Assembly: GCA_963745235.1 (NCBI GenBank)
Contig: CAVUXE010000029.1
Coordinates: 64,001-128,000 of the forward strand
Direction: 5' to 3'
DNA length: 64,000 nucleotides
From: an uncultured Spirochaetota bacterium
Lineage (GTDB): Bacteria; Spirochaetota; Spirochaetia; SZUA-6; Fen-1364
Positions 1-64,000 of the stretch are shown piece after piece. Numbering within the stretch: position 1 is the first letter of the stretch; each line of letters opens with the position of its first letter. Both the position numbers and the translations under genes were made by a program. Below the pieces are notes generated by a model, which searched no databases, was not told the DNA's origin, and worked only from the letters and a program-made list of their open reading frames with translations.

Positions 1-1126
1 GCTTCTCGGACAGCGTGACCGTGCCGCTGGGCGGCGTGACGTCCAGGATGAACGGCCTGCTCATTGCTGGGGAGGAAGCCATCGCCGCGCCGTAGTCAAC
101 GGAGAGGGACGCCGTATACGTCCCATCCGGGGCATACTGGCCCGAGGTGTCCCTGCCGTCCCACGTGAGTGACGCGGGGAGGTCGTTCGAATCCCCCGTG
201 AATGTCTTCACGCCATTCTTGTCAGGGCCCGTCACCGTCACCGTCCACGCATGCACGCTCAGCGGATTCGCGAAAGTCAGGTAGAGCTGGATGTGCTTGT
301 GTCCGGTCTCGCTCTTGGGGGAGAAGCCGTTGAGGTCCGCCTGGATGGCGTCCTGGCCTACCGGAACAGCAGCCGGCGCAATCTGCTCCTGCGCCGCCGA
401 AGCAGTCACCGGGATGGACGCCTTGGCCACCCCGTCAAGACCGTACTCGTCACTGATGGTCGCGACAGCGGAATACGTCATTGAGGGCTGCACGTACGTC
501 CCTGATGAACCCCTGCCGTCCCAGCTGACCGTGTGGTCCGGCCACGAACCATTGAAGGTCTGGAAGAGGTTGCCGTTCGAGTCAAATATCTTGATCGTCC
601 AGGCGCTGATCTTCGCAAGCGGAGAGCTCGCGTCCACCGTCAGCGTCAAGGGTGACGTCATTCCCTGGGCCCCGGGGGTGAACTGAGAGGGATTGACCGA
701 AAGTGACCCCACCGGCGCGGTGGTGTCGACCACGAAGCTCCCGCTTGTCGCGGTGGCCTTGGGGAGCTTGCCCGCATAATCGATGGAAAGTGACGCAGTG
801 TAGCTGCCCTGATCAACGAGGGACCCCGCGTCGTTCTTTCCGTCCCAGCTCAGGGTAGCGGGGAGGTTCTTCCCGTCCCCCGTGAAGGTCTTGACGGCGC
901 CGCCGGTCCCCATGACCGACAGGCTCCAGGTCTTCACGGCATCGCTGTTCCCGAATGACATTGTGAAAGCGATCGTATCGTGACCGGCGCCTGCGCCCGG
1001 GGCAAAGCCGGACGCATCCGCCCGAATCATGCTCTGTTCAGCGCTGACAGGCTTTGCAGTCTGACAGCCGGCAGAGACAATGACGGCGGCCGCCGCCAGG
1101 AGAAAGAATAAGGTCGATCTTCTCAT
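1..1126 (-). CDS. Lipoprotein with repeated FlgD-Ig-like (WDG) domains; runs off the window edge
   Basis: Own translation from ATG 1126 after a GAGGAGGA RBS: MRRSTLFFLLAAAAVIVSAG-C lipobox, then repeats such as KTFTGDGKNLPATLSWDGKND..GSYTASLSIDY and KTFTGDSNDLPASLTWDGRD..GTYTASLSVDY. No stop before base 1. Confidence 0.75.
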   Translation of the reverse strand, partial: MRRSTLFFLLAAAAVIVSAGCQTAKPVSAEQSMIRADASGFAPGAGAGHDTIAFTMSFGNSDAVKTWSLSVMGTGGAVKTFTGDGKNLPATLSWDGKNDAGSLVDQGSYTASLSIDYAGKLPKATATSGSFVVDTTAPVGSLSVNPSQFTPGAQGMTSPLTLTVDASSPLAKISAWTIKIFDSNGNLFQTFNGSWPDHTVSWDGRGSSGTYVQPSMTYSAVATISDEYGLDGVAKASIPVTASAAQEQIAPAAVPVGQDAIQADLNGFSPKSETGHKHIQLYLTFANPLSVHAWTVTVTGPDKNGVKTFTGDSNDLPASLTWDGRDTSGQYAPDGTYTASLSVDYGAAMASSPAMSRPFILDVTPPSGTVTLSEK

Positions 1127-1316
1127 GAAATCCTCCTCATCGAGACTCGACACCTAAAAAATAGGGACGCGCCGCAACGCGCGGAAGTCAGTGGATGAAG
1201 GAATTCCATGTCGAGATATATGACGGCGCTGTCGAATTGTGATGACAGCGGCTACAACGCAGCTATTACGCTCCTGCCGTCACCCGGCGCGCAGCGCCCG
1301 TCCCTCTGCTCCAGGG

Positions 1317-1484
1317 TCACGTTGCCTGGATGTACTTCTTCGGATCCGCGTCGAAAGCGCGCGCGCAGCCCTGCGCGCAGAAGTAGTACGTTTTGCCTTC
1401 GTGGACCCGTGTCGCCACCGCGGTGGCGGGATCTATCATCATCCCGCACACGAGGTCCTTTACCTTTGTTGCCCCAGCGCTCAT
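1317..1484 (-). CDS. YHS-domain small protein (copper-associated)
   Basis: KDLVCGMMID...KTYYFCAQGC...F.ADPKKY is the YHS signature; last gene of the cop operon. Confidence 0.85.
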   Translation of the reverse strand: MSAGATKVKDLVCGMMIDPATAVATRVHEGKTYYFCAQGCARAFDADPKKYIQAT

Positions 1485-1495
1485 GCCGCCCCCCT

Positions 1496-1770
1496 TCATC
1501 TCTCGAGATACTTCTCGAGTATCATCGTGATCTCGTCGATCTTTTCGCTCCCTTGTTCGTCATGATGGCATCCTTCACGCACGTGTTCATGTGCTGCTTG
1601 AGGATGACGATGTTCGCCTTCTTCAGAAGGGCGATGGACGCGTGCACCTGCTTGGAAACGTCGATGCAGTACCTGTCTTCCTCCACCATGCGGAGAATGG
1701 CATCCATCTGTCCGCGCGCGGTCTTCAGCAGGTCGATCGCTTTCTGGCTGTCATGGCTTCCATGATCCAT
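1496..1770 (-). CDS. csoR: CsoR/RcnR-family metal-sensing repressor (one frameshift near the 3' end)
   Basis: [23 protein letters not shown]...H MNTCV (C-H-C fingerprint). Restoring one G near 1550 gives ...[16 protein letters not shown]. Confidence 0.85.
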
Positions 1771-4251
1771 GCGCGTTCCCCTCCCTCGTGATCCTGAATC
1801 TGCGCAGCCGCAGCGCGTTGCTCACCACCGACACGGAGCTCAACGACATTGCCGCGGCTGCGAAGATGGGATTGAGAAGCGGGCCGCCGAAAACATGCAG
1901 CAGCCCCGCCGCGACTGGGATTCCCAGGACGTTGTAGCAGAACGCCCAGAAGAGGTTCTGCTTGATGGTGCGGATGGTGGCCCTGCTCAGATGGATGGCT
2001 CCCGCCACGTCCATGAGATCGCTCTTCATGAGCACGATGTCCGCTGACTCGATTGCCACATCCGTGCCCGAGCCGATGGCAATCCCGATGTCTGCCTGGG
2101 CCAGCGCCGCGGCGTCGTTGATGCCGTCTCCGACCATTGCCACCCGGCTTCCCTCCTCCTGGAGCCTCTTTACCAGCGTCGGCCTTTTCCTGCGGCAGCA
2201 CCTCGGCCAACACCCGGTCCACGCCGACCTGTCGCGGCAATTGCCTGCGCGGTCCTCTCGTTATCCCCCGTGAGCATGACGACCTCCAGGCCCATGTCGC
2301 GCAGCGCGCGCGATGGCGCGGGGCGCTGGACTCTTTCGGAACATCGGCCACGGCAATCATCCCGGCGGCGGCGCCGTCCACGGCCACGAACATGGGCGTC
2401 TTCCCGTCCTCCGCGAGCCGGGCTCGACACACCGGCGAGCGGTCCGAGGGGGATCCCTTTGTCGCTCATCAGCTTTTCGTTTCCAAGAAGAAGGGCCTTT
2501 CCGTCGATGCGCGCCTCGATGCCCAGGCCGGGGATGGCCTGGAACGTCTCCAGGGCCAGAAGGCTGAGCCCCTTGCGCTCGGCGCTCTGCACGATCGCGT
2601 CTCCCAGGGGATGCTCAGAGCCCTTCTCCGCGGATGCGGCCAACTGCAGAAGGACATTCTCATCCAGCCCGTTGGCCAGGGCAATATCGGTCACCACGGG
2701 CCTGCCCTCCGTGACCGTTCCCGTCTTGTCCAGCACCACAGTCTGCACGCGGTGCGTTGCCTCCAGCGCGGCTCCGCCCTTGATGAGGATCCCTTCCTCG
2801 GCGCCTTTTCCCGTGCCCACCATGATGGCGGTGGGAGTGGCAAGGCCGAGGGCGCACGGGCAGGCAATGACGAGCACTGCCGTGAAAATGGTCATGCTGA
2901 ATGCCACGCTCTGGCCGGAGATGAGCCATGCGGCTCCTGCCGCCAGGGCGATGAGGATCACGATGGGAACGAAATACCCCGAGACGATGTCAGCAAGCTG
3001 GGCGATGGGCGCTTTCGACCCCTGCGCCTGCTCCACGAGCTTGATGATTTGCGCGAGGGCCGTGTCGCTGCCGACCCGGGTCGCGCGGAAGGTGATGGCG
3101 CCGTTCTTGTTGAGGCTGGCGCCCGTGACCTGGTCGCCGACCTTCTTCTCCACAGGGATGCTCTCACCGGTCAGCATCGACTCGTCCACCGACGTGTAGC
3201 CGTCCATTACCACCCCATCCACGGGGACCTTCTCTCCGGGGTGCACCCGCAGGATGTCACCGACCTCCACCTCTGAGATCGGGGTCTCTGTTTCTTTCCC
3301 GTCATGGATCACCGTGGCCGTCTTGGGGGCAAGTCCCATCAGCTTCTTGATGGCCTGCGACGTCTTTCCCTTGGAGACGGTCTCCAGCGTCTTTCCGAGC
3401 ATGATCAGGGTGAGGATGACCGCGGCAGTCTCGAAGTAGAGATTCTTCACCGCCTCCAGATCTCCCAGGGCGATCCGGACCGCGCTGTACACGCTGTACA
3501 GGACCGCGGCCGCGGTCCCGATGGCGATCAGGGAATCCATGTTCGGCGCCCGGTGCCAGAGCGCTTTTGCGCCGACCCTGTAGAACCTGCTTCCCGCGAT
3601 TATGGCTGGAATCACAAGGATCATCTGTGCCACCGCATAGCTGAACGGGAACCGCATCGGATTCAGAAAAGCGGGGAGGGGAATACGGGCCCCCGGGATC
3701 ATGTGCACCAGCGCCAGGTAGAGCAGGGGGACAGAGGCGGAAGCGGCGACGATGAACCGTGTCCACATGACGCGAATCTCGCGCTCCTTGCGCTCAGCAT
3801 CGTGATCCACGATGTCCCCGGCGTCGATCTCGCGGGGCGTGTAGCCGGCATCGCTGATGGCTTTCTTGATTCCCGACAGCCTCACTTTCGCCGGATCATA
3901 GGTGACATCTGCCTTCTCCGTTGCAAGGTTGACTGCCACCGTGGTCACTCCGTCCAGCTTGCTGACGGCTTTCTCGATGTTGGCAACGCAGGACGCGCAG
4001 CTCATTCCCTCGATGGGTATGGTGACGCGCTTTGTCTCCTCCGCCCGCTCGAGGCCGTACCCCGCGTCTTGCACGGCCTTCTGGACAGCATCGAACGTCA
4101 CCTGGCCTTCATCGTATTCCAGGTGGAGCTTTTCCGTTGCCAGGTTCACGTTGGCCGTCTTCACCCCGGAGAGCTGGCCAAGAACCTTTTCCACTCGCGC
4201 TGAGCAGGAGGCGCACGTCATCCCGGTTACCGCTATCTCTTCAACCTTCAT
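1751..4251 (-). CDS. copA: Cu(I)-translocating P1B-1 ATPase (frameshifted near 2150-2430)
   Basis: Two GMxCxxC HMA domains, TGES, CPC, DKTGT, SEHP, GDGIND, YN and MSLSS motifs spread across three ORF pieces. Confidence 0.93.
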
Positions 4252-4298
4252 TTGTCGCCCTTCATCTTTCGCCTTCTTCAAATTTATCACCCGGATTG

Positions 4299-4360
4299 AC
4301 CCCTCCCCCCATGGGGAGGGGGTATGTGCATAACTTACACCACCTCTTTTCCGGCGTCAA
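4299..4360 (-). promoter_or_regulatory. copA promoter (TTGACG-N17-TAAGTT) followed by a C/G-tract CsoR-type operator
   Basis: -35/-10 on the minus strand at 4360-4332; imperfect palindrome ACCCCTCCCCCCATGGGGAGGGGGTA at 4299-4324. Confidence 0.7.
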
Positions 4361-4373
4361 GCCTTTTCGGAGT

Positions 4374-5111
4374 CTATGCGAACCACTCCCACATTCCGTT
4401 GCCGCCCTGGGCTGCCGCGCCGCGGATGTAGTCCCGTTGAGCCCGCGCCTCCATGCGGTAGGCTTCGGTTGCTATTCGCATGTTCTGCGCGGACGGGGCC
4501 GCGGTGCCAACTGCCTGCATGACTTCCTGGGCAGTCCTCATGGCAGCTAAAGCGTCGCCGGAGGGGTACCCCATGGCTCCGTGCGCAGGGGCAGAGACAG
4601 CGAAAGATCCACCCGGCTTGGCGGGTGGGGTCAGGCCTGAAAGCAGGGCCGAGGTCTCCCGGCCCGCCTGTTCGGTCTCGAGGAGCCGGGCGCCTGCGGG
4701 CGGCAGCGCTCCGGCTGGGGCCGCCTGGGCGCCGGCGCGAGGCGCCTCACGCCGAGGCGCGAACTCGGGAGGAGCGGGAGCAGCGAAGGCCCTTTGCCCG
4801 GGGCCCATGAGGGTGGAAAGAAGTGTTGAAGTCTCCCTGCCGGCCTGCATGCTCTCCAGGAGAGGCACATTCAGTTGCCGCCCGGGCGCAGTCGGGAAAG
4901 CAGCCGGTGCCTGAAAGAAGGACAGATTCGGGCCAGGAAGCGTCGACAGCAGGGCTGAAGTCTCTCTTCCTGTCTGCATCATCTCCTGGAGCCGGGCGTT
5001 GAGCTTCGGAGAAGGAAATGGGCCCGTCTGACTGGCCGCCTGATCCTGCCGACGAGGTGCGACCGGGTCCGGTCGCATGGGAATTGTCGCAATGGGGTCT
5101 ACCATGATCAC
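4374..5111 (-). CDS. Hypothetical protein with three GRETS(A/T)LLS repeats and a SprA-related-like C-terminal helix
   Basis: 245-aa ORF with internal repeats visible in the translation. Confidence 0.55.
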   Translation of the reverse strand: MIMVDPIATIPMRPDPVAPRRQDQAASQTGPFPSPKLNARLQEMMQTGRETSALLSTLPGPNLSFFQAPAAFPTAPGRQLNVPLLESMQAGRETSTLLSTLMGPGQRAFAAPAPPEFAPRREAPRAGAQAAPAGALPPAGARLLETEQAGRETSALLSGLTPPAKPGGSFAVSAPAHGAMGYPSGDALAAMRTAQEVMQAVGTAAPSAQNMRIATEAYRMEARAQRDYIRGAAAQGGNGMWEWFA

Positions 5112-5166
5112 CCCCTCTCTCTCAATAATACCACCGAAACGGCCGTCCGGTGGCGCGAAAAACGCG

Positions 5167-6217
5167 TCAGGTCACGAAGTGGCAGGCTACCCTGTGCCCC
5201 GGCGAGACCTCCTTGAGGGGAGGCTTCTCGTGAGTGCAGATGTCTTTTTCCAGGGGGCATCTGCCCACAAAGGGGCACCCGGTCGGAGCGCGCGTGGGGT
5301 TGAACGGGTTTCCCGCTGCCGCGCCGCGGTCCGGCAATCTGCCGCCAATCCGCGGAATGGCGCTGTAGAGGAGTTGAGAATACGGGTGGAGGGGGGTGCG
5401 CGCCAGGTCCGCGGCGGGCGCCTCCTCCATCATGCTCCCACCGTAGAGAACGCCGATCCGATCCGCCATGTACGAAACAACAGTGAGGTCGTGGGCGATA
5501 AAGAGGATGCTCAGGTTGAACTGCCTTTTCAGATCGGCAAGGAGATTGAGGATCTGGCCCTGGATGGAGACGTCCAAGGCGCTGACGACCTCGTCGCAGA
5601 TCAGGGCTCTCGGGCCGCTGAACAAAGCGCGGGCAAGGGAGATGCGCTGGCGCTGCCCTCCCGAAAACTCGGACGGCCGCCTCTGGAGGTCCGCCGCCCG
5701 CAGCCCCACCGCCTGCATGAGCTCCACGGCCCTGGCCTTGAGAGCGGCCGCGGTGGACCCTTGCCCGTTGTATTTTGCCCCCGCGCAAAGGATGTTGAGG
5801 ACGCTCATCCGGGGATCCAGGGAGGAGGAGGGGTCCTGGAAGACGTACTTGACGTCGGCGCGCAGCCGCCGCAGGAGCTGCGGATTGTGTTGGTCAATCT
5901 CCCACAAGGCGGGCGCCGCCGGCGCCACGCTCATCCGGGCCGGGGGAGTAGCGTATGGTACCCGAGGTGTGCGGCGCCAGCTGAACGATGCAGCGCGCAA
6001 TTGTGGTCTTCCCTGACCCCGACTCTCCCACCAGGCCGTACGTCTCCCCGCGAAGGATAGCGAAGCTCACGCCGTTCACGGCCCATACCCACCGCCCGGC
6101 AGAGGCGAAGAGGCCTGCTTCCAGCTTGAAGACCTTCCTCAGGTCATCCACGCGGATGAGGGCGTCCACGGACTGCGCCTCTGCCTTGGTTCCTGTCCGG
6201 GCAAGGCTCTGGTTCAT
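5167..6217 (-). CDS. oppF: Oligopeptide/dipeptide ABC transporter ATP-binding subunit, OppF-like (frameshift near 5920)
   Basis: GESGSGKT in the N-terminal piece; [17 protein letters not shown] and Cys-rich tail in the C-terminal piece. Confidence 0.88.
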
Positions 6218-7320
6218 TTCTTGACTCCCGGGAAGACGCAACGGTACGCGGTCTGATCGATGACCCCGACGGCGTCGGCCGGGACCTGCCTGCCGTCCTG
6301 GTCGCGCACCAGCGGCGGGATTGCGGCCCGGCACTCGTCCGCGGCCAGGGGACAGCGCGGCGCGAACGGGCAGCCCGGCTCGGGGCGTGTCGGATCGGGG
6401 ACTGAGCCCTGAATCGTAATGAGCTTTTCCCTGCTGTAGTGATTGCCCCAGGCGGGAAGTGCGTTCAAGAGCGCGCGCGTGTAGGGGCTTCTGGGCCGTG
6501 CCAGGACTTCCTGGGCAGGCCCCGTTTCCACCACCAGGCCGGCGTACATCACGAGGATCCTGTCAGCGATCAGTCCGACAAGGCTGAGGTTGTGAGAGAT
6601 GAAGATGAGCGAGAGCCGCCGGCGTGTCTGCAGCTCTTTCAGGAGCGCAACGATCTCAGCCTGGATGGTGACGTCGAGGGCCGTTGTCGGCTCATCCGCG
6701 ATGAGGAGCTGGGGATCGTTGGCCAGGGCAAGCGCGATCATGATCCTCTGGAGCATCCCTCCCGAAAACTGGTGCGGGAAGCTCTTCAGGCGGTCTTCGG
6801 CGCGCGGGACATGGACCTCTGAAAGAAGGAGAGCAGCCCTGGCGCGGCACTCCGCCGGCGACATCCCGGGGTCCTTCACCCGCAGCGTCTCCTCGAAAGT
6901 CTTTCCGATGCTGTAGATGGGATCGAAGGATCTGCTGGGCTCCTGGAAGATCATGGAGACGACGGTCCCGCGCATCGCCCGCAGCTGCGAGGGAGCCAGG
7001 GAACGCACATCCTGCCCGTTGAGCAGGATGCTTCCTTTCACCGCGGCATCCCGCCCCAGGAGCCCCAGGGCCGCCAGGGCGCTCACGCTTTTTCCGGATC
7101 CTGACTCGCCAACGATTCCCAGGCATTCCCCTCGTCGAAGCGCGAAATCCACGCCGCGAACCGCCTGGATGGCGCCGTCTCCGGACGGAAAATCCACCGT
7201 CAGGCCACGTGCTTCGAGCGCCGTCTCTCTCGAAGCGCCTGCGGCGACGGGAGCGCCTGCGGCGACGGGAGCGCCTGCGGCGACGGGAGCGCCTGCGGCG
7301 ACGGCCTTCAGCTCAGCCAC
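6214..7320 (-). CDS. oppD: Oligopeptide/dipeptide ABC transporter ATP-binding subunit, OppD-like
   Basis: [42 protein letters not shown]. Confidence 0.92.
7234..7304. repeat. 18-bp in-frame tandem repeat (about 3.9 copies) encoding VAAGAP in the OppD N-terminus
   Basis: AGCGCCTGCGGCGACGGG at 7234, 7252, 7270 and 7288. Confidence 0.9.
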
Positions 7321-8395
7321 GGCGGGTCTCCCTCCAGTTCGGGTCCGCGACGTCCCTCAGGAGCTCCCCCAGAAAATTGAAGGCCAGGGCAATGATGATG
7401 AGGAAGAGGCCCGGAGTGAAAAGCCAGGGGAACTGGACCAGGTTCGTGATGGTGGTGGCGTCCCGGCTGATCATGCTGCCCCAGCTCACCGCGGGGTCCA
7501 CGATCCCCAGGCCCAGGTAGGAGAGTGCCGTCTCTCCGAGGATGAACCCGGGGATGCCGAGGGTGACGCTGATGATGAGGATGGAAGCCATCTGCGGGAT
7601 GATGTGCCGGAAAAGGATGGCTCTCGCGGGCATGGACTCCAGCTCCGCGTTCGCCACGAAATCGTTTCGCTTGATCGCATGGACCATGCCGCGGATCATC
7701 CGCGCCGTGCCCGGCCAGCCCACCGCGGAGAGGATCAGCGTGATGATGGCGTATGACTGGCCCGAGTTCAGGTTCGTGCTGAGGATGGAGCGGAGAAAGA
7801 GAATCAGGTAAAGGCCGGGGATCAGGATGATGAACTCCGCAAGCCGCATGACCATCCAGTCCCAGAGCCCCCCGAAATATCCAGCCAACCCTCCCAGGAA
7901 CAGGGCGATGAAGAGAGAGACTGCCACCGCCACGAACCCGATTGTCAGGGAGATCCGTGAGCCGTACAGCAGCCTGCTGAAGATGTCCCGCCCGAGGTTG
8001 TCCGTGCCGAGGAGAAACACAGGTTCAGCTTCCCCCCCGGGGTTCGAGTACCTGGCCGTGCCGAACAGGTGATGCCGGAAGGGAATGAGCCCCCAGAGCT
8101 TCGCGTCCGGTCCGACGGCAAACAGATACACCGGAGTGTAATGCCCTTCCAGACCTGCGTACTGGCGCGTGATGTCATTGATCAGGACGAGGGTCTGAAC
8201 CTGCGGCCGAAAGCCGAGGGTGGGGGAATACAGCTGCAGGGAAGGAGGCTGGTCCGAATGGCTTCCGAACTGGTCGTTGGGCCCATATGGCGCCAGGAAC
8301 TCGCAGAAGATCATGCCGAGGTACAGGACGATGAGGACAAAGAAGGAGACGAGCGCTATCGGCCTTCTTCGCATGGCGCTCCAGAATCTTTTCAT
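7313..8395 (-). CDS. oppC: Peptide ABC transporter permease, OppC-like
   Basis: LLGTDNLGRDIFSRLLYGSRISLTIG; ETALSYLGLG. Confidence 0.92.
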   Translation of the reverse strand: MKRFWSAMRRRPIALVSFFVLIVLYLGMIFCEFLAPYGPNDQFGSHSDQPPSLQLYSPTLGFRPQVQTLVLINDITRQYAGLEGHYTPVYLFAVGPDAKLWGLIPFRHHLFGTARYSNPGGEAEPVFLLGTDNLGRDIFSRLLYGSRISLTIGFVAVAVSLFIALFLGGLAGYFGGLWDWMVMRLAEFIILIPGLYLILFLRSILSTNLNSGQSYAIITLILSAVGWPGTARMIRGMVHAIKRNDFVANAELESMPARAILFRHIIPQMASILIISVTLGIPGFILGETALSYLGLGIVDPAVSWGSMISRDATTITNLVQFPWLFTPGLFLIIIALAFNFLGELLRDVADPNWRETRRG

Positions 8396-9474
8396 TCGCG
8401 CGAGTACCTGATGCGGGGGTCAACGAGGGCCAGCGCCACGTCGGAGATCAGCATCCCGACGAGAATGAGGAAGCTGATGAACATGATGTTGGTCAGCACG
8501 AGGTTGATATCCTTCTGCATCACTGATTCGTACATGAGCCGCCCGATCCCTGGATAGGAGAAAATGATCTCCAGGAACAACGAACCGGAAAAGAGGTCCG
8601 CCAGCAGGGTGGAGGAGCTTGTGATGAACGGGTTCATCGTGTTGCGAAACGCGTGATTGAAAAGGATCCTTCGCTCGGAAACCCCCCGGGAGCGCAGGGC
8701 CGTGATGTAGGGCTGTCCGAGCTGATCCAGCATCGTGGCGCGGATCAGGCGGAGCGATCCGCCGATGCCGCCCAGGAATGCGCCGATGAGCGGAAGGATG
8801 ATATGGTAGAGATAGGAGAACGTGAACCCGAGCGGATTGCCGTCGAAGCTTTCCGTCGGGTAGGCCGTCACGGGGAAGATCCCCGTTGCCGAGGCGAACA
8901 TCTGCAGGAGGATGAGCAGAAGGATTCCCGGGAACGCGTTGAGGAACAGGCTGACGAAAGCCACGACGGGATCGATCCGCGAGCCCGCCTTTGAAGAGAA
9001 ATAGATGCCCAGCGCAAACGAGATGATGGTGAGGAAGACCAGCTCGATGAGGTTGAGGATGATCGAGTTGAGCATCCGGGTGCCCACCAGGTAGAGCACG
9101 GGTGCTCGCGAGATGAGCGACCTCCCGAGGTCGTGCTCCACGAATATCTGGTGGAGCCAGTGAAAGTACTGGAGGTAGAAGGGTCTGTCCAGCCACAGGC
9201 GGTGCTTCGCCTCCTGGATCTGCGTTTCGGTCAGCGTGTTCGTGTTGGACTGGAAGCCCTTGGTCTGAAGGATCAGGCTCCGCGCGTAGTTGTCAACGAT
9301 ATCACCGGGAGAGAGGGACATCAGGCCAAAGACGCCGAGGCCCAGGAGGAACAGCATCAGCACCATGGTGGTGAATCTGCCGGTGAGGAACGTGGCCAGG
9401 GGATGCCGTTGGCGAAGCTTCGCGAGGCTGAACGGCGTCCGCGCGGTGGAGCGTGCCGACTCAGGGGTGCTCAT
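8392..9474 (-). CDS. oppB: Peptide ABC transporter permease, OppB-like
   Basis: SPGD, DLGRSL, QPYITALRSRG..HAFRN, EIIFSYPGIG. Confidence 0.92.
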   Translation of the reverse strand: MSTPESARSTARTPFSLAKLRQRHPLATFLTGRFTTMVLMLFLLGLGVFGLMSLSPGDIVDNYARSLILQTKGFQSNTNTLTETQIQEAKHRLWLDRPFYLQYFHWLHQIFVEHDLGRSLISRAPVLYLVGTRMLNSIILNLIELVFLTIISFALGIYFSSKAGSRIDPVVAFVSLFLNAFPGILLLILLQMFASATGIFPVTAYPTESFDGNPLGFTFSYLYHIILPLIGAFLGGIGGSLRLIRATMLDQLGQPYITALRSRGVSERRILFNHAFRNTMNPFITSSSTLLADLFSGSLFLEIIFSYPGIGRLMYESVMQKDINLVLTNIMFISFLILVGMLISDVALALVDPRIRYSRE

Positions 9475-11294
9475 TGGGCCTTCAGGTACACATAGTTGAA
9501 ATCAGGCGCTCCCAGGGTGTCGACGCGGATGTTCGCCCACTTGTCGCGATACGCGGCAAAAGAAACCGCGTAAACCATGTACATGACGGGAACCTGGTCC
9601 AGGAGGATCCGCTGGTACTGGTCCCAGATCTTTTTCGCCTTCACCGGATCACGCTCCGAGTAGCCCTGCCAGTACAACTCATCGATCTTGGCCTCCCACG
9701 CGGTTGCCGGCTTCGGCTGGAGGGGGTTCCACAGGTGCAGGTTGCCCGAGGAGAGCCAGACATTGTCACCTTGGATGGGGAAGTAGTTCGAGCCGACGGA
9801 GATCATGATGGACTGCCAGTCGTAGGCTTTTGTCAGGCTGTCCACGATCTTCTGGAACTGGACCGGTTTCACGTTGAGCGTGATGCCCACCTTCTTCAGC
9901 TCATCCGCGTAGATGGTCGCGATGTCGATGCTCAGGTTGGTTTCGATGGGTACGGTGAGGTCATACGTGATGACGTTTCCCTCCGCATCCTGCATGAGCC
10001 CCTGCGCGTTCGGCTTGATCCCGATCTGCGCCAGGAGCTGTTTCCCGCGCTCAGGGTTGTACGTGAACTGCTGCCGTGATTGACAGGATCATAGTAGGGA
10101 TTCGGCTTGGCGAAGAAGGAAAGATCCGGCTCCGCCAGCCCGCGGTAGACCTCCTTGACCACCCTGTCCCGGTTGAAGAAGCAGCTCATGGCCTGGCGGA
10201 AGACGGTGTTGGAGAACCATTTCACGTACAACGGCTTCAGGTTCCTGGGGTTCTGGTTCCAGGAGATGAACGCAGCGCCGAGAGCTAGGGCCGTCGTAGT
10301 ACACCGAGTAGTCCCGCGGGCTCTTGTTCACCATCTCCTGGAGGTCCTCGGGCCGCAGGCTGTAGCCATCGAGCTCCCCGGCGAGGAACTTCAGCCTTTC
10401 CGTGTCCTGGTTGGGAACGATCTTCGTCTCATACCTTTCGATGTACGGGACCTTCTGACCGTAATCGTCGGTCTTGAAGTAGTTCGGGTTGCGGACCAGC
10501 GTGACCTGGACTCCCGGCTTGTTCGACTCGATGGAGTACGGTCCCATGGAGGGAATGGTCCGGGGATCCGTGTTGATGGTCCACAGGTTGAGCACTCCCT
10601 CCACGCCCTTCGCCTTCTTGACCGGCTCGAAGATGTAGCGAGGCCCGAAGTTCATGTTGCTGGAAAGCTCTGGCATGGCCACGACGCGGGGATAGTGCAT
10701 GACGAACCTCCTCTCGTCGATCTTCTCCATGTCGATGTGCTTCTTCTTGCCGTCCGGCATCTGCACGAACTGGCCCGCGTAGGCGGAATGCTGCATTGCG
10801 GGGTCCCCCACGATCTGGTTGTACCAGAACACGACGTCATCCGAGGTCACCTTGACCTTTGTTTTCGGGTCCGCGAGCGTCGTCCAGTACAAGTCGTCGC
10901 GAAGCGTGAACGTCACATCCATGGTGCCGGCAGCTTCGTTCACGGAGACCTCGTAGGAAGCGGCCAGGGGCTTCCACTGCTTCTTGTACGCGTCGTAGTC
11001 GAGAAGGGAGGTGGAGAGGTTGTCGACAATCCCCGCGCTCTCAGCGTCATAGACGGCAACCACGGGGTTGAAGGTCTTCAGGTCATTGTTGAGGTTGTTG
11101 AGCCACGTCCCTCCGCTTCTGCCCTTCTCGTAGGGAGCCGTGCTCCCCGGGCGGTAAACGGTCTTCTCCAGGAGGCTGTCCTCCTGCTGCTTTTTCTGGA
11201 AATTGAGCTGGTCTTCCGAGATCTGCTTGACCCCGGGGCCGCAGGCGGCAAGGAAGGCCACGGCCGCCACCAGAAGCAGCTGCAATCTTTTCAA
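9471..11294 (-). CDS. oppA: Family 5 solute-binding lipoprotein, OppA-like (two frameshifts)
   Basis: TTG start after GGAGGAG; LAAC lipobox; TFTLRDDLYW, VTSDDVVF, GPY, LVRNPNY and FRQAMS motifs across three ORF pieces. Confidence 0.88.
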
Positions 11295-11400
11295 TTCCGG
11301 CACTCCTCCATCTGGGCGACTGCGAGCACGGTGCAAGCTTACACAGTCCGGGGGAGGCGGGCAACCGGAGGAGCGGCAACCGGAGATCGGACAGGACCGA

Positions 11401-12009
11401 TCAGCTGAAGTAGTGCTTCACAATCGTGTCGACATACGCGGCCCGCCCATCCTGCCGGGCGAGGTCGAGACCCATGGTATGACGGAACAGCTGGGGCATG
11501 ATCCCCGGGAGGAGGACCGCTGACACCATCTGGACCACCTCGGCGGAGATCTCCCGCGCGCTCCGGGCGGGGAAGAGCCCGCTCATCTCCCGGGTGAGGG
11601 AAACGACGAACCGGTCCAGCGCCCTGATCAGAGGGGTCCGCGAGACGCCCTTGATGAAGGTGTCATAGAGGTGCGCCTTGACGATCCCGGGAAACTTGAG
11701 CGATCCCTCGTACAGCTCCAGGAGAACCGAACGAACCCGGGACCGAAGGTCGGAGGACCTTTCCCGCAGCAGCACCTCCCAATCCCCGAAGGCGTTCTGC
11801 AGGGTCATGGCCAGCGCCTCGGCAATCAGCGCGTCCTTGGACCTGAAGTAGTAGCTGATAGCGGCGCTGTTCACGCCGGCCTCGCGGGCTATGCCGCGTA
11901 TGGTCACCTCGTGCAGACCATCACGCTCGATGCAATTGATGGCAGCCTCGACGATTCTCTTCCGGGGCGGCAGGGGCGGCTGCTTCCTTGGCGTGCGCGC
12001 ATTTGTCAC
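11401..12009 (-). CDS. TetR/AcrR-family transcriptional regulator
   Basis: IVEAA...G...TIRGIAREAGVNSAAISYYFRSKDAL helix-turn-helix. Confidence 0.92.
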   Translation of the reverse strand: MTNARTPRKQPPLPPRKRIVEAAINCIERDGLHEVTIRGIAREAGVNSAAISYYFRSKDALIAEALAMTLQNAFGDWEVLLRERSSDLRSRVRSVLLELYEGSLKFPGIVKAHLYDTFIKGVSRTPLIRALDRFVVSLTREMSGLFPARSAREISAEVVQMVSAVLLPGIMPQLFRHTMGLDLARQDGRAAYVDTIVKHYFS

Positions 12010-12022
12010 ACCATTGATTTAA

Positions 12023-12875
12023 TCACACGGTTGATGCATGCGCAACGGAAGCGGCGGCCCGTGATGCCTTCACCACCCGTGAGGAGGCCTTCTTCCACCG
12101 CCCCCCGATCAGGCGCACGACCAGCAGGCGCGGCGCCCTGACTCCGACCCACTGGATGAGCCGGTTCACGAGGCCGGGGATGATTACACCCCGACCTCGG
12201 AGGGCCTGGCGAATGGCCACCGCGGCGACCCGCTCCGGGTACCACGTGGTGATCCTTCCGAAGAACCCCTGCGCTTCCACCTGGTCAGCAGTATCCCTGT
12301 TTGTCACCATTCCAGCGGGACACAGGGCGCTCACTGTGACGCCGGTGCCGGCCAGCTCGTGCCGGATAGCCAGGGAGAAGTTGAGGATGAACGACTTCGT
12401 GGCAGCGTAGACGGCCATGGAAGGCATGGGGTAGAAGGCGGCCAGGCTTGCCACGTTGATGATCGCAGCCCACGGTCGGCGCCTCAACTGCGGCAGAAGC
12501 AGATGGGTCATCTGCACGACCGCCTGCACATTCACTTCAATAATGCCCGCCAGTCTCGACAGCGAGGTGCCCAGGAACGATCCGCAACTCCCCGTTCCCG
12601 CATTGTTGATGAGAAGATCGACCTCGATGCCTTGCTGCGCTATCCACGCGACAAGCCGCTCGCGCTCGCGACAGTTGGCAAGATCCATCGTGACCGTGTG
12701 GGCCTCGACCTGGTAGGCCCGTGCCAGCCTTTCCCCGACTTCCCGCGCGCCGCTTTCCCGGCAGGTCCACCAGGAGGATGTTCCATCCCCTGCGCACCGC
12801 CTCGAGGGCGAATGCGCTTCCCAGCCCTCCGCCGGCTCCCGTGATGAGCGCGAACCCATGCAGTCGTGTTCTCAT
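12023..12875 (-). CDS. Short-chain dehydrogenase/reductase (frameshift near 12750)
   Basis: TGAGGGLG, NNAG, catalytic Ser and YAATK. Confidence 0.88.
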
Positions 12876-12917
12876 GTTGACTCTTTCGACGAGAAGCGTT
12901 GACGATATCCCTTCAAA

Positions 12918-12947
12918 TTAATCAAACGATTTAATCATTTGATTGAC
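12918..12947. promoter_or_regulatory. Candidate TetR operator(s), TTAATCA-based palindromes between the divergent SDR genes
   Basis: TTAATCAAACGATTTAATCATTTGATTGA; a related TGATTTAATCA lies near 12015-12025, just upstream of tetR. Confidence 0.55.
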
Positions 12948-12996
12948 CTGGCGTGGGACACGTGATAGGCTTTTCCCATCGTGAGAGGAGGTCTGT

Positions 12997-13872
12997 ATGA
13001 AAGGCGGACGTGGATCAGACAAAGGCGGGAGAGGAAGGGGAGTCCTTGTCACGGGCTGCTCATCAGGCATTGGACGCGCAACCGCACTCTGCCTCGCGGA
13101 TCATGGTTTCACGACCTTTGCCGCCGTGCGCCGGGAGGCGGATTACGAGGAGCTGAAGTCCCTCGGAAGAGCCGGCCTTGTTCCTGTGTTCCCCCTGGAC
13201 CTGAGAAAGCCTGAGCACATCACGCCCCTGCTTGCCAGGATCGAGCCGGAGCTTGCAGCCCTGGGGCAGCCGGGCCTGTACGCAATCGTCAACAACGCAG
13301 GAGCCGGCGCTGTTGCCCCGCTCGAGCTCCTGGACCTGGACGTCTTTCGGGGTGAGCTCGAATCCAGGCTGCTTGGTCCCGTTGCCCTTGCGCAGGCCCT
13401 TCTTCCATCCCTTCGCCAGGCCGGTGGGCGCCTGCTCTGGATTGCCACGCCCGCGCTCATTCCCATCCCGTTCGTCGGGAGCATTCATGCCTGCGACTTC
13501 GCGGTCAACTGCATCGCCAGGACATTCGCCCTCGAGCTTGCGCGGTGGAAGGTCCCGAGCATCTTCGTGCGCTGCGGCGGCATCCAGACCGCGGCGCCCG
13601 AGAAGAACGCCCGTGACCTCGAAGAGCAGATGATGCGCTGGCAGGACAGCCAGCACGCCCTCTACGCCGAGGCGCTGGAGAAAGAGAAGCGGGAGCTGGC
13701 TGCTTTTGACCGCAGAAGGAGCGCCCCTTCGGTCATTGCAGAGAGAGTCCTCCAGGCGCTTTGCGCGGCCCGGCCCAGGCGCGTCTACCGGGCAGGATAC
13801 ATGTCAGGCACCGGCGCCATCCTGGACCTGATGCCGCAGCCTCTTGTGGACTGGATCATGTCCCGCCGTTGA
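12997..13872 (+). CDS. SDR-fold protein with a non-canonical active site
   Basis: TGCSSGIG and NNAG present; the YxxxK position reads IHACD. Confidence 0.8.
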
Positions 13873-14804
13873 ACGGAGTGTCGGTTGCCGGGCAGCTTCG
13901 AGAGATCGTACGGCGTGGCCTGGTAGACGTAGTAGTTGAGCCAGTTCGCGTACAGAAGATGGGCGTGAGACCGCCAGGTGAGGAGCGGTTCACGCTTCGG
14001 GTCGTTGTCGGGGAAGTAGTTGGCGGGGACCGCCATGGGCAGCCCCTTTGCGATGTCCCGGTCGTACTCCGCCTTGAGAGTATGCCTGTCATACTCCGGG
14101 TGGCCCGTGACAAACAGCATCCGACCGTCCCGTGATGACACCATGTACACCCCGGCTTCTTCGGAGACCACCAGCAGTTTCAGGCCCTTTGCCGCCTCGA
14201 TGTCTTTCTTCCGCACCTCGGTATGGCGGGAGTGGGGGGCCAGAAACCCTTCATCGAACCCCCGCACGATGGGCTCGTGCGGCTGGAGGATCCTGTGATG
14301 GAAGAGGCCGAACATCTTTTCGGGGAGAGGATACTTGGGGACGCCGAAGTGGCGGTACATCCCCGCTTGCGCCCCCCAACAGATATGGAGGGACGACCAG
14401 ACGTTCGTCCTGCTCCAGTCCATCAGGCGGACCAGCTCGTCCCAGTAATCCACCTCTTCAAAAGGAAGTGTCTCCACCGGGGCCCCTGTGATCACGAGGC
14501 CGTCGAAGCGCTCACCGAGCACCCGGTCCAGGGGCTCGTAGAAAGCAGCAAGGTGCTCCGGCGGGGTGTTCTTTGATTCGTGCGTCTCCATGCGGATGAA
14601 CGTGATGTCCACCTGCAGTGGGGTGTTGCCGAGCAGGCGCAGGATCTGGGTCTCTGTGACGATCTTCGTGGGCATCAGGTTGAGGACGGCGATACGGAGC
14701 GGGCGGATGTCCTGGTGCAGCGCCCGACCCTTCGTCATGACGAAGATATTTTCCTGGGCCAGGGTTTTCCTTGCCGGCAGATCGTCCGGTATTCTCACTG
14801 GCAT
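13785..14804 (-). CDS. metA: Homoserine O-acetyltransferase (MetA family)
   Basis: QDIRPL..LNLMP, GAPVE, ICWGAQA, PHSR, GHPEY. Glu in GAPVE suggests acetyl-CoA use. The 3' end overlaps the convergent SDR and may be extended artefactually. Confidence 0.92.
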
Positions 14805-14867
14805 GGCTGTATTTCTCCTTGCTATTCATAGCGCTTAACCCCTACCGGTGGCAACCGGGTGCATTAC

Positions 14868-14920
14868 ACTACCATATTGATCGAATTGGTAGTATATTTG
14901 CACCGCGACTTGAGAGTCAA
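14868..14920 (-). promoter_or_regulatory. metA promoter (TTGACT-N18-TATACT) overlapped by an ACTACCA-N12-TGGTAGT palindrome
   Basis: Perfect 7-12-7 inverted repeat at 14868-14893; minus-strand -35 at 14920-14915. Confidence 0.7.
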
Positions 14921-14935
14921 GCGAAGGAGAGGGAA

Positions 14936-15415
14936 ATGCCAAACGGGCTTCGAAAAGTAGATCACTCGTCGCTGAAGGTGAACCAGGCGACGATCATCGT
15001 GCTTCTCCTGGCCGCGTTCATCATCAACGTGCCATGGCTGGTGGCCATCGTGGCTGCTTTCATGCTGGTGGGCACCGGGGTGGCGCGCCCGGGGTTCCTC
15101 TTCATCTACTCGTGGCTGCTCCGTCCCGCGGGTGTTGTCAGGCCGAACCTGCTCGCAGATAATCCGGAGCCGCACCGCTTTGCCCAGGGCTTCGGCGGGG
15201 TTGTTGCTGCCGTGTCGGCCCTCGGGTTGCTGCTCGGCGCGACCGGCCTCGGGTGGGCCCTGACCTGGCTCGTCATCGTCCTTGCCGCCCTCAACCTTTT
15301 CGCAGGGTTCTGCGCGGGATGTGCGGTCTACTATTGGCTGCATCGTCTGCAGGTTCCCGGCTTTTCGAAAAACCCGCCCGTCGGGGTATTCCCGGGAATG
15401 AGGCCGCGAGCGTGA
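14936..15415 (+). CDS. DUF4395-family membrane protein
   Basis: VD..LKVNQ..., PHRFAQGFG, LNLFAGFCAGCAVY. Confidence 0.85.
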   Translation: MPNGLRKVDHSSLKVNQATIIVLLLAAFIINVPWLVAIVAAFMLVGTGVARPGFLFIYSWLLRPAGVVRPNLLADNPEPHRFAQGFGGVVAAVSALGLLLGATGLGWALTWLVIVLAALNLFAGFCAGCAVYYWLHRLQVPGFSKNPPVGVFPGMRPRA

Positions 15416-15825
15416 TGCTGTCCGGCATCGTCCTCAGATCGATCTGCTCCGCGGCAATCGTCGGCTTCTGTGTTGCCGCTTTCTTCGTGGTCCGGACAGT
15501 CGTCCTGGCGCGCGCAGGAAGGGTCTCCGCAGGCCTTTCCGCTTTCAAGCGCGGGGTGCCCGGGGTTGTGTATTTCACGACGCCCGACTGCGCAACGTGC
15601 AGGGCCGCGCAGCGCCCCGCACTGCAGGCGCTGGAGAAGCGATTGGACGGGAGGATTCAGGTGATCGAGGTGGACGCTGCGGACCGACCCGACCTGGCAA
15701 GACAGTGGAGCGTTTTGAGCGTCCCGACAACGTTCATCCTGGACGGAAATGGAAGGCCGCGGCAGGTGAACCACGGTTTCGCTTCGACGGCGAAGCTCAT
15801 GAGCCAGCTCCTGAGAGTCAGCTGA
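15415..15825 (+). CDS. Thioredoxin-family protein with N-terminal membrane anchor
   Basis: FTTPDCATC, SVPTTFIL; translationally coupled (TGATG). Confidence 0.85.
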   Translation: MLSGIVLRSICSAAIVGFCVAAFFVVRTVVLARAGRVSAGLSAFKRGVPGVVYFTTPDCATCRAAQRPALQALEKRLDGRIQVIEVDAADRPDLARQWSVLSVPTTFILDGNGRPRQVNHGFASTAKLMSQLLRVS

Positions 15826-15847
15826 GGCTGGCAAGACGCATCAGGTC

Positions 15848-16279
15848 TCAGATCTGGTAGTTGAGTATCCCTTCACGCGCGCCGCGAAGGAGGGAATCAA
15901 GAGTTATTTTTTCCAGCGCGTCGTTGATGGCTTTTTCAACGGTTCCCCAGACAGCGTCGGTAGGGTGAGTGAACCCGTCGTCCACGCCTCGTTGTCTGCG
16001 GGGACTTCCCGATGCGGAGATGTCTCCCTCCAGGGCCTGGACTATCTCCCGCAAGGTGACTGTGCGCGGATCTCGAGCAAGGGAATAGCCTCCGTGGGCT
16101 CCTCTGTAGGAGGTGATCAGTCCCACCCCCCTCAATGGTATGACCAGCTTGCTGAGGTACTTTTCCGAGATCCTGTGCGTCCGCGCGATGTCCTTGAGGA
16201 AGACCGGCTCGCCCCCGAATCGCAAGGCAAGCTCGTACATGACTTTCAGCCCGTACTTGCTCCTGGTTGAAACCAGCAT
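15848..16279 (-). CDS. Rrf2-family regulator without Cys ligands (CymR-like)
   Basis: STRSKYGL..., ISEKYL..L...G...RGAHGGYSLAR; no cysteine anywhere in the protein. Confidence 0.9.
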   Translation of the reverse strand: MLVSTRSKYGLKVMYELALRFGGEPVFLKDIARTHRISEKYLSKLVIPLRGVGLITSYRGAHGGYSLARDPRTVTLREIVQALEGDISASGSPRRQRGVDDGFTHPTDAVWGTVEKAINDALEKITLDSLLRGAREGILNYQI

Positions 16280-16372
16280 GTGACTTTTACCCGATGGAAA
16301 GAATAGTGAGCCAAGAACGCGGAGTCAATGAAAGCAATCCGCTGCCTGTCCGTTGCCCCGCGCTGAAACTTG

Positions 16373-16427
16373 TTGACAAAACCCTGCCGGGATGAAATTA
16401 TACTACCAATACTATAGACTTTGTAGT
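16373..16427 (+). promoter_or_regulatory. metY promoter region with a second ACTACCA-N12-TTGTAGT box
   Basis: TTGACA at 16373; box at 16402-16427 shares TATACTACCAAT and GTAGTG with the metA box. Confidence 0.65.
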
Positions 16428-16456
16428 GATTGAAACACTACAGATAAGGAGACGGA

Positions 16457-17743
16457 ATGGGCGATAGCAAGACTTACAGGTTCGAAACGCTGGCGCTCCA
16501 CGGGGGCCAGGTGGTGGATCCGACCACAACCTCGCGCGGGGTGCCCGTCTACCGGACGAGCTCCTACGTTTTCCCGACAACCGAGAGGGCGGCCAACCTT
16601 TTCGCCCTGAAGGAGCTGGGCAACATCTACAGCAGGATCATGAACCCCACGCAGGACGTGCTGGAGCAGAGGGTCTCTCTCCTTGAAGACGGCGCAGCCT
16701 CCGTTGCCTTCGCCTCGGGAACGGCCGCCATCTTCAATACCCTCGTGACCATCATGTGCATGGGAGATGAGATCGTCTCCGCGAGCAACCTCTACGGCGG
16801 GACGTACACGATGTTCGATGCCATCCTGCCCACCCTTGGCATCACGGTGAAGTTCGTCAAGCATGACGACCCGAAGAACTTCGAGAAGGCGATAACGCCG
16901 AAGACCCGGGCCCTCTTCATCGAGACAATCGGCAATCCCGTGCTGGATGTCACCGACATCGCGGAGGTGGCGAAGGTCGCCCATGCCCACGGGCTTCCCC
17001 TCATCGTGGATGCAACTTTCACGACCCCCTATCTCCTGAAGACCATCGACTACGGCGCCGACATCGTCATCAACTCCCTCACCAAATGGATGGGCGGGCA
17101 CGGGACGGCAATCGGCGGAATCGTCACCGATGCCGGCCCGTTTCGACTGGAAGGACAAGAAGTTCAAGCTCTTCAACGATCCGGACCCCAACTATCACGG
17201 CCTGAAGTGGGCCCACGATCTTCCCGCGGCCGCTGGCCCCCATGGCCTTCGCGCTGCGGCTGCGCACGGTTCCGCTTGCGCAACCTCGGGGCGTGCACAT
17301 CTCCCGACAACGCGTGGATCTTCCTCCAGGGCATCGAGTCCCTGCCCGTCCGCATGGAGCGGCACTCCAGCAATGCCCTGGCGGTGGCGCAGTGGCTGAA
17401 GAAGCAGCCCAAGGTCGAATGGGTGCGCTACCCCGGACTCCCTGAGGACCCGACCTACCCCGTTGCCAGCAAGTACTTGAAGAAGGGCTTCGGCGGCATG
17501 GTCGTGTTCGGCATCAAGGGCGGCAAGGCGGCGGGAGAGAAGTTCATCAACAGCCTGAAGCTGTTCTCCCACCTTGCCAACGTCGGAGACGCGAAGAGCC
17601 TGGCCCTCCACCCGGCAAGCACCTCGCATTCCCAGCTCACCGAGGAGCAGCAGCGCGAAGGCGGGCTGACTCCCGAGCTGGTCCGCCTGTCCATCGGCCT
17701 GGAGCACGTGGATGACATCAAGGAAGACATCGAGCAGGCTTGA
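16457..17743 (+). CDS. metY: O-acetylhomoserine aminocarboxypropyltransferase (sulfhydrylase); compensating frameshifts at about 17140-17275
   Basis: [28 protein letters not shown] (PLP Lys), [17 protein letters not shown]. Confidence 0.92.
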
Positions 17744-17762
17744 AACTGAGCTGAGGAAAGAA

Positions 17763-18694
17763 ATGAATATCAAAGCGAATGTGCTGGAGCTCGTCGGCAA
17801 CACGCCCCTGGTGCGGCTGAACAGGGTGAACGAGGGCGCCAAGGCGGAGGTGGTCGCAAAGCTGGAGTCCCGCAACCCGCTTGCCAGCGTGAAGGACAGG
17901 ATCGCGCTTGCCATGATCGAGGACGCGGAGAAGCGCGGACTGCTGAAAAAGGGCAGCGTCATCGTGGAGCCCACCAGCGGCAACACGGGCATCGGGCTGG
18001 CCTACGTGGCCGCGGTCAAGGGATACCGCTGCATCCTCACCATGCCGGAGAGCATGAGCATCGAGCGCCGCAAGCTCCTGAAGGTCTTCGGCGCCGAGGT
18101 GGTCCTCACCCCCGCGCCGCGGGGCATGGGGGGCGCAATCGAGAAGGCCCGAGAGATCCTGGAGGCGACCCCGGACTCCTTCATGCCCCAGCAGTTCGAG
18201 AACCCCGCCAACCCCGAGGTCCACCGCAAGACCACCGCGGAGGAGATCTGGAAAGACACCGACGGCAAGGTGGACATCCTCGTGAGCGGGGTCGGGACGG
18301 GGGGAACCATCACCGGAGTGGCGGAGTTCATCAAGAAGAGGAAGCCGGGTTTCAAGGCCATCGCCGTGGAGCCGTCCAAGTCTCCCGTCCTTTCCGGCGG
18401 ACGCCCCGTCCCCGCACAGGATCCAGGGAATCGGCGCGGGGTTCATCCCGGGCGTGCTACAACAAGAACGTGGTCGACGAAGTGATCAAGGTGGAGGACG
18501 AGGACGCGGGCAAGACCGCGCGCCTGCTCGCGAAGGAGGAGGGGCTCCTGGTGGGGATCTCCGCCGGTGCGGCCGCGTGGGCCGCCCTTGAGGTGGCCAG
18601 GCGGCGCGAGAGCGCGGGGAAGCTGATCGTCGTGGTGTTCCCCGACACGGGCGAGCGCTACCTGAGCACCTGGCTCTTCGAGGACGGCGCCTGA
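17763..18694 (+). CDS. cysK: Cysteine synthase A (frameshifts near 18400-18470)
   Basis: [43 protein letters not shown]. Confidence 0.93.
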
Positions 18695-18698
18695 AGCC

Positions 18699-19175
18699 AT
18701 GCCGTTCCAGATGTCCACCCGGGGCCGCTATGGCGTTCGGCTCATGGTGGCCCTGGCGCTGAACTACGGCAACGGGAGCAGCCTGCTGAAGGACATTGCG
18801 CGGCGTGAGGGCATATCGGAGAAATACCTGGGCCAGATCGTCATCCCGCTGAAGACGGCCGGGCTGGTCGTCTCCCAGCGCGGCTCCCACGGGGGGTATT
18901 CCCTCGCGCGGCCTCCGGAGGATATAACGGTGCGAGACGTCGTGGAGGCCATCGAGGGCCGTATCGCCCTGGCGCCGTGCTCCGGGGAGGCCTCTTCCGA
19001 CCCCGAGTGCATCGAGAGCCCCTCCGCCTGCGAGCGGGCAACCACGTGCGTCGTCACGCGCGTGTGGAGGAAGCTCCAGGACGACATCCAGGAGTCGCTT
19101 TCCTCCTTCACGCTTGCCGGGCTTGCCCGCCAGGCGCGGGAGCTGGGGGAGAGCGCCTCCAACTACATGATCTGA
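18699..19175 (+). CDS. Rrf2-family regulator with Cys cluster (IscR-like, probably Fe-S binding)
   Basis: STRGRYGVRLM; C-terminal C...C...C...C-V. Confidence 0.9.
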   Translation: MPFQMSTRGRYGVRLMVALALNYGNGSSLLKDIARREGISEKYLGQIVIPLKTAGLVVSQRGSHGGYSLARPPEDITVRDVVEAIEGRIALAPCSGEASSDPECIESPSACERATTCVVTRVWRKLQDDIQESLSSFTLAGLARQARELGESASNYMI

Positions 19176-19192
19176 CGGAGGTGCCTCCCCAG

Positions 19193-20266
19193 ATGCAGAG
19201 GCGTGTGGTCGTTGGCCTGAGCGGAGGGGTGGATTCCTCCGTGGCCGCTCTTCTGCTCAAGCAGGCCGGCCACGATGTGGTCGGCGTCACCATGATGATA
19301 TATTCCGGCACGCGCCCGGGCGTGCCGGGTGTCGACTCCTGCTACAGCCCCGGTGAAGGCGCGGACGTCGAGTACGCGGAGGCTGTGTGTCGGACCCTGG
19401 GAATCCCCTACCATACCGTTGACTTGAAAAAAGAGTTCCGGGCATGGGTGCTGGACTATGCGCGCTCGGAATACCTGGCCGGGAGGACCCCGAACCCGTG
19501 CGTGCGCTGCAACCAGGTGGTGAAGTTCGGGCTGCTGGTGGACCGTCTCTCGCGGACCGCCGGGCTGGACTTCGACGCTTTTGCCACAGGCCACTACTGC
19601 CAGGTCTTTCGATCTTCTGAGACCGGGCGCTACAGCCTGCGCAAGGCGCTGGATCCCCTGAAGGACCAGACGTACTTCCTCTGCATGCTTTCCCAGGAGC
19701 AGCTGTCACGAGTCATCTTTCCCCTTGGCACCCTTGCAAAGGCGGAGGTGCGGAGGATCGCGCGGGAGGCGGGTCTCTCCACGCACGACAGGCCGGAGAG
19801 CCAGGACTTCGCCGCCGGCGGCTACCGCGAGGTCCTCGAGGCGAAGGAGAACGCGGGCCGGATCGTCGACCAGGACGGGAACGTGATCGGATCGCATCGC
19901 GGGATCTGGGGATACACCATCGGACAGAGAAAGGGACTCGGCGTCGGAGGCGGAGAGCCGCTGTACGTGACTCAGATCGATGCCGGCACCAACACCATCG
20001 TCGCCGGCCCCGAGTCACTGCTGTACAGGAGCCGGTTGATGGTGCGATCCGTGAACTGGGTGAGCAGGGACAGGCCGGAGCAGCCCATCAGGGTCGGCGC
20101 AAGGATCCGCTATCGCAATCCCGAGGCGCCGGCAGTGGTCACCCCTTTGCCCGACGGCGGAGTGTCGGTGCAGTTCGACGAGCCGCAGCGGGCCGTCGCG
20201 CGCGGCCAGATGGCCGTCTTCTATGAGGGGGACCTCCTCCTGGGCGGAGGCACCATAGACGAATGA
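19193..20266 (+). CDS. mnmA: tRNA 2-thiouridine(34) synthase
   Basis: SGGVDSS, TPNPCVRCN, ATGHY, KDQTYFL, TIGQRKGL, GQ.AVFY. The usual ESQDIC reads ESQDFA. Confidence 0.93.
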   Translation: MQRRVVVGLSGGVDSSVAALLLKQAGHDVVGVTMMIYSGTRPGVPGVDSCYSPGEGADVEYAEAVCRTLGIPYHTVDLKKEFRAWVLDYARSEYLAGRTPNPCVRCNQVVKFGLLVDRLSRTAGLDFDAFATGHYCQVFRSSETGRYSLRKALDPLKDQTYFLCMLSQEQLSRVIFPLGTLAKAEVRRIAREAGLSTHDRPESQDFAAGGYREVLEAKENAGRIVDQDGNVIGSHRGIWGYTIGQRKGLGVGGGEPLYVTQIDAGTNTIVAGPESLLYRSRLMVRSVNWVSRDRPEQPIRVGARIRYRNPEAPAVVTPLPDGGVSVQFDEPQRAVARGQMAVFYEGDLLLGGGTIDE

Positions 20267-21310
20267 GCCCTCTGCCCGACGGCACGGATGATCTGCGACG
20301 CTACTCCCGGCAGGTGCTGCTGCCCAAGATAGGAACTGACGGCCAGCGCCGGCTGCAAAGCGCCAGGGTGCTCGTGCTCGGGGTGGGAGCCCTCGGGACG
20401 GCGCTTGCCTCTTTCATGGTGAGAGCGGGCTGCGGCACCGTGCGCCTTGCAGACCGTGACTTCATAGAGCTCGACAATCTTCAACGCCAGACCCTCTTCG
20501 ACGAGTCGGACATTGCCGCGGGCCTGCCCAAGGCGGTGGCGGCAGCTGAGAAGCTGCGCCGCACGAACTCGGCCGTCACCGTGGAACCGGTGGTTGCCGA
20601 TGTCACGGCGGCCAACATCCTGGAGCTCGTGGAGGGGTGCGACCTTGTCCTGGACGGCGCTGACAACGTCGAGACGCGCCTGCTCCTGAACGACGCCTCC
20701 CTGAAGCTGCGCGTGCCGTGGGTCTACGGCGCGGCCATCGGGATGACGGGGGCAACGATGCCCTTCATCCCCGGGCGGGGACCCTGTTTCCGCTGCATCG
20801 TTCCCAATCAGCCGGCGCCCGGCGCTCTGCCGACGTGCGAGACGGCGGGGATCCTCGGCACGGCGCCGGCGGATCGTTGCCGCGCTGCAGGCAACCGAGG
20901 CCATCAAGATCCTGTGCGGCGCGCTGGAAGACGTTGTGGCGCAGATGCGATACGTGGACGTGTGGGCCGGCACCGTGGAGGCGATCGACATTCGCAAGGG
21001 AAGCGAGCCGTGCCCGGCGTGCGACCTCTCCCGGTTCGATTTTCTCCAGGGGACCCGCGGCGGCGGCAGCGCAAAGATGTGCGGCCGTACTGCGGTCCAG
21101 CTCGATCCCGGCGTGTCGGCAGGCCCGGACTTCCATGCCCTGTCGGAGAGGCTGGCCCCGCTTGGGGACGTCAGCTTCAATGCGTACATGCTCAGGTTCC
21201 GCACCGGGGAGAAGGAGATCGTCGTGTTCCCGGATGGGCGAGCCATCGTCAAGGGAACGGCGGACGAAGCCGCGGCTCGCGCCTTCTACGCCCGGTTCGT
21301 TGGCGCATAG
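20263..21310 (+). CDS. ThiF/MoeB-family adenylyltransferase with C-terminal extension (frameshift near 20870)
   Basis: RYSRQ, GVGALG, DRDFIELDNLQRQ, CFRC, TCETAG, CPAC, VFPDGRAIVKGT. Confidence 0.88.
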
Positions 21311-21319
21311 GCGGACGGG

Positions 21320-22579
21320 GTGGACGCGGCGGCCATCCGGGCGGATTTTCCCGCCCTGTCATCAGGCCTTATCTACCTGGACAACGCGGCAACCACGCAG
21401 CGCCCCCGGCAGATCCTGGATACGATTACCACCTTTTATTCCCGTTTCAATGCGAACATCCACCGCTCGCCCCACGCACTCGGGCAGACGGCGACGCGGA
21501 TGTACGAGCAGGCGCACGCAGGCGTGGCGAGGTTCGTTGGCGCGCGAAGCGCGCGGGAAATCGTCTTCCTGCGGAACACCACAGAGGCGCTGAACCTCGT
21601 CGCAGTCTCCCTGTGCCGCGGCGAAAGCGGGGCGCTTTCGTTTCGACGTGGTGACGAGGTCGTCATCACGATCATGGAGCACCACTCGAATTTCGTGCCA
21701 TGGCAGGCGCTGTGCCGGGAGGCTGGCCTGCGCCTGCGGATCATCGGCCTGGGGGCGGACGGAGGACTGGACCTCGACGAGCTTTCTTCCTCCCTGGGAC
21801 AACGCACGCGGCTTGTGTGCTGCACCCATGTCTCGAATGTCCTGGGCACGATCAACCCGGTTGCGGAGATTGCAGGGATGGCGCACGAGGCGGGCGCCCT
21901 GCTTCTGGTGGACGCCGCCCAATCTGTCCCGTGCATGCCGGTGGACGTCGGGTCACTGGGCTGCGACTTTCTCGCCTTTTCGGGGCACAAGATGCTGGCG
22001 CCGTTCGGGTCCGGCGTGCTGTATGGAAAGGAATCGCTTCTCCGGCAGATGTCTCCGTTTCTCTTCGGCGGTGACATGATAGAAACCGTGACCGAAAGCG
22101 GCTCCACGTGGAACTCGCTCCCCTGGAAGTTCGAGGCCGGGACTCCTGACGTGGCGGCGGGGATTGCCCTCGGCGGGGCCACCGACGGGCAAAGCGGACA
22201 GCGCTTGATCGGCGCGGTCGACTACCTGGGCGCCCTGGGCATGGATGCGGTAAGGGCCCATGAGGCCGGGCTCCTGGACAGGCTTGTGAAGGGCCTGGGC
22301 GACATTCCCCGTATCCAGGTGACCGGCCCTGCAGATTGCGCCAGGCGGGCCGCGGCCGTGTCGTTCAGCGTCGACGGCGCCGACCCCTTCGTGGTCGCCC
22401 ATCTCCTGGACGCAGAGGGGATTTGCGTGCGCGCGGGAGGCCACTGCGCCTACCCCCTGGCTGCCCGGCTCGGCGTTGAAGGCACCGTGCGGGCCAGCCC
22501 CTATGTCTACAACACGGCGGGCGATATCGAGAGATTTCTCGAAATCGTCAGGGACATCGTCTGCAACAGGCTTCTTTGA
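21320..22579 (+). CDS. sufS: SufS/Csd-type cysteine desulfurase
   Basis: YLDNAATT, MEHHSN, DAAQ, SGHKM, FEAGTP, RAGGHCA. Confidence 0.85.
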   Translation: MDAAAIRADFPALSSGLIYLDNAATTQRPRQILDTITTFYSRFNANIHRSPHALGQTATRMYEQAHAGVARFVGARSAREIVFLRNTTEALNLVAVSLCRGESGALSFRRGDEVVITIMEHHSNFVPWQALCREAGLRLRIIGLGADGGLDLDELSSSLGQRTRLVCCTHVSNVLGTINPVAEIAGMAHEAGALLLVDAAQSVPCMPVDVGSLGCDFLAFSGHKMLAPFGSGVLYGKESLLRQMSPFLFGGDMIETVTESGSTWNSLPWKFEAGTPDVAAGIALGGATDGQSGQRLIGAVDYLGALGMDAVRAHEAGLLDRLVKGLGDIPRIQVTGPADCARRAAAVSFSVDGADPFVVAHLLDAEGICVRAGGHCAYPLAARLGVEGTVRASPYVYNTAGDIERFLEIVRDIVCNRLL

Positions 22580-22668
22580 CCCTGCGATTGCTGCGCACCC
22601 CGTTTGCCTTCATGACCATGGACAGCCTTCCCCGGCGCCGCTACACTCCCAGGAAAAGGAGCACCCGC

Positions 22669-23919
22669 ATGGCCGATAAACGGCTCCCGTTCACACGGGA
22701 CAAAATCGAGGAAATTGCCAAAACGTATCCCACGCCCTTTCATATCTATGACGAGAAAGCGATTCGGGAGAACGCCCGCGCGCTCAAGCAGGCATTCTCC
22801 TGGGCAGAGGGCTTTCGGGAGTTCTTTGCAGTCAAGGCTCTGCCCAACCCGCACATCATTTCCATCCTCAAAGAGGAGGGACTTGGAGCGGATTGCAGCT
22901 CGCTGGCCGAGCTGATCCTCTCCGACCGGGTCGGGCTCAAAGGCGAAATGATCATGTTCACCTCCAACGACACGCCCGCCGCCGAGTACGTGGAGGCAAA
23001 GCGTCTCGGCGCCATCATCAACCTGGATGACCTCAGCCATATCTCCTTTCTGAAACAGCACGCGGGGATGCCGCAGCTGATCTGCCTGCGCTACAACCCG
23101 GGGCCGCTGAAGGGCGGGAACGCCATCATCGGCACCCCTGAACAGGCCAAGTTCGGCTTCACTCGGCAGCAGCTTTTCGAAGGGTATCGAAAGGCGCGCG
23201 AGCTGGGCGCTTCCCGGTTCGGCCTTCACGCCATGATTGCATCCAACGAGCTGAGCCTCGAGTACCACTGGGATACCGCGCATATGCTCTTTGACCTCAT
23301 GGCCGAGCTTTCCAAAGATCTGGGGATCAGGTTCGAGTTCGTCAACCTGGGTGGAGGATTCGGCATTCCATACAAGCCGGACCAGACCGCCATCGACTGG
23401 CAGGCTCTGTCCCGGGGGATCCGTGAGGCCTACGACGCCAACGTGAAGGCGCGGGGCCTGCACCCCCTGAAAATCTTCATGGAGAGCGGCAGGGCCATCA
23501 CCGGGCCGTTCGGCTGGCTGGTGAGCCGGGTCCTCCACCTCAAGCACACCTACAAGGATTACGTCGGCCTGGATGCGTGCATGGCCAATCTTGCCCGCCC
23601 CGCGCTGTACGGCGCATATCACCACATCACCGTGCTGGGCAGGGAGAAGCAGGCGCCCAGCCGCGTGTACGATGTCACCGGGTCGCTGTGCGAGAACAAC
23701 GACAAGTTCGCCATCGACAGGTCGCTCCCTCCCGTGGAGGAAGGAGACCTCGTTGTGATCCACGACACCGGCGCCCACGGCTGGTCCATGGGGTCCAATT
23801 ACAACGGAAAGCTGCGCTCCGCGGAGCTGCTCCTTCGACCCGACGGCTCGGTCAGGCAGATCCGCCGCGCCGAGAGGGTGGAGGACTACTTCGCCACGCT
23901 GGAGTTCCCACGCGGGTGA
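22669..23919 (+). CDS. lysA: Diaminopimelate decarboxylase
   Basis: TPFHIYDE, FAVKALPN, KFG, NLGGG, ESGR, GSLCENND, NYN. Confidence 0.9.
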   Translation: MADKRLPFTRDKIEEIAKTYPTPFHIYDEKAIRENARALKQAFSWAEGFREFFAVKALPNPHIISILKEEGLGADCSSLAELILSDRVGLKGEMIMFTSNDTPAAEYVEAKRLGAIINLDDLSHISFLKQHAGMPQLICLRYNPGPLKGGNAIIGTPEQAKFGFTRQQLFEGYRKARELGASRFGLHAMIASNELSLEYHWDTAHMLFDLMAELSKDLGIRFEFVNLGGGFGIPYKPDQTAIDWQALSRGIREAYDANVKARGLHPLKIFMESGRAITGPFGWLVSRVLHLKHTYKDYVGLDACMANLARPALYGAYHHITVLGREKQAPSRVYDVTGSLCENNDKFAIDRSLPPVEEGDLVVIHDTGAHGWSMGSNYNGKLRSAELLLRPDGSVRQIRRAERVEDYFATLEFPRG

Positions 23920-24650
23920 GCGCGCGGGGCATCCTGATCCCGCTCGGGGCCGCGTGCGCGGTAGCGGGAGGGCTGCTGCTGTGGGCCACCACCACCAGGA
24001 GCCCGATGCCTGAGGCTCTGGCTGCCCTGCGCGGCACCTCTGACGTCAGGGTGACCGTGGAAAGGGGCGGAGTGTTCGAGCCCGTCTCGGTGCACCCGAA
24101 AGTCGGGCTGGTGATCTATCCGGCAAGCCGCGTGGACTGGCGGGCCTATGCCCCTGTTGCCGCCGCCATTGCCCGCGCGGGCTTCCTGGTGGTTGTGGTC
24201 GCGATGCCGCTCAACCTGGCGTCCCTGGACGTGGCCCGGGCGCAGTCCGTGATGAAGAAGTTCACCCGCATCCGCGCCTGGGCCATTGCCGGGCACGGGG
24301 AGGGCGGAGCCATGGCCGCTCGATTCGCCGCGCGTCACCCGCTTGCCGTCCGGGGCCTCATCCTCTGGGGCGCGCGTCCGGGGGCCGGAGACAACCTTGC
24401 CTCCTCCCGGATCAGCGCCATGTCCATATCAGCGGAGCGAGACGGCCTGGTGCCGCAGCTTGTGGTCAGAGAATCCGCCTGGCTCCTTCCGGCAACGACG
24501 CGCTGGGTGACCATTGTCGGAGGAAACCATTCGCAGTTCGGCTGGTACGGTGACCAGGCGAGGGACGGGAAGGCGCTGATCTCGCGCGCCGAGCAGCAGG
24601 CCAGGGTTGTCCGAGCAACGGTGGACATGCTTCGTTCAATAGCGATGTGA
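23916..24650 (+). CDS. Membrane-anchored alpha/beta-hydrolase-fold protein (Abhydrolase_5-like) lacking the nucleophile Ser
   Basis: GTG start overlaps the lysA stop; AYAP, MPLNLA, GHGEGG, RDGL, GGNHSQFGWYG. Confidence 0.8.
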   Translation: MSARGILIPLGAACAVAGGLLLWATTTRSPMPEALAALRGTSDVRVTVERGGVFEPVSVHPKVGLVIYPASRVDWRAYAPVAAAIARAGFLVVVVAMPLNLASLDVARAQSVMKKFTRIRAWAIAGHGEGGAMAARFAARHPLAVRGLILWGARPGAGDNLASSRISAMSISAERDGLVPQLVVRESAWLLPATTRWVTIVGGNHSQFGWYGDQARDGKALISRAEQQARVVRATVDMLRSIAM

Positions 24651-24695
24651 CGCGGCCGCTGCGCGGCGCGGCCGCCGCAGCGCGCCGGGCTGCCT

Positions 24696-25223
24696 TCAGT
24701 TTCCCTTCGTCTCGAAGTGAGTCTTTTGGATCTTCGAGAGCTCGTCAGGATTCGCCGGGCGGATTTCGTTGGTCACCGTGATAAGGAGGCCGTCCTGCGT
24801 CCAGCTCTGGGTTCCCAGCCGGGGCGTCACCGCGCCTGCGCTTCTGACCTCGCCGAGCTTATACAGTCCATCGTATCCCAGATAGAGCTCGAAATAGCTG
24901 TCCTTCCCGTCGCTCAGGAGGGACCCCTTGTTTGCGGTCACGGTGTAGGTGGAGTAATAGTAGCCCGATGCCGGGTAGTAGTTACCAGCGTAGTACACAT
25001 AGTACTGGACTTCATAGGTTCCTTCGCTGACTTTGTAATAAACGCCCGGAGAGATGTTGCTGGGAAAGCCGCCCACAAAGCCATGGGGTGTAGCGTCCGC
25101 GCCCACGGCTCCGTAGATGCTTCCGTTCTTGCCGCAGCTGACCGCAAGCAGCGCAGCTCCCAAAACAAGCACCGCGATTCCAGCCCTGATAAGTGTCGGG
25201 AACGTTCTCTTAGAGAAGCTCAT
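24696..25223 (-). CDS. Hypothetical lipoprotein (Tyr/Gly-rich)
   Basis: Basic N-terminus, hydrophobic stretch and AVS-C lipobox. Confidence 0.65.
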   Translation of the reverse strand: MSFSKRTFPTLIRAGIAVLVLGAALLAVSCGKNGSIYGAVGADATPHGFVGGFPSNISPGVYYKVSEGTYEVQYYVYYAGNYYPASGYYYSTYTVTANKGSLLSDGKDSYFELYLGYDGLYKLGEVRSAGAVTPRLGTQSWTQDGLLITVTNEIRPANPDELSKIQKTHFETKGN

Positions 25224-25336
25224 GACTTCAATCCTCCATCGACAATTTTCATCCAACAGGATTTATGCCGGATCATAGGTCGGGCAAACTGAATGGTCAA
25301 CATGCTCGGGGGCCAAAGGGGCCAAACGCCCACGCG

Positions 25337-26344
25337 CTAGAACATGAGCCCGAGCCTGATGCCCACCTCGAATTGAGCACTTGTGATGACATGCCCGACG
25401 CCGGTGATGAGAGTGCCTTGCGGAGCTCCATTTGCAGCGTCCGCGTTGCCGTACCAGTACTGCGTCTGCGTCGTGGAGACAACGTAATAGATGACCTCTC
25501 CCTCCAAGGCAAGGTAGGGTGTGATCCCCGAGGAACGGGGCAGCACATAAGTCGCCCGCATGTCACCGTAGAAGCCAGCGCCCCAGCCGGAAGCCGTTGA
25601 CAGCTTGGTCCGCAGCTTGTGATCGTCGCTGTCGGAGGCGTAGACCGGAGTGAAGGCGGCCCGAAGCTCAGCGGAGAGGCCGGGAAGGGGCTGGACCTCA
25701 CCCATGAGCCCGACACCGATGGTATGGGTGGAAAGCGTGTACTCCAGCACATCTGGCGTCGTGCTTGTGATCACCATGGGCACATATCCATCAGAGGTCG
25801 CGTCGGGCGCATAGTGCCATCCCGTGTAGCCGTCCTCGACATGGCTCACGTCCTGGTATCGATACGTGCCGTAGAGAGCGAGCGACCACGGTTTGGCGAA
25901 AGCGAAGGTCCATGCCGCCTCAAGCGATGCATGCCAGCTCACCGTTGAGTCCGGGGAATACGTGTAGCTGAAGGGGACCTTCGGATAGGACAGGTATTGC
26001 GTCCAGTCGTAGTCGTTCATCGAGCCCGAGAACGCCACCGTGGAGTGCGCAATGGAAGCTTCCACCAGCCATTCCCGCTTTTCTCCCTGAGAGACAGAAA
26101 AGCCCGCCACCAGGCCTGCCTCCAGCGCGAATTGGGGGAACTCGAGGCGGCTCAGGCCCGTGTAACCGCCGCCCTGGTAGAAGGAAAGATCGTACGCAAC
26201 GCCGCCGAGACCCTTTTGGAGAATCGGCTCGACGAAAAAGCTCACACTGCTGGAGCCCTCACCCGCCGGCGGAGCAGCCCACGCGGGAGCAGCGAAAACA
26301 ACGATGAAGACAGCGAAGACCGGCGCCACAGATTTCCATCCCAC
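25337..26344 (-). CDS. Omptin-family outer-membrane protease
   Basis: Signal peptide; LSRLEF, GSMNDYDW, DDHKLR (omptin Asp-Asp and Asp-His pairs); amphipathic beta-strands ending in Phe. Confidence 0.75.
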   Translation of the reverse strand: MGWKSVAPVFAVFIVVFAAPAWAAPPAGEGSSSVSFFVEPILQKGLGGVAYDLSFYQGGGYTGLSRLEFPQFALEAGLVAGFSVSQGEKREWLVEASIAHSTVAFSGSMNDYDWTQYLSYPKVPFSYTYSPDSTVSWHASLEAAWTFAFAKPWSLALYGTYRYQDVSHVEDGYTGWHYAPDATSDGYVPMVITSTTPDVLEYTLSTHTIGVGLMGEVQPLPGLSAELRAAFTPVYASDSDDHKLRTKLSTASGWGAGFYGDMRATYVLPRSSGITPYLALEGEVIYYVVSTTQTQYWYGNADAANGAPQGTLITGVGHVITSAQFEVGIRLGLMF

Positions 26345-26408
26345 TTTTTTCCTCCGGGAGCGACCAACTTTCTTGACTGAACCAATTCGAGAAGCGCGGG
26401 CGTTCTGC

Positions 26409-27455
26409 TTACAGCCCCGCGGAAATCATGTCTCCTATCTGGCTGGTGGAAAAGCCCATTTTCCCGGCCGCCATGCTCTTCATCTTCCCGATCACGGCCA
26501 TGGCGGATTTCTCAACCGCGGCCGCGGCCTGTGGCTGGCCGATCTGCTCCAGCATCATGGCTCCGGCCAGGATGGTAGCCACGGGGTTGATGACGTTCTG
26601 ACCTGTGTACTTGGGAGCAGAGCCCCCGATGGGCTCGAACATAGATACTCCCTGCGGGTTGAGGTTCCCCCCCGCCGCGACGCCCATTCCACCCTGGATG
26701 ATGGCGCCGAGGTCCGTAATGATGTCCCCGAACATGTTCTCCGTGACGATGACATCGAACCATTCGGGGTTCTTCACCATCCACATGGTCGTTGCATCGA
26801 TGTGGGCGTAGTCAGGGGTGATGTCCGGGTATTCCTTGGCCACCTCCATGAAGGTGCGATACCACAGGTCCTGCACGTAGATGAGCACGTTCGTCTTGCC
26901 CGCCATTGTCAGCTTCTTCTTGCCCCCTCGACGGCGCGCAAGGTCAAAGGCGAAACGGATGCAGCGTTCAACGCTCTTGCGGGTGTAGATCATTTCCTGG
27001 ACGGCAACCTCGTCCGGGGTCCCCTTCTTGAGGAAACCGCCCGAGCCGATATAGAGGCCCTCCACGTTTTCCCGCACGATCACGAAATCGATGTCCGCCG
27101 GGCCCTTGTTGGCCAGGGGCGTCTCCACGTTGGGGTAGAGCTTCACGGGACGGAGGTTGATGTACTGGTCCAGCTCGAAGCGCAGGCGAAGGAGTATCCC
27201 GGTCTCCAGGATCCCCGGCTTCACATCCGGGTGCCCGATTGCCCCCAGGTAGATCGCATCGAAGCCCCGCAACGTGCTGACTGCGTCGTCGGGGAGAGTG
27301 ACGCCGGTCTTGAGGTACCGATCTCCTCCCCAGTCGAACTGCGTGAAGGTGAGGGGGAACGAGAAAGCCTTCGCCGCTTTCGTAAGGACCTTGATTCCTT
27401 CCCTGATTACCTCTGGGCCTGTCCCGTCGCCGGGGATGACAGCGATCCTGCTCAT
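26409..27455 (-). CDS. leuB: 3-isopropylmalate dehydrogenase (isocitrate/isopropylmalate family)
   Basis: [50 protein letters not shown]. Confidence 0.85.
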
Positions 27456-27547
27456 GTGCGGACAGTAGCGGCGCCGCACCGCCGTGTCAACCGCGCTCGA
27501 CGGCGCGCTCGACGGAAAGCACCCGGGCCGAAGGGGCGACCCCCTTG

Positions 27548-28756
27548 CTACATCCCCAGCAGCTTGCGGGTTGCCAGCTGGTCGAGCCGGGCAATCGAAA
27601 GGGGCGTGCCGTTGACCTTGTCGTAGTCAACCGCCACCTTGAGGATCTCCGCGGAGTCACCCTGCTGCAGCGTCTTTGCGATCCCGGGCTCCTTTTCCCA
27701 GAGGGCCGTCATCATCTTCGTCAGGTCGGGATCCGCCCCAAGGTCATGAGCCTTCTTCTCTGCAAGCCGGTAGTTCTCGACGTTCTGACGGATGAAATCC
27801 ATTCGGATCCGGGTGCTGTTCTCTTTGCCCGGCGCGGTGTCGGTGCGAAGGATGTGGTTGTCGAACTCCGCGTGCCCCTGCCAGCCCATGCGGTCCAGCA
27901 GCCACAGCGTGGCCACCATCTCCTTGATGCCGTCCATTCCGACCAGCATGGGCAGGTCATTATCGAACTGTCCCGGTTTCTGGTTGCCCACGTGGAGGAA
28001 GAAGAGCTTCTGCGCCTGGACTGCCATGGCAACCGCAACCTCCGCGGAAAGGCCGGTCATCCCCTCGTGCTGAAGGACCTCGGGGTTCACGCCCCAGAAG
28101 CCGGGATCATTCAGCATGGCGATCAGGCCAAGGGCGTGGCCGGTGGTCGGCACGTACATCTCTCCGCGCGGCTCGTTGGGCTTGGGCTCGATAGTCCCGT
28201 GGCGAAGAGTGCCGTTCTGCTCCTTGGCGTAGCGCTCGGCGAGGTTGAGCCCCTCCATGAGGTAGCGGTAGGTCCTCTCCCAGGGCACGGAGAACTGGCA
28301 TTCGAACCCGTCGCGGGCAACCCAGTACGTGAAGTACTCCGCGCCCAGGAAGTTCCCGATGCGGATGGTCCGCATCACCTTGCGGGCGGCCAGGAGCCTG
28401 ATCTCGGGATTCGGGTTGGTCAGACCGCCATTCCTGAACAGCGGATTGCCATGGAGGCTGCAGGTGGCCATGGCGAACTTCAGCTCGGCCGCCTCCAGCT
28501 TCTCCTTGATGGTCCGGAGTGTCTTCGATGCGCCGCTGGAAGGATCTAGGTCGTCTTCCGGGCGTTTCGGGTCCCACGGGACCAGGTCGTCATCATGGGC
28601 GGAGGTGAAATCGATGAGCTTCTCTTCCTTCGCCTTGCAGAGAAGGTCGCAGACCTCAACGGATGGGATCCGGTCCATGACGGCAGGCCCGAACGGATCA
28701 CCGACCGGATTGGAAACGCACCAGAAGGGCATGGAGAGCTTTCTGTTCTTCGTCAT
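27548..28756 (-). CDS. xylA: Divergent class I xylose isomerase-like protein
   Basis: GDPFG, HDDDL, IEPKPNEPRG, GVNPE, FDND. Confidence 0.75.
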   Translation of the reverse strand: MTKNRKLSMPFWCVSNPVGDPFGPAVMDRIPSVEVCDLLCKAKEEKLIDFTSAHDDDLVPWDPKRPEDDLDPSSGASKTLRTIKEKLEAAELKFAMATCSLHGNPLFRNGGLTNPNPEIRLLAARKVMRTIRIGNFLGAEYFTYWVARDGFECQFSVPWERTYRYLMEGLNLAERYAKEQNGTLRHGTIEPKPNEPRGEMYVPTTGHALGLIAMLNDPGFWGVNPEVLQHEGMTGLSAEVAVAMAVQAQKLFFLHVGNQKPGQFDNDLPMLVGMDGIKEMVATLWLLDRMGWQGHAEFDNHILRTDTAPGKENSTRIRMDFIRQNVENYRLAEKKAHDLGADPDLTKMMTALWEKEPGIAKTLQQGDSAEILKVAVDYDKVNGTPLSIARLDQLATRKLLGM

Positions 28757-29133
28757 TGGTTTTCTCCTTCTCTGATGAGTGGCTCGCAGGTCTCACAGGT
28801 GTTCGAGTCGTCGAACATGATGCGGGAGGCCGTGAGGGGAAGGCCGCAGCGGGCGCAGCGCGCATGGAAAGGGAAGATGGCGGCCCGCTGCCAGACCAGC
28901 ACGGCAAGCGTGAAGAATCCGATCGGAACGAGGTACAGGTTGTCCAGGGAGAACTTGGCAAGCAGCCAGACAAGGGCCCAGGCTGCAAGCAGGACGAGAG
29001 TCAGGTAGAGCGTCGCGTTCCTCTTGCGGATGCCTTTGTCCATGGATCTGCGCTGCGCGAGATGGAAGACCCATACGGCGGCGATGGGAACAAGCATGTA
29101 TCGTGCAATGGCGGCTGATAGACTGGTTGTCAC
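28753..29133 (-). CDS. Small membrane protein with a C-terminal CxxC..CxxC zinc-ribbon-like motif
   Basis: Three hydrophobic segments; CARC and CETC; stop overlaps the xylA start. An alternative start is ATG 29097. Confidence 0.6.
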   Translation of the reverse strand: MTTSLSAAIARYMLVPIAAVWVFHLAQRRSMDKGIRKRNATLYLTLVLLAAWALVWLLAKFSLDNLYLVPIGFFTLAVLVWQRAAIFPFHARCARCGLPLTASRIMFDDSNTCETCEPLIREGENQ

Positions 29134-29201
29134 TGGGGCTCCGTAGACTGCCCAGTCTACCGGGATGGAATGCCGCGGTCAATAAGCGGTATCCTCGCCG
29201 C

Positions 29202-30212
29202 GTGGAGATAACCGTGAACGGCGGCGCCCGGAAAGCCCACGCGGAGAGCGGCCGTCCCCTCCTGTTCGGGCTCATGTCTTCCGGGATCTACATCCCATCA
29301 GCGTGCGGGGGGCGCGGGTCCTGCGGTCAATGCAAGGTCCGAATCACGAGCAGCCCGCCGGCCCACAACGACGCGGAGCGATTGCTTATCACGGAAAGCG
29401 ACCGCCAGAACGGCGTCCATCTCTCCTGCCAGGTCAGGGTTTCCGACAACATCTCCCTGGAGATACCGCCCCGGCACTTCGCCGCGCGCCAGTACCGGTC
29501 TCGGGTCGCGGGGCTTCGTGATCTCACCTGGGAAACAAAGGAGGTGACCCTGGACGTGGAGGGAGAGCTTTCCTTTGTCGCCGGCCAGTACGTGCAGCTC
29601 TTCCTGCCCGGCACGGAGTCCGCCGCGGAGCCCCTGTACCGCGCCTATTCGATGTCCTCTCCGCCCTCCTCGCTCCGTCGCGTGACCTTGGTCGTTCGAC
29701 GTGAGCCAGGAGGAGTGGTCTCACCGTACATCTGCGATACCTTGCGGGACGGGGAGGAGCTGGCCATCCGCGGCCCGTTCGGCGATTTTCGATTGCACGA
29801 CAGCCGTCGGGAGATCCTGTTCGTTGCGGGCGGCTCCGGAGTGGCCCCCATCAGGAGCATGCTGTTGTCAATGGCCGAAAAGGCAGGCACGACTCCCGGA
29901 GTGCGCCGCAGGACGACACTCTACTTCTCCGCGCGCTCCCGCCGGGATCTCTTCCTCATGGATGAGCTTGCAGGCCTGGAGCACAGTCTGCCGGACTTCC
30001 GCTTCATTCCGGCGCTCTCCAATCCCGCGCCCGGCGACCAGTGGGATGGCGAGACGGGCGGAATCACAGCCGTTCTCAATCGGAAACTGACCAGGCTGGA
30101 CAACCACCAGGCATACCTGTGCGGGAGCGCCGGGATGATCGATGCATCGGTCAAGGTGCTGCGCGCCAAGGGCCTTGCGGATGAGCATATTTTCTTCGAC
30201 AAATTCCTGTGA
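29202..30212 (+). CDS. 2Fe-2S ferredoxin / FAD-NAD oxidoreductase (NqrF-like, no membrane anchor)
   Basis: SACGGRGSCGQC, LSCQ, RAYSMSS, GPFGDF, AGGSGVAP, YLCG, FDKF. Confidence 0.88.
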   Translation: MEITVNGGARKAHAESGRPLLFGLMSSGIYIPSACGGRGSCGQCKVRITSSPPAHNDAERLLITESDRQNGVHLSCQVRVSDNISLEIPPRHFAARQYRSRVAGLRDLTWETKEVTLDVEGELSFVAGQYVQLFLPGTESAAEPLYRAYSMSSPPSSLRRVTLVVRREPGGVVSPYICDTLRDGEELAIRGPFGDFRLHDSRREILFVAGGSGVAPIRSMLLSMAEKAGTTPGVRRRTTLYFSARSRRDLFLMDELAGLEHSLPDFRFIPALSNPAPGDQWDGETGGITAVLNRKLTRLDNHQAYLCGSAGMIDASVKVLRAKGLADEHIFFDKFL

Positions 30213-30296
30213 GGCGATGGCGGAAAAGTTTACTTTGAAGAACGCCGCGCATACCTTATAATTGACCGAGGATCATGCAGGAGGAGGAGGCAAGAC

Positions 30297-31061
30297 ATGG
30301 CTGTACATCTGTATCTGTCTATGATTCCAGAAGCTCTGATCGCCTCGATGCTGCCGCCGCTTGATTTCGGCGTCTATTACGCGGTCGGCACGGAGAAGAA
30401 ATCACGAGGCCAGGCGCAGTTCTTCAGCGTCAACCGGAGTTTCCCCAGCGACTACTTTCCGCTGTCGGAAATCGAGTCCCGCACCGTGCCCCACGCGGAC
30501 GGTCAGCCGAAGCACTCGGTCTATCTTTCCGTCTACCGGGTCCTGGAGCACGTGCCCATCTCTGCAATCGGAAACCTCTATCTTGCCACCCGGGACGGCC
30601 GGGTGCTGGAGATCGCCCCGTCGAAGAGCCTTCCCTCCTTCTCCCGGGAATACCGCATGTACCAGGAGATCTGCCCTATCATGCCGCGCGTTGTCAGCAG
30701 CCTGGATCCCCGGGAGTTTGCCGCCTTCATGACGGACTCCAAGCGCAGCATCCACGTTCCCGTGATCTTCTTCGCGGAGCTGGGCCTTGGGGAGCTGGCA
30801 AAGGACCCTGAGAAAGGCAGCACGAAGAACCTCCCGTACGGCTCAATCGAGCACCTGAGGGCCTGCGTGAAGGAGCTCGGGACCCAGCCGCACAAGAGCA
30901 CAAAGACGGTGGACCGCAGCCCTTCCGGGGACTTCCCCTACCGCACGGTCCAGGACGGCTTCTACCTCGGCAACGGCAAGGAGCTGGTGTACTATCCCAT
31001 GCCCTCCGAGCAGGAGCTGCAGACCACCCACTACATCTGGTGGCGTTCGGCCTCCCTGTAG
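30297..31061 (+). CDS. Conserved hypothetical protein
   Basis: Strong GGAGGAGG RBS and clean codon usage; no function recognised. Confidence 0.75.
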   Translation: MAVHLYLSMIPEALIASMLPPLDFGVYYAVGTEKKSRGQAQFFSVNRSFPSDYFPLSEIESRTVPHADGQPKHSVYLSVYRVLEHVPISAIGNLYLATRDGRVLEIAPSKSLPSFSREYRMYQEICPIMPRVVSSLDPREFAAFMTDSKRSIHVPVIFFAELGLGELAKDPEKGSTKNLPYGSIEHLRACVKELGTQPHKSTKTVDRSPSGDFPYRTVQDGFYLGNGKELVYYPMPSEQELQTTHYIWWRSASL

Positions 31062-31094
31062 AGGCGGCGGGGGAGCGAGGTCGCTCGGGCGGCA

Positions 31095-32276
31095 ATGAAA
31101 GAAGAGCTGGCGCTCTTCGGCGGCGAAAAGACGGCTCGCGACCCGTTTCCCCCCTGGCCGCAGTTCGCGGAGAAGGCCCTCACGGATGCGCTGGAGCCGC
31201 TGCGAACGGGCCGGGTCGGAAGCTGGTCCGGCGGCCGCGGCAGGGAGCTGGAGACGCGCTGGGCAAAGTGGGCGGGGTCGGCGCACGCGGTCTGCTGCGC
31301 CAGCGGGACCGCGGCGCTGCACGTGAGCCTCCTTGCCCTCGGGGTCACTGACGGGGAAGTGATCGTTCCCTCCCACACCTTTGCCTCCACGGTGCTCGCT
31401 GTGGTCCATGCGGGCGCCGAACCGGTGTTCTGTGACACAACGGAGGACGGCACCCTGGATGCGCGCGGGGTTGAGCAGCTCATCACTCCCCGCACAAAAG
31501 CCATCCTCGCGGTGCATCTCTATGGGACGGTGTGCGCCATGGACCGCATTGGTGAGATTGCGCGCCGCAGGGACCTCGCGGTCGTGGAGGATTGCGCGCA
31601 GTGCGTGGGGGGCGAGCTGAAAGGAAAAAAAGCGGGGACCCTGGGGGATGCGGGATGCTTCAGCTTCTCCCAGGGGAAGCACGTGTGCGCGGGAGAGGGC
31701 GGCATGATCGTCTGCGACGATGAAGGCACGGCCGCGGCCTGCCGTTCGCTCTGTGACTACGGCCGTGAGCAGACAGAGGCAGGCGCGGACGGTGAGGCCC
31801 CGGCGCACGTGCGCGCAGGGTTCAATTACCGCCTCACGGAAATGCAGGCCACCATTGCGCTTGCTGAGCTGGAGAGGCTCGACACGTGGAACCTTCCGCG
31901 CAGGCGCGGGTATGCGAAGATCTATGATCACGCCTTTTCGCAGTTGTACGGCGTGCGGGGCATCCCGTTGAGCTCCGCGGAAAGGCGCAACGCGTACTGG
32001 AAGTACCCTCTCCAGCTGGACCTCGGGAAGCTGGCATGCGACGGGAAGGAGTTCCGCCGCGCTCTCGCCGCTGAGGGCATTCCCGAATGCGGGGCGCCTG
32101 GTCCCGAAGCCTACGAGGAGCCGGCGCTCAGCAGGTGGGCTCGGGGCCGCTGCGAGACGGCGGAGGCCCTGCGGGAAAGGACCGTTCTGCTCGGGCTTTC
32201 TCCGAGCTGGGAGAAGTCCCACATCGAGACGTGCGTCGCAGCCGTGAAGAAAGTGCTGCGCGTATATCGTCGCTGA
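31095..32276 (+). CDS. DegT/DnrJ/EryC1/StrS-family PLP aminotransferase
   Basis: SGTAALH, VHLYG, EDCAQ, FSFSQGK, GEGG, GFNYR. Confidence 0.92.
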   Translation: MKEELALFGGEKTARDPFPPWPQFAEKALTDALEPLRTGRVGSWSGGRGRELETRWAKWAGSAHAVCCASGTAALHVSLLALGVTDGEVIVPSHTFASTVLAVVHAGAEPVFCDTTEDGTLDARGVEQLITPRTKAILAVHLYGTVCAMDRIGEIARRRDLAVVEDCAQCVGGELKGKKAGTLGDAGCFSFSQGKHVCAGEGGMIVCDDEGTAAACRSLCDYGREQTEAGADGEAPAHVRAGFNYRLTEMQATIALAELERLDTWNLPRRRGYAKIYDHAFSQLYGVRGIPLSSAERRNAYWKYPLQLDLGKLACDGKEFRRALAAEGIPECGAPGPEAYEEPALSRWARGRCETAEALRERTVLLGLSPSWEKSHIETCVAAVKKVLRVYRR

Positions 32277-32294
32277 ACAAACAGGGAGACACAG

Positions 32295-33086
32295 GTGAAG
32301 CACAAGGTGCGGGGAGTAGAGATCGAGGCCGTGCGCGCCAGGGCGGACGATGTGGCGGCAGAGATGGTTGCACCCGAGGAGACCCTTCCCGGAGATACCG
32401 GAAGCCTTGCGGACGAACGGGCCGTCAGGGCGGCGTGCGCCCGGGCGCTCGTGGAGGCGCAGGTACGGAGCATGTCCTCGGTTGCCCTTCCCGCGTTCGG
32501 CATCCGGCCGGGAGGCATCACGGAGGTCGCGGCGGCCAAGATCATGGTGCAGGAAGCAATACGGGTGGCCCGTGCCGGCCCGTCCAGCCTGCGCCGCATT
32601 GTCCTGTGCCACCCGGCGGCGGAGGGCTTCGACGTTTTCTCCCGCGCCGTGAACGGCTATATCAGGCATTTCCTTGACGTGCTCCTCTGGGGGCCCTTTC
32701 TCACCGTGGATGCCATCATCGAGGTCTCTGGCGGGATCGTGCTCGTCCAGCGCTCCAATCCCCCGTTGGGCTTCGCGCTGCCCGGCGGGTTCGTCGACTA
32801 CGGGGAAACCCTGGAGGACGCCGTTCGAAGGGAGGCGCGGGAAGAGACGGACCTCGAGCTCCTTGATCTTGCGCAGCTGCACACCTATTCCGACCCCGCG
32901 CGGGACCCGCGGTTCCACACGGTGACCACGGTCTTCACCGCCCGCGCAGACGGCACGCCGCGGGCCGGAGACGATGCCGCCGGCATCAAGGTTGCGACTC
33001 CTGCTGAGATAAAGAGCCTGAGCTTTGCCTTTGACCACGCGCAGGTGCTGGGAGATTACCTGGACCGCAGGGAGACGGGCCGGTAG
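32295..33086 (+). CDS. Macro-like domain fused to a Nudix hydrolase
   Basis: N-terminal SVALPAFG..PGG macro C-half; C-terminal GGFVDYGETLEDAVRREAREET and SDPARDPRFH. Confidence 0.82.
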   Translation: MKHKVRGVEIEAVRARADDVAAEMVAPEETLPGDTGSLADERAVRAACARALVEAQVRSMSSVALPAFGIRPGGITEVAAAKIMVQEAIRVARAGPSSLRRIVLCHPAAEGFDVFSRAVNGYIRHFLDVLLWGPFLTVDAIIEVSGGIVLVQRSNPPLGFALPGGFVDYGETLEDAVRREAREETDLELLDLAQLHTYSDPARDPRFHTVTTVFTARADGTPRAGDDAAGIKVATPAEIKSLSFAFDHAQVLGDYLDRRETGR

Positions 33087-33889
33087 GCCCTGACTCGGCG
33101 TCCAGACCCCATGGGTTTGCAATTCCGGCTTCGAGCGCCCGACACGCGGGGTTGATCCCCAGCCTGGTCAGGGCGAAATCATAGCGCACGGGGTCCCGCG
33201 GGCTCAGCGCGGCGAACCCGTGCGTCACTTCCACCGCGGTCTTCAGGTCCGCCTGCTTGCGCCGCGTCAGGCCCAGCCCTCCGCTGATTCGAAACAGATG
33301 CGTATCCAGGGGAACGATGAGGAGCGCCGGCGATACGGCGGTCCACGGGCCCGGGTCAACGGCATCCCGCCGGGTCATCCAGCGAAGGTACAGGTTGAGA
33401 CGCTTGCAGGCGCTGCCGTCCGCGGGTGAGGACAGGAGGCTCGCGCATGCGCCGGGTCCGCCGGGCAAATCCCCTGAGCCGGTCTACGAACTCCGCGAGG
33501 GCCGGAAGGACCGATTCATCACTGCAGCCAAGCCCCGCTGCAAAGAGCCCTTCGAGGCTGCCGCTCGTCTCGACTGCCCGCTTGATCCCGACGAGAAGCG
33601 ATGAGACTTCGCCGCCGGTTGTGAACCGGTGCTTGAAGCCGTCGAAGAGCTCGAAGATCTCCCCCGGCTGCGCGCGCTCCAGGAAGGACCGGGGGCGCTG
33701 GAGCCGGCGCAGCACCGTGCGGATGCTCGCCAGGATCTGCGCGACCCTGCCGTAGGCCAGGCAGGCCGCAATGAGCCCGGCAATCTCCTGGTCCCGGGGG
33801 TCACTGTAGTCGTAGAGGGTCTCCAGCGGGTCGGGATGGACGAACTCTCTTCTGTTATATGCGAGGTAGAGACGCTCGAGTCGTCCCTT
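32986..33889 (-). CDS. TIGR02757/DUF2400-family protein (frameshifted; ends approximate)
   Basis: VHPDPL, EIAGLIAACLAYGRV, FKHRF, SACKRLNLYLRWMTRRD.VDPG.W, PLDTH, DPVRYDFAL. Confidence 0.85.
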
Positions 33890-36564
33890 CAGCCGCTGAG
33901 CACCCGTACGTATCCCTCTATCTTCTCAATGCGGCGGGAAAGCTCGGCCAGCTTCTCTTTTTCTCGATCCACGATCTCCCGGGGGGCACGGTCCACGAAG
34001 GCGGCAGTGGCAAGCTTTGCTTCCGTGCGCTTCTTCTCCGCCTCCGTCCTTTCCTTGTCCTTCGCAAGCCGGGCAAGCTCTTTTGGCGCATCGATGGCTT
34101 CGCGGATGACCACGAACACTTCGAATCCCTTGCCGGCCGCGGCGATGCTGCCGTCCCGCTTCCCGCTCACGGCCGCGGAGCCGGCCGCCGTAATGGACAG
34201 TTCCCGCGAGCCTGTCAGGTGGGCCACGAGCTGCCGGTGCGCCTCGAAGTTTTGCAGCAACCCCATGCCCGTCTCAGCGAGCACTGCCACGTCCACCTTG
34301 CTGTCAGGCGGGATTGTGAACTCCGCCCTGATGGTCCGCACGGCGCGGACGAGCTCCTGGAGTGAAGAGAACTTGGCTTCCACCGCGGCATCTGCCCGGC
34401 GGCCATCCCCGGCAGGGTAGGGCTGAAGCATGACCGAACCTCTGGCGTCCGGGAGCTTCTTGTAGATCTCCTCCGTTATCAAGGGAAGGAAAGGGTGCAG
34501 GAGCCGCAGCGACTCTTCGAGGATCGCCAGAAGGAGCGTGACGATCCTGTCCTTTTCCGCGTCGTCACCCGAGGCCAGGGGAAGCTTTGCCGCTTCAATG
34601 TACCAGTCGCAGAAGTCGCTCCAGAAAAACTCGTAGACCGCCTGGGCGGCGTCGTTGAAGCGGTATCCTTCCAGGGCGGTCCTGGACGCTGCCGCCGCGG
34701 CATCCAGGCGATGGAAGATCCAGCGGTCGATGTCCGTTCGCCGGACCGTGGAGGCATCCAGCAGCGTGCGTCCTTCGAGGTTCATGAGGAGATAGCGAGA
34801 CGCGTTCCAGATCTTGTTGCCGAACCGGGAGCCGAGCTTCACCGCTTCCTTGTCGAAGAGCACGTCCTGTCCCTGGGCCGCGAGGAACGCCATGGTGAAC
34901 TTGAGCGCGTCCGCGCCGTACTCATCGATGATCTCCAGGGGGTCCACGCCGTTGCCGAGGCTCTTGGACATCTTGCGGCCCTGCTTGTCCCGGACAAGAC
35001 CGTGGATGTAGATGTCGCGGAAGGGGACCTCGCCCATGAACTCCAGCCCCATCATGATCATGCGGGCCACCCAGAAGAAGATGATCTCGTACGCGGTGAT
35101 CAGCGTCGTGGTGGGATAGAAGCGCTTGAGATCCGGCGTCTTTTCAGGCCAGCCGAGCGTGGAGAAGGGCCACAGGGCAGAAGAGAACCAGGTGTCCAGC
35201 ACGTCCGGGTCCTGCTCGATCTCTGCGCTCCCGCACTTGCTGCATGCGGCCGGGTCCTCGCGGGACACCGTCATCTGGCCGCACTTCCCGCAGTACCACA
35301 CGGGTATCCGGTGTCCCCACCAGAGCTGGCGGGAGATGCACCAGTCCCGGATGGTGCGCAGCCAGCTGGAATAGGTGTTCTCCCATCTCTGCGGGTAGAA
35401 GCGCAGCTTCCCGTCCTGCCATGCCTTCAGGGCCTTCTCCGCAAGGGGCTGCATCTTCACGAACCACTGGTCGGAGAGGAAAGGCTCGATGACGGTGTTG
35501 CAGCGGTAGCAATGTCCGACCTGGTGCGTGTGCGGCTCCTCTTTGAGGAAGAGCCCCGCGGCCTTGATGTCCTCCAGCACTTTTGCGCGCGCTTTCTGCA
35601 CGCTCAGTCCCCGATACTGCTCGGGCACATTGTCGTTCAGCCTGCCCGCGGGGGTGAGGATGTTGATCTGGGGAAGGCTGTGGCGCCGACCGATATCGTA
35701 GTCCACCGGGTCATGCGCCGGCGTCACTTTCACCGCGCCTGTTCCGAACGTCATGTCGATCTGCGGGTCCGCGATGATCGGGATTGTCCGGCCGGTGAGC
35801 GGCAGGGCCACCATTTTGCCCACCAGATGACGGTAGCGCACGTCTTCGGGATTCACGGCCACCGCGGCGTCCCCGAGCATCGTCTCCGGCCGGGTGGTGG
35901 CAATGGTTATCGAGCCCGAGCCGTCAGCCAGGGGATAGTGGTAATGGTACATCTTGCCCCGCACTTCCTCGTGCTCCACCTCGTCGTCGGAGATTGCCGT
36001 GCGGCACGAGGGGCACCAGTTCACGAGGTAGTTGCCGCGATAGATGAGGCCTTTTTCGAAAAGGGACACGAAGACTTCCCGGACCGCCCGTGAGAGGCCT
36101 TCGTCGAACGTGAAGCGCTCCCGGCTCCAGTCGCAGGATGAGCCGAGCTTCTGGAGCTGCTTCACGATGATGCCGTGGTGCTCCCGGGTGACCTTCCAGG
36201 TCTCTTCCAGGAACTTTTCCCTGCCGATCTCTTCCCGGCTCGTTCCGCGCTTCTTCAGCGCCTTTTCCACCACGTGCTGGGTGGCGATGCCCGCGTGGTC
36301 CGTCCCCGGCACCCACAGGGTGTCGTCCCCCAGCATGCGGTGGTAGCGCACCTCGATGTCCTGGAGGCTGTTGTTCAGGCCGTGCCCCATGTGGAGGACG
36401 CCCGTCACGTTGGGCGGCGGGATGACCACGACGAATCGCGTGGTGGCGGCGCGGCCCGTCGGCGTCGGGGCTGGAGCGAAGTAGCCTTTCTCCAGCCATT
36501 CGCTGTAGATCCTGTCCTCGTAGCTCTTCGGGTCGAAAGCCTTGCTCAGCTCGATCGCTTTCAT
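33889..36564 (-). CDS. valS: Valine--tRNA ligase
   Basis: PPNVTGVLHMGH, DWCISRQLWWGH, KMSKS, C-terminal coiled coil. Confidence 0.97.
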   Translation of the reverse strand: MKAIELSKAFDPKSYEDRIYSEWLEKGYFAPAPTPTGRAATTRFVVVIPPPNVTGVLHMGHGLNNSLQDIEVRYHRMLGDDTLWVPGTDHAGIATQHVVEKALKKRGTSREEIGREKFLEETWKVTREHHGIIVKQLQKLGSSCDWSRERFTFDEGLSRAVREVFVSLFEKGLIYRGNYLVNWCPSCRTAISDDEVEHEEVRGKMYHYHYPLADGSGSITIATTRPETMLGDAAVAVNPEDVRYRHLVGKMVALPLTGRTIPIIADPQIDMTFGTGAVKVTPAHDPVDYDIGRRHSLPQINILTPAGRLNDNVPEQYRGLSVQKARAKVLEDIKAAGLFLKEEPHTHQVGHCYRCNTVIEPFLSDQWFVKMQPLAEKALKAWQDGKLRFYPQRWENTYSSWLRTIRDWCISRQLWWGHRIPVWYCGKCGQMTVSREDPAACSKCGSAEIEQDPDVLDTWFSSALWPFSTLGWPEKTPDLKRFYPTTTLITAYEIIFFWVARMIMMGLEFMGEVPFRDIYIHGLVRDKQGRKMSKSLGNGVDPLEIIDEYGADALKFTMAFLAAQGQDVLFDKEAVKLGSRFGNKIWNASRYLLMNLEGRTLLDASTVRRTDIDRWIFHRLDAAAAASRTALEGYRFNDAAQAVYEFFWSDFCDWYIEAAKLPLASGDDAEKDRIVTLLLAILEESLRLLHPFLPLITEEIYKKLPDARGSVMLQPYPAGDGRRADAAVEAKFSSLQELVRAVRTIRAEFTIPPDSKVDVAVLAETGMGLLQNFEAHRQLVAHLTGSRELSITAAGSAAVSGKRDGSIAAAGKGFEVFVVIREAIDAPKELARLAKDKERTEAEKKRTEAKLATAAFVDRAPREIVDREKEKLAELSRRIEKIEGYVRVLSG

Positions 36565-36633
36565 GTGGCGTGGAATATAACAAAAGAGGCGTCGCATTGA
36601 CAGCGCTTCCCGGCGCTCCTACTATGGAGGGCA

Positions 36634-37557
36634 ATGAGTGGCCGAGTCCTGGTCTTCGGAAGCATCAACACTGACCTCACCGTGTACGTGGACAAGCTGC
36701 CGCATCCCGGGGAAACGGTGACCGGCGGAAGCTGGGACAGCTTTCCCGGCGGAAAAGGCGCCAACCAGTCGGTTGCCGCGGCCCGGGCCGGCGCGGAGGT
36801 GGCCGTCTACGGCTGCCTGGGAGACGACGCATTCGGACGGGACCGGCTTGCCAGCCTGGCTGCGACCGGCATCTCAGTCACGGGGGTCCTGGTGAAGGCG
36901 GGCGTGCGCTCGGGGGTTGCCCTCATCATGGTGGACGCGGAAGGGGAAAACTCCATTGCCGTTGCCCCGGGGGCCAACATGCGGTTTGAGGCAGGCGCGG
37001 TGGACATCCCCGCTGTCCCCCACGGCGAGACATGGGTGTCTCTCTTCCAGAACGAGATCCCCCGGGAGACAACCGAGTCCCTCATCATGAAGACCCGGGC
37101 AGCCGGGTGCGTGGTGATGTGGAACCTTGCTCCGACAATCGGCCGCCGCCCCGCGGCGGAAATCCTTGGCTCCGTGGACTACCTCGTGTGCAACAGGAAC
37201 GAGATCAAGGCGCTTGTCAGCGGGGATGATGACCTTGAACGCCAGGCGAGAGTGCCGCTTGGCTGGGGCGTGAAGAACGTCATCGTCACCCTGGGCAGGG
37301 AAGGCAGCGTCTGGCTGAACGGCCGTGAGACCTTCCGTCAGCGGGCTTTCCCCGTTGAGGCGGTGGACTCCGTGGGCGCCGGTGACTGCTTTTGCGGCGT
37401 GCTCGCCGCTTCACTGGCGTCCGGCAGCCCGGTAGAGGCCGCGTTGCATCGGGCTTCCGCCGCGGCCGCCATCTCCACAACGCGTCGGGGAGCGCAGCCG
37501 TCCATGCCGACTGCCGCGGAGATCGAGGACTTCCTACTTCGTCGGGAGCGGGTCTGA
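36634..37557 (+). CDS. rbsK: Ribokinase (PfkB family)
   Basis: GSINTD, GGKGANQ, NSIAVAPGAN, DSVGAGDCF. Confidence 0.9.
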   Translation: MSGRVLVFGSINTDLTVYVDKLPHPGETVTGGSWDSFPGGKGANQSVAAARAGAEVAVYGCLGDDAFGRDRLASLAATGISVTGVLVKAGVRSGVALIMVDAEGENSIAVAPGANMRFEAGAVDIPAVPHGETWVSLFQNEIPRETTESLIMKTRAAGCVVMWNLAPTIGRRPAAEILGSVDYLVCNRNEIKALVSGDDDLERQARVPLGWGVKNVIVTLGREGSVWLNGRETFRQRAFPVEAVDSVGAGDCFCGVLAASLASGSPVEAALHRASAAAAISTTRRGAQPSMPTAAEIEDFLLRRERV

Positions 37558-38905
37558 ACGCAGGCGATCGATCCTGAAGATGACCCAGTCTCCCCGGTCT
37601 TTTTTCATGAACACCCTGTCCTGGACGGAGTGGCCGTCGTAGCGCGGCTCGGCGGGCTGATTGGACGCGGTTTCATTCCCGCCTGGAAGCGGCGTCCACT
37701 TGTCATAGGAGACCAGAAAGACGGGCAGTGGCTCCGCCTGCTCCTGTTTCACGGAGAGCCCTGTCACCCCGTACAGGGTCTGCGGTGGCGGGATGGGAGG
37801 CCGGCCGCTTTGTCCCAGTCCGCCGCGGACACGATATTGGATCTCCCCTCGTACCCGGTGGATACGCGGGAGATCACGTAGAGGTTGGTCACCTCGTTGA
37901 TCTCGCCTTTTCCCGCGCCGTCGATGACGCAGGCTCCCATGGTCATTTGGTCCAGCTTGTTCATGCTGGAGTAGAAGGCCTGCACGACCTCCCGTGGCGT
38001 GAAGCCGCGCGTCACGCGCGGAGCCAAGACACCCTTGAGGATGCTGCCGACCCCGGCCCCAACCACGATGACGACGGCCGCGATGATGAGGGCTGTCCGC
38101 CAGTTCTTCTCCCAGAAGACACGGCGCTGAAACCTCTGCACCGCTTGCGGGGTTGTGGTGGCTCCTCCCCGGGAAGCTCTTCGCAACGCGCCGTCTTTTT
38201 GCCAGGCCTGAAGGCTCTGCGCCCACTCATCGAGGGTCGGCGCGCCGCGCCGGGCGCGCGACAGCGCGGCCATGATGATGTCCGACGCTTCAGCGGAGAT
38301 CCCGGGGGCCGCTTCCGCGGGTGACAGGATCTCCAGCTTGCGCATCTGCTCGTGGATATCCTCCGAGGACTCGCCTTGAAAAGGAAATACGCCCGTGATC
38401 TCCCGGTAGAGCAGGGCGCCCAGCGCGAAGGAGAGCATTGCTTCACCCCGAAGGTCAGGATTGTGAGTGGACTCGAATGTGTCACGGTTCATTGTGAACG
38501 GCCGCAGCTCGCGGAGCTCGCGCATGACCTCCGCCGGGAGAAAAAGGACGCTGCCGTCATCACAGAAGAGCACCGCGTCGGTCTGGAGGGGGAAAAGCGG
38601 GATGCTCCTTTCCTTCAGCAGCGCCAGCGCTTCGGCAAGCCGGAAGAAGAACGGAAGAGCCTGGTCCGGGGAAGCTCGAGAACGGAAGCAAGGGAGCGGG
38701 AAGGGACCCAGGGACCATACAGGACGGTCCCTCCCGACTGCTCCGCGATTCCGGAAAAGCGCCACTCCCTGATGGACGGAGGCGCCGCGTGCCACCCCGG
38801 GGAGCCTTTGAGCGCAAGGATCCGCGTCAACGCGGTCCCCCGTGCCGGGGACCCCACGGGAACGCCAAGGTATTTCACTCCGCTGATAATGATATCAAGC
38901 GCCAT
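37534..38905 (-). CDS. Hypothetical membrane protein with a degenerate protein-kinase-like N-terminal region (several frameshifts; ends approximate)
   Basis: Pieces read MALDIIISG..., FALGALLYREITGVFPFQG, a TM helix, then a periplasmic domain ending ...GDWVIFRIDR. Confidence 0.55.
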
Positions 38906-38919
38906 GGGAAAGGCCGACC

Positions 38920-39474
38920 CTACTCTTCCTGCTCGAAGACCATCGCGCTGAAAACTTCTATCTGAGTCTGCGGATCCCTCCAGGCGTCCGGCGGCAGGCC
39001 CGCCTTGCGGCAGGCATGGGAAAGGAAGGCCTCCCGGTCCCAGCCCTGCTCGGCAGCCACCTGCGGCAGGAGGAGGCCGGAGTTGAAGCCGCTTCGGACC
39101 AGGACGCCATGGGTCCCCACGCACACGCACCGGGGATCATCGACAGCCTTCAGAGGGGAGAGGACGGAAACCTCGACGTGGACGCGCCGCCACTCTGCCC
39201 GTGTGACCGGAGGAAATCGAGGGTCTTCGAACGCGCTGGAAACCGCGACCTCCTTGACGGTCTGGAGGAGCGCTTTCGCGGAGGAGATCCGCCCGATGCA
39301 TCCCCGCAGCGACCCTTCTGATTTCAGGGTGACAAACGCGCCGCATTGGATCATGAGCGCGGGCGTGACGGCGGCGGGATAGCAGCCTCCCTTCTCCGAC
39401 AGCCGGGATGCGATTGCGGACCTGGCTGCCTGGATGAGCACCTGTCCGTCTTCCTGCGTCAGGGCGAGGCTCAT
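38920..39474 (-). CDS. AmmeMemoRadiSam system protein A (AMMECR1)
   Basis: GAFVTL...LRGCIG, AFEDPRF, EVSVLS, LLLPQV, LSHACRKAGL. Confidence 0.92.
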   Translation of the reverse strand: MSLALTQEDGQVLIQAARSAIASRLSEKGGCYPAAVTPALMIQCGAFVTLKSEGSLRGCIGRISSAKALLQTVKEVAVSSAFEDPRFPPVTRAEWRRVHVEVSVLSPLKAVDDPRCVCVGTHGVLVRSGFNSGLLLPQVAAEQGWDREAFLSHACRKAGLPPDAWRDPQTQIEVFSAMVFEQEE

Positions 39475-40304
39475 TGTCCCAGTCCAATGGCCGCGTAGTT
39501 GACCGTGCGCTCGGGGTCCTTTTCCTTTTCGTGTGAGGAGGCGCGGTTGAGGATCTCTATCCTCGCCCCCGGGCCGGCGAGACACATGAGCGCCGCAATG
39601 ATGGTTGCCCCGCAGGCGCTGATCTTTTTCTTCTGCTCGGCGGCTATCAGCGCCCGCCAGTCCCCGGTGCCGAGCAGCTCTTCCATGCTGGCGCACTCGC
39701 TGTCGGTGTCCTTGCCGCTCATGTAGGAAGCCATGTTGGAGGAGACGATGCAGACAAGCGAGCTGGCGTCCTCCGCCATGGCCGAGCGAAGTCCGGCGAG
39801 AAGAGCGGCCACCGCGGCCGTCCCGCGGCTCCCCACGAGGATGGGCACAACCGCGGCGTCGGGGAAGACACGCGCCACGAAAGGAAGCTGGACCTCCAGG
39901 CAGTGCTCCTCCAGGTGGAAGATGTCATTGCGGACAAACGCCGGATCGCTGGCGAGCATGAGAGAGACCACCCTTTCATCCACGGGGATCTCCCCGAGGG
40001 GCGTGGCGAACCGCTGCGATTCCGGGAGGAAGAAGCCGCTCTGGGGATCCCGATGCACGGGCCCCATGAGGATGACCGTGCGCGCCGCGCGCCGGCTCAC
40101 GCACCGAAACGCTGAGGCCATGACGGCGCCCGCCAGCTCATAGCCTGCATGGGGCGAGACGGCGGCAAAGCAGGAGCCCGTCGGGGTGAGGGAGGAGGCT
40201 AGGAGCTGGTCAACGAGTGTCGCAAGCTGGTCGCTCTTGGCCGGGTAGAAGAGGCCATCCACAATCGGCGGACGGACCCTCGCCCTGAGCGGTGTGACGC
40301 CCAT
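39471..40304 (-). CDS. AmmeMemoRadiSam system protein B (MEMO1 family)
   Basis: RPP.VDGLFYP, SPHAGY, TPLG, EHCLEVQLPF, ACG. Confidence 0.88.
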   Translation of the reverse strand: MGVTPLRARVRPPIVDGLFYPAKSDQLATLVDQLLASSLTPTGSCFAAVSPHAGYELAGAVMASAFRCVSRRAARTVILMGPVHRDPQSGFFLPESQRFATPLGEIPVDERVVSLMLASDPAFVRNDIFHLEEHCLEVQLPFVARVFPDAAVVPILVGSRGTAAVAALLAGLRSAMAEDASSLVCIVSSNMASYMSGKDTDSECASMEELLGTGDWRALIAAEQKKKISACGATIIAALMCLAGPGARIEILNRASSHEKEKDPERTVNYAAIGLGQ

Positions 40305-40442
40305 AACGAAAAGTATCGTGGAATGCCGGCGTGATTGCAAGTAGCGGCCCCGGCGGCCCCTGGCAGATCCTTGACTACGATCGGACTTCCGTCCTATTTT
40401 CAGCTGCGCGGTGAGATATCTCACCCACAGGAGAGGAAAGAG

Positions 40443-40988
40443 GTGAGATTCGTTCCCCGGAAACTGTTCCTGACCCGCGGGGTCGGGATCAACAAGGAAA
40501 AGCTGAACAGCTTCGAGATGGCGCTCCGGAACGCCGGCATCGCGCACCTCAACATCGTGCGCGTCTCCTCGATTTTTCCGCCCGGCTGCAAGATCGCAAG
40601 CCCTGAAGAGGGACTTGCCGCGCTGGAAGCCGGCGAGGTCACATTCGTCGTGCTCGCGGAGATGGCCACCAACGAGCCCGGGCGCCGCATCGCCTCCTCC
40701 ATCGGCATCGCCATTCCCGCGGACCAGAAGATGTACGGATACCTCTCCGAGCACCACGTCTACGGGCAGACGGAGAAGGAAGCGGGGGACTACGCGGAGG
40801 ACCTTGCCGCCTCCATGCTCGCCACCCTGCTCGGCGTGCCCTTCGACCTGGACAAGGACTACAACGAGCGGCGCGAGCAGTACCGCATGGGCGGCCACAT
40901 CGTCGACAGCACCAGCATCACGCAGACTGCGGAAGGCGCCTCGGGAGGGGTCTGGACCACGGTCGTCTCCGCCGCGGTTCTCCTGTAG
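40443..40988 (+). CDS. pdaD: Pyruvoyl-dependent arginine decarboxylase
   Basis: SFEMALRNAGIA..NIVRVSSIFPP (Ser-Ser self-cleavage site), YGYLSEHH, AEDLAA.ML. Confidence 0.9.
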   Translation: MRFVPRKLFLTRGVGINKEKLNSFEMALRNAGIAHLNIVRVSSIFPPGCKIASPEEGLAALEAGEVTFVVLAEMATNEPGRRIASSIGIAIPADQKMYGYLSEHHVYGQTEKEAGDYAEDLAASMLATLLGVPFDLDKDYNERREQYRMGGHIVDSTSITQTAEGASGGVWTTVVSAAVLL

Positions 40989-41001
40989 CAATCCGACGGA
41001 G

Positions 41002-42093
41002 ATGGCTCAGACGCCGCCACCGGGACGCGAGCTTGCTCCCCGGCCCCTTTCCGCGGGCATCGGGGTCGATACGCTTGTCGACGAGTTTCTTCCTCTCCTA
41101 CAACGCCGGGCGGCTGCGCGAGGCCTGCCACATCTTCGCGGACAAGATGCTGGAGCCCGACGTCACGGTGGGCCTCACCATCAGCGGCGCGCTCACCCCG
41201 ACGGGGCTGGGCTACGCCGCCTTCGTCCCCCTGGTCGAGGCCGGTTTCGTGGACTGGATCGTGTCCACGGGCGCGAACATCTACCATGACATGCACCGCT
41301 CCCTGGGCTTCTCCCTGTACGGCATCTCTCCCGGCGTGGACGACGTGGCGCTGCGCCGGGACGGCATCATCCGCATCTACGACATCGTTTTCGACGCGGA
41401 CGTGCTCTTCAAGACCGACGAGTTCATCGCCGAGGTGCTGAAGTCCGCCGAGTTCCAGAAGCGCATGTCCACCGCGGAGCTGCACTGGCGGCTGGGCCGC
41501 TACGTGCGGGAGCGGGAGAAGCTGCTGCGGCACCGCTTACCGCTCCCTGATCGGCGCCGCCTGGGAATGCGGGGTGCCCATCTACACCTCGAGCCCCGGC
41601 GACTCGAGCCTCGGCATGGGCCTTGCGTCCCTGCGCCTGCAGGGCTACGAGGTCGGCTTCGATCCCGAGCTGGACGTGAACGAGACCGCGGCCATCGTCT
41701 ACGATGCCAAGCGAATCCGGCGGAAAAAGCGGCGTGCTCATCCTCGGCGGCGGCAGCCCCAAGAACTTCGCGCTGCAGACCGAGCCGCAGATCCAGGAGA
41801 TCTACAGGCTGGCGGAAAAGGGGCACGACTACTTCATCCAGGTCACCGACGCGCGCGTGGACACCGGCGGCCTCTCCGGGGCCACCTCGCAGGAGGCGGT
41901 CACCTGGGGCAAGGTGGACCCCGACCAGCTCCCCGACACGGTGGTCTGCTACACGGACAGCACCATCGCCCTTCCCATCATGACGGCATACGCGCTCACA
42001 AAGAGAAAACCGCGCGCGCTCAAGCGCCTGTATGACAGGCGCGTCCAGATGCTCTCCCGGCTCGCATCGGACTTCAGAAATCAAGCTACGTGA
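41002..42093 (+). CDS. Deoxyhypusine synthase-like (SpeY-type homospermidine pathway) enzyme; frameshifted
   Basis: [49 protein letters not shown]. Confidence 0.87.
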
Positions 42094-42616
42094 TCGTGTC
42101 CAGATCCCTTCGGGCGTGGTCGAGAATCTCGAAGACCTTTGCCATCTGGTCCGGATTGTTGCCGCAGCGTGAGGCGGCGCGGGCGGCTGACTTCATGACG
42201 TGCATGGCCGGCCCCGCAACCCCGGCGATGTGCGGCCCCATGAACGCGTTCCAGTCCCCCCAGCCCCATCCTCCGGCGCGCTCCCACATCTCGCTCACGC
42301 CGGCCGCGTTCTTCTCCAGTTCCTGCCCGCCGGCTTCAGTGATCTGGTAGACGCGTTTGCCCTCCTGCTGAACGGATGTAACGAGTCCCTCATCTTCCAG
42401 TTGTTGGAGAGTCGGGTATACGGCACCTGCGCTGGCCCTGTATGTTCCCCCCGACTTTGCTTCCAGGGTTTTCATCAGCTCGTAGCCATGTTTCGGACCT
42501 TCCTTCAGGAGCGACAAGATGGCCAGTCGGAGCTCCCCGGGCGCAAAGAACCGCCCCCAGTGCCCCATGCCGCCCATCCATCCTCCCCAAGGTCCCCAAT
42601 GTCTATGCATTCTCAT
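42086..42616 (-). CDS. PadR-family regulator (YqjI-like)
   Basis: [25 protein letters not shown]....[14 protein letters not shown]; AGGAGG RBS. Confidence 0.9.
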
Positions 42617-42640
42617 ACCTCCTATCAAAAGTATGACTGA

Positions 42641-42669
42641 AGTATATCTAAAGATATATCACAAGTCAA
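42641..42669 (-). promoter_or_regulatory. padR promoter TTGACT-N17-TATACT with an overlapping TATATCT-N2-AGATATA palindrome
   Basis: Near-consensus sigma70 elements; perfect 7-2-7 inverted repeat at 42643-42658. Confidence 0.75.
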
Positions 42670-42698
42670 TCCAACGATAGTGCTAGCGATAGGGTGAG

Positions 42699-43106
42699 GT
42701 GGACGAGCGAGGCCCTCGCTGCGATCCCGTTTATCCTCGCCGCGTTGCCCCCCGGCGGGTGCGCTTGGTTGCGGAGACGCTGTACGTCACGGGAGCTCGT
42801 GTCTCTGGATCCTCACCGTCAGGCGCGACCAGATCAAGATCAAGACCAACGGCTCCGGGAGCTCAGGCTTCTACAGCAAGGGCGGAAAGGAACGCACGGC
42901 CAGATTCCCTACGGAGCTGTACAAGAGAATCCTCCAGGCGTTCCCGCGGGGCACCTTGGCGGCGGCCACGAAGAGGATCAAGGCGGTCTTTATGATGCTT
43001 GGCCACAGCGACGAAGCGACCACGCTGCGGCACTATGCGCACGACGCCTTCAGTGACGGGGAGCTTTTCGGGGAGGTGAAATGCCACGGCAGGAATGCGG
43101 AGACCT
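42699..43106 (+). pseudogene. Decayed tyrosine recombinase (frameshifted, internal deletion)
   Basis: TLYVTGARVS (catalytic Arg box), KGGKER and MLGHSDEATTLRHYAH present; the HxLR segment is missing. Confidence 0.75.
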
Positions 43107-43201
43107 CGAAGCGACCACGCTGCGGCGCTATGCGCACGACGCCTTCAGTGACGGGGAGCTTTTCGGGGACGTGAAATGCCACGGCAGGAATGCGGAGACC
43201 T
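43012..43201. repeat. 95-bp tandem duplication (2 copies, 2 mismatches)
   Basis: Units at 43012-43106 and 43107-43201, both starting CGAAGCGACCACGCTGCGG. Confidence 0.9.
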
Positions 43202-43469
43202 CGCCGCGGCCCGCCACGCGCGGAGCCTGCGTCTTTCAAGGCACGCAGTCACATGGAGAGCTCCCGTCATGACTTATGCAGCTGCATCGATAACTGGCGA
43301 TGGGAAGATTTCGAGACAAACTGCATAATATGAATGTTCTGCTCCACTTTTTGGGTCAAGACAGTTGGTGGCCTTATGCCCTCAGCCGTATGCGTGAAAG
43401 TATCGGCAATTCGTGCCTCAAAGACTGGGCGACGCCAGTCACCAATGGACTACTTGCTTGAAGGTGGAC

Positions 43470-43520
43470 TTGACGTGTTTAGCGAAAGGTTGTAGCTTGT
43501 AACGTACGGTAAAGCGTACG
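43470..43520 (+). promoter_or_regulatory. yefM-yoeB promoter (TTGACG-N17-TAGCTT) with two CGTACG operator cores 12 bp apart
   Basis: CGTACG at 43503 and 43515, the same spacing as the TGTACA cores of yefM-yoeB-type operators. Confidence 0.7.
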
Positions 43521-43535
43521 GAGGAAGGCCTTTTC

Positions 43536-43778
43536 ATGAGCAGCATCAATATCACGAACGCTCGAAAGAATCTTTACAGACTGGTAGAGAAGCTTTCTGA
43601 AACTCATGAGCCAATTCACATTACTGGGAAGAGCAAGTCCGCAGTTCTGGTTGGAGAAGACGACTGGCGTTCAATTGAGGAAACTCTCTACTTGCTATCC
43701 ATCCCGGGGCTGCGGGAATCGATTCTTAAGGGAATGAAAGAACCCATTTCAAAAATGTCAACCAAGGTTGATTGGTGA
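43536..43778 (+). CDS. yefM: Phd/YefM-family antitoxin
   Basis: INITNARKNLYRLV..HEPIHITGK..AVLVGEDDWRSIEETLYL. Confidence 0.92.
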   Translation: MSSINITNARKNLYRLVEKLSETHEPIHITGKSKSAVLVGEDDWRSIEETLYLLSIPGLRESILKGMKEPISKMSTKVDW

Positions 43779-44041
43779 GCTACAAGCTTTACTTCACTCA
43801 GCAAGCACAAAGGGATGCTAAGAAGCTAAGCAGAGCAGGATTGCGGCCGCAGGCAGAGAAGCTGTTGAAACTTCTGCGTCGAAATCCTTTCGCACGCTAC
43901 CCTCCATACGAAAAGTTGCTCGGTGATCTTTCGGGCGTGTTTTCACGCCGGATCAACATACATCACAGACTTGTGTACCAAGTATTGGACGACAAGAAAG
44001 CCGTCAAGACAATCCGAATGTGGACACATTATGGAGAGTAG
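43772..44041 (+). CDS. yoeB: Txe/YoeB-family toxin
   Basis: PYEKLLGDLSG.FSRRINIHHRLVYQV...MWTHY. Confidence 0.93.
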   Translation: MVSYKLYFTQQAQRDAKKLSRAGLRPQAEKLLKLLRRNPFARYPPYEKLLGDLSGVFSRRINIHHRLVYQVLDDKKAVKTIRMWTHYGE

Positions 44042-44077
44042 ACGTCAGGTATAGGAGTTTGGTTGAAAACACGTGGA

Positions 44078-44193
44078 GCATAACAAGTCGTTGAAGCCGA
44101 CCCCTACACGGCCGGCCCGCAGTAAGGCAAAGGCTTAGTAAAAGCGGTCACGGCTGGGCTGATGCGGCGGGGCGGCTTAACTCTATGTTATGC
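44078..44193 (+). other. Integron attC recombination site 1
   Basis: R'' GCATAAC ... R' GTTATGC (complementary). L'' GTT[G]AAGCCG[A]CCCC pairs with GGGGCGGCTTAAC, leaving two extrahelical bases; 116 bp. Confidence 0.88.
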
Positions 44194-44201
44194 CGTCCTT
44201 G

Positions 44202-45499
44202 GGTCCTGTCCGAGCACATCGTTGACACTTTTGCGGGCGACGTTCTCTCCGAGAGGAGAGGCGGATGCCCTGGAGAGGAACGGTCGACGATGGACGAGAA
44301 GGCAAGTTTCATCCTCGAGTGGGAATCGGGCGAGCACACGTTCACGGCACTGTGCAAGTCCTTCGGTGTCTCGCGCGCCTTGGGCTACCGCCTGGTGCTG
44401 CGCTATCTGCTACGGGGTGTGGCGGGACTGCGGGAGCAGTCACGAGCTCCGCGCAGGGTATGGAACCGCACGGCGCCCGAGGTGGAGCGGACCATCGTGG
44501 GGCTGCGGCGCAAGTGGAAGCGCATCGGTGCGCTGAAGATCTACCAGTTGCTCAGTGAGAGGTACCACGGTCGGCGCGCGGTGCCTTCGGTGTCCACGAT
44601 CGCCTTGGTGCTCAAACGCTACGGTCTGGTCAAGAAGCGCCGCCGCGTTCGTCGCATCCGAGAGACGCACCCGATCTTCGAGGCGAAGGCTCCCAACGAG
44701 ATTTGGAGTGTGGACTTTAAGGGGGAGTTCCGCATGGGCAACATGCGCTACTGCTACCCGCTGACAATCATGGACGCGTACAGCCGCTACGTGCTGGCGG
44801 TGGTCGGGATGCACCGACCGACCTATGAAGGCACAAAGGCCGTATTTGAGGCACTTTTCAAGAAGTACGGGCTTCCCAAGCAGATCCACAGTGACAACGG
44901 GGAGCCGTTTGCCAGCGCGGTGAGCCTCTCGCGGCTGACGCGGCTGGCTGTATGGTTCATGGACCTGGGCATCCAGCCGGTCTACTCCGACCCGGCTCAC
45001 CCTGAGCAGAATGGCAGTCACGAGCGCATGCACGAGGAGCTGAAGGCTGAGGCCACCAAGCCGCCCGCCTACAGCCTGGGGCAACAGCAGCACAAGTTTG
45101 ACGCCTTTCGCTACTTCTACAACCAGCAGCGCCCCCATCAGGCGCTGGGGCAGCGCAGACCAAAGGAGTTCTACCATCGGTCTTCAAGGAGCTTGCCCCG
45201 CACGATGCGACCGTGGAAGTATCCAGCAAGGCATCAGCACCAAGTACGTGTGTCGCAACGGAGCTATTCGCTGGGGAGCCAGCAAGTGGGTCGTGGTCAG
45301 CACGACTCTGATCGAGAAGTACGTGGGGTTGGAGCAGATCGTGAAGGGCAAGTGGCGCGTGTACTACCGCGACACGCTGTTAGGCTACCTTGACGAGAGA
45401 GAGTTGCGCATCCAGGATCAACTCGGTCGGCTGCTGAGAGCAGCCAAGTAGCTGTTAGGATGTGCTGAGAAAAGTGTCAACGATGTGTTAATCAGGACA
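44202..45499 (+). mobile_element. IS481-family insertion sequence
   Basis: Terminal inverted repeats share CACATCGTTGACACTTTT; right end ...GGACA; left boundary approximate; no clear target duplication. Confidence 0.85.
44265..45451 (+). CDS. IS481-family DDE transposase (frameshifts near 44275 and 45230)
   Basis: MPW..., WSVDFKG, CYPLTIMDAYSRY, SDNGEPF, HPEQNGSHERMH, YNQQRPHQAL. Confidence 0.9.
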
Positions 45500-45576
45500 C
45501 TTATTCGGAGGCAGCCAACCGTGTACCTTTTGGGGTCGTCTTGATAGGGAGGTCTCCGGTCAGTACTAGGCTACCC

Positions 45577-45604
45577 TTGACATTGGATACACCACGTGTA
45601 TACC
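45577..45604 (+). promoter_or_regulatory. Promoter/operator of the AbrB-Doc module
   Basis: TTGACA at 45577 with a TATACC/TACCTT -10; ATACAC-N3-GTGTAT palindrome at 45587-45601. ATG follows within about 10 nt, so possibly leaderless. Confidence 0.6.
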
Positions 45605-45612
45605 TTCGGCGC

Positions 45613-45840
45613 ATGACTAAGAAGCTCATCCAGCACGGAAACAGCGCCGCCCTGGTCATCGATAAGGCTCTTATGGACCTGCTCAAAGTCCGTATGGACA
45701 CTCCCCTTGAAGTCACTACCGATGGCAAGAACATCATTATCTCCCCTCAGACCAAGGAGAATGCGGAAGCTACCTTGTTGCAGGCTCTTGAAAGAATTAA
45801 CCAGAAGCACGGATTCGTTTTATCCAAACTGGGAAAGTAA
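45613..45840 (+). CDS. AbrB/MazE-family antitoxin
   Basis: MTKKLIQHGNSAALVIDK...LEVTTDGKNIIISP. Confidence 0.9.
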   Translation: MTKKLIQHGNSAALVIDKALMDLLKVRMDTPLEVTTDGKNIIISPQTKENAEATLLQALERINQKHGFVLSKLGK

Positions 45841-45843
45841 GAC

Positions 45844-46245
45844 TTGGAACCTCGTTTTCTCACCATGAGCGAGGTTCTTATTATTCTGCAGGATCAGATC
45901 CGTAGATACGGTGGAACTTACGGACTTCGGGATCCAGCCCTGCTGAGCTCAGCCTTGGCAATGCCAAGTAGCTCATTTGAAGGGAAATACCTCCACAGGG
46001 ATTTGTTTGAGCAGGCCGCGGCTTATGCTTTTCACATTTGTCAAAATCATCCCTTCGTTGACGGAAACAAGAGAACTGCCCTTGCCTCAGCCCTTGTGTT
46101 CCTATCTCTCAACGAGATTGAACTTGATGACCCAAAAGAAGAGCTCTATGACCTGATGATGAAGGTTGCAAAGAGCAAAGCTTCTAAATCAGAGATCGCA
46201 ACCAAGTTTCGAGCTTTCAGAAGCAAGAAGAAGAGGAGTAAGTAG
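45844..46245 (+). CDS. doc: Death-on-curing (Doc/Fic) toxin
   Basis: YGGTYGLRD..LLSSAL, HPFVDGNKRT. Confidence 0.92.
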   Translation: MEPRFLTMSEVLIILQDQIRRYGGTYGLRDPALLSSALAMPSSSFEGKYLHRDLFEQAAAYAFHICQNHPFVDGNKRTALASALVFLSLNEIELDDPKEELYDLMMKVAKSKASKSEIATKFRAFRSKKKRSK

Positions 46246-46289
46246 CGATTCAAGGCTTGAACCGTCGCCGTTGATCGAAAGGGCGGACG

Positions 46290-46407
46290 GCATAGCAAGT
46301 CGTTGAAGTTGACGCCTTGAGTTACGTGAGGAAAGCGAGGCCGACGGTCCGTAAAAGCCGTTGTTGTTGGGTTGCGGTCGGCGGCGCAGCTCAACCCTAT
46401 GTTATGC
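46290..46407 (+). other. Integron attC recombination site 2
   Basis: R'' GCATAGC (one change from GCATAAC), then AAGTCGTTGAAGTTGACGCC ... GGCGCAGCTCAACCCTAT GTTATGC; 118 bp; ends nearly identical to attC1. Confidence 0.85.
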
Positions 46408-46479
46408 TGTTTCTGCGTTTGTGAAGGCGCTGTTGATAGATGGGTGACAATTGTGTACCTTTCCATTGAGGGGTGCAAG

Positions 46480-46767
46480 ATGAAGTTCGTTACCGTTCGC
46501 GATTTCCGAACGACTCCAGCTCAAATCTGGAAGGATCTCCTCGGAGAGCAGGAGATTGTCATAACCAACAATGGAAAACCTATAGCTCTGCTCACTCCTT
46601 TGAACGACACTGACATGGAAGATACTGTAACGGCGGTTCGTAGAGCGCGAGCAATTGCGGCGCTGAAGAAGATTCGCGGGTCCTCCCTCAAGAAGGGACT
46701 GTCCGAAATAACCATGGAGGAGATTGGCAAGGAGATCCAGGACTACAGAAAAAGTAAAAGGAAATGA
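46480..46767 (+). CDS. Phd/YefM-family antitoxin
   Basis: MKFVTVRDFR...EIVITNNGKPIALL. Confidence 0.88.
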   Translation: MKFVTVRDFRTTPAQIWKDLLGEQEIVITNNGKPIALLTPLNDTDMEDTVTAVRRARAIAALKKIRGSSLKKGLSEITMEEIGKEIQDYRKSKRK

Positions 46768-47186
46768 AAGTTGTCCTTGACACAAACGTGATCGTCTCTG
46801 GATTGATCAACGTTGAGGGTGCGCCCGCTCAGATCGTCAATCTACTTCTGAATGGCCGAATTGCGCTGCTCTACGATAGTCGGATTCTAAGGGAATACAT
46901 AGAGGTTCTAAACAGGAAAAAGTCTGGATTTAAGAGAAGCGCACTAGATCCGATTTTTGACTACCTAAGGAATGAAGGTGAATACGTTACGGCAGAGCCG
47001 ACGAGCAAAAGGTTTGTGGACAACAATGATACCATGTTTTATGAGGTCGCAAAGACAGCAGGTGCAAGGTGCCTTGTTACTGGAAACAAGGGTCATTTTC
47101 CGAACGAAAAAATCGTAAAAAGTCCGAAAGAGTTCATTGATTTGTATCTATCTGAAAATGAAGGTAAGAGAACAGAAACAACATAA
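46764..47186 (+). CDS. PIN-domain (VapC-like) toxin
   Basis: VVLDTNVIVSG, EY.EVL, D..FYEVA, LVTGN..HF; ATGA-coupled to the antitoxin. Confidence 0.9.
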   Translation: MKVVLDTNVIVSGLINVEGAPAQIVNLLLNGRIALLYDSRILREYIEVLNRKKSGFKRSALDPIFDYLRNEGEYVTAEPTSKRFVDNNDTMFYEVAKTAGARCLVTGNKGHFPNEKIVKSPKEFIDLYLSENEGKRTETT

Positions 47187-47247
47187 TAAGTTGATGTGGT
47201 GCCCGTCAGGCCGAGTAGGCTTTGATGGACGAGGCGGTGGGTGGCTG

Positions 47248-47424
47248 TATACTGCGAGACGGCTCGGTACCGAGCGGGAAGGAGCGCAGTAGATGGCCGT
47301 CACGGAAGGGCTTAGGTATCAGACTTTTCTTAAGAGTATTCTTCGCAAGTATGTCACTGGACACCTTGTTGAAAGACGCCGGAAGATTGGTGCACCAGAC
47401 GCGAGGCATAAGAGTGAAAACTGA
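47248..47424 (+). pseudogene. Decayed CopG/BrnA-like antitoxin fragment
   Basis: Frame not in the ORF track: ...EGAQ*MAVTEGLRYQTFLKSILRKYVTGHLVE..., resembling the EGxPYQTLIxSILHKYVxG motif; internal TAG. Confidence 0.6.
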
Positions 47425-47430
47425 GGGATA

Positions 47431-47447
47431 GAATAACGAGTCGTTGA
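47431..47447 (+). other. Truncated attC (R''/L'' half only)
   Basis: GAATAACGAGTCGTTGA versus GCATAACAAGTCGTTGA in attC1; no right half found. Confidence 0.5.
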
Positions 47448-47458
47448 TCGCCCGCCTC

Positions 47459-49001
47459 TCAGGACGAATAGCCCAGAAAAGAATCGGTACGGACCTGCCG
47501 GCGCGGGACTCCCGCCGACCACAAGAGCTTCACAATGGCGCTCACCATTCCCGGCGGACCCGAGACGAAGTATCGCCGCTCGGTGAACGCGGGGATTTCC
47601 TTCCGCACCATCTCCGCGTTTATGGGACCGCGCTGCCCGCACCAGTCCTGTCGGACCCGGGACAGGTCAGTGAGCGTGTAGACGGCCTTCAGCCCCAGTT
47701 GCCGCTTCGCCTCGTCGAAAACATCCCGGAATACGATCTCCCCCTCGACGGCGCTCGAGTACAGCAGCACGATATCGCGCCGCTCCCCGGTGTCGACGAG
47801 GTACTTGATCATGCTGCGAAACGGTGTGATCCCGATACCACCCGCAACGAAGGCAAGGGGGATGCGCGGATCCTTCGGGAGCACGAAGTCCCCGCCCAAC
47901 TCGCCGGGCAATGATGGGGTCCCCTCTTTCCATCCGCGCCATTTCCGACTTGTACCGGCTCGGCTTGTGGTTGAACCGAGCGGCAATCATCAGATCCCCC
48001 TCCGTCGGCGAGGAGGCAATGCTGAAGTACCGGCGTGTTCCCCTGCTGTCGCCTTTTGAAAGAGGGAGGGTCCACTCCATGTATTGTCCCAGCCGGTGGG
48101 TAAAGCCAGGCGGGCGGGGAAACGTGAAGGTCATGATTCCATTCCCTATCTCCCTGCGCTCCTTGAGCCTCAGGCGCAGCTTGAAGCTCGGGCTCACCGT
48201 GAAGGAAAAGAGATTGCCCGCCAGGAGCGCTTCTTCGGGAGTCAAGTTCTGGCCAAACAGGGAAAGCTGTGGCTGGTAGAGGAATGCGACGATGGCCGCA
48301 TAGAGAAGCTGAAGCCGAAAGCGCTTCGGCGACGTCATTGGCTCGGTGAACATGATGGTGGCGAAGAAGATGACAGAGGTCCGGCTCAGAACGAACAGAA
48401 GGCTCTGGACGGCGTCACCGACCGCCAGGCCCTGGATCAAGGCGAGGGCAAAGTCGAATGCCAGGAACATTGCAAGGAATGCGCCCACAAGCCGCAGCCT
48501 GCCTGTCTTGCGGGCCAGGAGGAGACCCCCGACGGCTGCAAGGGGGAGAAGCGCGATGTTTCCCACCCACCAGCTTGCCCCCGCGCCGAAGACGATGCCG
48601 GAGAAAAGCGCCCCAACGGCCGCGGGGTTGAAGAGGTGCTGCCGCCGCAGGGCAAGGATGTATTTCGAGGCAACGGCGACGCCGCCCGCAAGGGCCAGGA
48701 TTCCCGCATGCCGAGGGTCGGACAAGGCCGGCACGGGACCCATGATGAGGGCCATGATGAGCGCTGTGATGAGGGATGACTCGGGATTCGACCTGATTCG
48801 CGCTATCCGCGCAAGGAGAGCGTTTCCAAGAAGACAGGATGCAACCAGGATCCCGGTCGTGGACAGGATGGCAACGGGGCCGCCTGGCACGACACCAAAC
48901 GCGCTCAGGATGGTTGCGACGTACAGGAGCGATGCCAGGTAATACACGGTCAACCTGTACATCGTGAATCTGTTCAGAAAGCCGTCCAGGATCCTGATCA
49001 T
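47459..49001 (-). CDS. RnfD/NqrB-like membrane domain fused to an FNR-type FAD/NAD reductase (frameshift near 47910)
   Basis: SSLITAL, ASKY..RQHLFNPAA, MFTEPMTSP; then GQYMEW, RYFSIASSP, AGGIGITPF, SGPPGMV. Confidence 0.85.
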
Positions 49002-49033
49002 GGTCCGGCGTCCTCACCCGCGTTCAAACGCTC

Positions 49034-49414
49034 TCATCTGCCGGCCCTCTGCAGAGCGTCGCCAAGGGACTTCACGAAAGCCTGGCTTGTGAATGTTGCC
49101 CCGCTTACGAAGTCCACGTTGTGGCTCTGGGCGCTCACCGCCTCCTGAATGAGGTAGGGCAGGGCCACGCTGTTGATGTACCGGGATGTGCCGTTGTCGT
49201 GCGGGTACTCGAGTACCTGGACGTCAGAGAGCCTGCCTGCCCTGACCAGCGCCCGCACCCGTACGAAGCCGTAGAAGGCGTATTCCCGTCTCCCGGTGAA
49301 CTTTCCATCGGAAAGTCCATACGCGGCGTAGCGTGCCTCGCCGAAGGCGGCCGCTGTCCCGAGAGCCGCGGTAACGACAGCCGCAATGACCAGTGACCAT
49401 GCTCGATTCTTCAC
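49034..49414 (-). CDS. Exported FMN-binding (flavinylation substrate) protein
   Basis: Signal peptide; DG.FTG...YG.V; VDFVSGATFTS flavinylation motif. Confidence 0.87.
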   Translation of the reverse strand: MKNRAWSLVIAAVVTAALGTAAAFGEARYAAYGLSDGKFTGRREYAFYGFVRVRALVRAGRLSDVQVLEYPHDNGTSRYINSVALPYLIQEAVSAQSHNVDFVSGATFTSQAFVKSLGDALQRAGR

Positions 49415-49514
49415 AGGTATCCTCCCGCCAGACCGGCGTGCGTCGGCCTGACAGGGATATCTTCGACCCGGTTCCTGAAGACGAGATGAAGAGGGGAGCG
49501 GATAACAGAAAGTT

Positions 49515-50573
49515 CTACCGGGCGGGGAACCGCAGCGAAATCTTTGTCCCGCCGCCGGGCCGGCTGGACGCGTGCAGGCTTCCCCGGTGCTCTTCCATGA
49601 TTGTCTTCGCGATGGTCAGACCGAGGCCGGCGCCGCCCGTGTGTGCGCGGCGGGCCTTGTCTCCCCGGAAGAACGGCTCCGTGATGTGCCGCAGGTCCTC
49701 CGGCGGAATGCCGATGCCGGTGTCCGCCACCTCCAGGAAAGCGTCCCCGCCTTCACGTCGTACTCCCACGGTGACGCTGCCTCCCCGAGGCGTGTATTCG
49801 ATCGCGTTTTCCAGGATGTTGTAGACTGCCCGCTCCAGGGCTGACGCCTCCCCCGCAATCAGGACCGGGCCGGGCGCATCGCAGAGAAGGCGCACGTCCC
49901 GCTCTTTGGCGCGCCGCGCAATCCGCGCGGTGGTGGTCACCGCAAGCGCAGAGATGTCCAGCGGCCGCAGGGAGCCGGCCCGAAGCGGGGTCGAGCCGCT
50001 GCGGGCAAGATCCAGCACTTGCTCCACCATCGCGGACATTCGTCGGATCTCCTCCAGCGAGCTCGTGATCAGGAGCCGCGCCTCCGCCGGATCTATGGGG
50101 CCCCCGCGCAGCGCGACCTCGGCTTCGCTGCGCATGACGGCGAGGGGAGTGCGCAGGTCGTGGGCCGCGTTTGCAAAGAACCTTTGCTCTCCCTGGACGG
50201 CTTCCTTGATCGGCTGCAACGTGCGAGCGGCAAGCAGGTAGCTGAGCACGCCGCCGATGAGCACCGTGATGACATCCGCAACGAGGATGGACCGTCCCAG
50301 GTGCTCGAGGTATTCCTCCAGCCCCACCCGCAGAACCTCGGACGGCCGCCGCTCTTCCGTGGCCGGCAGTGGCCCCTCGGCTTCCGTGCCTGCGCTCCTG
50401 CGCTCGATTCCCTCCACGTCGCGCGCGTGAAACTCGTACAGGGCGGAGCTCAGAACGGCGACGACGGCGGCGATGGTTGCCACGTAGAGAAGCGTGAGCC
50501 TGCGCCGCGCCGTTCGAAACGGATCAATCCGCGAGCCGGTAGCCGGCGCCGCGGACCGTCTGGATCTGCCCAT
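49515..50573 (-). CDS. Sensor histidine kinase (start approximate)
   Basis: Two TM helices; AHDLRTPL, NILENA, DTGIGI, GLGL. Confidence 0.92.
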   Translation of the reverse strand: MGRSRRSAAPATGSRIDPFRTARRRLTLLYVATIAAVVAVLSSALYEFHARDVEGIERRSAGTEAEGPLPATEERRPSEVLRVGLEEYLEHLGRSILVADVITVLIGGVLSYLLAARTLQPIKEAVQGEQRFFANAAHDLRTPLAVMRSEAEVALRGGPIDPAEARLLITSSLEEIRRMSAMVEQVLDLARSGSTPLRAGSLRPLDISALAVTTTARIARRAKERDVRLLCDAPGPVLIAGEASALERAVYNILENAIEYTPRGGSVTVGVRREGGDAFLEVADTGIGIPPEDLRHITEPFFRGDKARRAHTGGAGLGLTIAKTIMEEHRGSLHASSRPGGGTKISLRFPAR

Positions 50574-51198
50574 TGCTTCCCGCCTGCAGGAGCTTCTTTC
50601 GAACGTTTCGGATATGCACCTCCACGACGTTGCTTGCCCCGTCGAAGTCCTGGTCCCAGAGGTGCGTGGTGATCTGGAGGCGGGAAAGGACCTGCCGAGG
50701 GTGGCGCATCAACAGCTCGAGGAGCGCGAACTCCCTGGCCGTCAGGGGGACGGGCCGGCCTTTCAGGGTGACCTCCCGCGTTGCGGCGTTCATCGTCAAT
50801 TCACCGGCGCGCAGGACCGCCGCGAGCGGCACGGAGGGCCGCCGAAGCAGGGCCCGGATGCGGGCTGCCAGCTCTTCGAACGCGAACGGCTTGGCGAGGT
50901 AGTCATCCGCGCCGGTGTCGAGCCCCTCCACCCTGTCCTGGACGCCGCCGCGGGCCGTGAGGATGAGCACGGGGACCCGGTTTCCCGACGCGCGGAGGTT
51001 CCGACAGAGAGTCATGCCATCCATCCCCGGCAGCATGAGGTCCAGCACTATTGCGTCATAGCCTTCCCCCGCGCCGTCAGCCAGCCGCTGACCCTCCTCT
51101 CCGTCGAGGGCCACGTCAACAGCGTAGCCTTCCTGCCGCAGGCCTTTCTTGAGGGATGCGGCCAGCTTGGCGTTGTCTTCCACGACGAGAACACGCAT
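50524..51198 (-). CDS. OmpR-family response regulator
   Basis: VVED, LDLMLP, KPF, TVRGAGY. Confidence 0.95.
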   Translation of the reverse strand: MRVLVVEDNAKLAASLKKGLRQEGYAVDVALDGEEGQRLADGAGEGYDAIVLDLMLPGMDGMTLCRNLRASGNRVPVLILTARGGVQDRVEGLDTGADDYLAKPFAFEELAARIRALLRRPSVPLAAVLRAGELTMNAATREVTLKGRPVPLTAREFALLELLMRHPRQVLSRLQITTHLWDQDFDGASNVVEVHIRNVRKKLLQAGSNGQIQTVRGAGYRLAD

Positions 51199-51211
51199 AG
51201 GGTGAAGATAC

Positions 51212-52741
51212 TCAAATCTGTTCCCGGTGCTCGATGTCGCCGGCCTTCAGGCGCTCGATCCTCTCCGGGTCCAGGCGGATACGAAGGTTCTTCTCCTGGG
51301 TGGGAAGCACGGTGCCCTTCTTCGCTCCTTTCGCTCTGCGGAGGTATTTCACCCGCGTGTAATAGACGTCCGCAGTCCCCGCGCTCTTGCCGCGGGAGAA
51401 ATGAACGGCGAGGTTCCCGGCGTCCAGCATCGTCTCCAGGGGAAGGCTTTTGCCCGCCTGCGCCTTGACGAACACGTACGCGCCCGGCCAGTCCCTGGCG
51501 TGGAACCACCAGTCGTTGCCCCGGACCTTCCTGCGCAGAAGCTCATCGTTTTCAGAGGCGGTGCGACCCACGAGGATGCGAAAGGGAGGCGATGAGAACA
51601 CGAGGCCGGGTGTGTCGTCAGAGGCCAGCGGCTTGCGCGCCCTGGCGGCGTTGCGCGCCACCTGCACGAGGGAGGATGGATCCGTGTTCGCCAGGAGGGC
51701 AGCCCTCTGTCTCTGAACACGGGCAAGGGTTTTCTCCAGCCGACCGATCTCTTCTTCTACCTTGGATTTCCCGAGCCGCGCCTTGCGGTGACGATCGTAG
51801 TACCTCTCCGCGTTCTGCGCGGGGGTCAGCTCCGGGGCAAGCTCGATCTCCACGGGGGCGTCGTCGTGGAAGAAATCCTCCACGCGCAGCCACGGGTCCC
51901 CCTTTGCCGCGGCGTGAAGATTGCTCGTGATGAGGTCTCCCAGCTCTCGGAAGCGATCCAGGTTCGCGTACTCGCCCAGCCGGGCTCGAAGCTTTTCCAG
52001 GTTCGCAAGGAGCTTGTTCTCGCTGACCTCAAGCTCCGTGTCTGCCTGCGCCACGAGCCTCTCGGTGTTGCCGCGGCCCTCGTTCTCCCGAAAGAGCTTC
52101 TCGATTTTCTGGTTGAACGTCCCTTCCCCCGGCAGCTCGCGGACCGCGTAGTCCTTCGCGGCGGCCCGTGCGGCAGGGCTTCCGCCTGTGCTTCCGGCGG
52201 CCTGGGCAGGCGCAAAGATCTTTCCTGATACCTCGTTCTTCCTGGGCCTGCGGTAGAACGCATCCAGGATCTTTCCCGAGGTGTCGGTGAGGATTGCGTT
52301 TGCCGCGGAGCCCCACAGGCGAATCCACAGCACAAGCTCTTCGCCGGCCCGGGTCACGGCCAGGCGGACTATCCGGTCGCCGGGAACCTCTGTCACGTCC
52401 GCACTCGTTGCCGCGGCCGGATCCGCTCCCCGCGCAGCGGCCGCGCGCAACTGCTCCGCCGCCTCAATGCGCCCGCCACGCACGTGGGCCCGGAGGAAGG
52501 ATGCGAAGCGCGGGGGCTTTTCCGGGTTCGGCAGCTTTTCCGTGATCAGGTGGATGCGGGGCAGGCGGGAGGAGAGGGAAACGATGACGGAAAAGTGCGT
52601 CCCTCCGCGGAAGAGGTTCAGGACGAACCTGTCGTGCGAGGGCTGGTGGATTTCCTGGATCAGGCTCCCCGGAAGGGACAGCTCGGAGAGGATCAGGTCG
52701 ATCTCCCTCCAGTTGAGCGAGGAGGGCAGGGGATCAGTCAT
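51212..52741 (-). CDS. NFACT/RqcH (Rqc2)-family protein
   Basis: [43 protein letters not shown]. Confidence 0.88.
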
Positions 52742-53278
52742 GCGCCTGCATTTTCCAGGAACACCCTTTCGTCGTCCGATGCGAAGAACACGAGAGAAAT
52801 GGCGCGCGGCGCGGAGTGGCCGGAAATGAACGCGGAAATCACCGACCAGGCGACCTGAGCGGCTTTTTCCCGTGGGTAGCCGTAGATGCCCGGTGGAGAT
52901 GGCTGGAAAAGCGATGCTTTCCGCGCCGATGCGGTCGGCCAGCTCCAGACTGTTGCGGTAGCAGTCAGAGAGCTTCGCCTGCTCTCCGCCTCCTCCGCCG
53001 TGCCAGACCGGGCCCACGGTGTGGATGACCCAGCGAGCGGGAAGGCGCCCGGCCGCGGTCTCCACGGCCTGCCCGGTGGGAAGCCCGCCGGGAAGCCGCG
53101 TTGCGCGCAGCTTTCGGCATTCCTCCAGGATTGCCGGCCCCCCCGCGCGATGGATGGCGCCGTCCACCCCGCCGCCGCCGAGGAGGGTGGAGTTGGCCGC
53201 GTTGACGATCGCATCCGCTTTGACCCGCGTGATGTCCCCGGTGGTGACCACAAGCCTCCCTTCGAAGAAGCTTCTCAC
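52738..53278 (-). CDS. Macrodomain O-acetyl-ADP-ribose deacetylase (YmdB-like; frameshift near 52890)
   Basis: [38 protein letters not shown](I)YGYP. Confidence 0.9.
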
Positions 53279-54600
53279 GTGAGGAGTCTCCGGATCTCGG
53301 CCACCATGTAGAAGGACCCGGTGACAAGGATGGGGCGGGTGCCGCCGGATTCCTGGCGCGCCCTTTGCAGGGCCGCATCCGGCATCTTCTCCAGTACCGT
53401 GCCCGGATTCAGGCCACGGAAGATCTTCGAACACCTGCTCCGGGTTGCTTTCCTTGAACGTGCCCGGCGTGGAGATGACGATCCGCGGGAACGCGTGCGC
53501 CAGGATGCTCGCCATTTCCCGCGGCCTTTTCCCGGCCACGGACCCGAAGAGCAGCACTGCTTCCCCGGGAAATATCCTGTCGAAGGAATCCATCAGGCGC
53601 GCTGACGGCGAGCGGTGTATGAGCGCCGTCCAGGACAACAGGCGGGTCGGCTCCCATCACCTCCATTCGCCCCGGGAAGCGATGCTGTAAGGAACCCGTC
53701 CCGGTAGCTGTGCAGCGGGATCTCCGGCCTGGTCCGTCGCAGGGTCAGGCAGGCCAGGGCGGCGTTCTCCGCCTGGAACTCACCCAGGAGGGAGAGCCGG
53801 AAGTCCACCGGGCTGTCTCCTCTGAGGTGGAGCCGAAGCGACGTGCCGCGCGCGTCCAGGGTGGTGGCCAGGCTCTCCAGCTCTTCGTCAAGGAACGTGA
53901 TCGGAGAGCCGCGCGAATGTGCGGTGTCCCGCAGCACCTGCTTGCCCGCCGGCGGCTGGAATCCCGAGAAGGCCGGGCGCCGCGGCTTGAAGATGCCGGC
54001 CTTCTCGAAGGCGATCTGCTCGATGGTGTCTCCCAGGACGTCCGTGTGCTCCAGGTCCAGGGGGGTGATCACGGCCGCCTCCGGCATCACGATGTTGGTT
54101 GCATCCAGCCTGCCGCCGATCCCCGTCTCTATGATGGCCTCCTCGCAGCCGGCTTCCCGGAAGTACAGGAACGCAAGGAGAGTGTACAGCTCGAACGTCG
54201 TGGGGGCGAAATGCCCGGGCATGCCATCCTGGGGGAGCGAATCCACGACAGCACGGGCCTCATGGCCGATGCGGACAAGGAGGTCAGGCCGCGGCTGCTC
54301 CCCCGCAATCGCGATCCTCTCGAACGCACTGGTGACGTGCGGGGAGGTGTACAGGCCGGTCCGGTGGCCGGCGGCGTCAAGGATGGAAGCCAGGAGCGCG
54401 GAGGTCGAGCCTTTCCCCTTCGTGCCGGCGACGTGGATGATGCGAAGGCCCGCGTCCGGGTCATCGAAAAGCCCCAGGAGGTGCCGCATCCGGTCCAGGC
54501 GGTAGTTGCGCTTGTCGTAGGGCAGGGTCCCCTTCTCGAGGTTCGTGAATGACTCGGTCCAGGCAAATACGTCCTCTGGAGTGTCGAGCTCTCTTTTCAT
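53275..54600 (-). CDS. folC: Folylpolyglutamate/dihydrofolate synthase (frameshifted)
   Basis: [45 protein letters not shown]. Confidence 0.9.
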
Positions 54601-56028
54601 CGCAGCAGGACCGAGCTCTCCCTTTTCATCGTCCCGCGTGCGGACGATCTCCTGGATCTTGTATGTCCCGAACTTCCTGGCGTGGAGAAAACCGTCCCAA
54701 CCCGCATCCGCCAGCCTGCCTGCCTTGACCAGGTCCAGGAGCCACTGGTCCGTGTACTGGGGATCCTGCTGCGGGAACCCGGCCTGTATCTCCAGGAGCC
54801 ACGCCTGGTTGTACTCCTCCTGGGACCCGATGGTTGGCGCCATGATGACGGGGATTCCCAGGCCGCAGTAGAAGGACAGCTCGCTCGGTTTCGTCCACAG
54901 GATGTCGGTGGTGCGCATGCATTCGGCGAAGCCGTGAAAGTACTCCTCCAGGCCTGTCCCCGTCACGATCCGGATCTGCGGCGCTGCCAGCTCTTTTCGA
55001 ATGGCTTCCAGCCGGGCCCTCACCTCAGCGCGAACGCCGGCGAGGATGTTCAGCCTGATCTCTCCCCTGACGATTTTCTCCCTGAGGCTATGCGCGATGG
55101 TATGGGCGATGTCCACCTGCGCGCCTGCCCCGCCGACCCCGAAGGTGACCGTCAGGACCCGTTGCTTCAGCGGCTTGCAGTTCTCTTTGCCAAGGAAGTA
55201 CTCGATGTTCCGCCCATGGAGCGGCCAGAAGCGGTTCAACGGGTCCAGGTAGCGCAGCCTTTGCCCGAGGTCCTTGCGCAGCACGTTGAGGTTCCTGTTC
55301 CCCAGGCACTCCACGGGAAGCGGGAAGCCGGTGAGCCAGATGCGCTCGTTGGGGATGCCATATTCGTTCAGCCGGCGGACCGCCCTGCCGCACGGGGTGA
55401 GGTAAACGATCTTGCTGTCACGGGGGTTCTCCGCAACCCATGCCCTGTTGACCTCCGCGTCGCAGATCACGCAATAGGTGGGCGTATAGCCTGCCATGTC
55501 CGCGGCGATGGCCGGAGCGTAGAAGGTTGTGACGAGGGGAAGCGGGTTCGCGTTGATTGTCTCCAGCATCCCCGAGCACATCCCCCTCGTGATGAGGCGC
55601 TTGAGCCACATGACCTGAAAGGAAGGGTTTGACATGTCGCGGACCGGATAGAAGCGCGGGATGTTCTGCAGCTTGTCCAGCATGCCGAAGACGGTGTCGC
55701 CGATCAGGGGCCAGCTCTTGGTCCGCGACAGGAACTCGTAGCTCCTGCGCAGCTGCTCCCAGAGCCTGTGCTCCGAGGGGGAGGTGTTGTTGGCCTTGCC
55801 CAGCGTCATGATGCCCTGCTGCGCCACGTCCCGCAGCGGCCAGGCCGCTCTCTGATGGCCGAGTCCCATGTCCGCGGTGACGACCCACGCCCGGGGAGCA
55901 TCGGATGCCCCCGCTGGCTGGGGAAGCCGGGCTCGACGCACCACGGTATGCCGCGGCGCTGCGCTTCTGTCCACGGGGGTTGATTTCTGGAGACGCCTCT
56001 CAGCTCTCCTTGCCGGTGTGGGTTTCAT
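54597..56028 (-). CDS. GT-B-fold protein, MGDG synthase/UgtP-like (frameshift near 54640)
   Basis: ADMGLGHQRAA, TGFPL, GGAG, WTKPSE, SQEEYN. Confidence 0.65.
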
Positions 56029-57328
56029 CCATTCTCCTTTCCCTCAGGGCCATTGCGTGCGCGGGGAACCCCTCGTAGTCCGCCAGGGTGATTGCCGCGG
56101 CGCGAAGCGCCTGGTGCCCGGACGCTGTGAGGTAGGCCACGGACGAGTACTTGAGGAAATCCCGCACCGAAAGGGGCGAGAAGGACCGGGCCTTGCCGCC
56201 CGTGGGAAGCACTGCGTTGGCTCCGATTGCATAGTTTGCCAGGGAAAAGGGGGTGTGCTGTCCCAGGAGGATCTCTCCCGCATTGCGCACCCCTCCCAGC
56301 GTGGCAAGGGGATCCGCGGTGGCGATCTGGAGGTGCTCGGGGGCAACATCGTTCACAATGCCAAGTGCCTCCGTGATATCGGTGGTGCGGATGATCCCGC
56401 CGTAGTTCGCAAAGACTTCGCGGACATATGTTACGCGGGGCTCGGGAAGGGAGGCGGCGAGCTTCGGGAGGAGATCCGCAACCTTCAGCGCCAGGCCCTC
56501 TGCCGGCGTGACCAGGAGCGCCTGGGAATCCGCGCCATGCTCCGCTTCTATCAGCAGGTCAAGGGCGACGCGGCGCGCATCAGCGCTCTCATCCGCGATG
56601 ATCATGGACTCCGAGGGTCCGGCAGGGAGCCCGACGTCCACCACTCCGACGAGGAGCCTTTTTGCCGCTGTCACATACTGGTTGCCGGGTCCGACGAACT
56701 TCTCCACCCGTCGAATGCTTTCCGTGCCGTACGCGAGCGCCGCCAGCGCCTGCACCCCGCCGACCCGGTAAACCTCGTGCGCGCCGCACAGCCGGGCGGC
56801 GAAGAGAGTGGCCGGGTCACAGGCGCCCAGGGCGTCCGGCGGGGTGACCACGACGACGCGCGGAACCCGCGCGACGCGGGCGGGCTCCGCCATCATGTAG
56901 GTGGAGGAGGGGAAGCTTCCTTTGCCCCGCGGCGCATACAGGCCGACAGCAGGAATGGCCGTGGCCCGTTCCCCCGCGTATACGCCGGGCATCACTTCGT
57001 CGAAGCTCATGGCGCCCGGCAGCTGGCCTTCATGGTAGACCCGCACGTTGCGCACACAGAAGCGGATTGCATCCTTGACGGCCGCGGAGAGCAGGGACTC
57101 TGCCCGGGCAAACTCTTCTTCCTGGACGGCCAGGGGCATGCCCGAAATGTCAGCGCCGTTGAACCGGCGCGTGAGGGAGACGAGCGCCTTGTCCCCTTCC
57201 GCGCGCACCTGCTCAATGATCTCCCGCACCTGGGGGATGGCGGAAGAGATGTCCTGCTCCGAGCGGGAGAGGATCTTCTTCTTCTCCTCTCCGGAGAGCG
57301 AACGCCAGTCGAGGATGCGCACATTCAT
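56000..57328 (-). CDS. hisD: Histidinol dehydrogenase-family protein with variant Zn ligands
   Basis: GLYAPRG, GGVQA.AALAYG, GPGNQYV, AGPSE, EAEH, APEHL; no his operon context. Confidence 0.8.
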   Translation of the reverse strand: MNVRILDWRSLSGEEKKKILSRSEQDISSAIPQVREIIEQVRAEGDKALVSLTRRFNGADISGMPLAVQEEEFARAESLLSAAVKDAIRFCVRNVRVYHEGQLPGAMSFDEVMPGVYAGERATAIPAVGLYAPRGKGSFPSSTYMMAEPARVARVPRVVVVTPPDALGACDPATLFAARLCGAHEVYRVGGVQALAALAYGTESIRRVEKFVGPGNQYVTAAKRLLVGVVDVGLPAGPSESMIIADESADARRVALDLLIEAEHGADSQALLVTPAEGLALKVADLLPKLAASLPEPRVTYVREVFANYGGIIRTTDITEALGIVNDVAPEHLQIATADPLATLGGVRNAGEILLGQHTPFSLANYAIGANAVLPTGGKARSFSPLSVRDFLKYSSVAYLTASGHQALRAAAITLADYEGFPAHAMALRERRMDETHTGKES

Positions 57329-57360
57329 ATCGGCTACTCTACCGGGCCATGGTGCCGGCG

Positions 57361-58728
57361 TCAATTGAGACCCGAATCGAGCACCGGTTGCTCGGCCTCC
57401 AGCCAGTTCCTCCGGGCAAGCTCCTGGAACCAGAATGCGCTCTTGCGGAAGGTGCGGGCCTGGGTTGCAAAGTCCGTGTGCAGCAGCCCGAAGCGCATCA
57501 GGTGACCGAACGCCCACTCGAAGTTGTCCATCAGGGTCCAGTGGAAATAGCCGCGGCAGTCCACACCCTCCGCAACCGCCTTCCCCACCAGCGCGATGTG
57601 GTCCCGCAGGTAAGCGATGCGTTCCGGGTCGTCCAGGGGATCCCGCCCGTCCGCCCCGGGAAGAGGAAAGCCGTTCTCCGTGATGTAGCACGGAGGGTTG
57701 CCGTACTCGTCACGCAGCCGAAGGAGCGAGAGATAGATGCCCTTGGGATAGATCTCCCACATGGCGCTGCGCGGCGCGTGGGGATCCACGTATTCCCGGG
57801 CGTGCGTGTAGGGCTGCAGCAGGGACCAGCGGTAGACCGAGCGCTGATAGTAGTTTATCCCGGCAAAATCCAGGGAACCCTTCATTCCGGGAAGGTCCCT
57901 TTCGAAGCCGCGCGGCATGTGGCGGCCAACACGGGCGAGCACACTCCCTGGATAGGCACCGAGGAAAAAAGGGTCCATGAAGAAGCGGTTGAGCGCCTGG
58001 TCCATGAACAGCGCTGCCGCCCTGTCCCTTTCCCGGCCCGGATCCTTCGGGGATATCCAGATCTGCGCCAGGGCCATGCCCATCCGTCCTCCCGGAACCA
58101 GCGCTCTGACGGCCTCGCGAAGGCGCGCGTGGGACAGGAGCAGGTGATGGGCGCAGTGAAACATGCCGCTCAGGTCGTTCTTGCGGCCAGGAGGGAAGTA
58201 TCCCAGGATGTAGCCCAGAGAGGCGAAGATCGACGGTTCGTTGACGGAGATCCAGGTCTTTACCCGGTCTCCCAGGTTCCTGAACAGGCAGGCGCCGTAC
58301 TCCTCCAGGTGGTCAACGGCGGCGCGTTTCACGAAGCCGCCGGTCTTTTCCAGCCAGACGGGTTCATCCCAGTGGAAGAGGGTAAGCCACGGCTCGATGT
58401 TCGAAGCAAGCAGGCAGTCGACCAGGCGCGAGTAGAAGTCCAGGCCTTTCTGGTTGACGCGATGGGGCTCGGGGAATATCCGGGGCCACGACACGGAGAA
58501 CCGGTAGGCGTTGAGCCCCAGCTCCTTCATGAGGCCGACGTCCTGCGCGGACCTGCGATAATGGTCGCACGCTGCGTCGCCGTTCGTTCCATCCCTGATT
58601 CTTCCCGGCCGGTGGCTGAACTCGTGCCAGATCGAAGGGCTGGCGCCGTCCGCGAGCGGGGACCCCTCTATCTGGTAGGAAGCTGTTGCTGCGCCCCAGA
58701 GGAAGCCGCGCGGGAACTGGATAGGCAT
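57361..58728 (-). CDS. GH1 beta-glucosidase
   Basis: WGAATASYQIEG, YRFSVSW, NEP, ITENG, DNFEW. Confidence 0.93.
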   Translation of the reverse strand: MPIQFPRGFLWGAATASYQIEGSPLADGASPSIWHEFSHRPGRIRDGTNGDAACDHYRRSAQDVGLMKELGLNAYRFSVSWPRIFPEPHRVNQKGLDFYSRLVDCLLASNIEPWLTLFHWDEPVWLEKTGGFVKRAAVDHLEEYGACLFRNLGDRVKTWISVNEPSIFASLGYILGYFPPGRKNDLSGMFHCAHHLLLSHARLREAVRALVPGGRMGMALAQIWISPKDPGRERDRAAALFMDQALNRFFMDPFFLGAYPGSVLARVGRHMPRGFERDLPGMKGSLDFAGINYYQRSVYRWSLLQPYTHAREYVDPHAPRSAMWEIYPKGIYLSLLRLRDEYGNPPCYITENGFPLPGADGRDPLDDPERIAYLRDHIALVGKAVAEGVDCRGYFHWTLMDNFEWAFGHLMRFGLLHTDFATQARTFRKSAFWFQELARRNWLEAEQPVLDSGLN

Positions 58729-58783
58729 GATTCCCTCCGAAGGCCGGATGGTAGCGTGCCGAGGGGCAGCGCGTCGAGATGCG

Positions 58784-58830
58784 GCTCGGCGCCCCCCACG
58801 CGGCTCCGCCGCGCTACGCATCCTTGGCTC
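58784..58830. repeat. About 46-bp GC-rich intergenic repeat, copy 1
   Basis: GCTCGGCGCCCCCCACGCGGCTCCGCCGCGCTACGCATCCTTGGCT; near-identical direct copy at 61917-61961. Confidence 0.8.
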
Positions 58831-58845
58831 GCCACCGGGATCGGA

Positions 58846-59248
58846 GTCTTCAGACGAGGTTAGGCGAACTGAGCCTCAAGATCCCCAAGCTACGCGAGGT
58901 GAGCTACTTCCCTTCCTTCCTGGAACCAAGGCGACCGCCTTCGTTCAGGATAGCCACACCGAGGCAGTTCGGCAGTGGCGGGAGTCGGCTATGAACCTCC
59001 GGACGCGGTTCCCGAAGGTCCAAGACCTGATGGAGAGGGCCGAAGTCGATGTGCTGGCGTTCATCGCGCTCCCGAAGGAGCACTGGCCACAGATCGCGAG
59101 CACCAATCCCATCGAGCGGCTCAACCGAGAGATCAAGCGTCGATCGCAGGTCGTCGGGATCTTCCCGAACGACGCCCCGGTACTGTGCCTCGTGCGCGCT
59201 GATGGCCGAGCAAAACCGATGAGTGGCAGGTCTTACGAAGGTACATGA
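58846..59248 (+). pseudogene. IS256-family transposase remnant (internal deletion)
   Basis: TRLGELSLKIPKLR.SYFPSFLEPR joined to EVDVLAF..PKEHWPQIASTNPIERLNREIKRRSQVVGIFPN. Confidence 0.85.
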
Positions 59249-59435
59249 GTCAAGAAAGTCTTCAGAAAGTCGGAGGACCGGGACAGGATCCACTCCCGGG
59301 CAAGGGGCCCGGCAGGGCCGCATAAACTCGGTTTGGACGAATTGGAGGGGTTATGGAAACGCTGAAGAATGGGCTACTTGGCCGATGACATGATCGAGTT
59401 CCGGCGACTTCGTCTTCTCAGAGAATTGGGTCGCC

Positions 59436-60386
59436 TCAAACCTGGGACGATTCAAAGCCTGTGCGATTCATGGAACCTGCATGGGTGCGAGCGTATTGTC
59501 TTGGGGAACATCCCAGTACTCTTTTGAACGCAGCGCTAAAGGCACTCTCAGACTCGTAGCCGAGAGAGGGCGCAATCTCAGCGATGGGGTCATGGAAGTC
59601 CATCAACCGTTCTGTTGCCTTGAACATCCGCCATTGGGTCACATATTCAATGGCCGAGGTACCAACGGTCGCTTTGAACCTCTGGGCGAAAAGAGAACGG
59701 GACATTCCCGCTATCCCGGCCAATCTCTGAAGAGTCCAGCGTTGGGCCGGGTCACCATGGATCGCGGTCAGCGCACGGCTGATTTTTTCATCGGAAAGAG
59801 CGAACAGCCACCCAGAAATGCCGTTGGAGCCTTCAGACAAGTAGACCCGCAAAGCCTGAATCAGAATCAGGGAGGCGAGGTGCTGTTCTACCAGGCTGCT
59901 GCCGGGTCGCGAGGTCCGCAGCTCACGCATCAAAAAATCGAGGGACCAATGAAAGGCAGGATCGATGGACTCTTTGCGGATATGAATGACGGGAGGCAGG
60001 AGATCGAGGAGAACATTGGCCTGGTGTCCAGAGAGGAGAAAGTGCCCTCCGAGGGTCAAGCTGTTTCCGCCTCCATTGAGAGTAACGATGTCACCATTAT
60101 GCCGGATCGCCGACTTGAAGACCGCCACGTCGGTGGCTGGCAACGACGGGTCAGTCGTCAGACAACACGGATGTCCTCCCGTAAGCAACACGCAGTCTCC
60201 TGCATCGAGGTGCACCGCTTCCGGCGTTCCCTCCACCAACAGCCAAAGCTGACCTGAGACAAGAGCGTAGTACTTGATGCCTTCAAACCGGGGAAACTGT
60301 ACCGAGTGGTCTCCACCCACATCAAAACCGCTGCAGGTGAAGCTGTGAGGCTTGAGGAGCGAAATGACATCAGAAAGTGGATCCAC
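59436..60386 (-). CDS. AraC-family regulator (cupin + HTH)
   Basis: MDPLSDV..., GWLFAL, WTLQRLA..AGMSRS.F, GYESESAFS. Confidence 0.92.
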   Translation of the reverse strand: MDPLSDVISLLKPHSFTCSGFDVGGDHSVQFPRFEGIKYYALVSGQLWLLVEGTPEAVHLDAGDCVLLTGGHPCCLTTDPSLPATDVAVFKSAIRHNGDIVTLNGGGNSLTLGGHFLLSGHQANVLLDLLPPVIHIRKESIDPAFHWSLDFLMRELRTSRPGSSLVEQHLASLILIQALRVYLSEGSNGISGWLFALSDEKISRALTAIHGDPAQRWTLQRLAGIAGMSRSLFAQRFKATVGTSAIEYVTQWRMFKATERLMDFHDPIAEIAPSLGYESESAFSAAFKRVLGCSPRQYARTHAGSMNRTGFESSQV

Positions 60387-60480
60387 GAGTCCTCCTGGAC
60401 GATCCCGACGATAATTTGGACTCAGGAATATAGATCGTACGAAGTCAAGGTACTACTTTCCTGTCAAAGGAGACAAACAC

Positions 60481-61564
60481 ATGCCATCAACCGATTCAGA
60501 TAATTCAAAGCCGCTCCCAGAAGTGTCATTGCCTCTGAGTTTCAGTGCCCTTGCGATCCCGCGGACGGGAGATCCCGTGAGTCTTCAACGGAAGACCATT
60601 TCGTCCTTGGCCCCCGACGAGCTTTTCGTCCGGGTGAACTATGCTTCCATCAACAAAATGGATCCCATGTTGGCGAAGAGGAATCTCTTCCAGCTTCCTG
60701 AGCCCTACGTGTTGGGTTTCGACTTTAGCGGAGTGGTCGTCAAACGGGGGAGTGAGGGCCCTCAAGGCTTGCAGGTGGGCGATCCTGTACTCGGAAGCAT
60801 CGGCAAGGGAGGCTGTTACGCCGAGTATCTAGTCGTCAAAGGCTATCCCGATAAAATCGCAGCTCGAGGGCGTGTGCCTGCGACCGAAGCCAGCACCTTC
60901 GGGATTGCGTTTCTGACGGCGTACGAGAGCCTCATCCTGTCCGGTGACATCCAGCGGCACCAGGGCAAGTGGATCTACATTGCCGGCGCGGGCGGTGGCC
61001 TCGGGCACTTTGCGGTCCAGATGGCCAAGATCCATGGGCTCAAAGTGATTGGTTCCGCCGGGCAAGCCGGCGACGACAGACCTTTTGCATCGACTGCAGG
61101 TTGATCACGTCATCGACTATTCCAAGCAGGACGTGGTGGATGAAATCTTCAAATTGACCAAGGGACGAGGCGTCGACGTGGTCTACGACTCGACCAACTC
61201 GGCGTCGTCCTACCAACAGTCTTCGGCGGTAATTGCTTCGGGTGGGGAGTACATCCGCCTGGGAACCGCCAGGCAGTTGCAGCAATTCGGGTTGGTGGAT
61301 TTGTCCTCGGTGGTCGAAGCACGAGGGGGCAAAATGGTCATCGGCGACCTTGCACGATATACGACGGATCCCGAATTCCAGTCCCAACGAGCGAACGTAG
61401 CCAGGGGTTTGGAACAGGCCGTTCGATGGACGGAGGAAGGGAAGCTCAAGGCCGAAATCACCAAAATCGTTCCGTTTGATCCCGTGGCCTTGCAGCAAGC
61501 CTTTGAGGCTTTTTCCCGGGGCGAGATCAACGTGGGCAAGGTCGTTGTTCGGTGCTCTGAATAA
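60481..61564 (+). CDS. MDR-family (quinone oxidoreductase-like) oxidoreductase; frameshift near 61055
   Basis: VLGFDFSG, AFLTAY, GAGGGLG, VIDY, GVDVVYD, GKVVV. Confidence 0.85.
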
Positions 61565-61784
61565 GGAGGAAGTGGGTACTCCAAGCAAACACACGAGAGT
61601 CAGCGTGGTACTCAACTTCCTCGAAACCCCCCAAACTCTTTCTCAAAACCCATTCTCGCTTCGTGTTTCTCGTTTCCGGTACCCTGGGATGAGTTTCGAG
61701 AACCAGCCTTTTCCCCGATAACCTTTCATTAGTCGGAATACGAGAAATCGGGGTACGCGGTAGAATCTGACCCTCGACTCCACC

Positions 61785-61962
61785 CTACTCATCCCTGGCT
61801 CTGGGGCGCCTTCTGTACCGCGTTCGCGCGGAACGCGTACGGCGTACTCGCCGAACGGGTACTCCCGTACTCGCGTACCGCGTTCGCGCGGAACGCGTAC
61901 TCGCGTACATCCCTGTGCTCGGCGCCCCCGCGCGGCTGCGCCGCGCTACGCATCCCTGGCTT
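61785..61962. repeat. Palindrome/repeat cluster: two 26-bp hairpins, eight GTAC tetramers, three CATCCCTG motifs and copy 2 of the 46-bp repeat
   Basis: GTACCGCGTTCGCGCGGAACGCGTAC at 61815 and 61875; CATCCCTG at 61790, 61908 and 61951. Confidence 0.8.
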
Positions 61963-61989
61963 GACTTCGAGGGCTTCTCTATTTACCTT
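61961..61989 (+). promoter_or_regulatory. Candidate dnaK promoter TTGACT-N17-TACCTT
   Basis: Sigma70-like spacing, immediately after the repeat cluster. Confidence 0.45.
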
Positions 61990-62174
61990 CTTTCCAGTTG
62001 AATGTCTCCCGCAATCACAGCAATTGTAACTGGATAGTGGTTTTCCCGGGCGGCAAAAAAGCGGAAGAGCCGCGCGCCCGGTGAAGCTCCGCAAGCGACG
62101 CAGGAAGCGCCGCGGACGGGAGCGCCGGAAGCGACCAGGAGGTCGCTCGCGGGAGAGCAGTAAAGGAGAATAGA

Positions 62175-64000
62175 ATGGCGAGAGTCATCGGAATCGACCT
62201 GGGGACTTCCAACTCGGCCGCCTCCGTGATGGAAGGCGGAAGGCCCACAATCATCCCGTCGGCGGAAGGAGCGGGGGTATCCTCCGGCAAAGCGTTTCCT
62301 TCATTCGTGGCATTCACCAAGGAGGGGGAGCGGCTGGTCGGGGAGCCCGCGCGCAGGCAGGCGGCCATCAACCCGGACGGCACGATCTACGCGGCAAAGC
62401 GGAAAATGGGGACGGACTACAAGTTCAAGGCGTACGGGAAAGAGTACAGCCCCCAGCAGATCTCTGCGTTCATTCTGCAGAAGATCAAGCAGGATGCGGA
62501 GGCATACCTCGGGGACACCGTGGAAGAGGTGGTCATCACCTGTCCCGCGTACTTCGACGACAATCAGCGCACGGCGACCAAGGATGCCGGTGAGATCGCC
62601 GGCCTGAAGGTCCTGCGCATCATCAACGAGCCCACCGCGGCGTGTCTTGCGTACGGCCTGGAGAAGGCGGGCAAGGAGCTGAAGATCCTTGTGTTCGACT
62701 TCGGGGGCGGGACCCTGGACGTCACCATCATGGAGATGTGGAAGGAAGGCGGCTTCAAAGTCGTCGCCACCAGCGGGGACACCCAGCTGGGAGGCACGGA
62801 CATGGACAACACTTTCGTCGACTACGTGGTCAAAGAGTTCATGCGTCAGACCGGGCATCGACCTGAAGAAAGACACCATGGCCATGCAGAGGGTGCGGGA
62901 AGCAGCGGAGAAAGCGAAAGTGGAGCTTTCCAGCACCATGTCCACGGACATCAACCTGCCCTTCATCACCGCGGACGCGAGCGGCCCGAAGCACCTCACC
63001 ATGACGGTGAACAGGGCCAAGCTGGAGGAGCTGATCGGCCCGATCGTCCAACGCTGCCGCGTTCCCCTGGAAACCGCGCTTCGCGACGCGCGCGGGGCGT
63101 TCTCCAAGGATGGAGTGCAGTTCAACGAGACCGGCGCGGACATCGACAAGATCATCATGGTGGGCGGTCCCACGCGCATGCCCATCGTGCAGAAGTTCGT
63201 TGAGGACTTCTTCGGCAAGAAGATCGAACGTGGTGTGGACCCCATGGAGTGCGTTGCCATGGGCGCCGCCATCCAGGCGGCCATCATCAAGGGAGAGGTC
63301 AAGGACGTCCTGCTCCTGGACGTCACTCCGCTGTCCCTCGGCATCGAGACGCTGGGCGGGGTGAGCACGAAGCTCATCGAGCGCAACACCACCATCCCCA
63401 CGCGAAAGAGCGAGATCTTCTCCACCGCGGCGGACAACCAGACGGAGGTCACTATCCGCGTGCTCCAGGGCGAGCGGCCCATGGCCAACGACAACGTCGA
63501 GCTGGGCAGGTTCAACCTGGTGGGGATCCCGCCGGCGCCCCGCGGGGTGCCGCAGGTCGAGGTGTCCTTCGATATCGACGCCAACGGCATCGTGAGCGTG
63601 GCGGCCAAGGACCTGGGGACCGGCAAACAGCAGTCCATCAAGATCACGGCGCCCAAGAAGCTTTCGAAGGAAGAGATCGAGAAGATGGTGCGCCAGGCGG
63701 AGCAGTTCGCCTCGGAGGATGCCAAGCGCAAGGAAGAGGTGGAGGCCATCAACCAGGCGGACACCCTTGCGTACTCGGTGGAGAAGTCCCTCAAGGACTA
63801 CGGGGACAAGGTGAGCCAGGCCGAGCGGGCGGACATCGAAGCGAAGCTCAACGACCTGAAGTCCGCCATCAAGGAAAAGAACGTGGATCGGATCAAGAAG
63901 GGCATGGAGGAGCTCACCAAGGCGTCGCACAAGCTTGCGGAGGAAGTGTACAAGCAGGCCGCCGGGCAAGCAGGGGGCAGGGCCGCAGCAGGGCCCCGGC
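62175..64000 (+). CDS. dnaK: Hsp70 chaperone DnaK (frameshift near 62860; runs off the window edge)
   Basis: [50 protein letters not shown]. Confidence 0.96.

Follow-up and report, generated by a model that had tools for sequence, protein, structure and literature searches.

A CALIN is a cluster of attC sites without an integrase, and its published definition asks for at least two attC sites spaced by less than 4 kb with no intI nearby (PMC4889954). Loss of intI is a possible route to such clusters (PMC4889954, PMC8618304), but the portions of the literature drawn on here also state that most CALINs do not lie beside intI remnants and that many small ones may stem from insertion in trans (PMC4889954; 10.1101/2022.09.11.507474). 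According to the sections of PMC13108822 used here, toxin-antitoxin cassettes bring promoters of their own and are over-represented in chromosomal integrons, and phd-doc and other cassettes are cited in the reference list of PMC8618304. Integrons are already known in the Spirochaetota (PMC3607928, PMC9668308, in the parts relevant here).

The locus described here is a low-GC tract at about 43.3-47.45 kb of the window (the whole 64-kb stretch of DNA analysed) in the chromosome of an uncultured member of the Spirochaetia, with 47-50% GC versus 65%. Within it lie two full attC sites, one truncated attC site and three type II toxin-antitoxin pairs that share one orientation: yefM-yoeB, doc with an AbrB/MazE-fold antitoxin, and a PIN toxin with a phd-like antitoxin (Table 1). 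The two full sites are on the same strand with 2212 bp between them and intI is absent, so the locus falls within the published definition (PMC4889954, as far as the part used here sets it out). The central reading of the original prediction, an integron-type array that lacks intI and consists only of toxin-antitoxin modules, is thus supported, as is the AT-richer tract: the GC content of the three cassettes is 0.494, 0.499 and 0.470, and that of each of the two flanks is 0.651. We conclude that the locus is a genuine CALIN composed solely of toxin-antitoxin cassettes. This orphan array of three self-contained cassettes is probably the residue of a longer array that was trimmed by deletions.

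Table 1. Features of the cassette array and its left flank (positions in the window).
Feature	Position	Strand	Evidence or remarks
Dead tyrosine-recombinase gene, Xer-like	42652..43272	+	Stop-to-stop frames, PF00589, phmmer, tblastn
Tandem duplication, 95-bp unit, two copies 98% identical	43012..43201		Family D1, inside recombinase remnant
GCATAAT-ATGAAT-GTTCTGC, R''-like and R'-like boxes 6 bp apart	43323..43342	+	Weak covariance-model matches
Cassette 1	43337-44187		yefM-yoeB
Promoter-like TTGACG-17-TAGCTT, followed by a pair of CGTACG palindromes with 12 bp between them	43470..43520	+	Upstream of yefM
yefM/phd-family antitoxin, 80 aa	43536..43778	+	PF02604 71.8 bits, E 3.9e-20
yoeB/Txe toxin	43772..44041	+	TIGR02116 88.3 bits vs cut-off 51.8, profile positions 1-80/80
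attC1, 116 nt	44078..44193	+	R2 model 93.3 bits, E 1e-20; canonical fold on both strands
Cassette 2	44188-46401		AbrB-fold antitoxin and doc, plus IS481-family element
IS481-family insertion sequence	44207..45499 (about)	+	NF033577, rve, rve_3, inverted repeats
Promoter-like TTGACA-16-TATACC and inverted repeat ATACAC/GTGTAT	45577..45605	+	Upstream of abrB-like gene
AbrB/MazE-fold antitoxin, 75 aa, partner of Doc	45613..45840	+	TIGR02609, PF04014
doc toxin, Fic/Doc family	45865..46245	+	TIGR01550 72.8 bits vs 38.65; PF02661 E 9.3e-17
attC2, 118 nt	46290..46407	+	R2 model 71.5 bits, E 2.4e-15; one G-T pair in R box
Cassette 3	46402 to at least 47447		phd-like antitoxin and PIN toxin
Promoter-like TTGATA-17-TACCTT	46433..46461	+	Upstream of phd-like gene
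phd-like antitoxin, 95 aa	46480..46767	+	PF02604 31.0 bits vs 29.8
PIN-domain toxin, PIN_3 family	46764..47186	+	PF13470 73.1 bits; TIGR00305 46.2 vs 29.15
Tail, 244 nt, no recognisable gene	47187..47430		Hairpin at about 47251-47290
Truncated attC, R'' and start of L'' only (GAATAACGAGTCGTTGA)	47431..47447	+	Repeat family D3, 17-mer search

Comparison with described arrays

In its small size, its two closely spaced sites on one strand, the lack of a nearby intI and the co-orientation of genes and sites, the array resembles the CALINs in the portion of PMC4889954 considered here. It differs from them in that all cassettes are toxin-antitoxin pairs, one attC is truncated, an insertion sequence lies within a cassette, and the host is an uncultured high-GC spirochaete of the class Spirochaetia. 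Two-gene type II modules with their own promoter regions also occur in sedentary chromosomal integrons, the Vibrio superintegron being one of them (PMC13108822, in the part used here), and Doc, RelE/YoeB-type and PIN toxins are common to Vibrio-type integrons and the window. In Vibrio, however, toxin-antitoxin cassettes are scattered among many others in arrays of tens to hundreds of cassettes with a working intI adjoining, whereas here they are the entire array and the integrase is absent.

The integrons of Treponema and other Spirochaetota belong to the same phylum (PMC3607928, PMC9668308, within the parts drawn on), and as in Treponema a recombinase gene has the orientation of the cassettes, which lead away from it. 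Unlike in Treponema, that gene is dead and not of the IntI type, and the hosts of the arrays described here are environmental MAGs. Finally, attG insertions and SALINs also place integron cassettes in a chromosome without a platform (10.1101/2022.09.11.507474, as far as the part used here goes), but our array has three cassettes rather than one, the R''-like box at its left junction is paired, and a deletion scar forms its right end.

Cassette genes and their expression

Profile matches confirmed the yefM-yoeB, abrB-doc and phd-PIN units that had been proposed, the AbrB/MazE-fold partner weakly: its matches to TIGR02609 'doc_partner' (E 5e-6, profile positions 2-72/74) and PF04014 (E 0.0076) are both under the cut-off. 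The yoeB gene probably starts at GTG 43775, overlapping the yefM stop codon, and the ATG of the PIN toxin gene overlaps the phd stop codon (ATGA). The doc product contains HPFVDGNKR, which we take to be the Fic/Doc motif. The family match of the phd-like antitoxin is limited to its N-terminal domain (PF02604 profile positions 1-46/74).

The suggestion that at least two cassettes have their own promoter and operator stands in part. Pairs of -35/-10 sequences were picked by eye upstream of the three antitoxin genes, with palindromes nearby (near the phd-like promoter region, the repeat search gave the palindrome ACAATTGT only), but a consensus promoter scan flagged none of these three pairs and found 3 sites versus 2.2 expected. 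With a promoter-like region in each cassette, the integron Pc promoter would not be needed. Expression of the cassette genes, toxicity and addiction are predicted properties. An anti-phage role, also proposed for the array, is without support, the matches to candidate PADLOC models being partial and for Doc only.

An IS481-family element, overlooked in the original prediction, lies between attC1 and the abrB-doc genes. It has perfect 18-bp inverted repeats (44215-44232 and 45470-45487) and a GC content of 0.609. Its transposase spans about 44290-45451, changes frame near 45100-45390 and scores 208.7 bits against NF033577 (cut-off 224), with rve and rve_3 also matching.

attC sites

Alignment and folding bore out the description of the two full attC sites as sharing their ends, differing in their centres and having two extrahelical bases. 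On the bottom strand of attC2, the canonical fold (-13.1 kcal/mol) competes with an alternative fold at the minimum free energy (-15.2 kcal/mol). A surrogate attC covariance model, R2, was built from six Spirochaetota sites and the aadA1 attC of R100, leaving out the window sequence, and run with filters off on both strands of the full 64 kb. It accepts both sites. After these comes attC1 read on its opposite strand (E 0.034); the rest have E of at least 0.97.

Could these repeats be REP- or MITE-like palindromes that merely flank toxin-antitoxin operons? The absence of an integrase nearby would fit such a reading, but four observations leave it close to refuted and highly improbable. First, a covariance model built from the window's attC family (R1), run with filters off on 50 kb of plasmid R100, had only one of its 23 listed matches below E 0.1, and this was the attC of aadA1 from the class 1 integron In2, in the correct orientation (E 7.9e-6). 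Second, the window family and the aadA1 site are built alike: each has an R box of 7 bp, a spacer of 5 nt and an L box, the two unpaired bases fall in the same register, and the L-box cores are nearly identical (AAGCCGAC in the window family, GCGGCTTAAC in aadA1); they differ in the R boxes (GCATAAC/GTTATGC versus GTCTAAC/GTTAGAT) and in the length of the central region (65-67 nt versus 7 nt). Third, attC1 is strand-specific, with 93.3 bits on one strand and 18.1 on the other (R2). Fourth, in a related Spirochaetota array (L002, below) the spacing is one attC per cassette, with unrelated genes.

In an alignment of eight related sites, pairing holds for 97.3% of cells, and columns 16 and 23 stay unpaired throughout. 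Compensatory changes occur in 5 of 23 pairs, and at least five such pairs were reached by 3 of 500 shuffles. The covariation score was 0.186 versus 0.072, and none of 500 shuffles reached 0.186.

Related arrays in other Spirochaetota

An exact-pattern scan of genome contigs gave four loci on two contigs, both from Spirochaetota MAGs (L001 and L002); in each, attC sites of the window's family make up cassette arrays. L002 has five attC sites about 0.8-1 kb apart, with YcxB-like, RHH-PIN, Gp49/HTH (HigBA-like), flavodoxin and unknown-protein cassettes; its PIN cassette toxin is 32% identical to ours. L001 carries DUF2846 and FitA-like/PIN cassettes; there, too, the array closes with a toxin-antitoxin pair, after which comes a truncated attC. 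The GC content is 0.474 in the L001 cassettes versus 0.61-0.64, and 0.479 in the L002 array.

Boundaries of the array

The half attC at the right end was confirmed: a 17-mer derived solely from attC1 and attC2, searched with at most 2 mismatches, gave 3 matches versus 0.00 expected (100 shuffles). Similarity to attC ends at 47447, and a convergent oxidoreductase gene has its stop codon 11 nt away. Because the array breaks off inside this attC, its right edge stems from a deletion rather than from site-specific recombination. The 'decayed antitoxin' placed before it is unsupported: none of 8 stop-to-stop frames in 47093-47529 matches Pfam at E<=10, the two plus-strand frames among these match nothing in NCBIfam or PADLOC, and 47187-47430 has no Rfam match. 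Nor did the R''-like ACATAAT at the PIN stop codon (47179) hold up, with 12 of 16 bases matching when counted by hand on the alignment and a report from neither R1 nor R2 with filters off.

The paired boxes at the left end are likely the left junction of cassette 1, with the crossover at G43336|T43337. They gave weak covariance-model matches (E 0.25 and E 6.1), have the 7-6-7 layout of attI1 of R100, and may represent either a simple site of the attI type or an attC that has collapsed. On its left, the L001 mini-array is bounded by a similar junction sequence, and the host genes adjoining it there are unrelated.

These two ends bear on the main alternative, to which we give a tentative, minor place: that an IntI from elsewhere in the genome or from a passing element inserted the cassettes serially at an attG-type or secondary site, that the locus never held an integron platform, and that toxin-antitoxin cassettes prevail because they could not be lost afterwards. 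In the parts of 10.1101/2022.09.11.507474 used here, IntI inserts cassettes efficiently outside att sites, and 1362 of 2961 CALINs have only 2 cassettes, with insertion proposed as the origin of these. The window has no IntI-type intI remnant, and the sharp composition contrast suggests fairly recent import. A clean insertion, however, would leave a whole attC at the right end; the actual one stops after 17 nt, so a later deletion is required even then. The non-cassette side of the left junction also resembles that of L001, in an unrelated host context, which fits array-borne sequence better than two independent host target sites.

The upstream recombinase

An Xer-like recombinase gene, overlooked in the original prediction, lies upstream. 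The remnant covers about residues 130-275 of a protein of about 285 aa, across three frames. Many window genes are divided over two frames, and indel errors in the assembly are probable, so 'dead' calls based on frameshifts alone are unsafe. Here the N-terminal half and an internal segment, with the HxLRH region, are also gone, and both losses are independent of frameshifts. The remnant matches PF00589 at E 0.015 only, has 12 phmmer matches among 1.84 billion representatives, and is related by tblastn to P0006, P0002 and P0001. The 95-bp unit duplicated in our copy is single in P0001, a remnant from another genome.

An identity as IntI was ruled out, as the gene is Xer-like and the IntI insert is absent. 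No intact intI was found in the window, as had been predicted: among 131 stop-to-stop frames with 180 aa or more, none matches PF00589 at E<=1e-5, and tblastn with IntI1 of R100 gave nothing below E 0.2.

It is very unlikely that the dead recombinase was the array's own, part of an integron-like platform without the IntI-specific insert and with a Treponema-like layout. The remnant does end 50 nt before the 7-6-7 inverted pair, oriented as the cassettes are, and its family is common in Spirochaetia MAGs. Treponema intI is likewise transcribed toward attI and the cassettes (PMC3607928), while the 'typical' IntIs of Spirochaetota have the reverse orientation (PMC9668308), as the parts of these papers used here describe. 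Against this, the intact relatives P0006 and P0012 score highest with Xer models and match the integron-integrase model TIGR02249 in two stretches only (67-86 bits versus a cut-off of 265), and the family (about 280 aa) aligned with IntI1 lacks its insert of about 35 residues. The GC content of the remnant (0.626) is host-like. Moreover, a copy is absent beside the L001 array, and tblastn found none beside L002, the one match (28% identical, about 5 kb past the array end) being to unrelated recombinase genes.

Origin and persistence of the array

Several points count against the trimmed array: the lack of an intI pseudogene, the Xer-like nature of the adjoining dead recombinase, the promoter-like regions that the consensus scan passed over, the lower stability of the canonical bottom-strand fold of attC2 and the 244-nt tail without a recognisable gene. 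As CALINs usually lack adjoining intI remnants and many small ones may be trans-inserted, no direct test sets this history apart from insertion in trans; the choice between a collapsed integron and such insertion, and the order of events, we infer from the sequence. Cassette 2 is the only one still between two whole attC sites and so the only one excisable in principle by IntI in trans.

The array is real, yet this kind of element is already well described. Its most likely identity is that of an addictive remnant left behind when an array was trimmed. The cassettes would have been drawn from a pool of about 48% GC common to other Spirochaetota, and a longer array would then have been shortened by deletions. 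The surviving cassettes may be those whose loss kills or arrests the cell, because the stable toxin outlives the labile antitoxin.

Results

Between the PadR-family regulator gene and the membrane oxidoreductase gene, GC content is 0.47-0.50, against 0.651 outside. This low-GC tract carries three gene pairs, all co-oriented on the + strand. Judged from the sequence, each pair has the layout of a type II toxin-antitoxin module, with a small antitoxin gene directly 5′ of a toxin gene of a known family. The toxins match full-length profiles, and all three exceed curated cut-offs (TIGR02116, TIGR01550, PF13470/TIGR00305). Among the antitoxins, YefM and the Phd-like protein pass the PF02604 cut-off and the AbrB-fold partner falls under its own. 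GTGA and ATGA gene overlaps occur within the pairs. Catalytic motifs were seen by eye.

Features of the array, its borders and two related arrays (window coordinates unless a contig is named)
Feature	Position	Strand	Remarks
PadR-family regulator gene	42086-42628	-	left neighbour of low-GC tract
Dead tyrosine-recombinase gene	42652-43272	+	directly 5′ of array
GCATAAT-ATGAAT-GTTCTGC	43323-43342		50 nt past recombinase remnant
yefM antitoxin	43536-43778	+	PF02604, 71.8 bits
yoeB toxin	43772-44041	+	TIGR02116, 88.3 bits (cut-off 51.8)
attC1	44078-44193	+	covariance model, R/L-box fold
IS481-family element	about 44207-45499		in cassette 2, between attC1 and abrB promoter region; GC 0.609; family assignment probable
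AbrB/MazE-fold antitoxin	45613-45840	+	TIGR02609 'doc_partner', E 5e-6, under cut-off
doc toxin	45865-46245	+	TIGR01550, 72.8 bits (cut-off 38.65)
attC2	46290-46407	+	covariance model, R/L-box fold
phd-like antitoxin	46480-46767	+	PF02604, 31.0 bits (cut-off 29.8)
PIN_3 toxin	46764-47186	+	PF13470, 73.1 bits; also TIGR00305
Partial attC	47431-47447		similarity stops after GTTGA; 17-mer from attC1/attC2 alone
Membrane oxidoreductase gene	47459-49001	-	right neighbour of tract; two frames
L001 mini-array	1283-2832, contig JBEKVA010000070.1		DUF2846, then FitA-like/PIN; GC 0.474
L002 array	8274-12480, contig CAWJSK010000012.1 (last 4.7 kb)		five attC

All six toxin-antitoxin genes are full length, while many other genes in the window are split. 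Two overlapping frames each are found at 5170-6562, 9474-11417, 17670-18691, 40607-42032, 47459-49001 and 62085-63999, in genes for an ABC ATPase, a solute-binding protein, a PLP enzyme, a deoxyhypusine-synthase-like protein, the oxidoreductase and dnaK. The splits in these ordinary genes look like indel errors of long-read assembly and not true decay, and the assembly probably carries such errors. Long minus-strand frames antisense to dnaK (62304-63999) match Pfam PF10712, 'NAD-specific glutamate dehydrogenase', but presumably represent a spurious frame opposite dnaK, not a real gene. At 40335-42032, just upstream of the PadR gene in window coordinates, a pyruvoyl-dependent arginine decarboxylase gene adjoins the deoxyhypusine-synthase-like gene; the two look like a polyamine-related pair. 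A Mutator-family transposase fragment (58679-59245; PF00872, C-terminal part only) lies about 11 kb from the array.

The two complete attC sites have their first 19 nt and last 15 nt in common, and diverge in their centres. An attC is marked by imperfect inverted R″/R′ boxes with conserved AAC...GTT triplets at the ends; the boxes here are GCATAAC...GTTATGC in attC1 and GCATAGC...GTTATGC in attC2. They belong to a family of sites 103-118 nt long in which eight R-box pairs are retained in seven or eight of eight members. Across the eight full sites, 97.3% of the cells in the R-box/L-box stem are paired. Five pairs, in the L boxes, change on both sides (reached by 3 of 500 shuffles), and the covariation score is 0.186 against 0.072, with none of 500 shuffles reaching it. 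Every site leaves columns 16 and 23 unpaired, in the register of the attC of aadA1, the reference site from the class 1 integron In2 of plasmid R100. The L″/L′ part of the family is that of an attC, with its stem, extrahelical bases on the R″-L″ arm, unpaired central spacer and variable centre. In its L boxes the family comes very close to a class 1 resistance cassette.

A covariance model built from six MAG sites and the aadA1 attC, and from no window sequence, was run over the whole window with filters off. It recovered both sites, attC1 with E 1e-20 and attC2 with E 2.4e-15; after these, the 64 kb gave the opposite strand of attC1 (E 0.034) and others at E 0.97 or above. Conversely, a model built from the window's site family was run over 50 kb of R100, also with filters off. 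Only one of the 23 matches listed fell below E 0.1, and this was the aadA1 attC (E 7.9e-6), on the right strand and aligned end to end. Rejection of both sites by a covariance model had been named as an outcome that would overturn the original prediction; in these two cross-checks, a surrogate for IntegronFinder's own model, the sites hold. The bottom strand of attC1 takes the canonical fold (-24.2 kcal/mol, z-score -2.9). That of attC2 folds less well: its canonical form reaches -13.1 kcal/mol, where the minimum free energy is -15.2.

At the right edge, a 17-mer search gave three matches against 0.00 expected and reached the partial site with two mismatches. The truncation of this last attC shows the edge to be a deletion scar. 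Two further elements proposed for the end of the array found no support. The 'R″-like ACATAAT' at the PIN stop (47179) agrees at 12 of 16 bases by our own count, and both models are silent there with filters off. An attC starting at 47179 was rejected, with no model match and no R-box stem in the fold of 47179-47300. The 'decayed antitoxin' in the 244-nt tail (47187-47430) is likewise unsupported, since none of eight frames matches Pfam at E<=10 and the two + strand frames match no NCBIfam family. The same tail, 3′ of the PIN gene, contains a nested hairpin at 47251-47290, TACTGCG...CGCAGTA around GCTCGGTACCGAGC. An Rfam search of 42600-47600 at E<=1 returned a chance microRNA match alone, and none for this hairpin.

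Cassette 2 (44188-46401) also holds an insertion sequence that the earlier account of the array had omitted. This probable IS481-family element has perfect 18-bp inverted repeats and an rve transposase, which scores 208.7 bits with NF033577 (cut-off 224) over profile positions 2-283 of 284. The transposase frame shifts near its 3′ end, and no target-site duplication was seen by eye.

At least two cassettes had been described as carrying their own promoter and operator, and this was borne out in part. Promoter-like -35 boxes (TTGACG, TTGACA, TTGATA), each with a weak -10 at 16-17 bp, lie 5′ of all three antitoxin genes. Palindromes are also present: two copies of CGTACG, 12 bp apart, before yefM, and ATACAC/GTGTAT before the abrB-like gene. 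The spacing of the yefM palindromes is reminiscent of the E. coli yefM-yoeB operator. A sigma-70 consensus scan flagged none of the three promoter-like sites, returning three sites against 2.2 in shuffles. A 15-nt direct repeat, CAAYYGTGTACCTTT, occurs 5′ of abrB-doc and of phd-PIN (45516-45530 and 46448-46462, 87% identical); it may be chance or a common regulatory box.

When 185,579 species genomes were scanned for an exact attC pattern, it turned up at four loci. These lie on two contigs, each from a Spirochaetota MAG. The window's genome lies outside this collection, as its two sites fit the scan pattern yet were not returned. The contig L002 has five sites at cassette-like spacing, with unrelated genes between them (YcxB-like, RHH-PIN, inverted Gp49/HTH, flavodoxin, unknown). 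At one end this array is interrupted by a large transposase gene, and at the other it meets an IS where the contig stops; the 13 kb examined contain no intI. The contig L001, from a high-GC Spirochaetia MAG, has one full attC and one truncated, between an amidase gene and a 5′-3′ exonuclease gene. Its final cassette is a toxin-antitoxin pair whose truncated attC keeps the L′-R′ half alone. The only blastn matches between the window and these two contigs are the attC sites and 43 nt at the antitoxin/PIN junction; in tblastx nothing rose above compositional noise. Spirochaetia MAG proteins match the window's valyl-tRNA synthetase at 77-80% identity, and all six organism-bearing names among the 120 matches listed are spirochaetes. 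Relatives of the synthetase at 86-90% identity also lie on contigs as long as 473 kb.

As noted originally, the window contains no intact intI. The 64 kb hold 131 frames of 180 aa or longer, none of which matched PF00589 at E<=1e-5; tblastn with IntI1 found nothing below E 0.2, and the sole recombinase remnant is Xer-like. A complete integron, with an intI encoding the IntI-specific insert beside an attI, was not found. The remnant lies in three frames, has lost its N-terminal half and carries an internal deletion. It also contains a 95-bp tandem duplication (98% identical, 43012-43201), which is single copy in P0001, a 74%-identical copy in another genome.

An exhaustive profile search with the remnant found 12 relatives, of a family frequent in Spirochaetia MAGs. 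The intact relatives P0006 (285 aa) and P0012 (280 aa) score best against Xer models, under every curated cut-off. Their match to the integron-integrase model is confined to two stretches, and they lack the insert of about 35 residues found in IntI1. By this usual criterion the remnant is not an intI pseudogene, and that identity was ruled out on family grounds. Searched against plasmids by tblastn, P0006 gave no informative match, only remote tyrosine recombinases of about 30% identity, such as those on Brachyspira plasmids.

Beyond the remnant, the short site at 43323-43342 shows the 7-6-7 arrangement found in the attI1 simple site of R100, and it is similar to the sequence at the left junction of the L001 mini-array. 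Two covariance models match it weakly (E 0.25 and 6.1). It is the probable left junction of the array.

Discussion

The locus is a CALIN, a cluster of attC sites without an integrase, as PMC4889954 defines the term (at least two attC less than 4 kb apart, with no intI nearby). Its two whole sites, both on the + strand, are spaced 2212 bp start to start and flank cassette 2 only.

In type II modules generally, a growth-arresting toxin is neutralised by its antitoxin, which also acts as repressor of its own promoter; when the pair is lost the stable toxin stays active. Toxin-antitoxin cassettes are thought to guard integron arrays against deletion. Each cassette here would be an autonomous type II module, and a longer array may have been trimmed until the survivors were the cassettes that cannot be lost. 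On balance we favour this origin, given the truncated last attC and the L001 array, whose last cassette is likewise a toxin-antitoxin pair with an incomplete attC. In the main rival, which we regard as rather unlikely, the cassettes were inserted in trans by an integrase whose gene lies elsewhere, as outlined in 10.1101/2022.09.11.507474. It would place cassettes at a site with no integrase of its own, but would require a later deletion too, and it leaves the left junction shared with L001 unexplained.

It is very improbable that the dead, co-oriented Xer-like gene encoded the former platform recombinase of the array. If it did, integron-type cassette arrays in some environmental Spirochaetia would be served by a tyrosine recombinase lacking the IntI-specific insert.

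The suggestion of an anti-phage or defence island has no basis in our data. Among eight proteins submitted to PADLOC, Doc alone matched, and its matches, to the candidates PDC-S23, PDC-M59B and PDC-S05, are partial.

Several parts of this picture are familiar. Toxin-antitoxin cassettes in integrons are already described. PMC13108822 reports that each brings a promoter of its own and that chromosomal integrons are enriched in them, and it also describes CALINs beside a pseudogenised integrase. Integrons in Spirochaetota appear in PMC3607928, PMC9668308 and PMC8618304. Among the papers listed in the literature searches, no title or abstract opening described an array of toxin-antitoxin cassettes alone; supplementary tables of the cited papers may list comparable CALINs.

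The finding leaves the current understanding of integrons unchanged. An array of toxin-antitoxin cassettes alone, with a deletion scar in its last attC, offers a small natural example of array protection. Finally, one attC family is common to the arrays of several uncultured Spirochaetota from different hosts, and the cassettes have about 48% GC whatever the composition of the host. Together with L boxes that nearly match those of one class 1 resistance cassette, this points to a common cassette pool.
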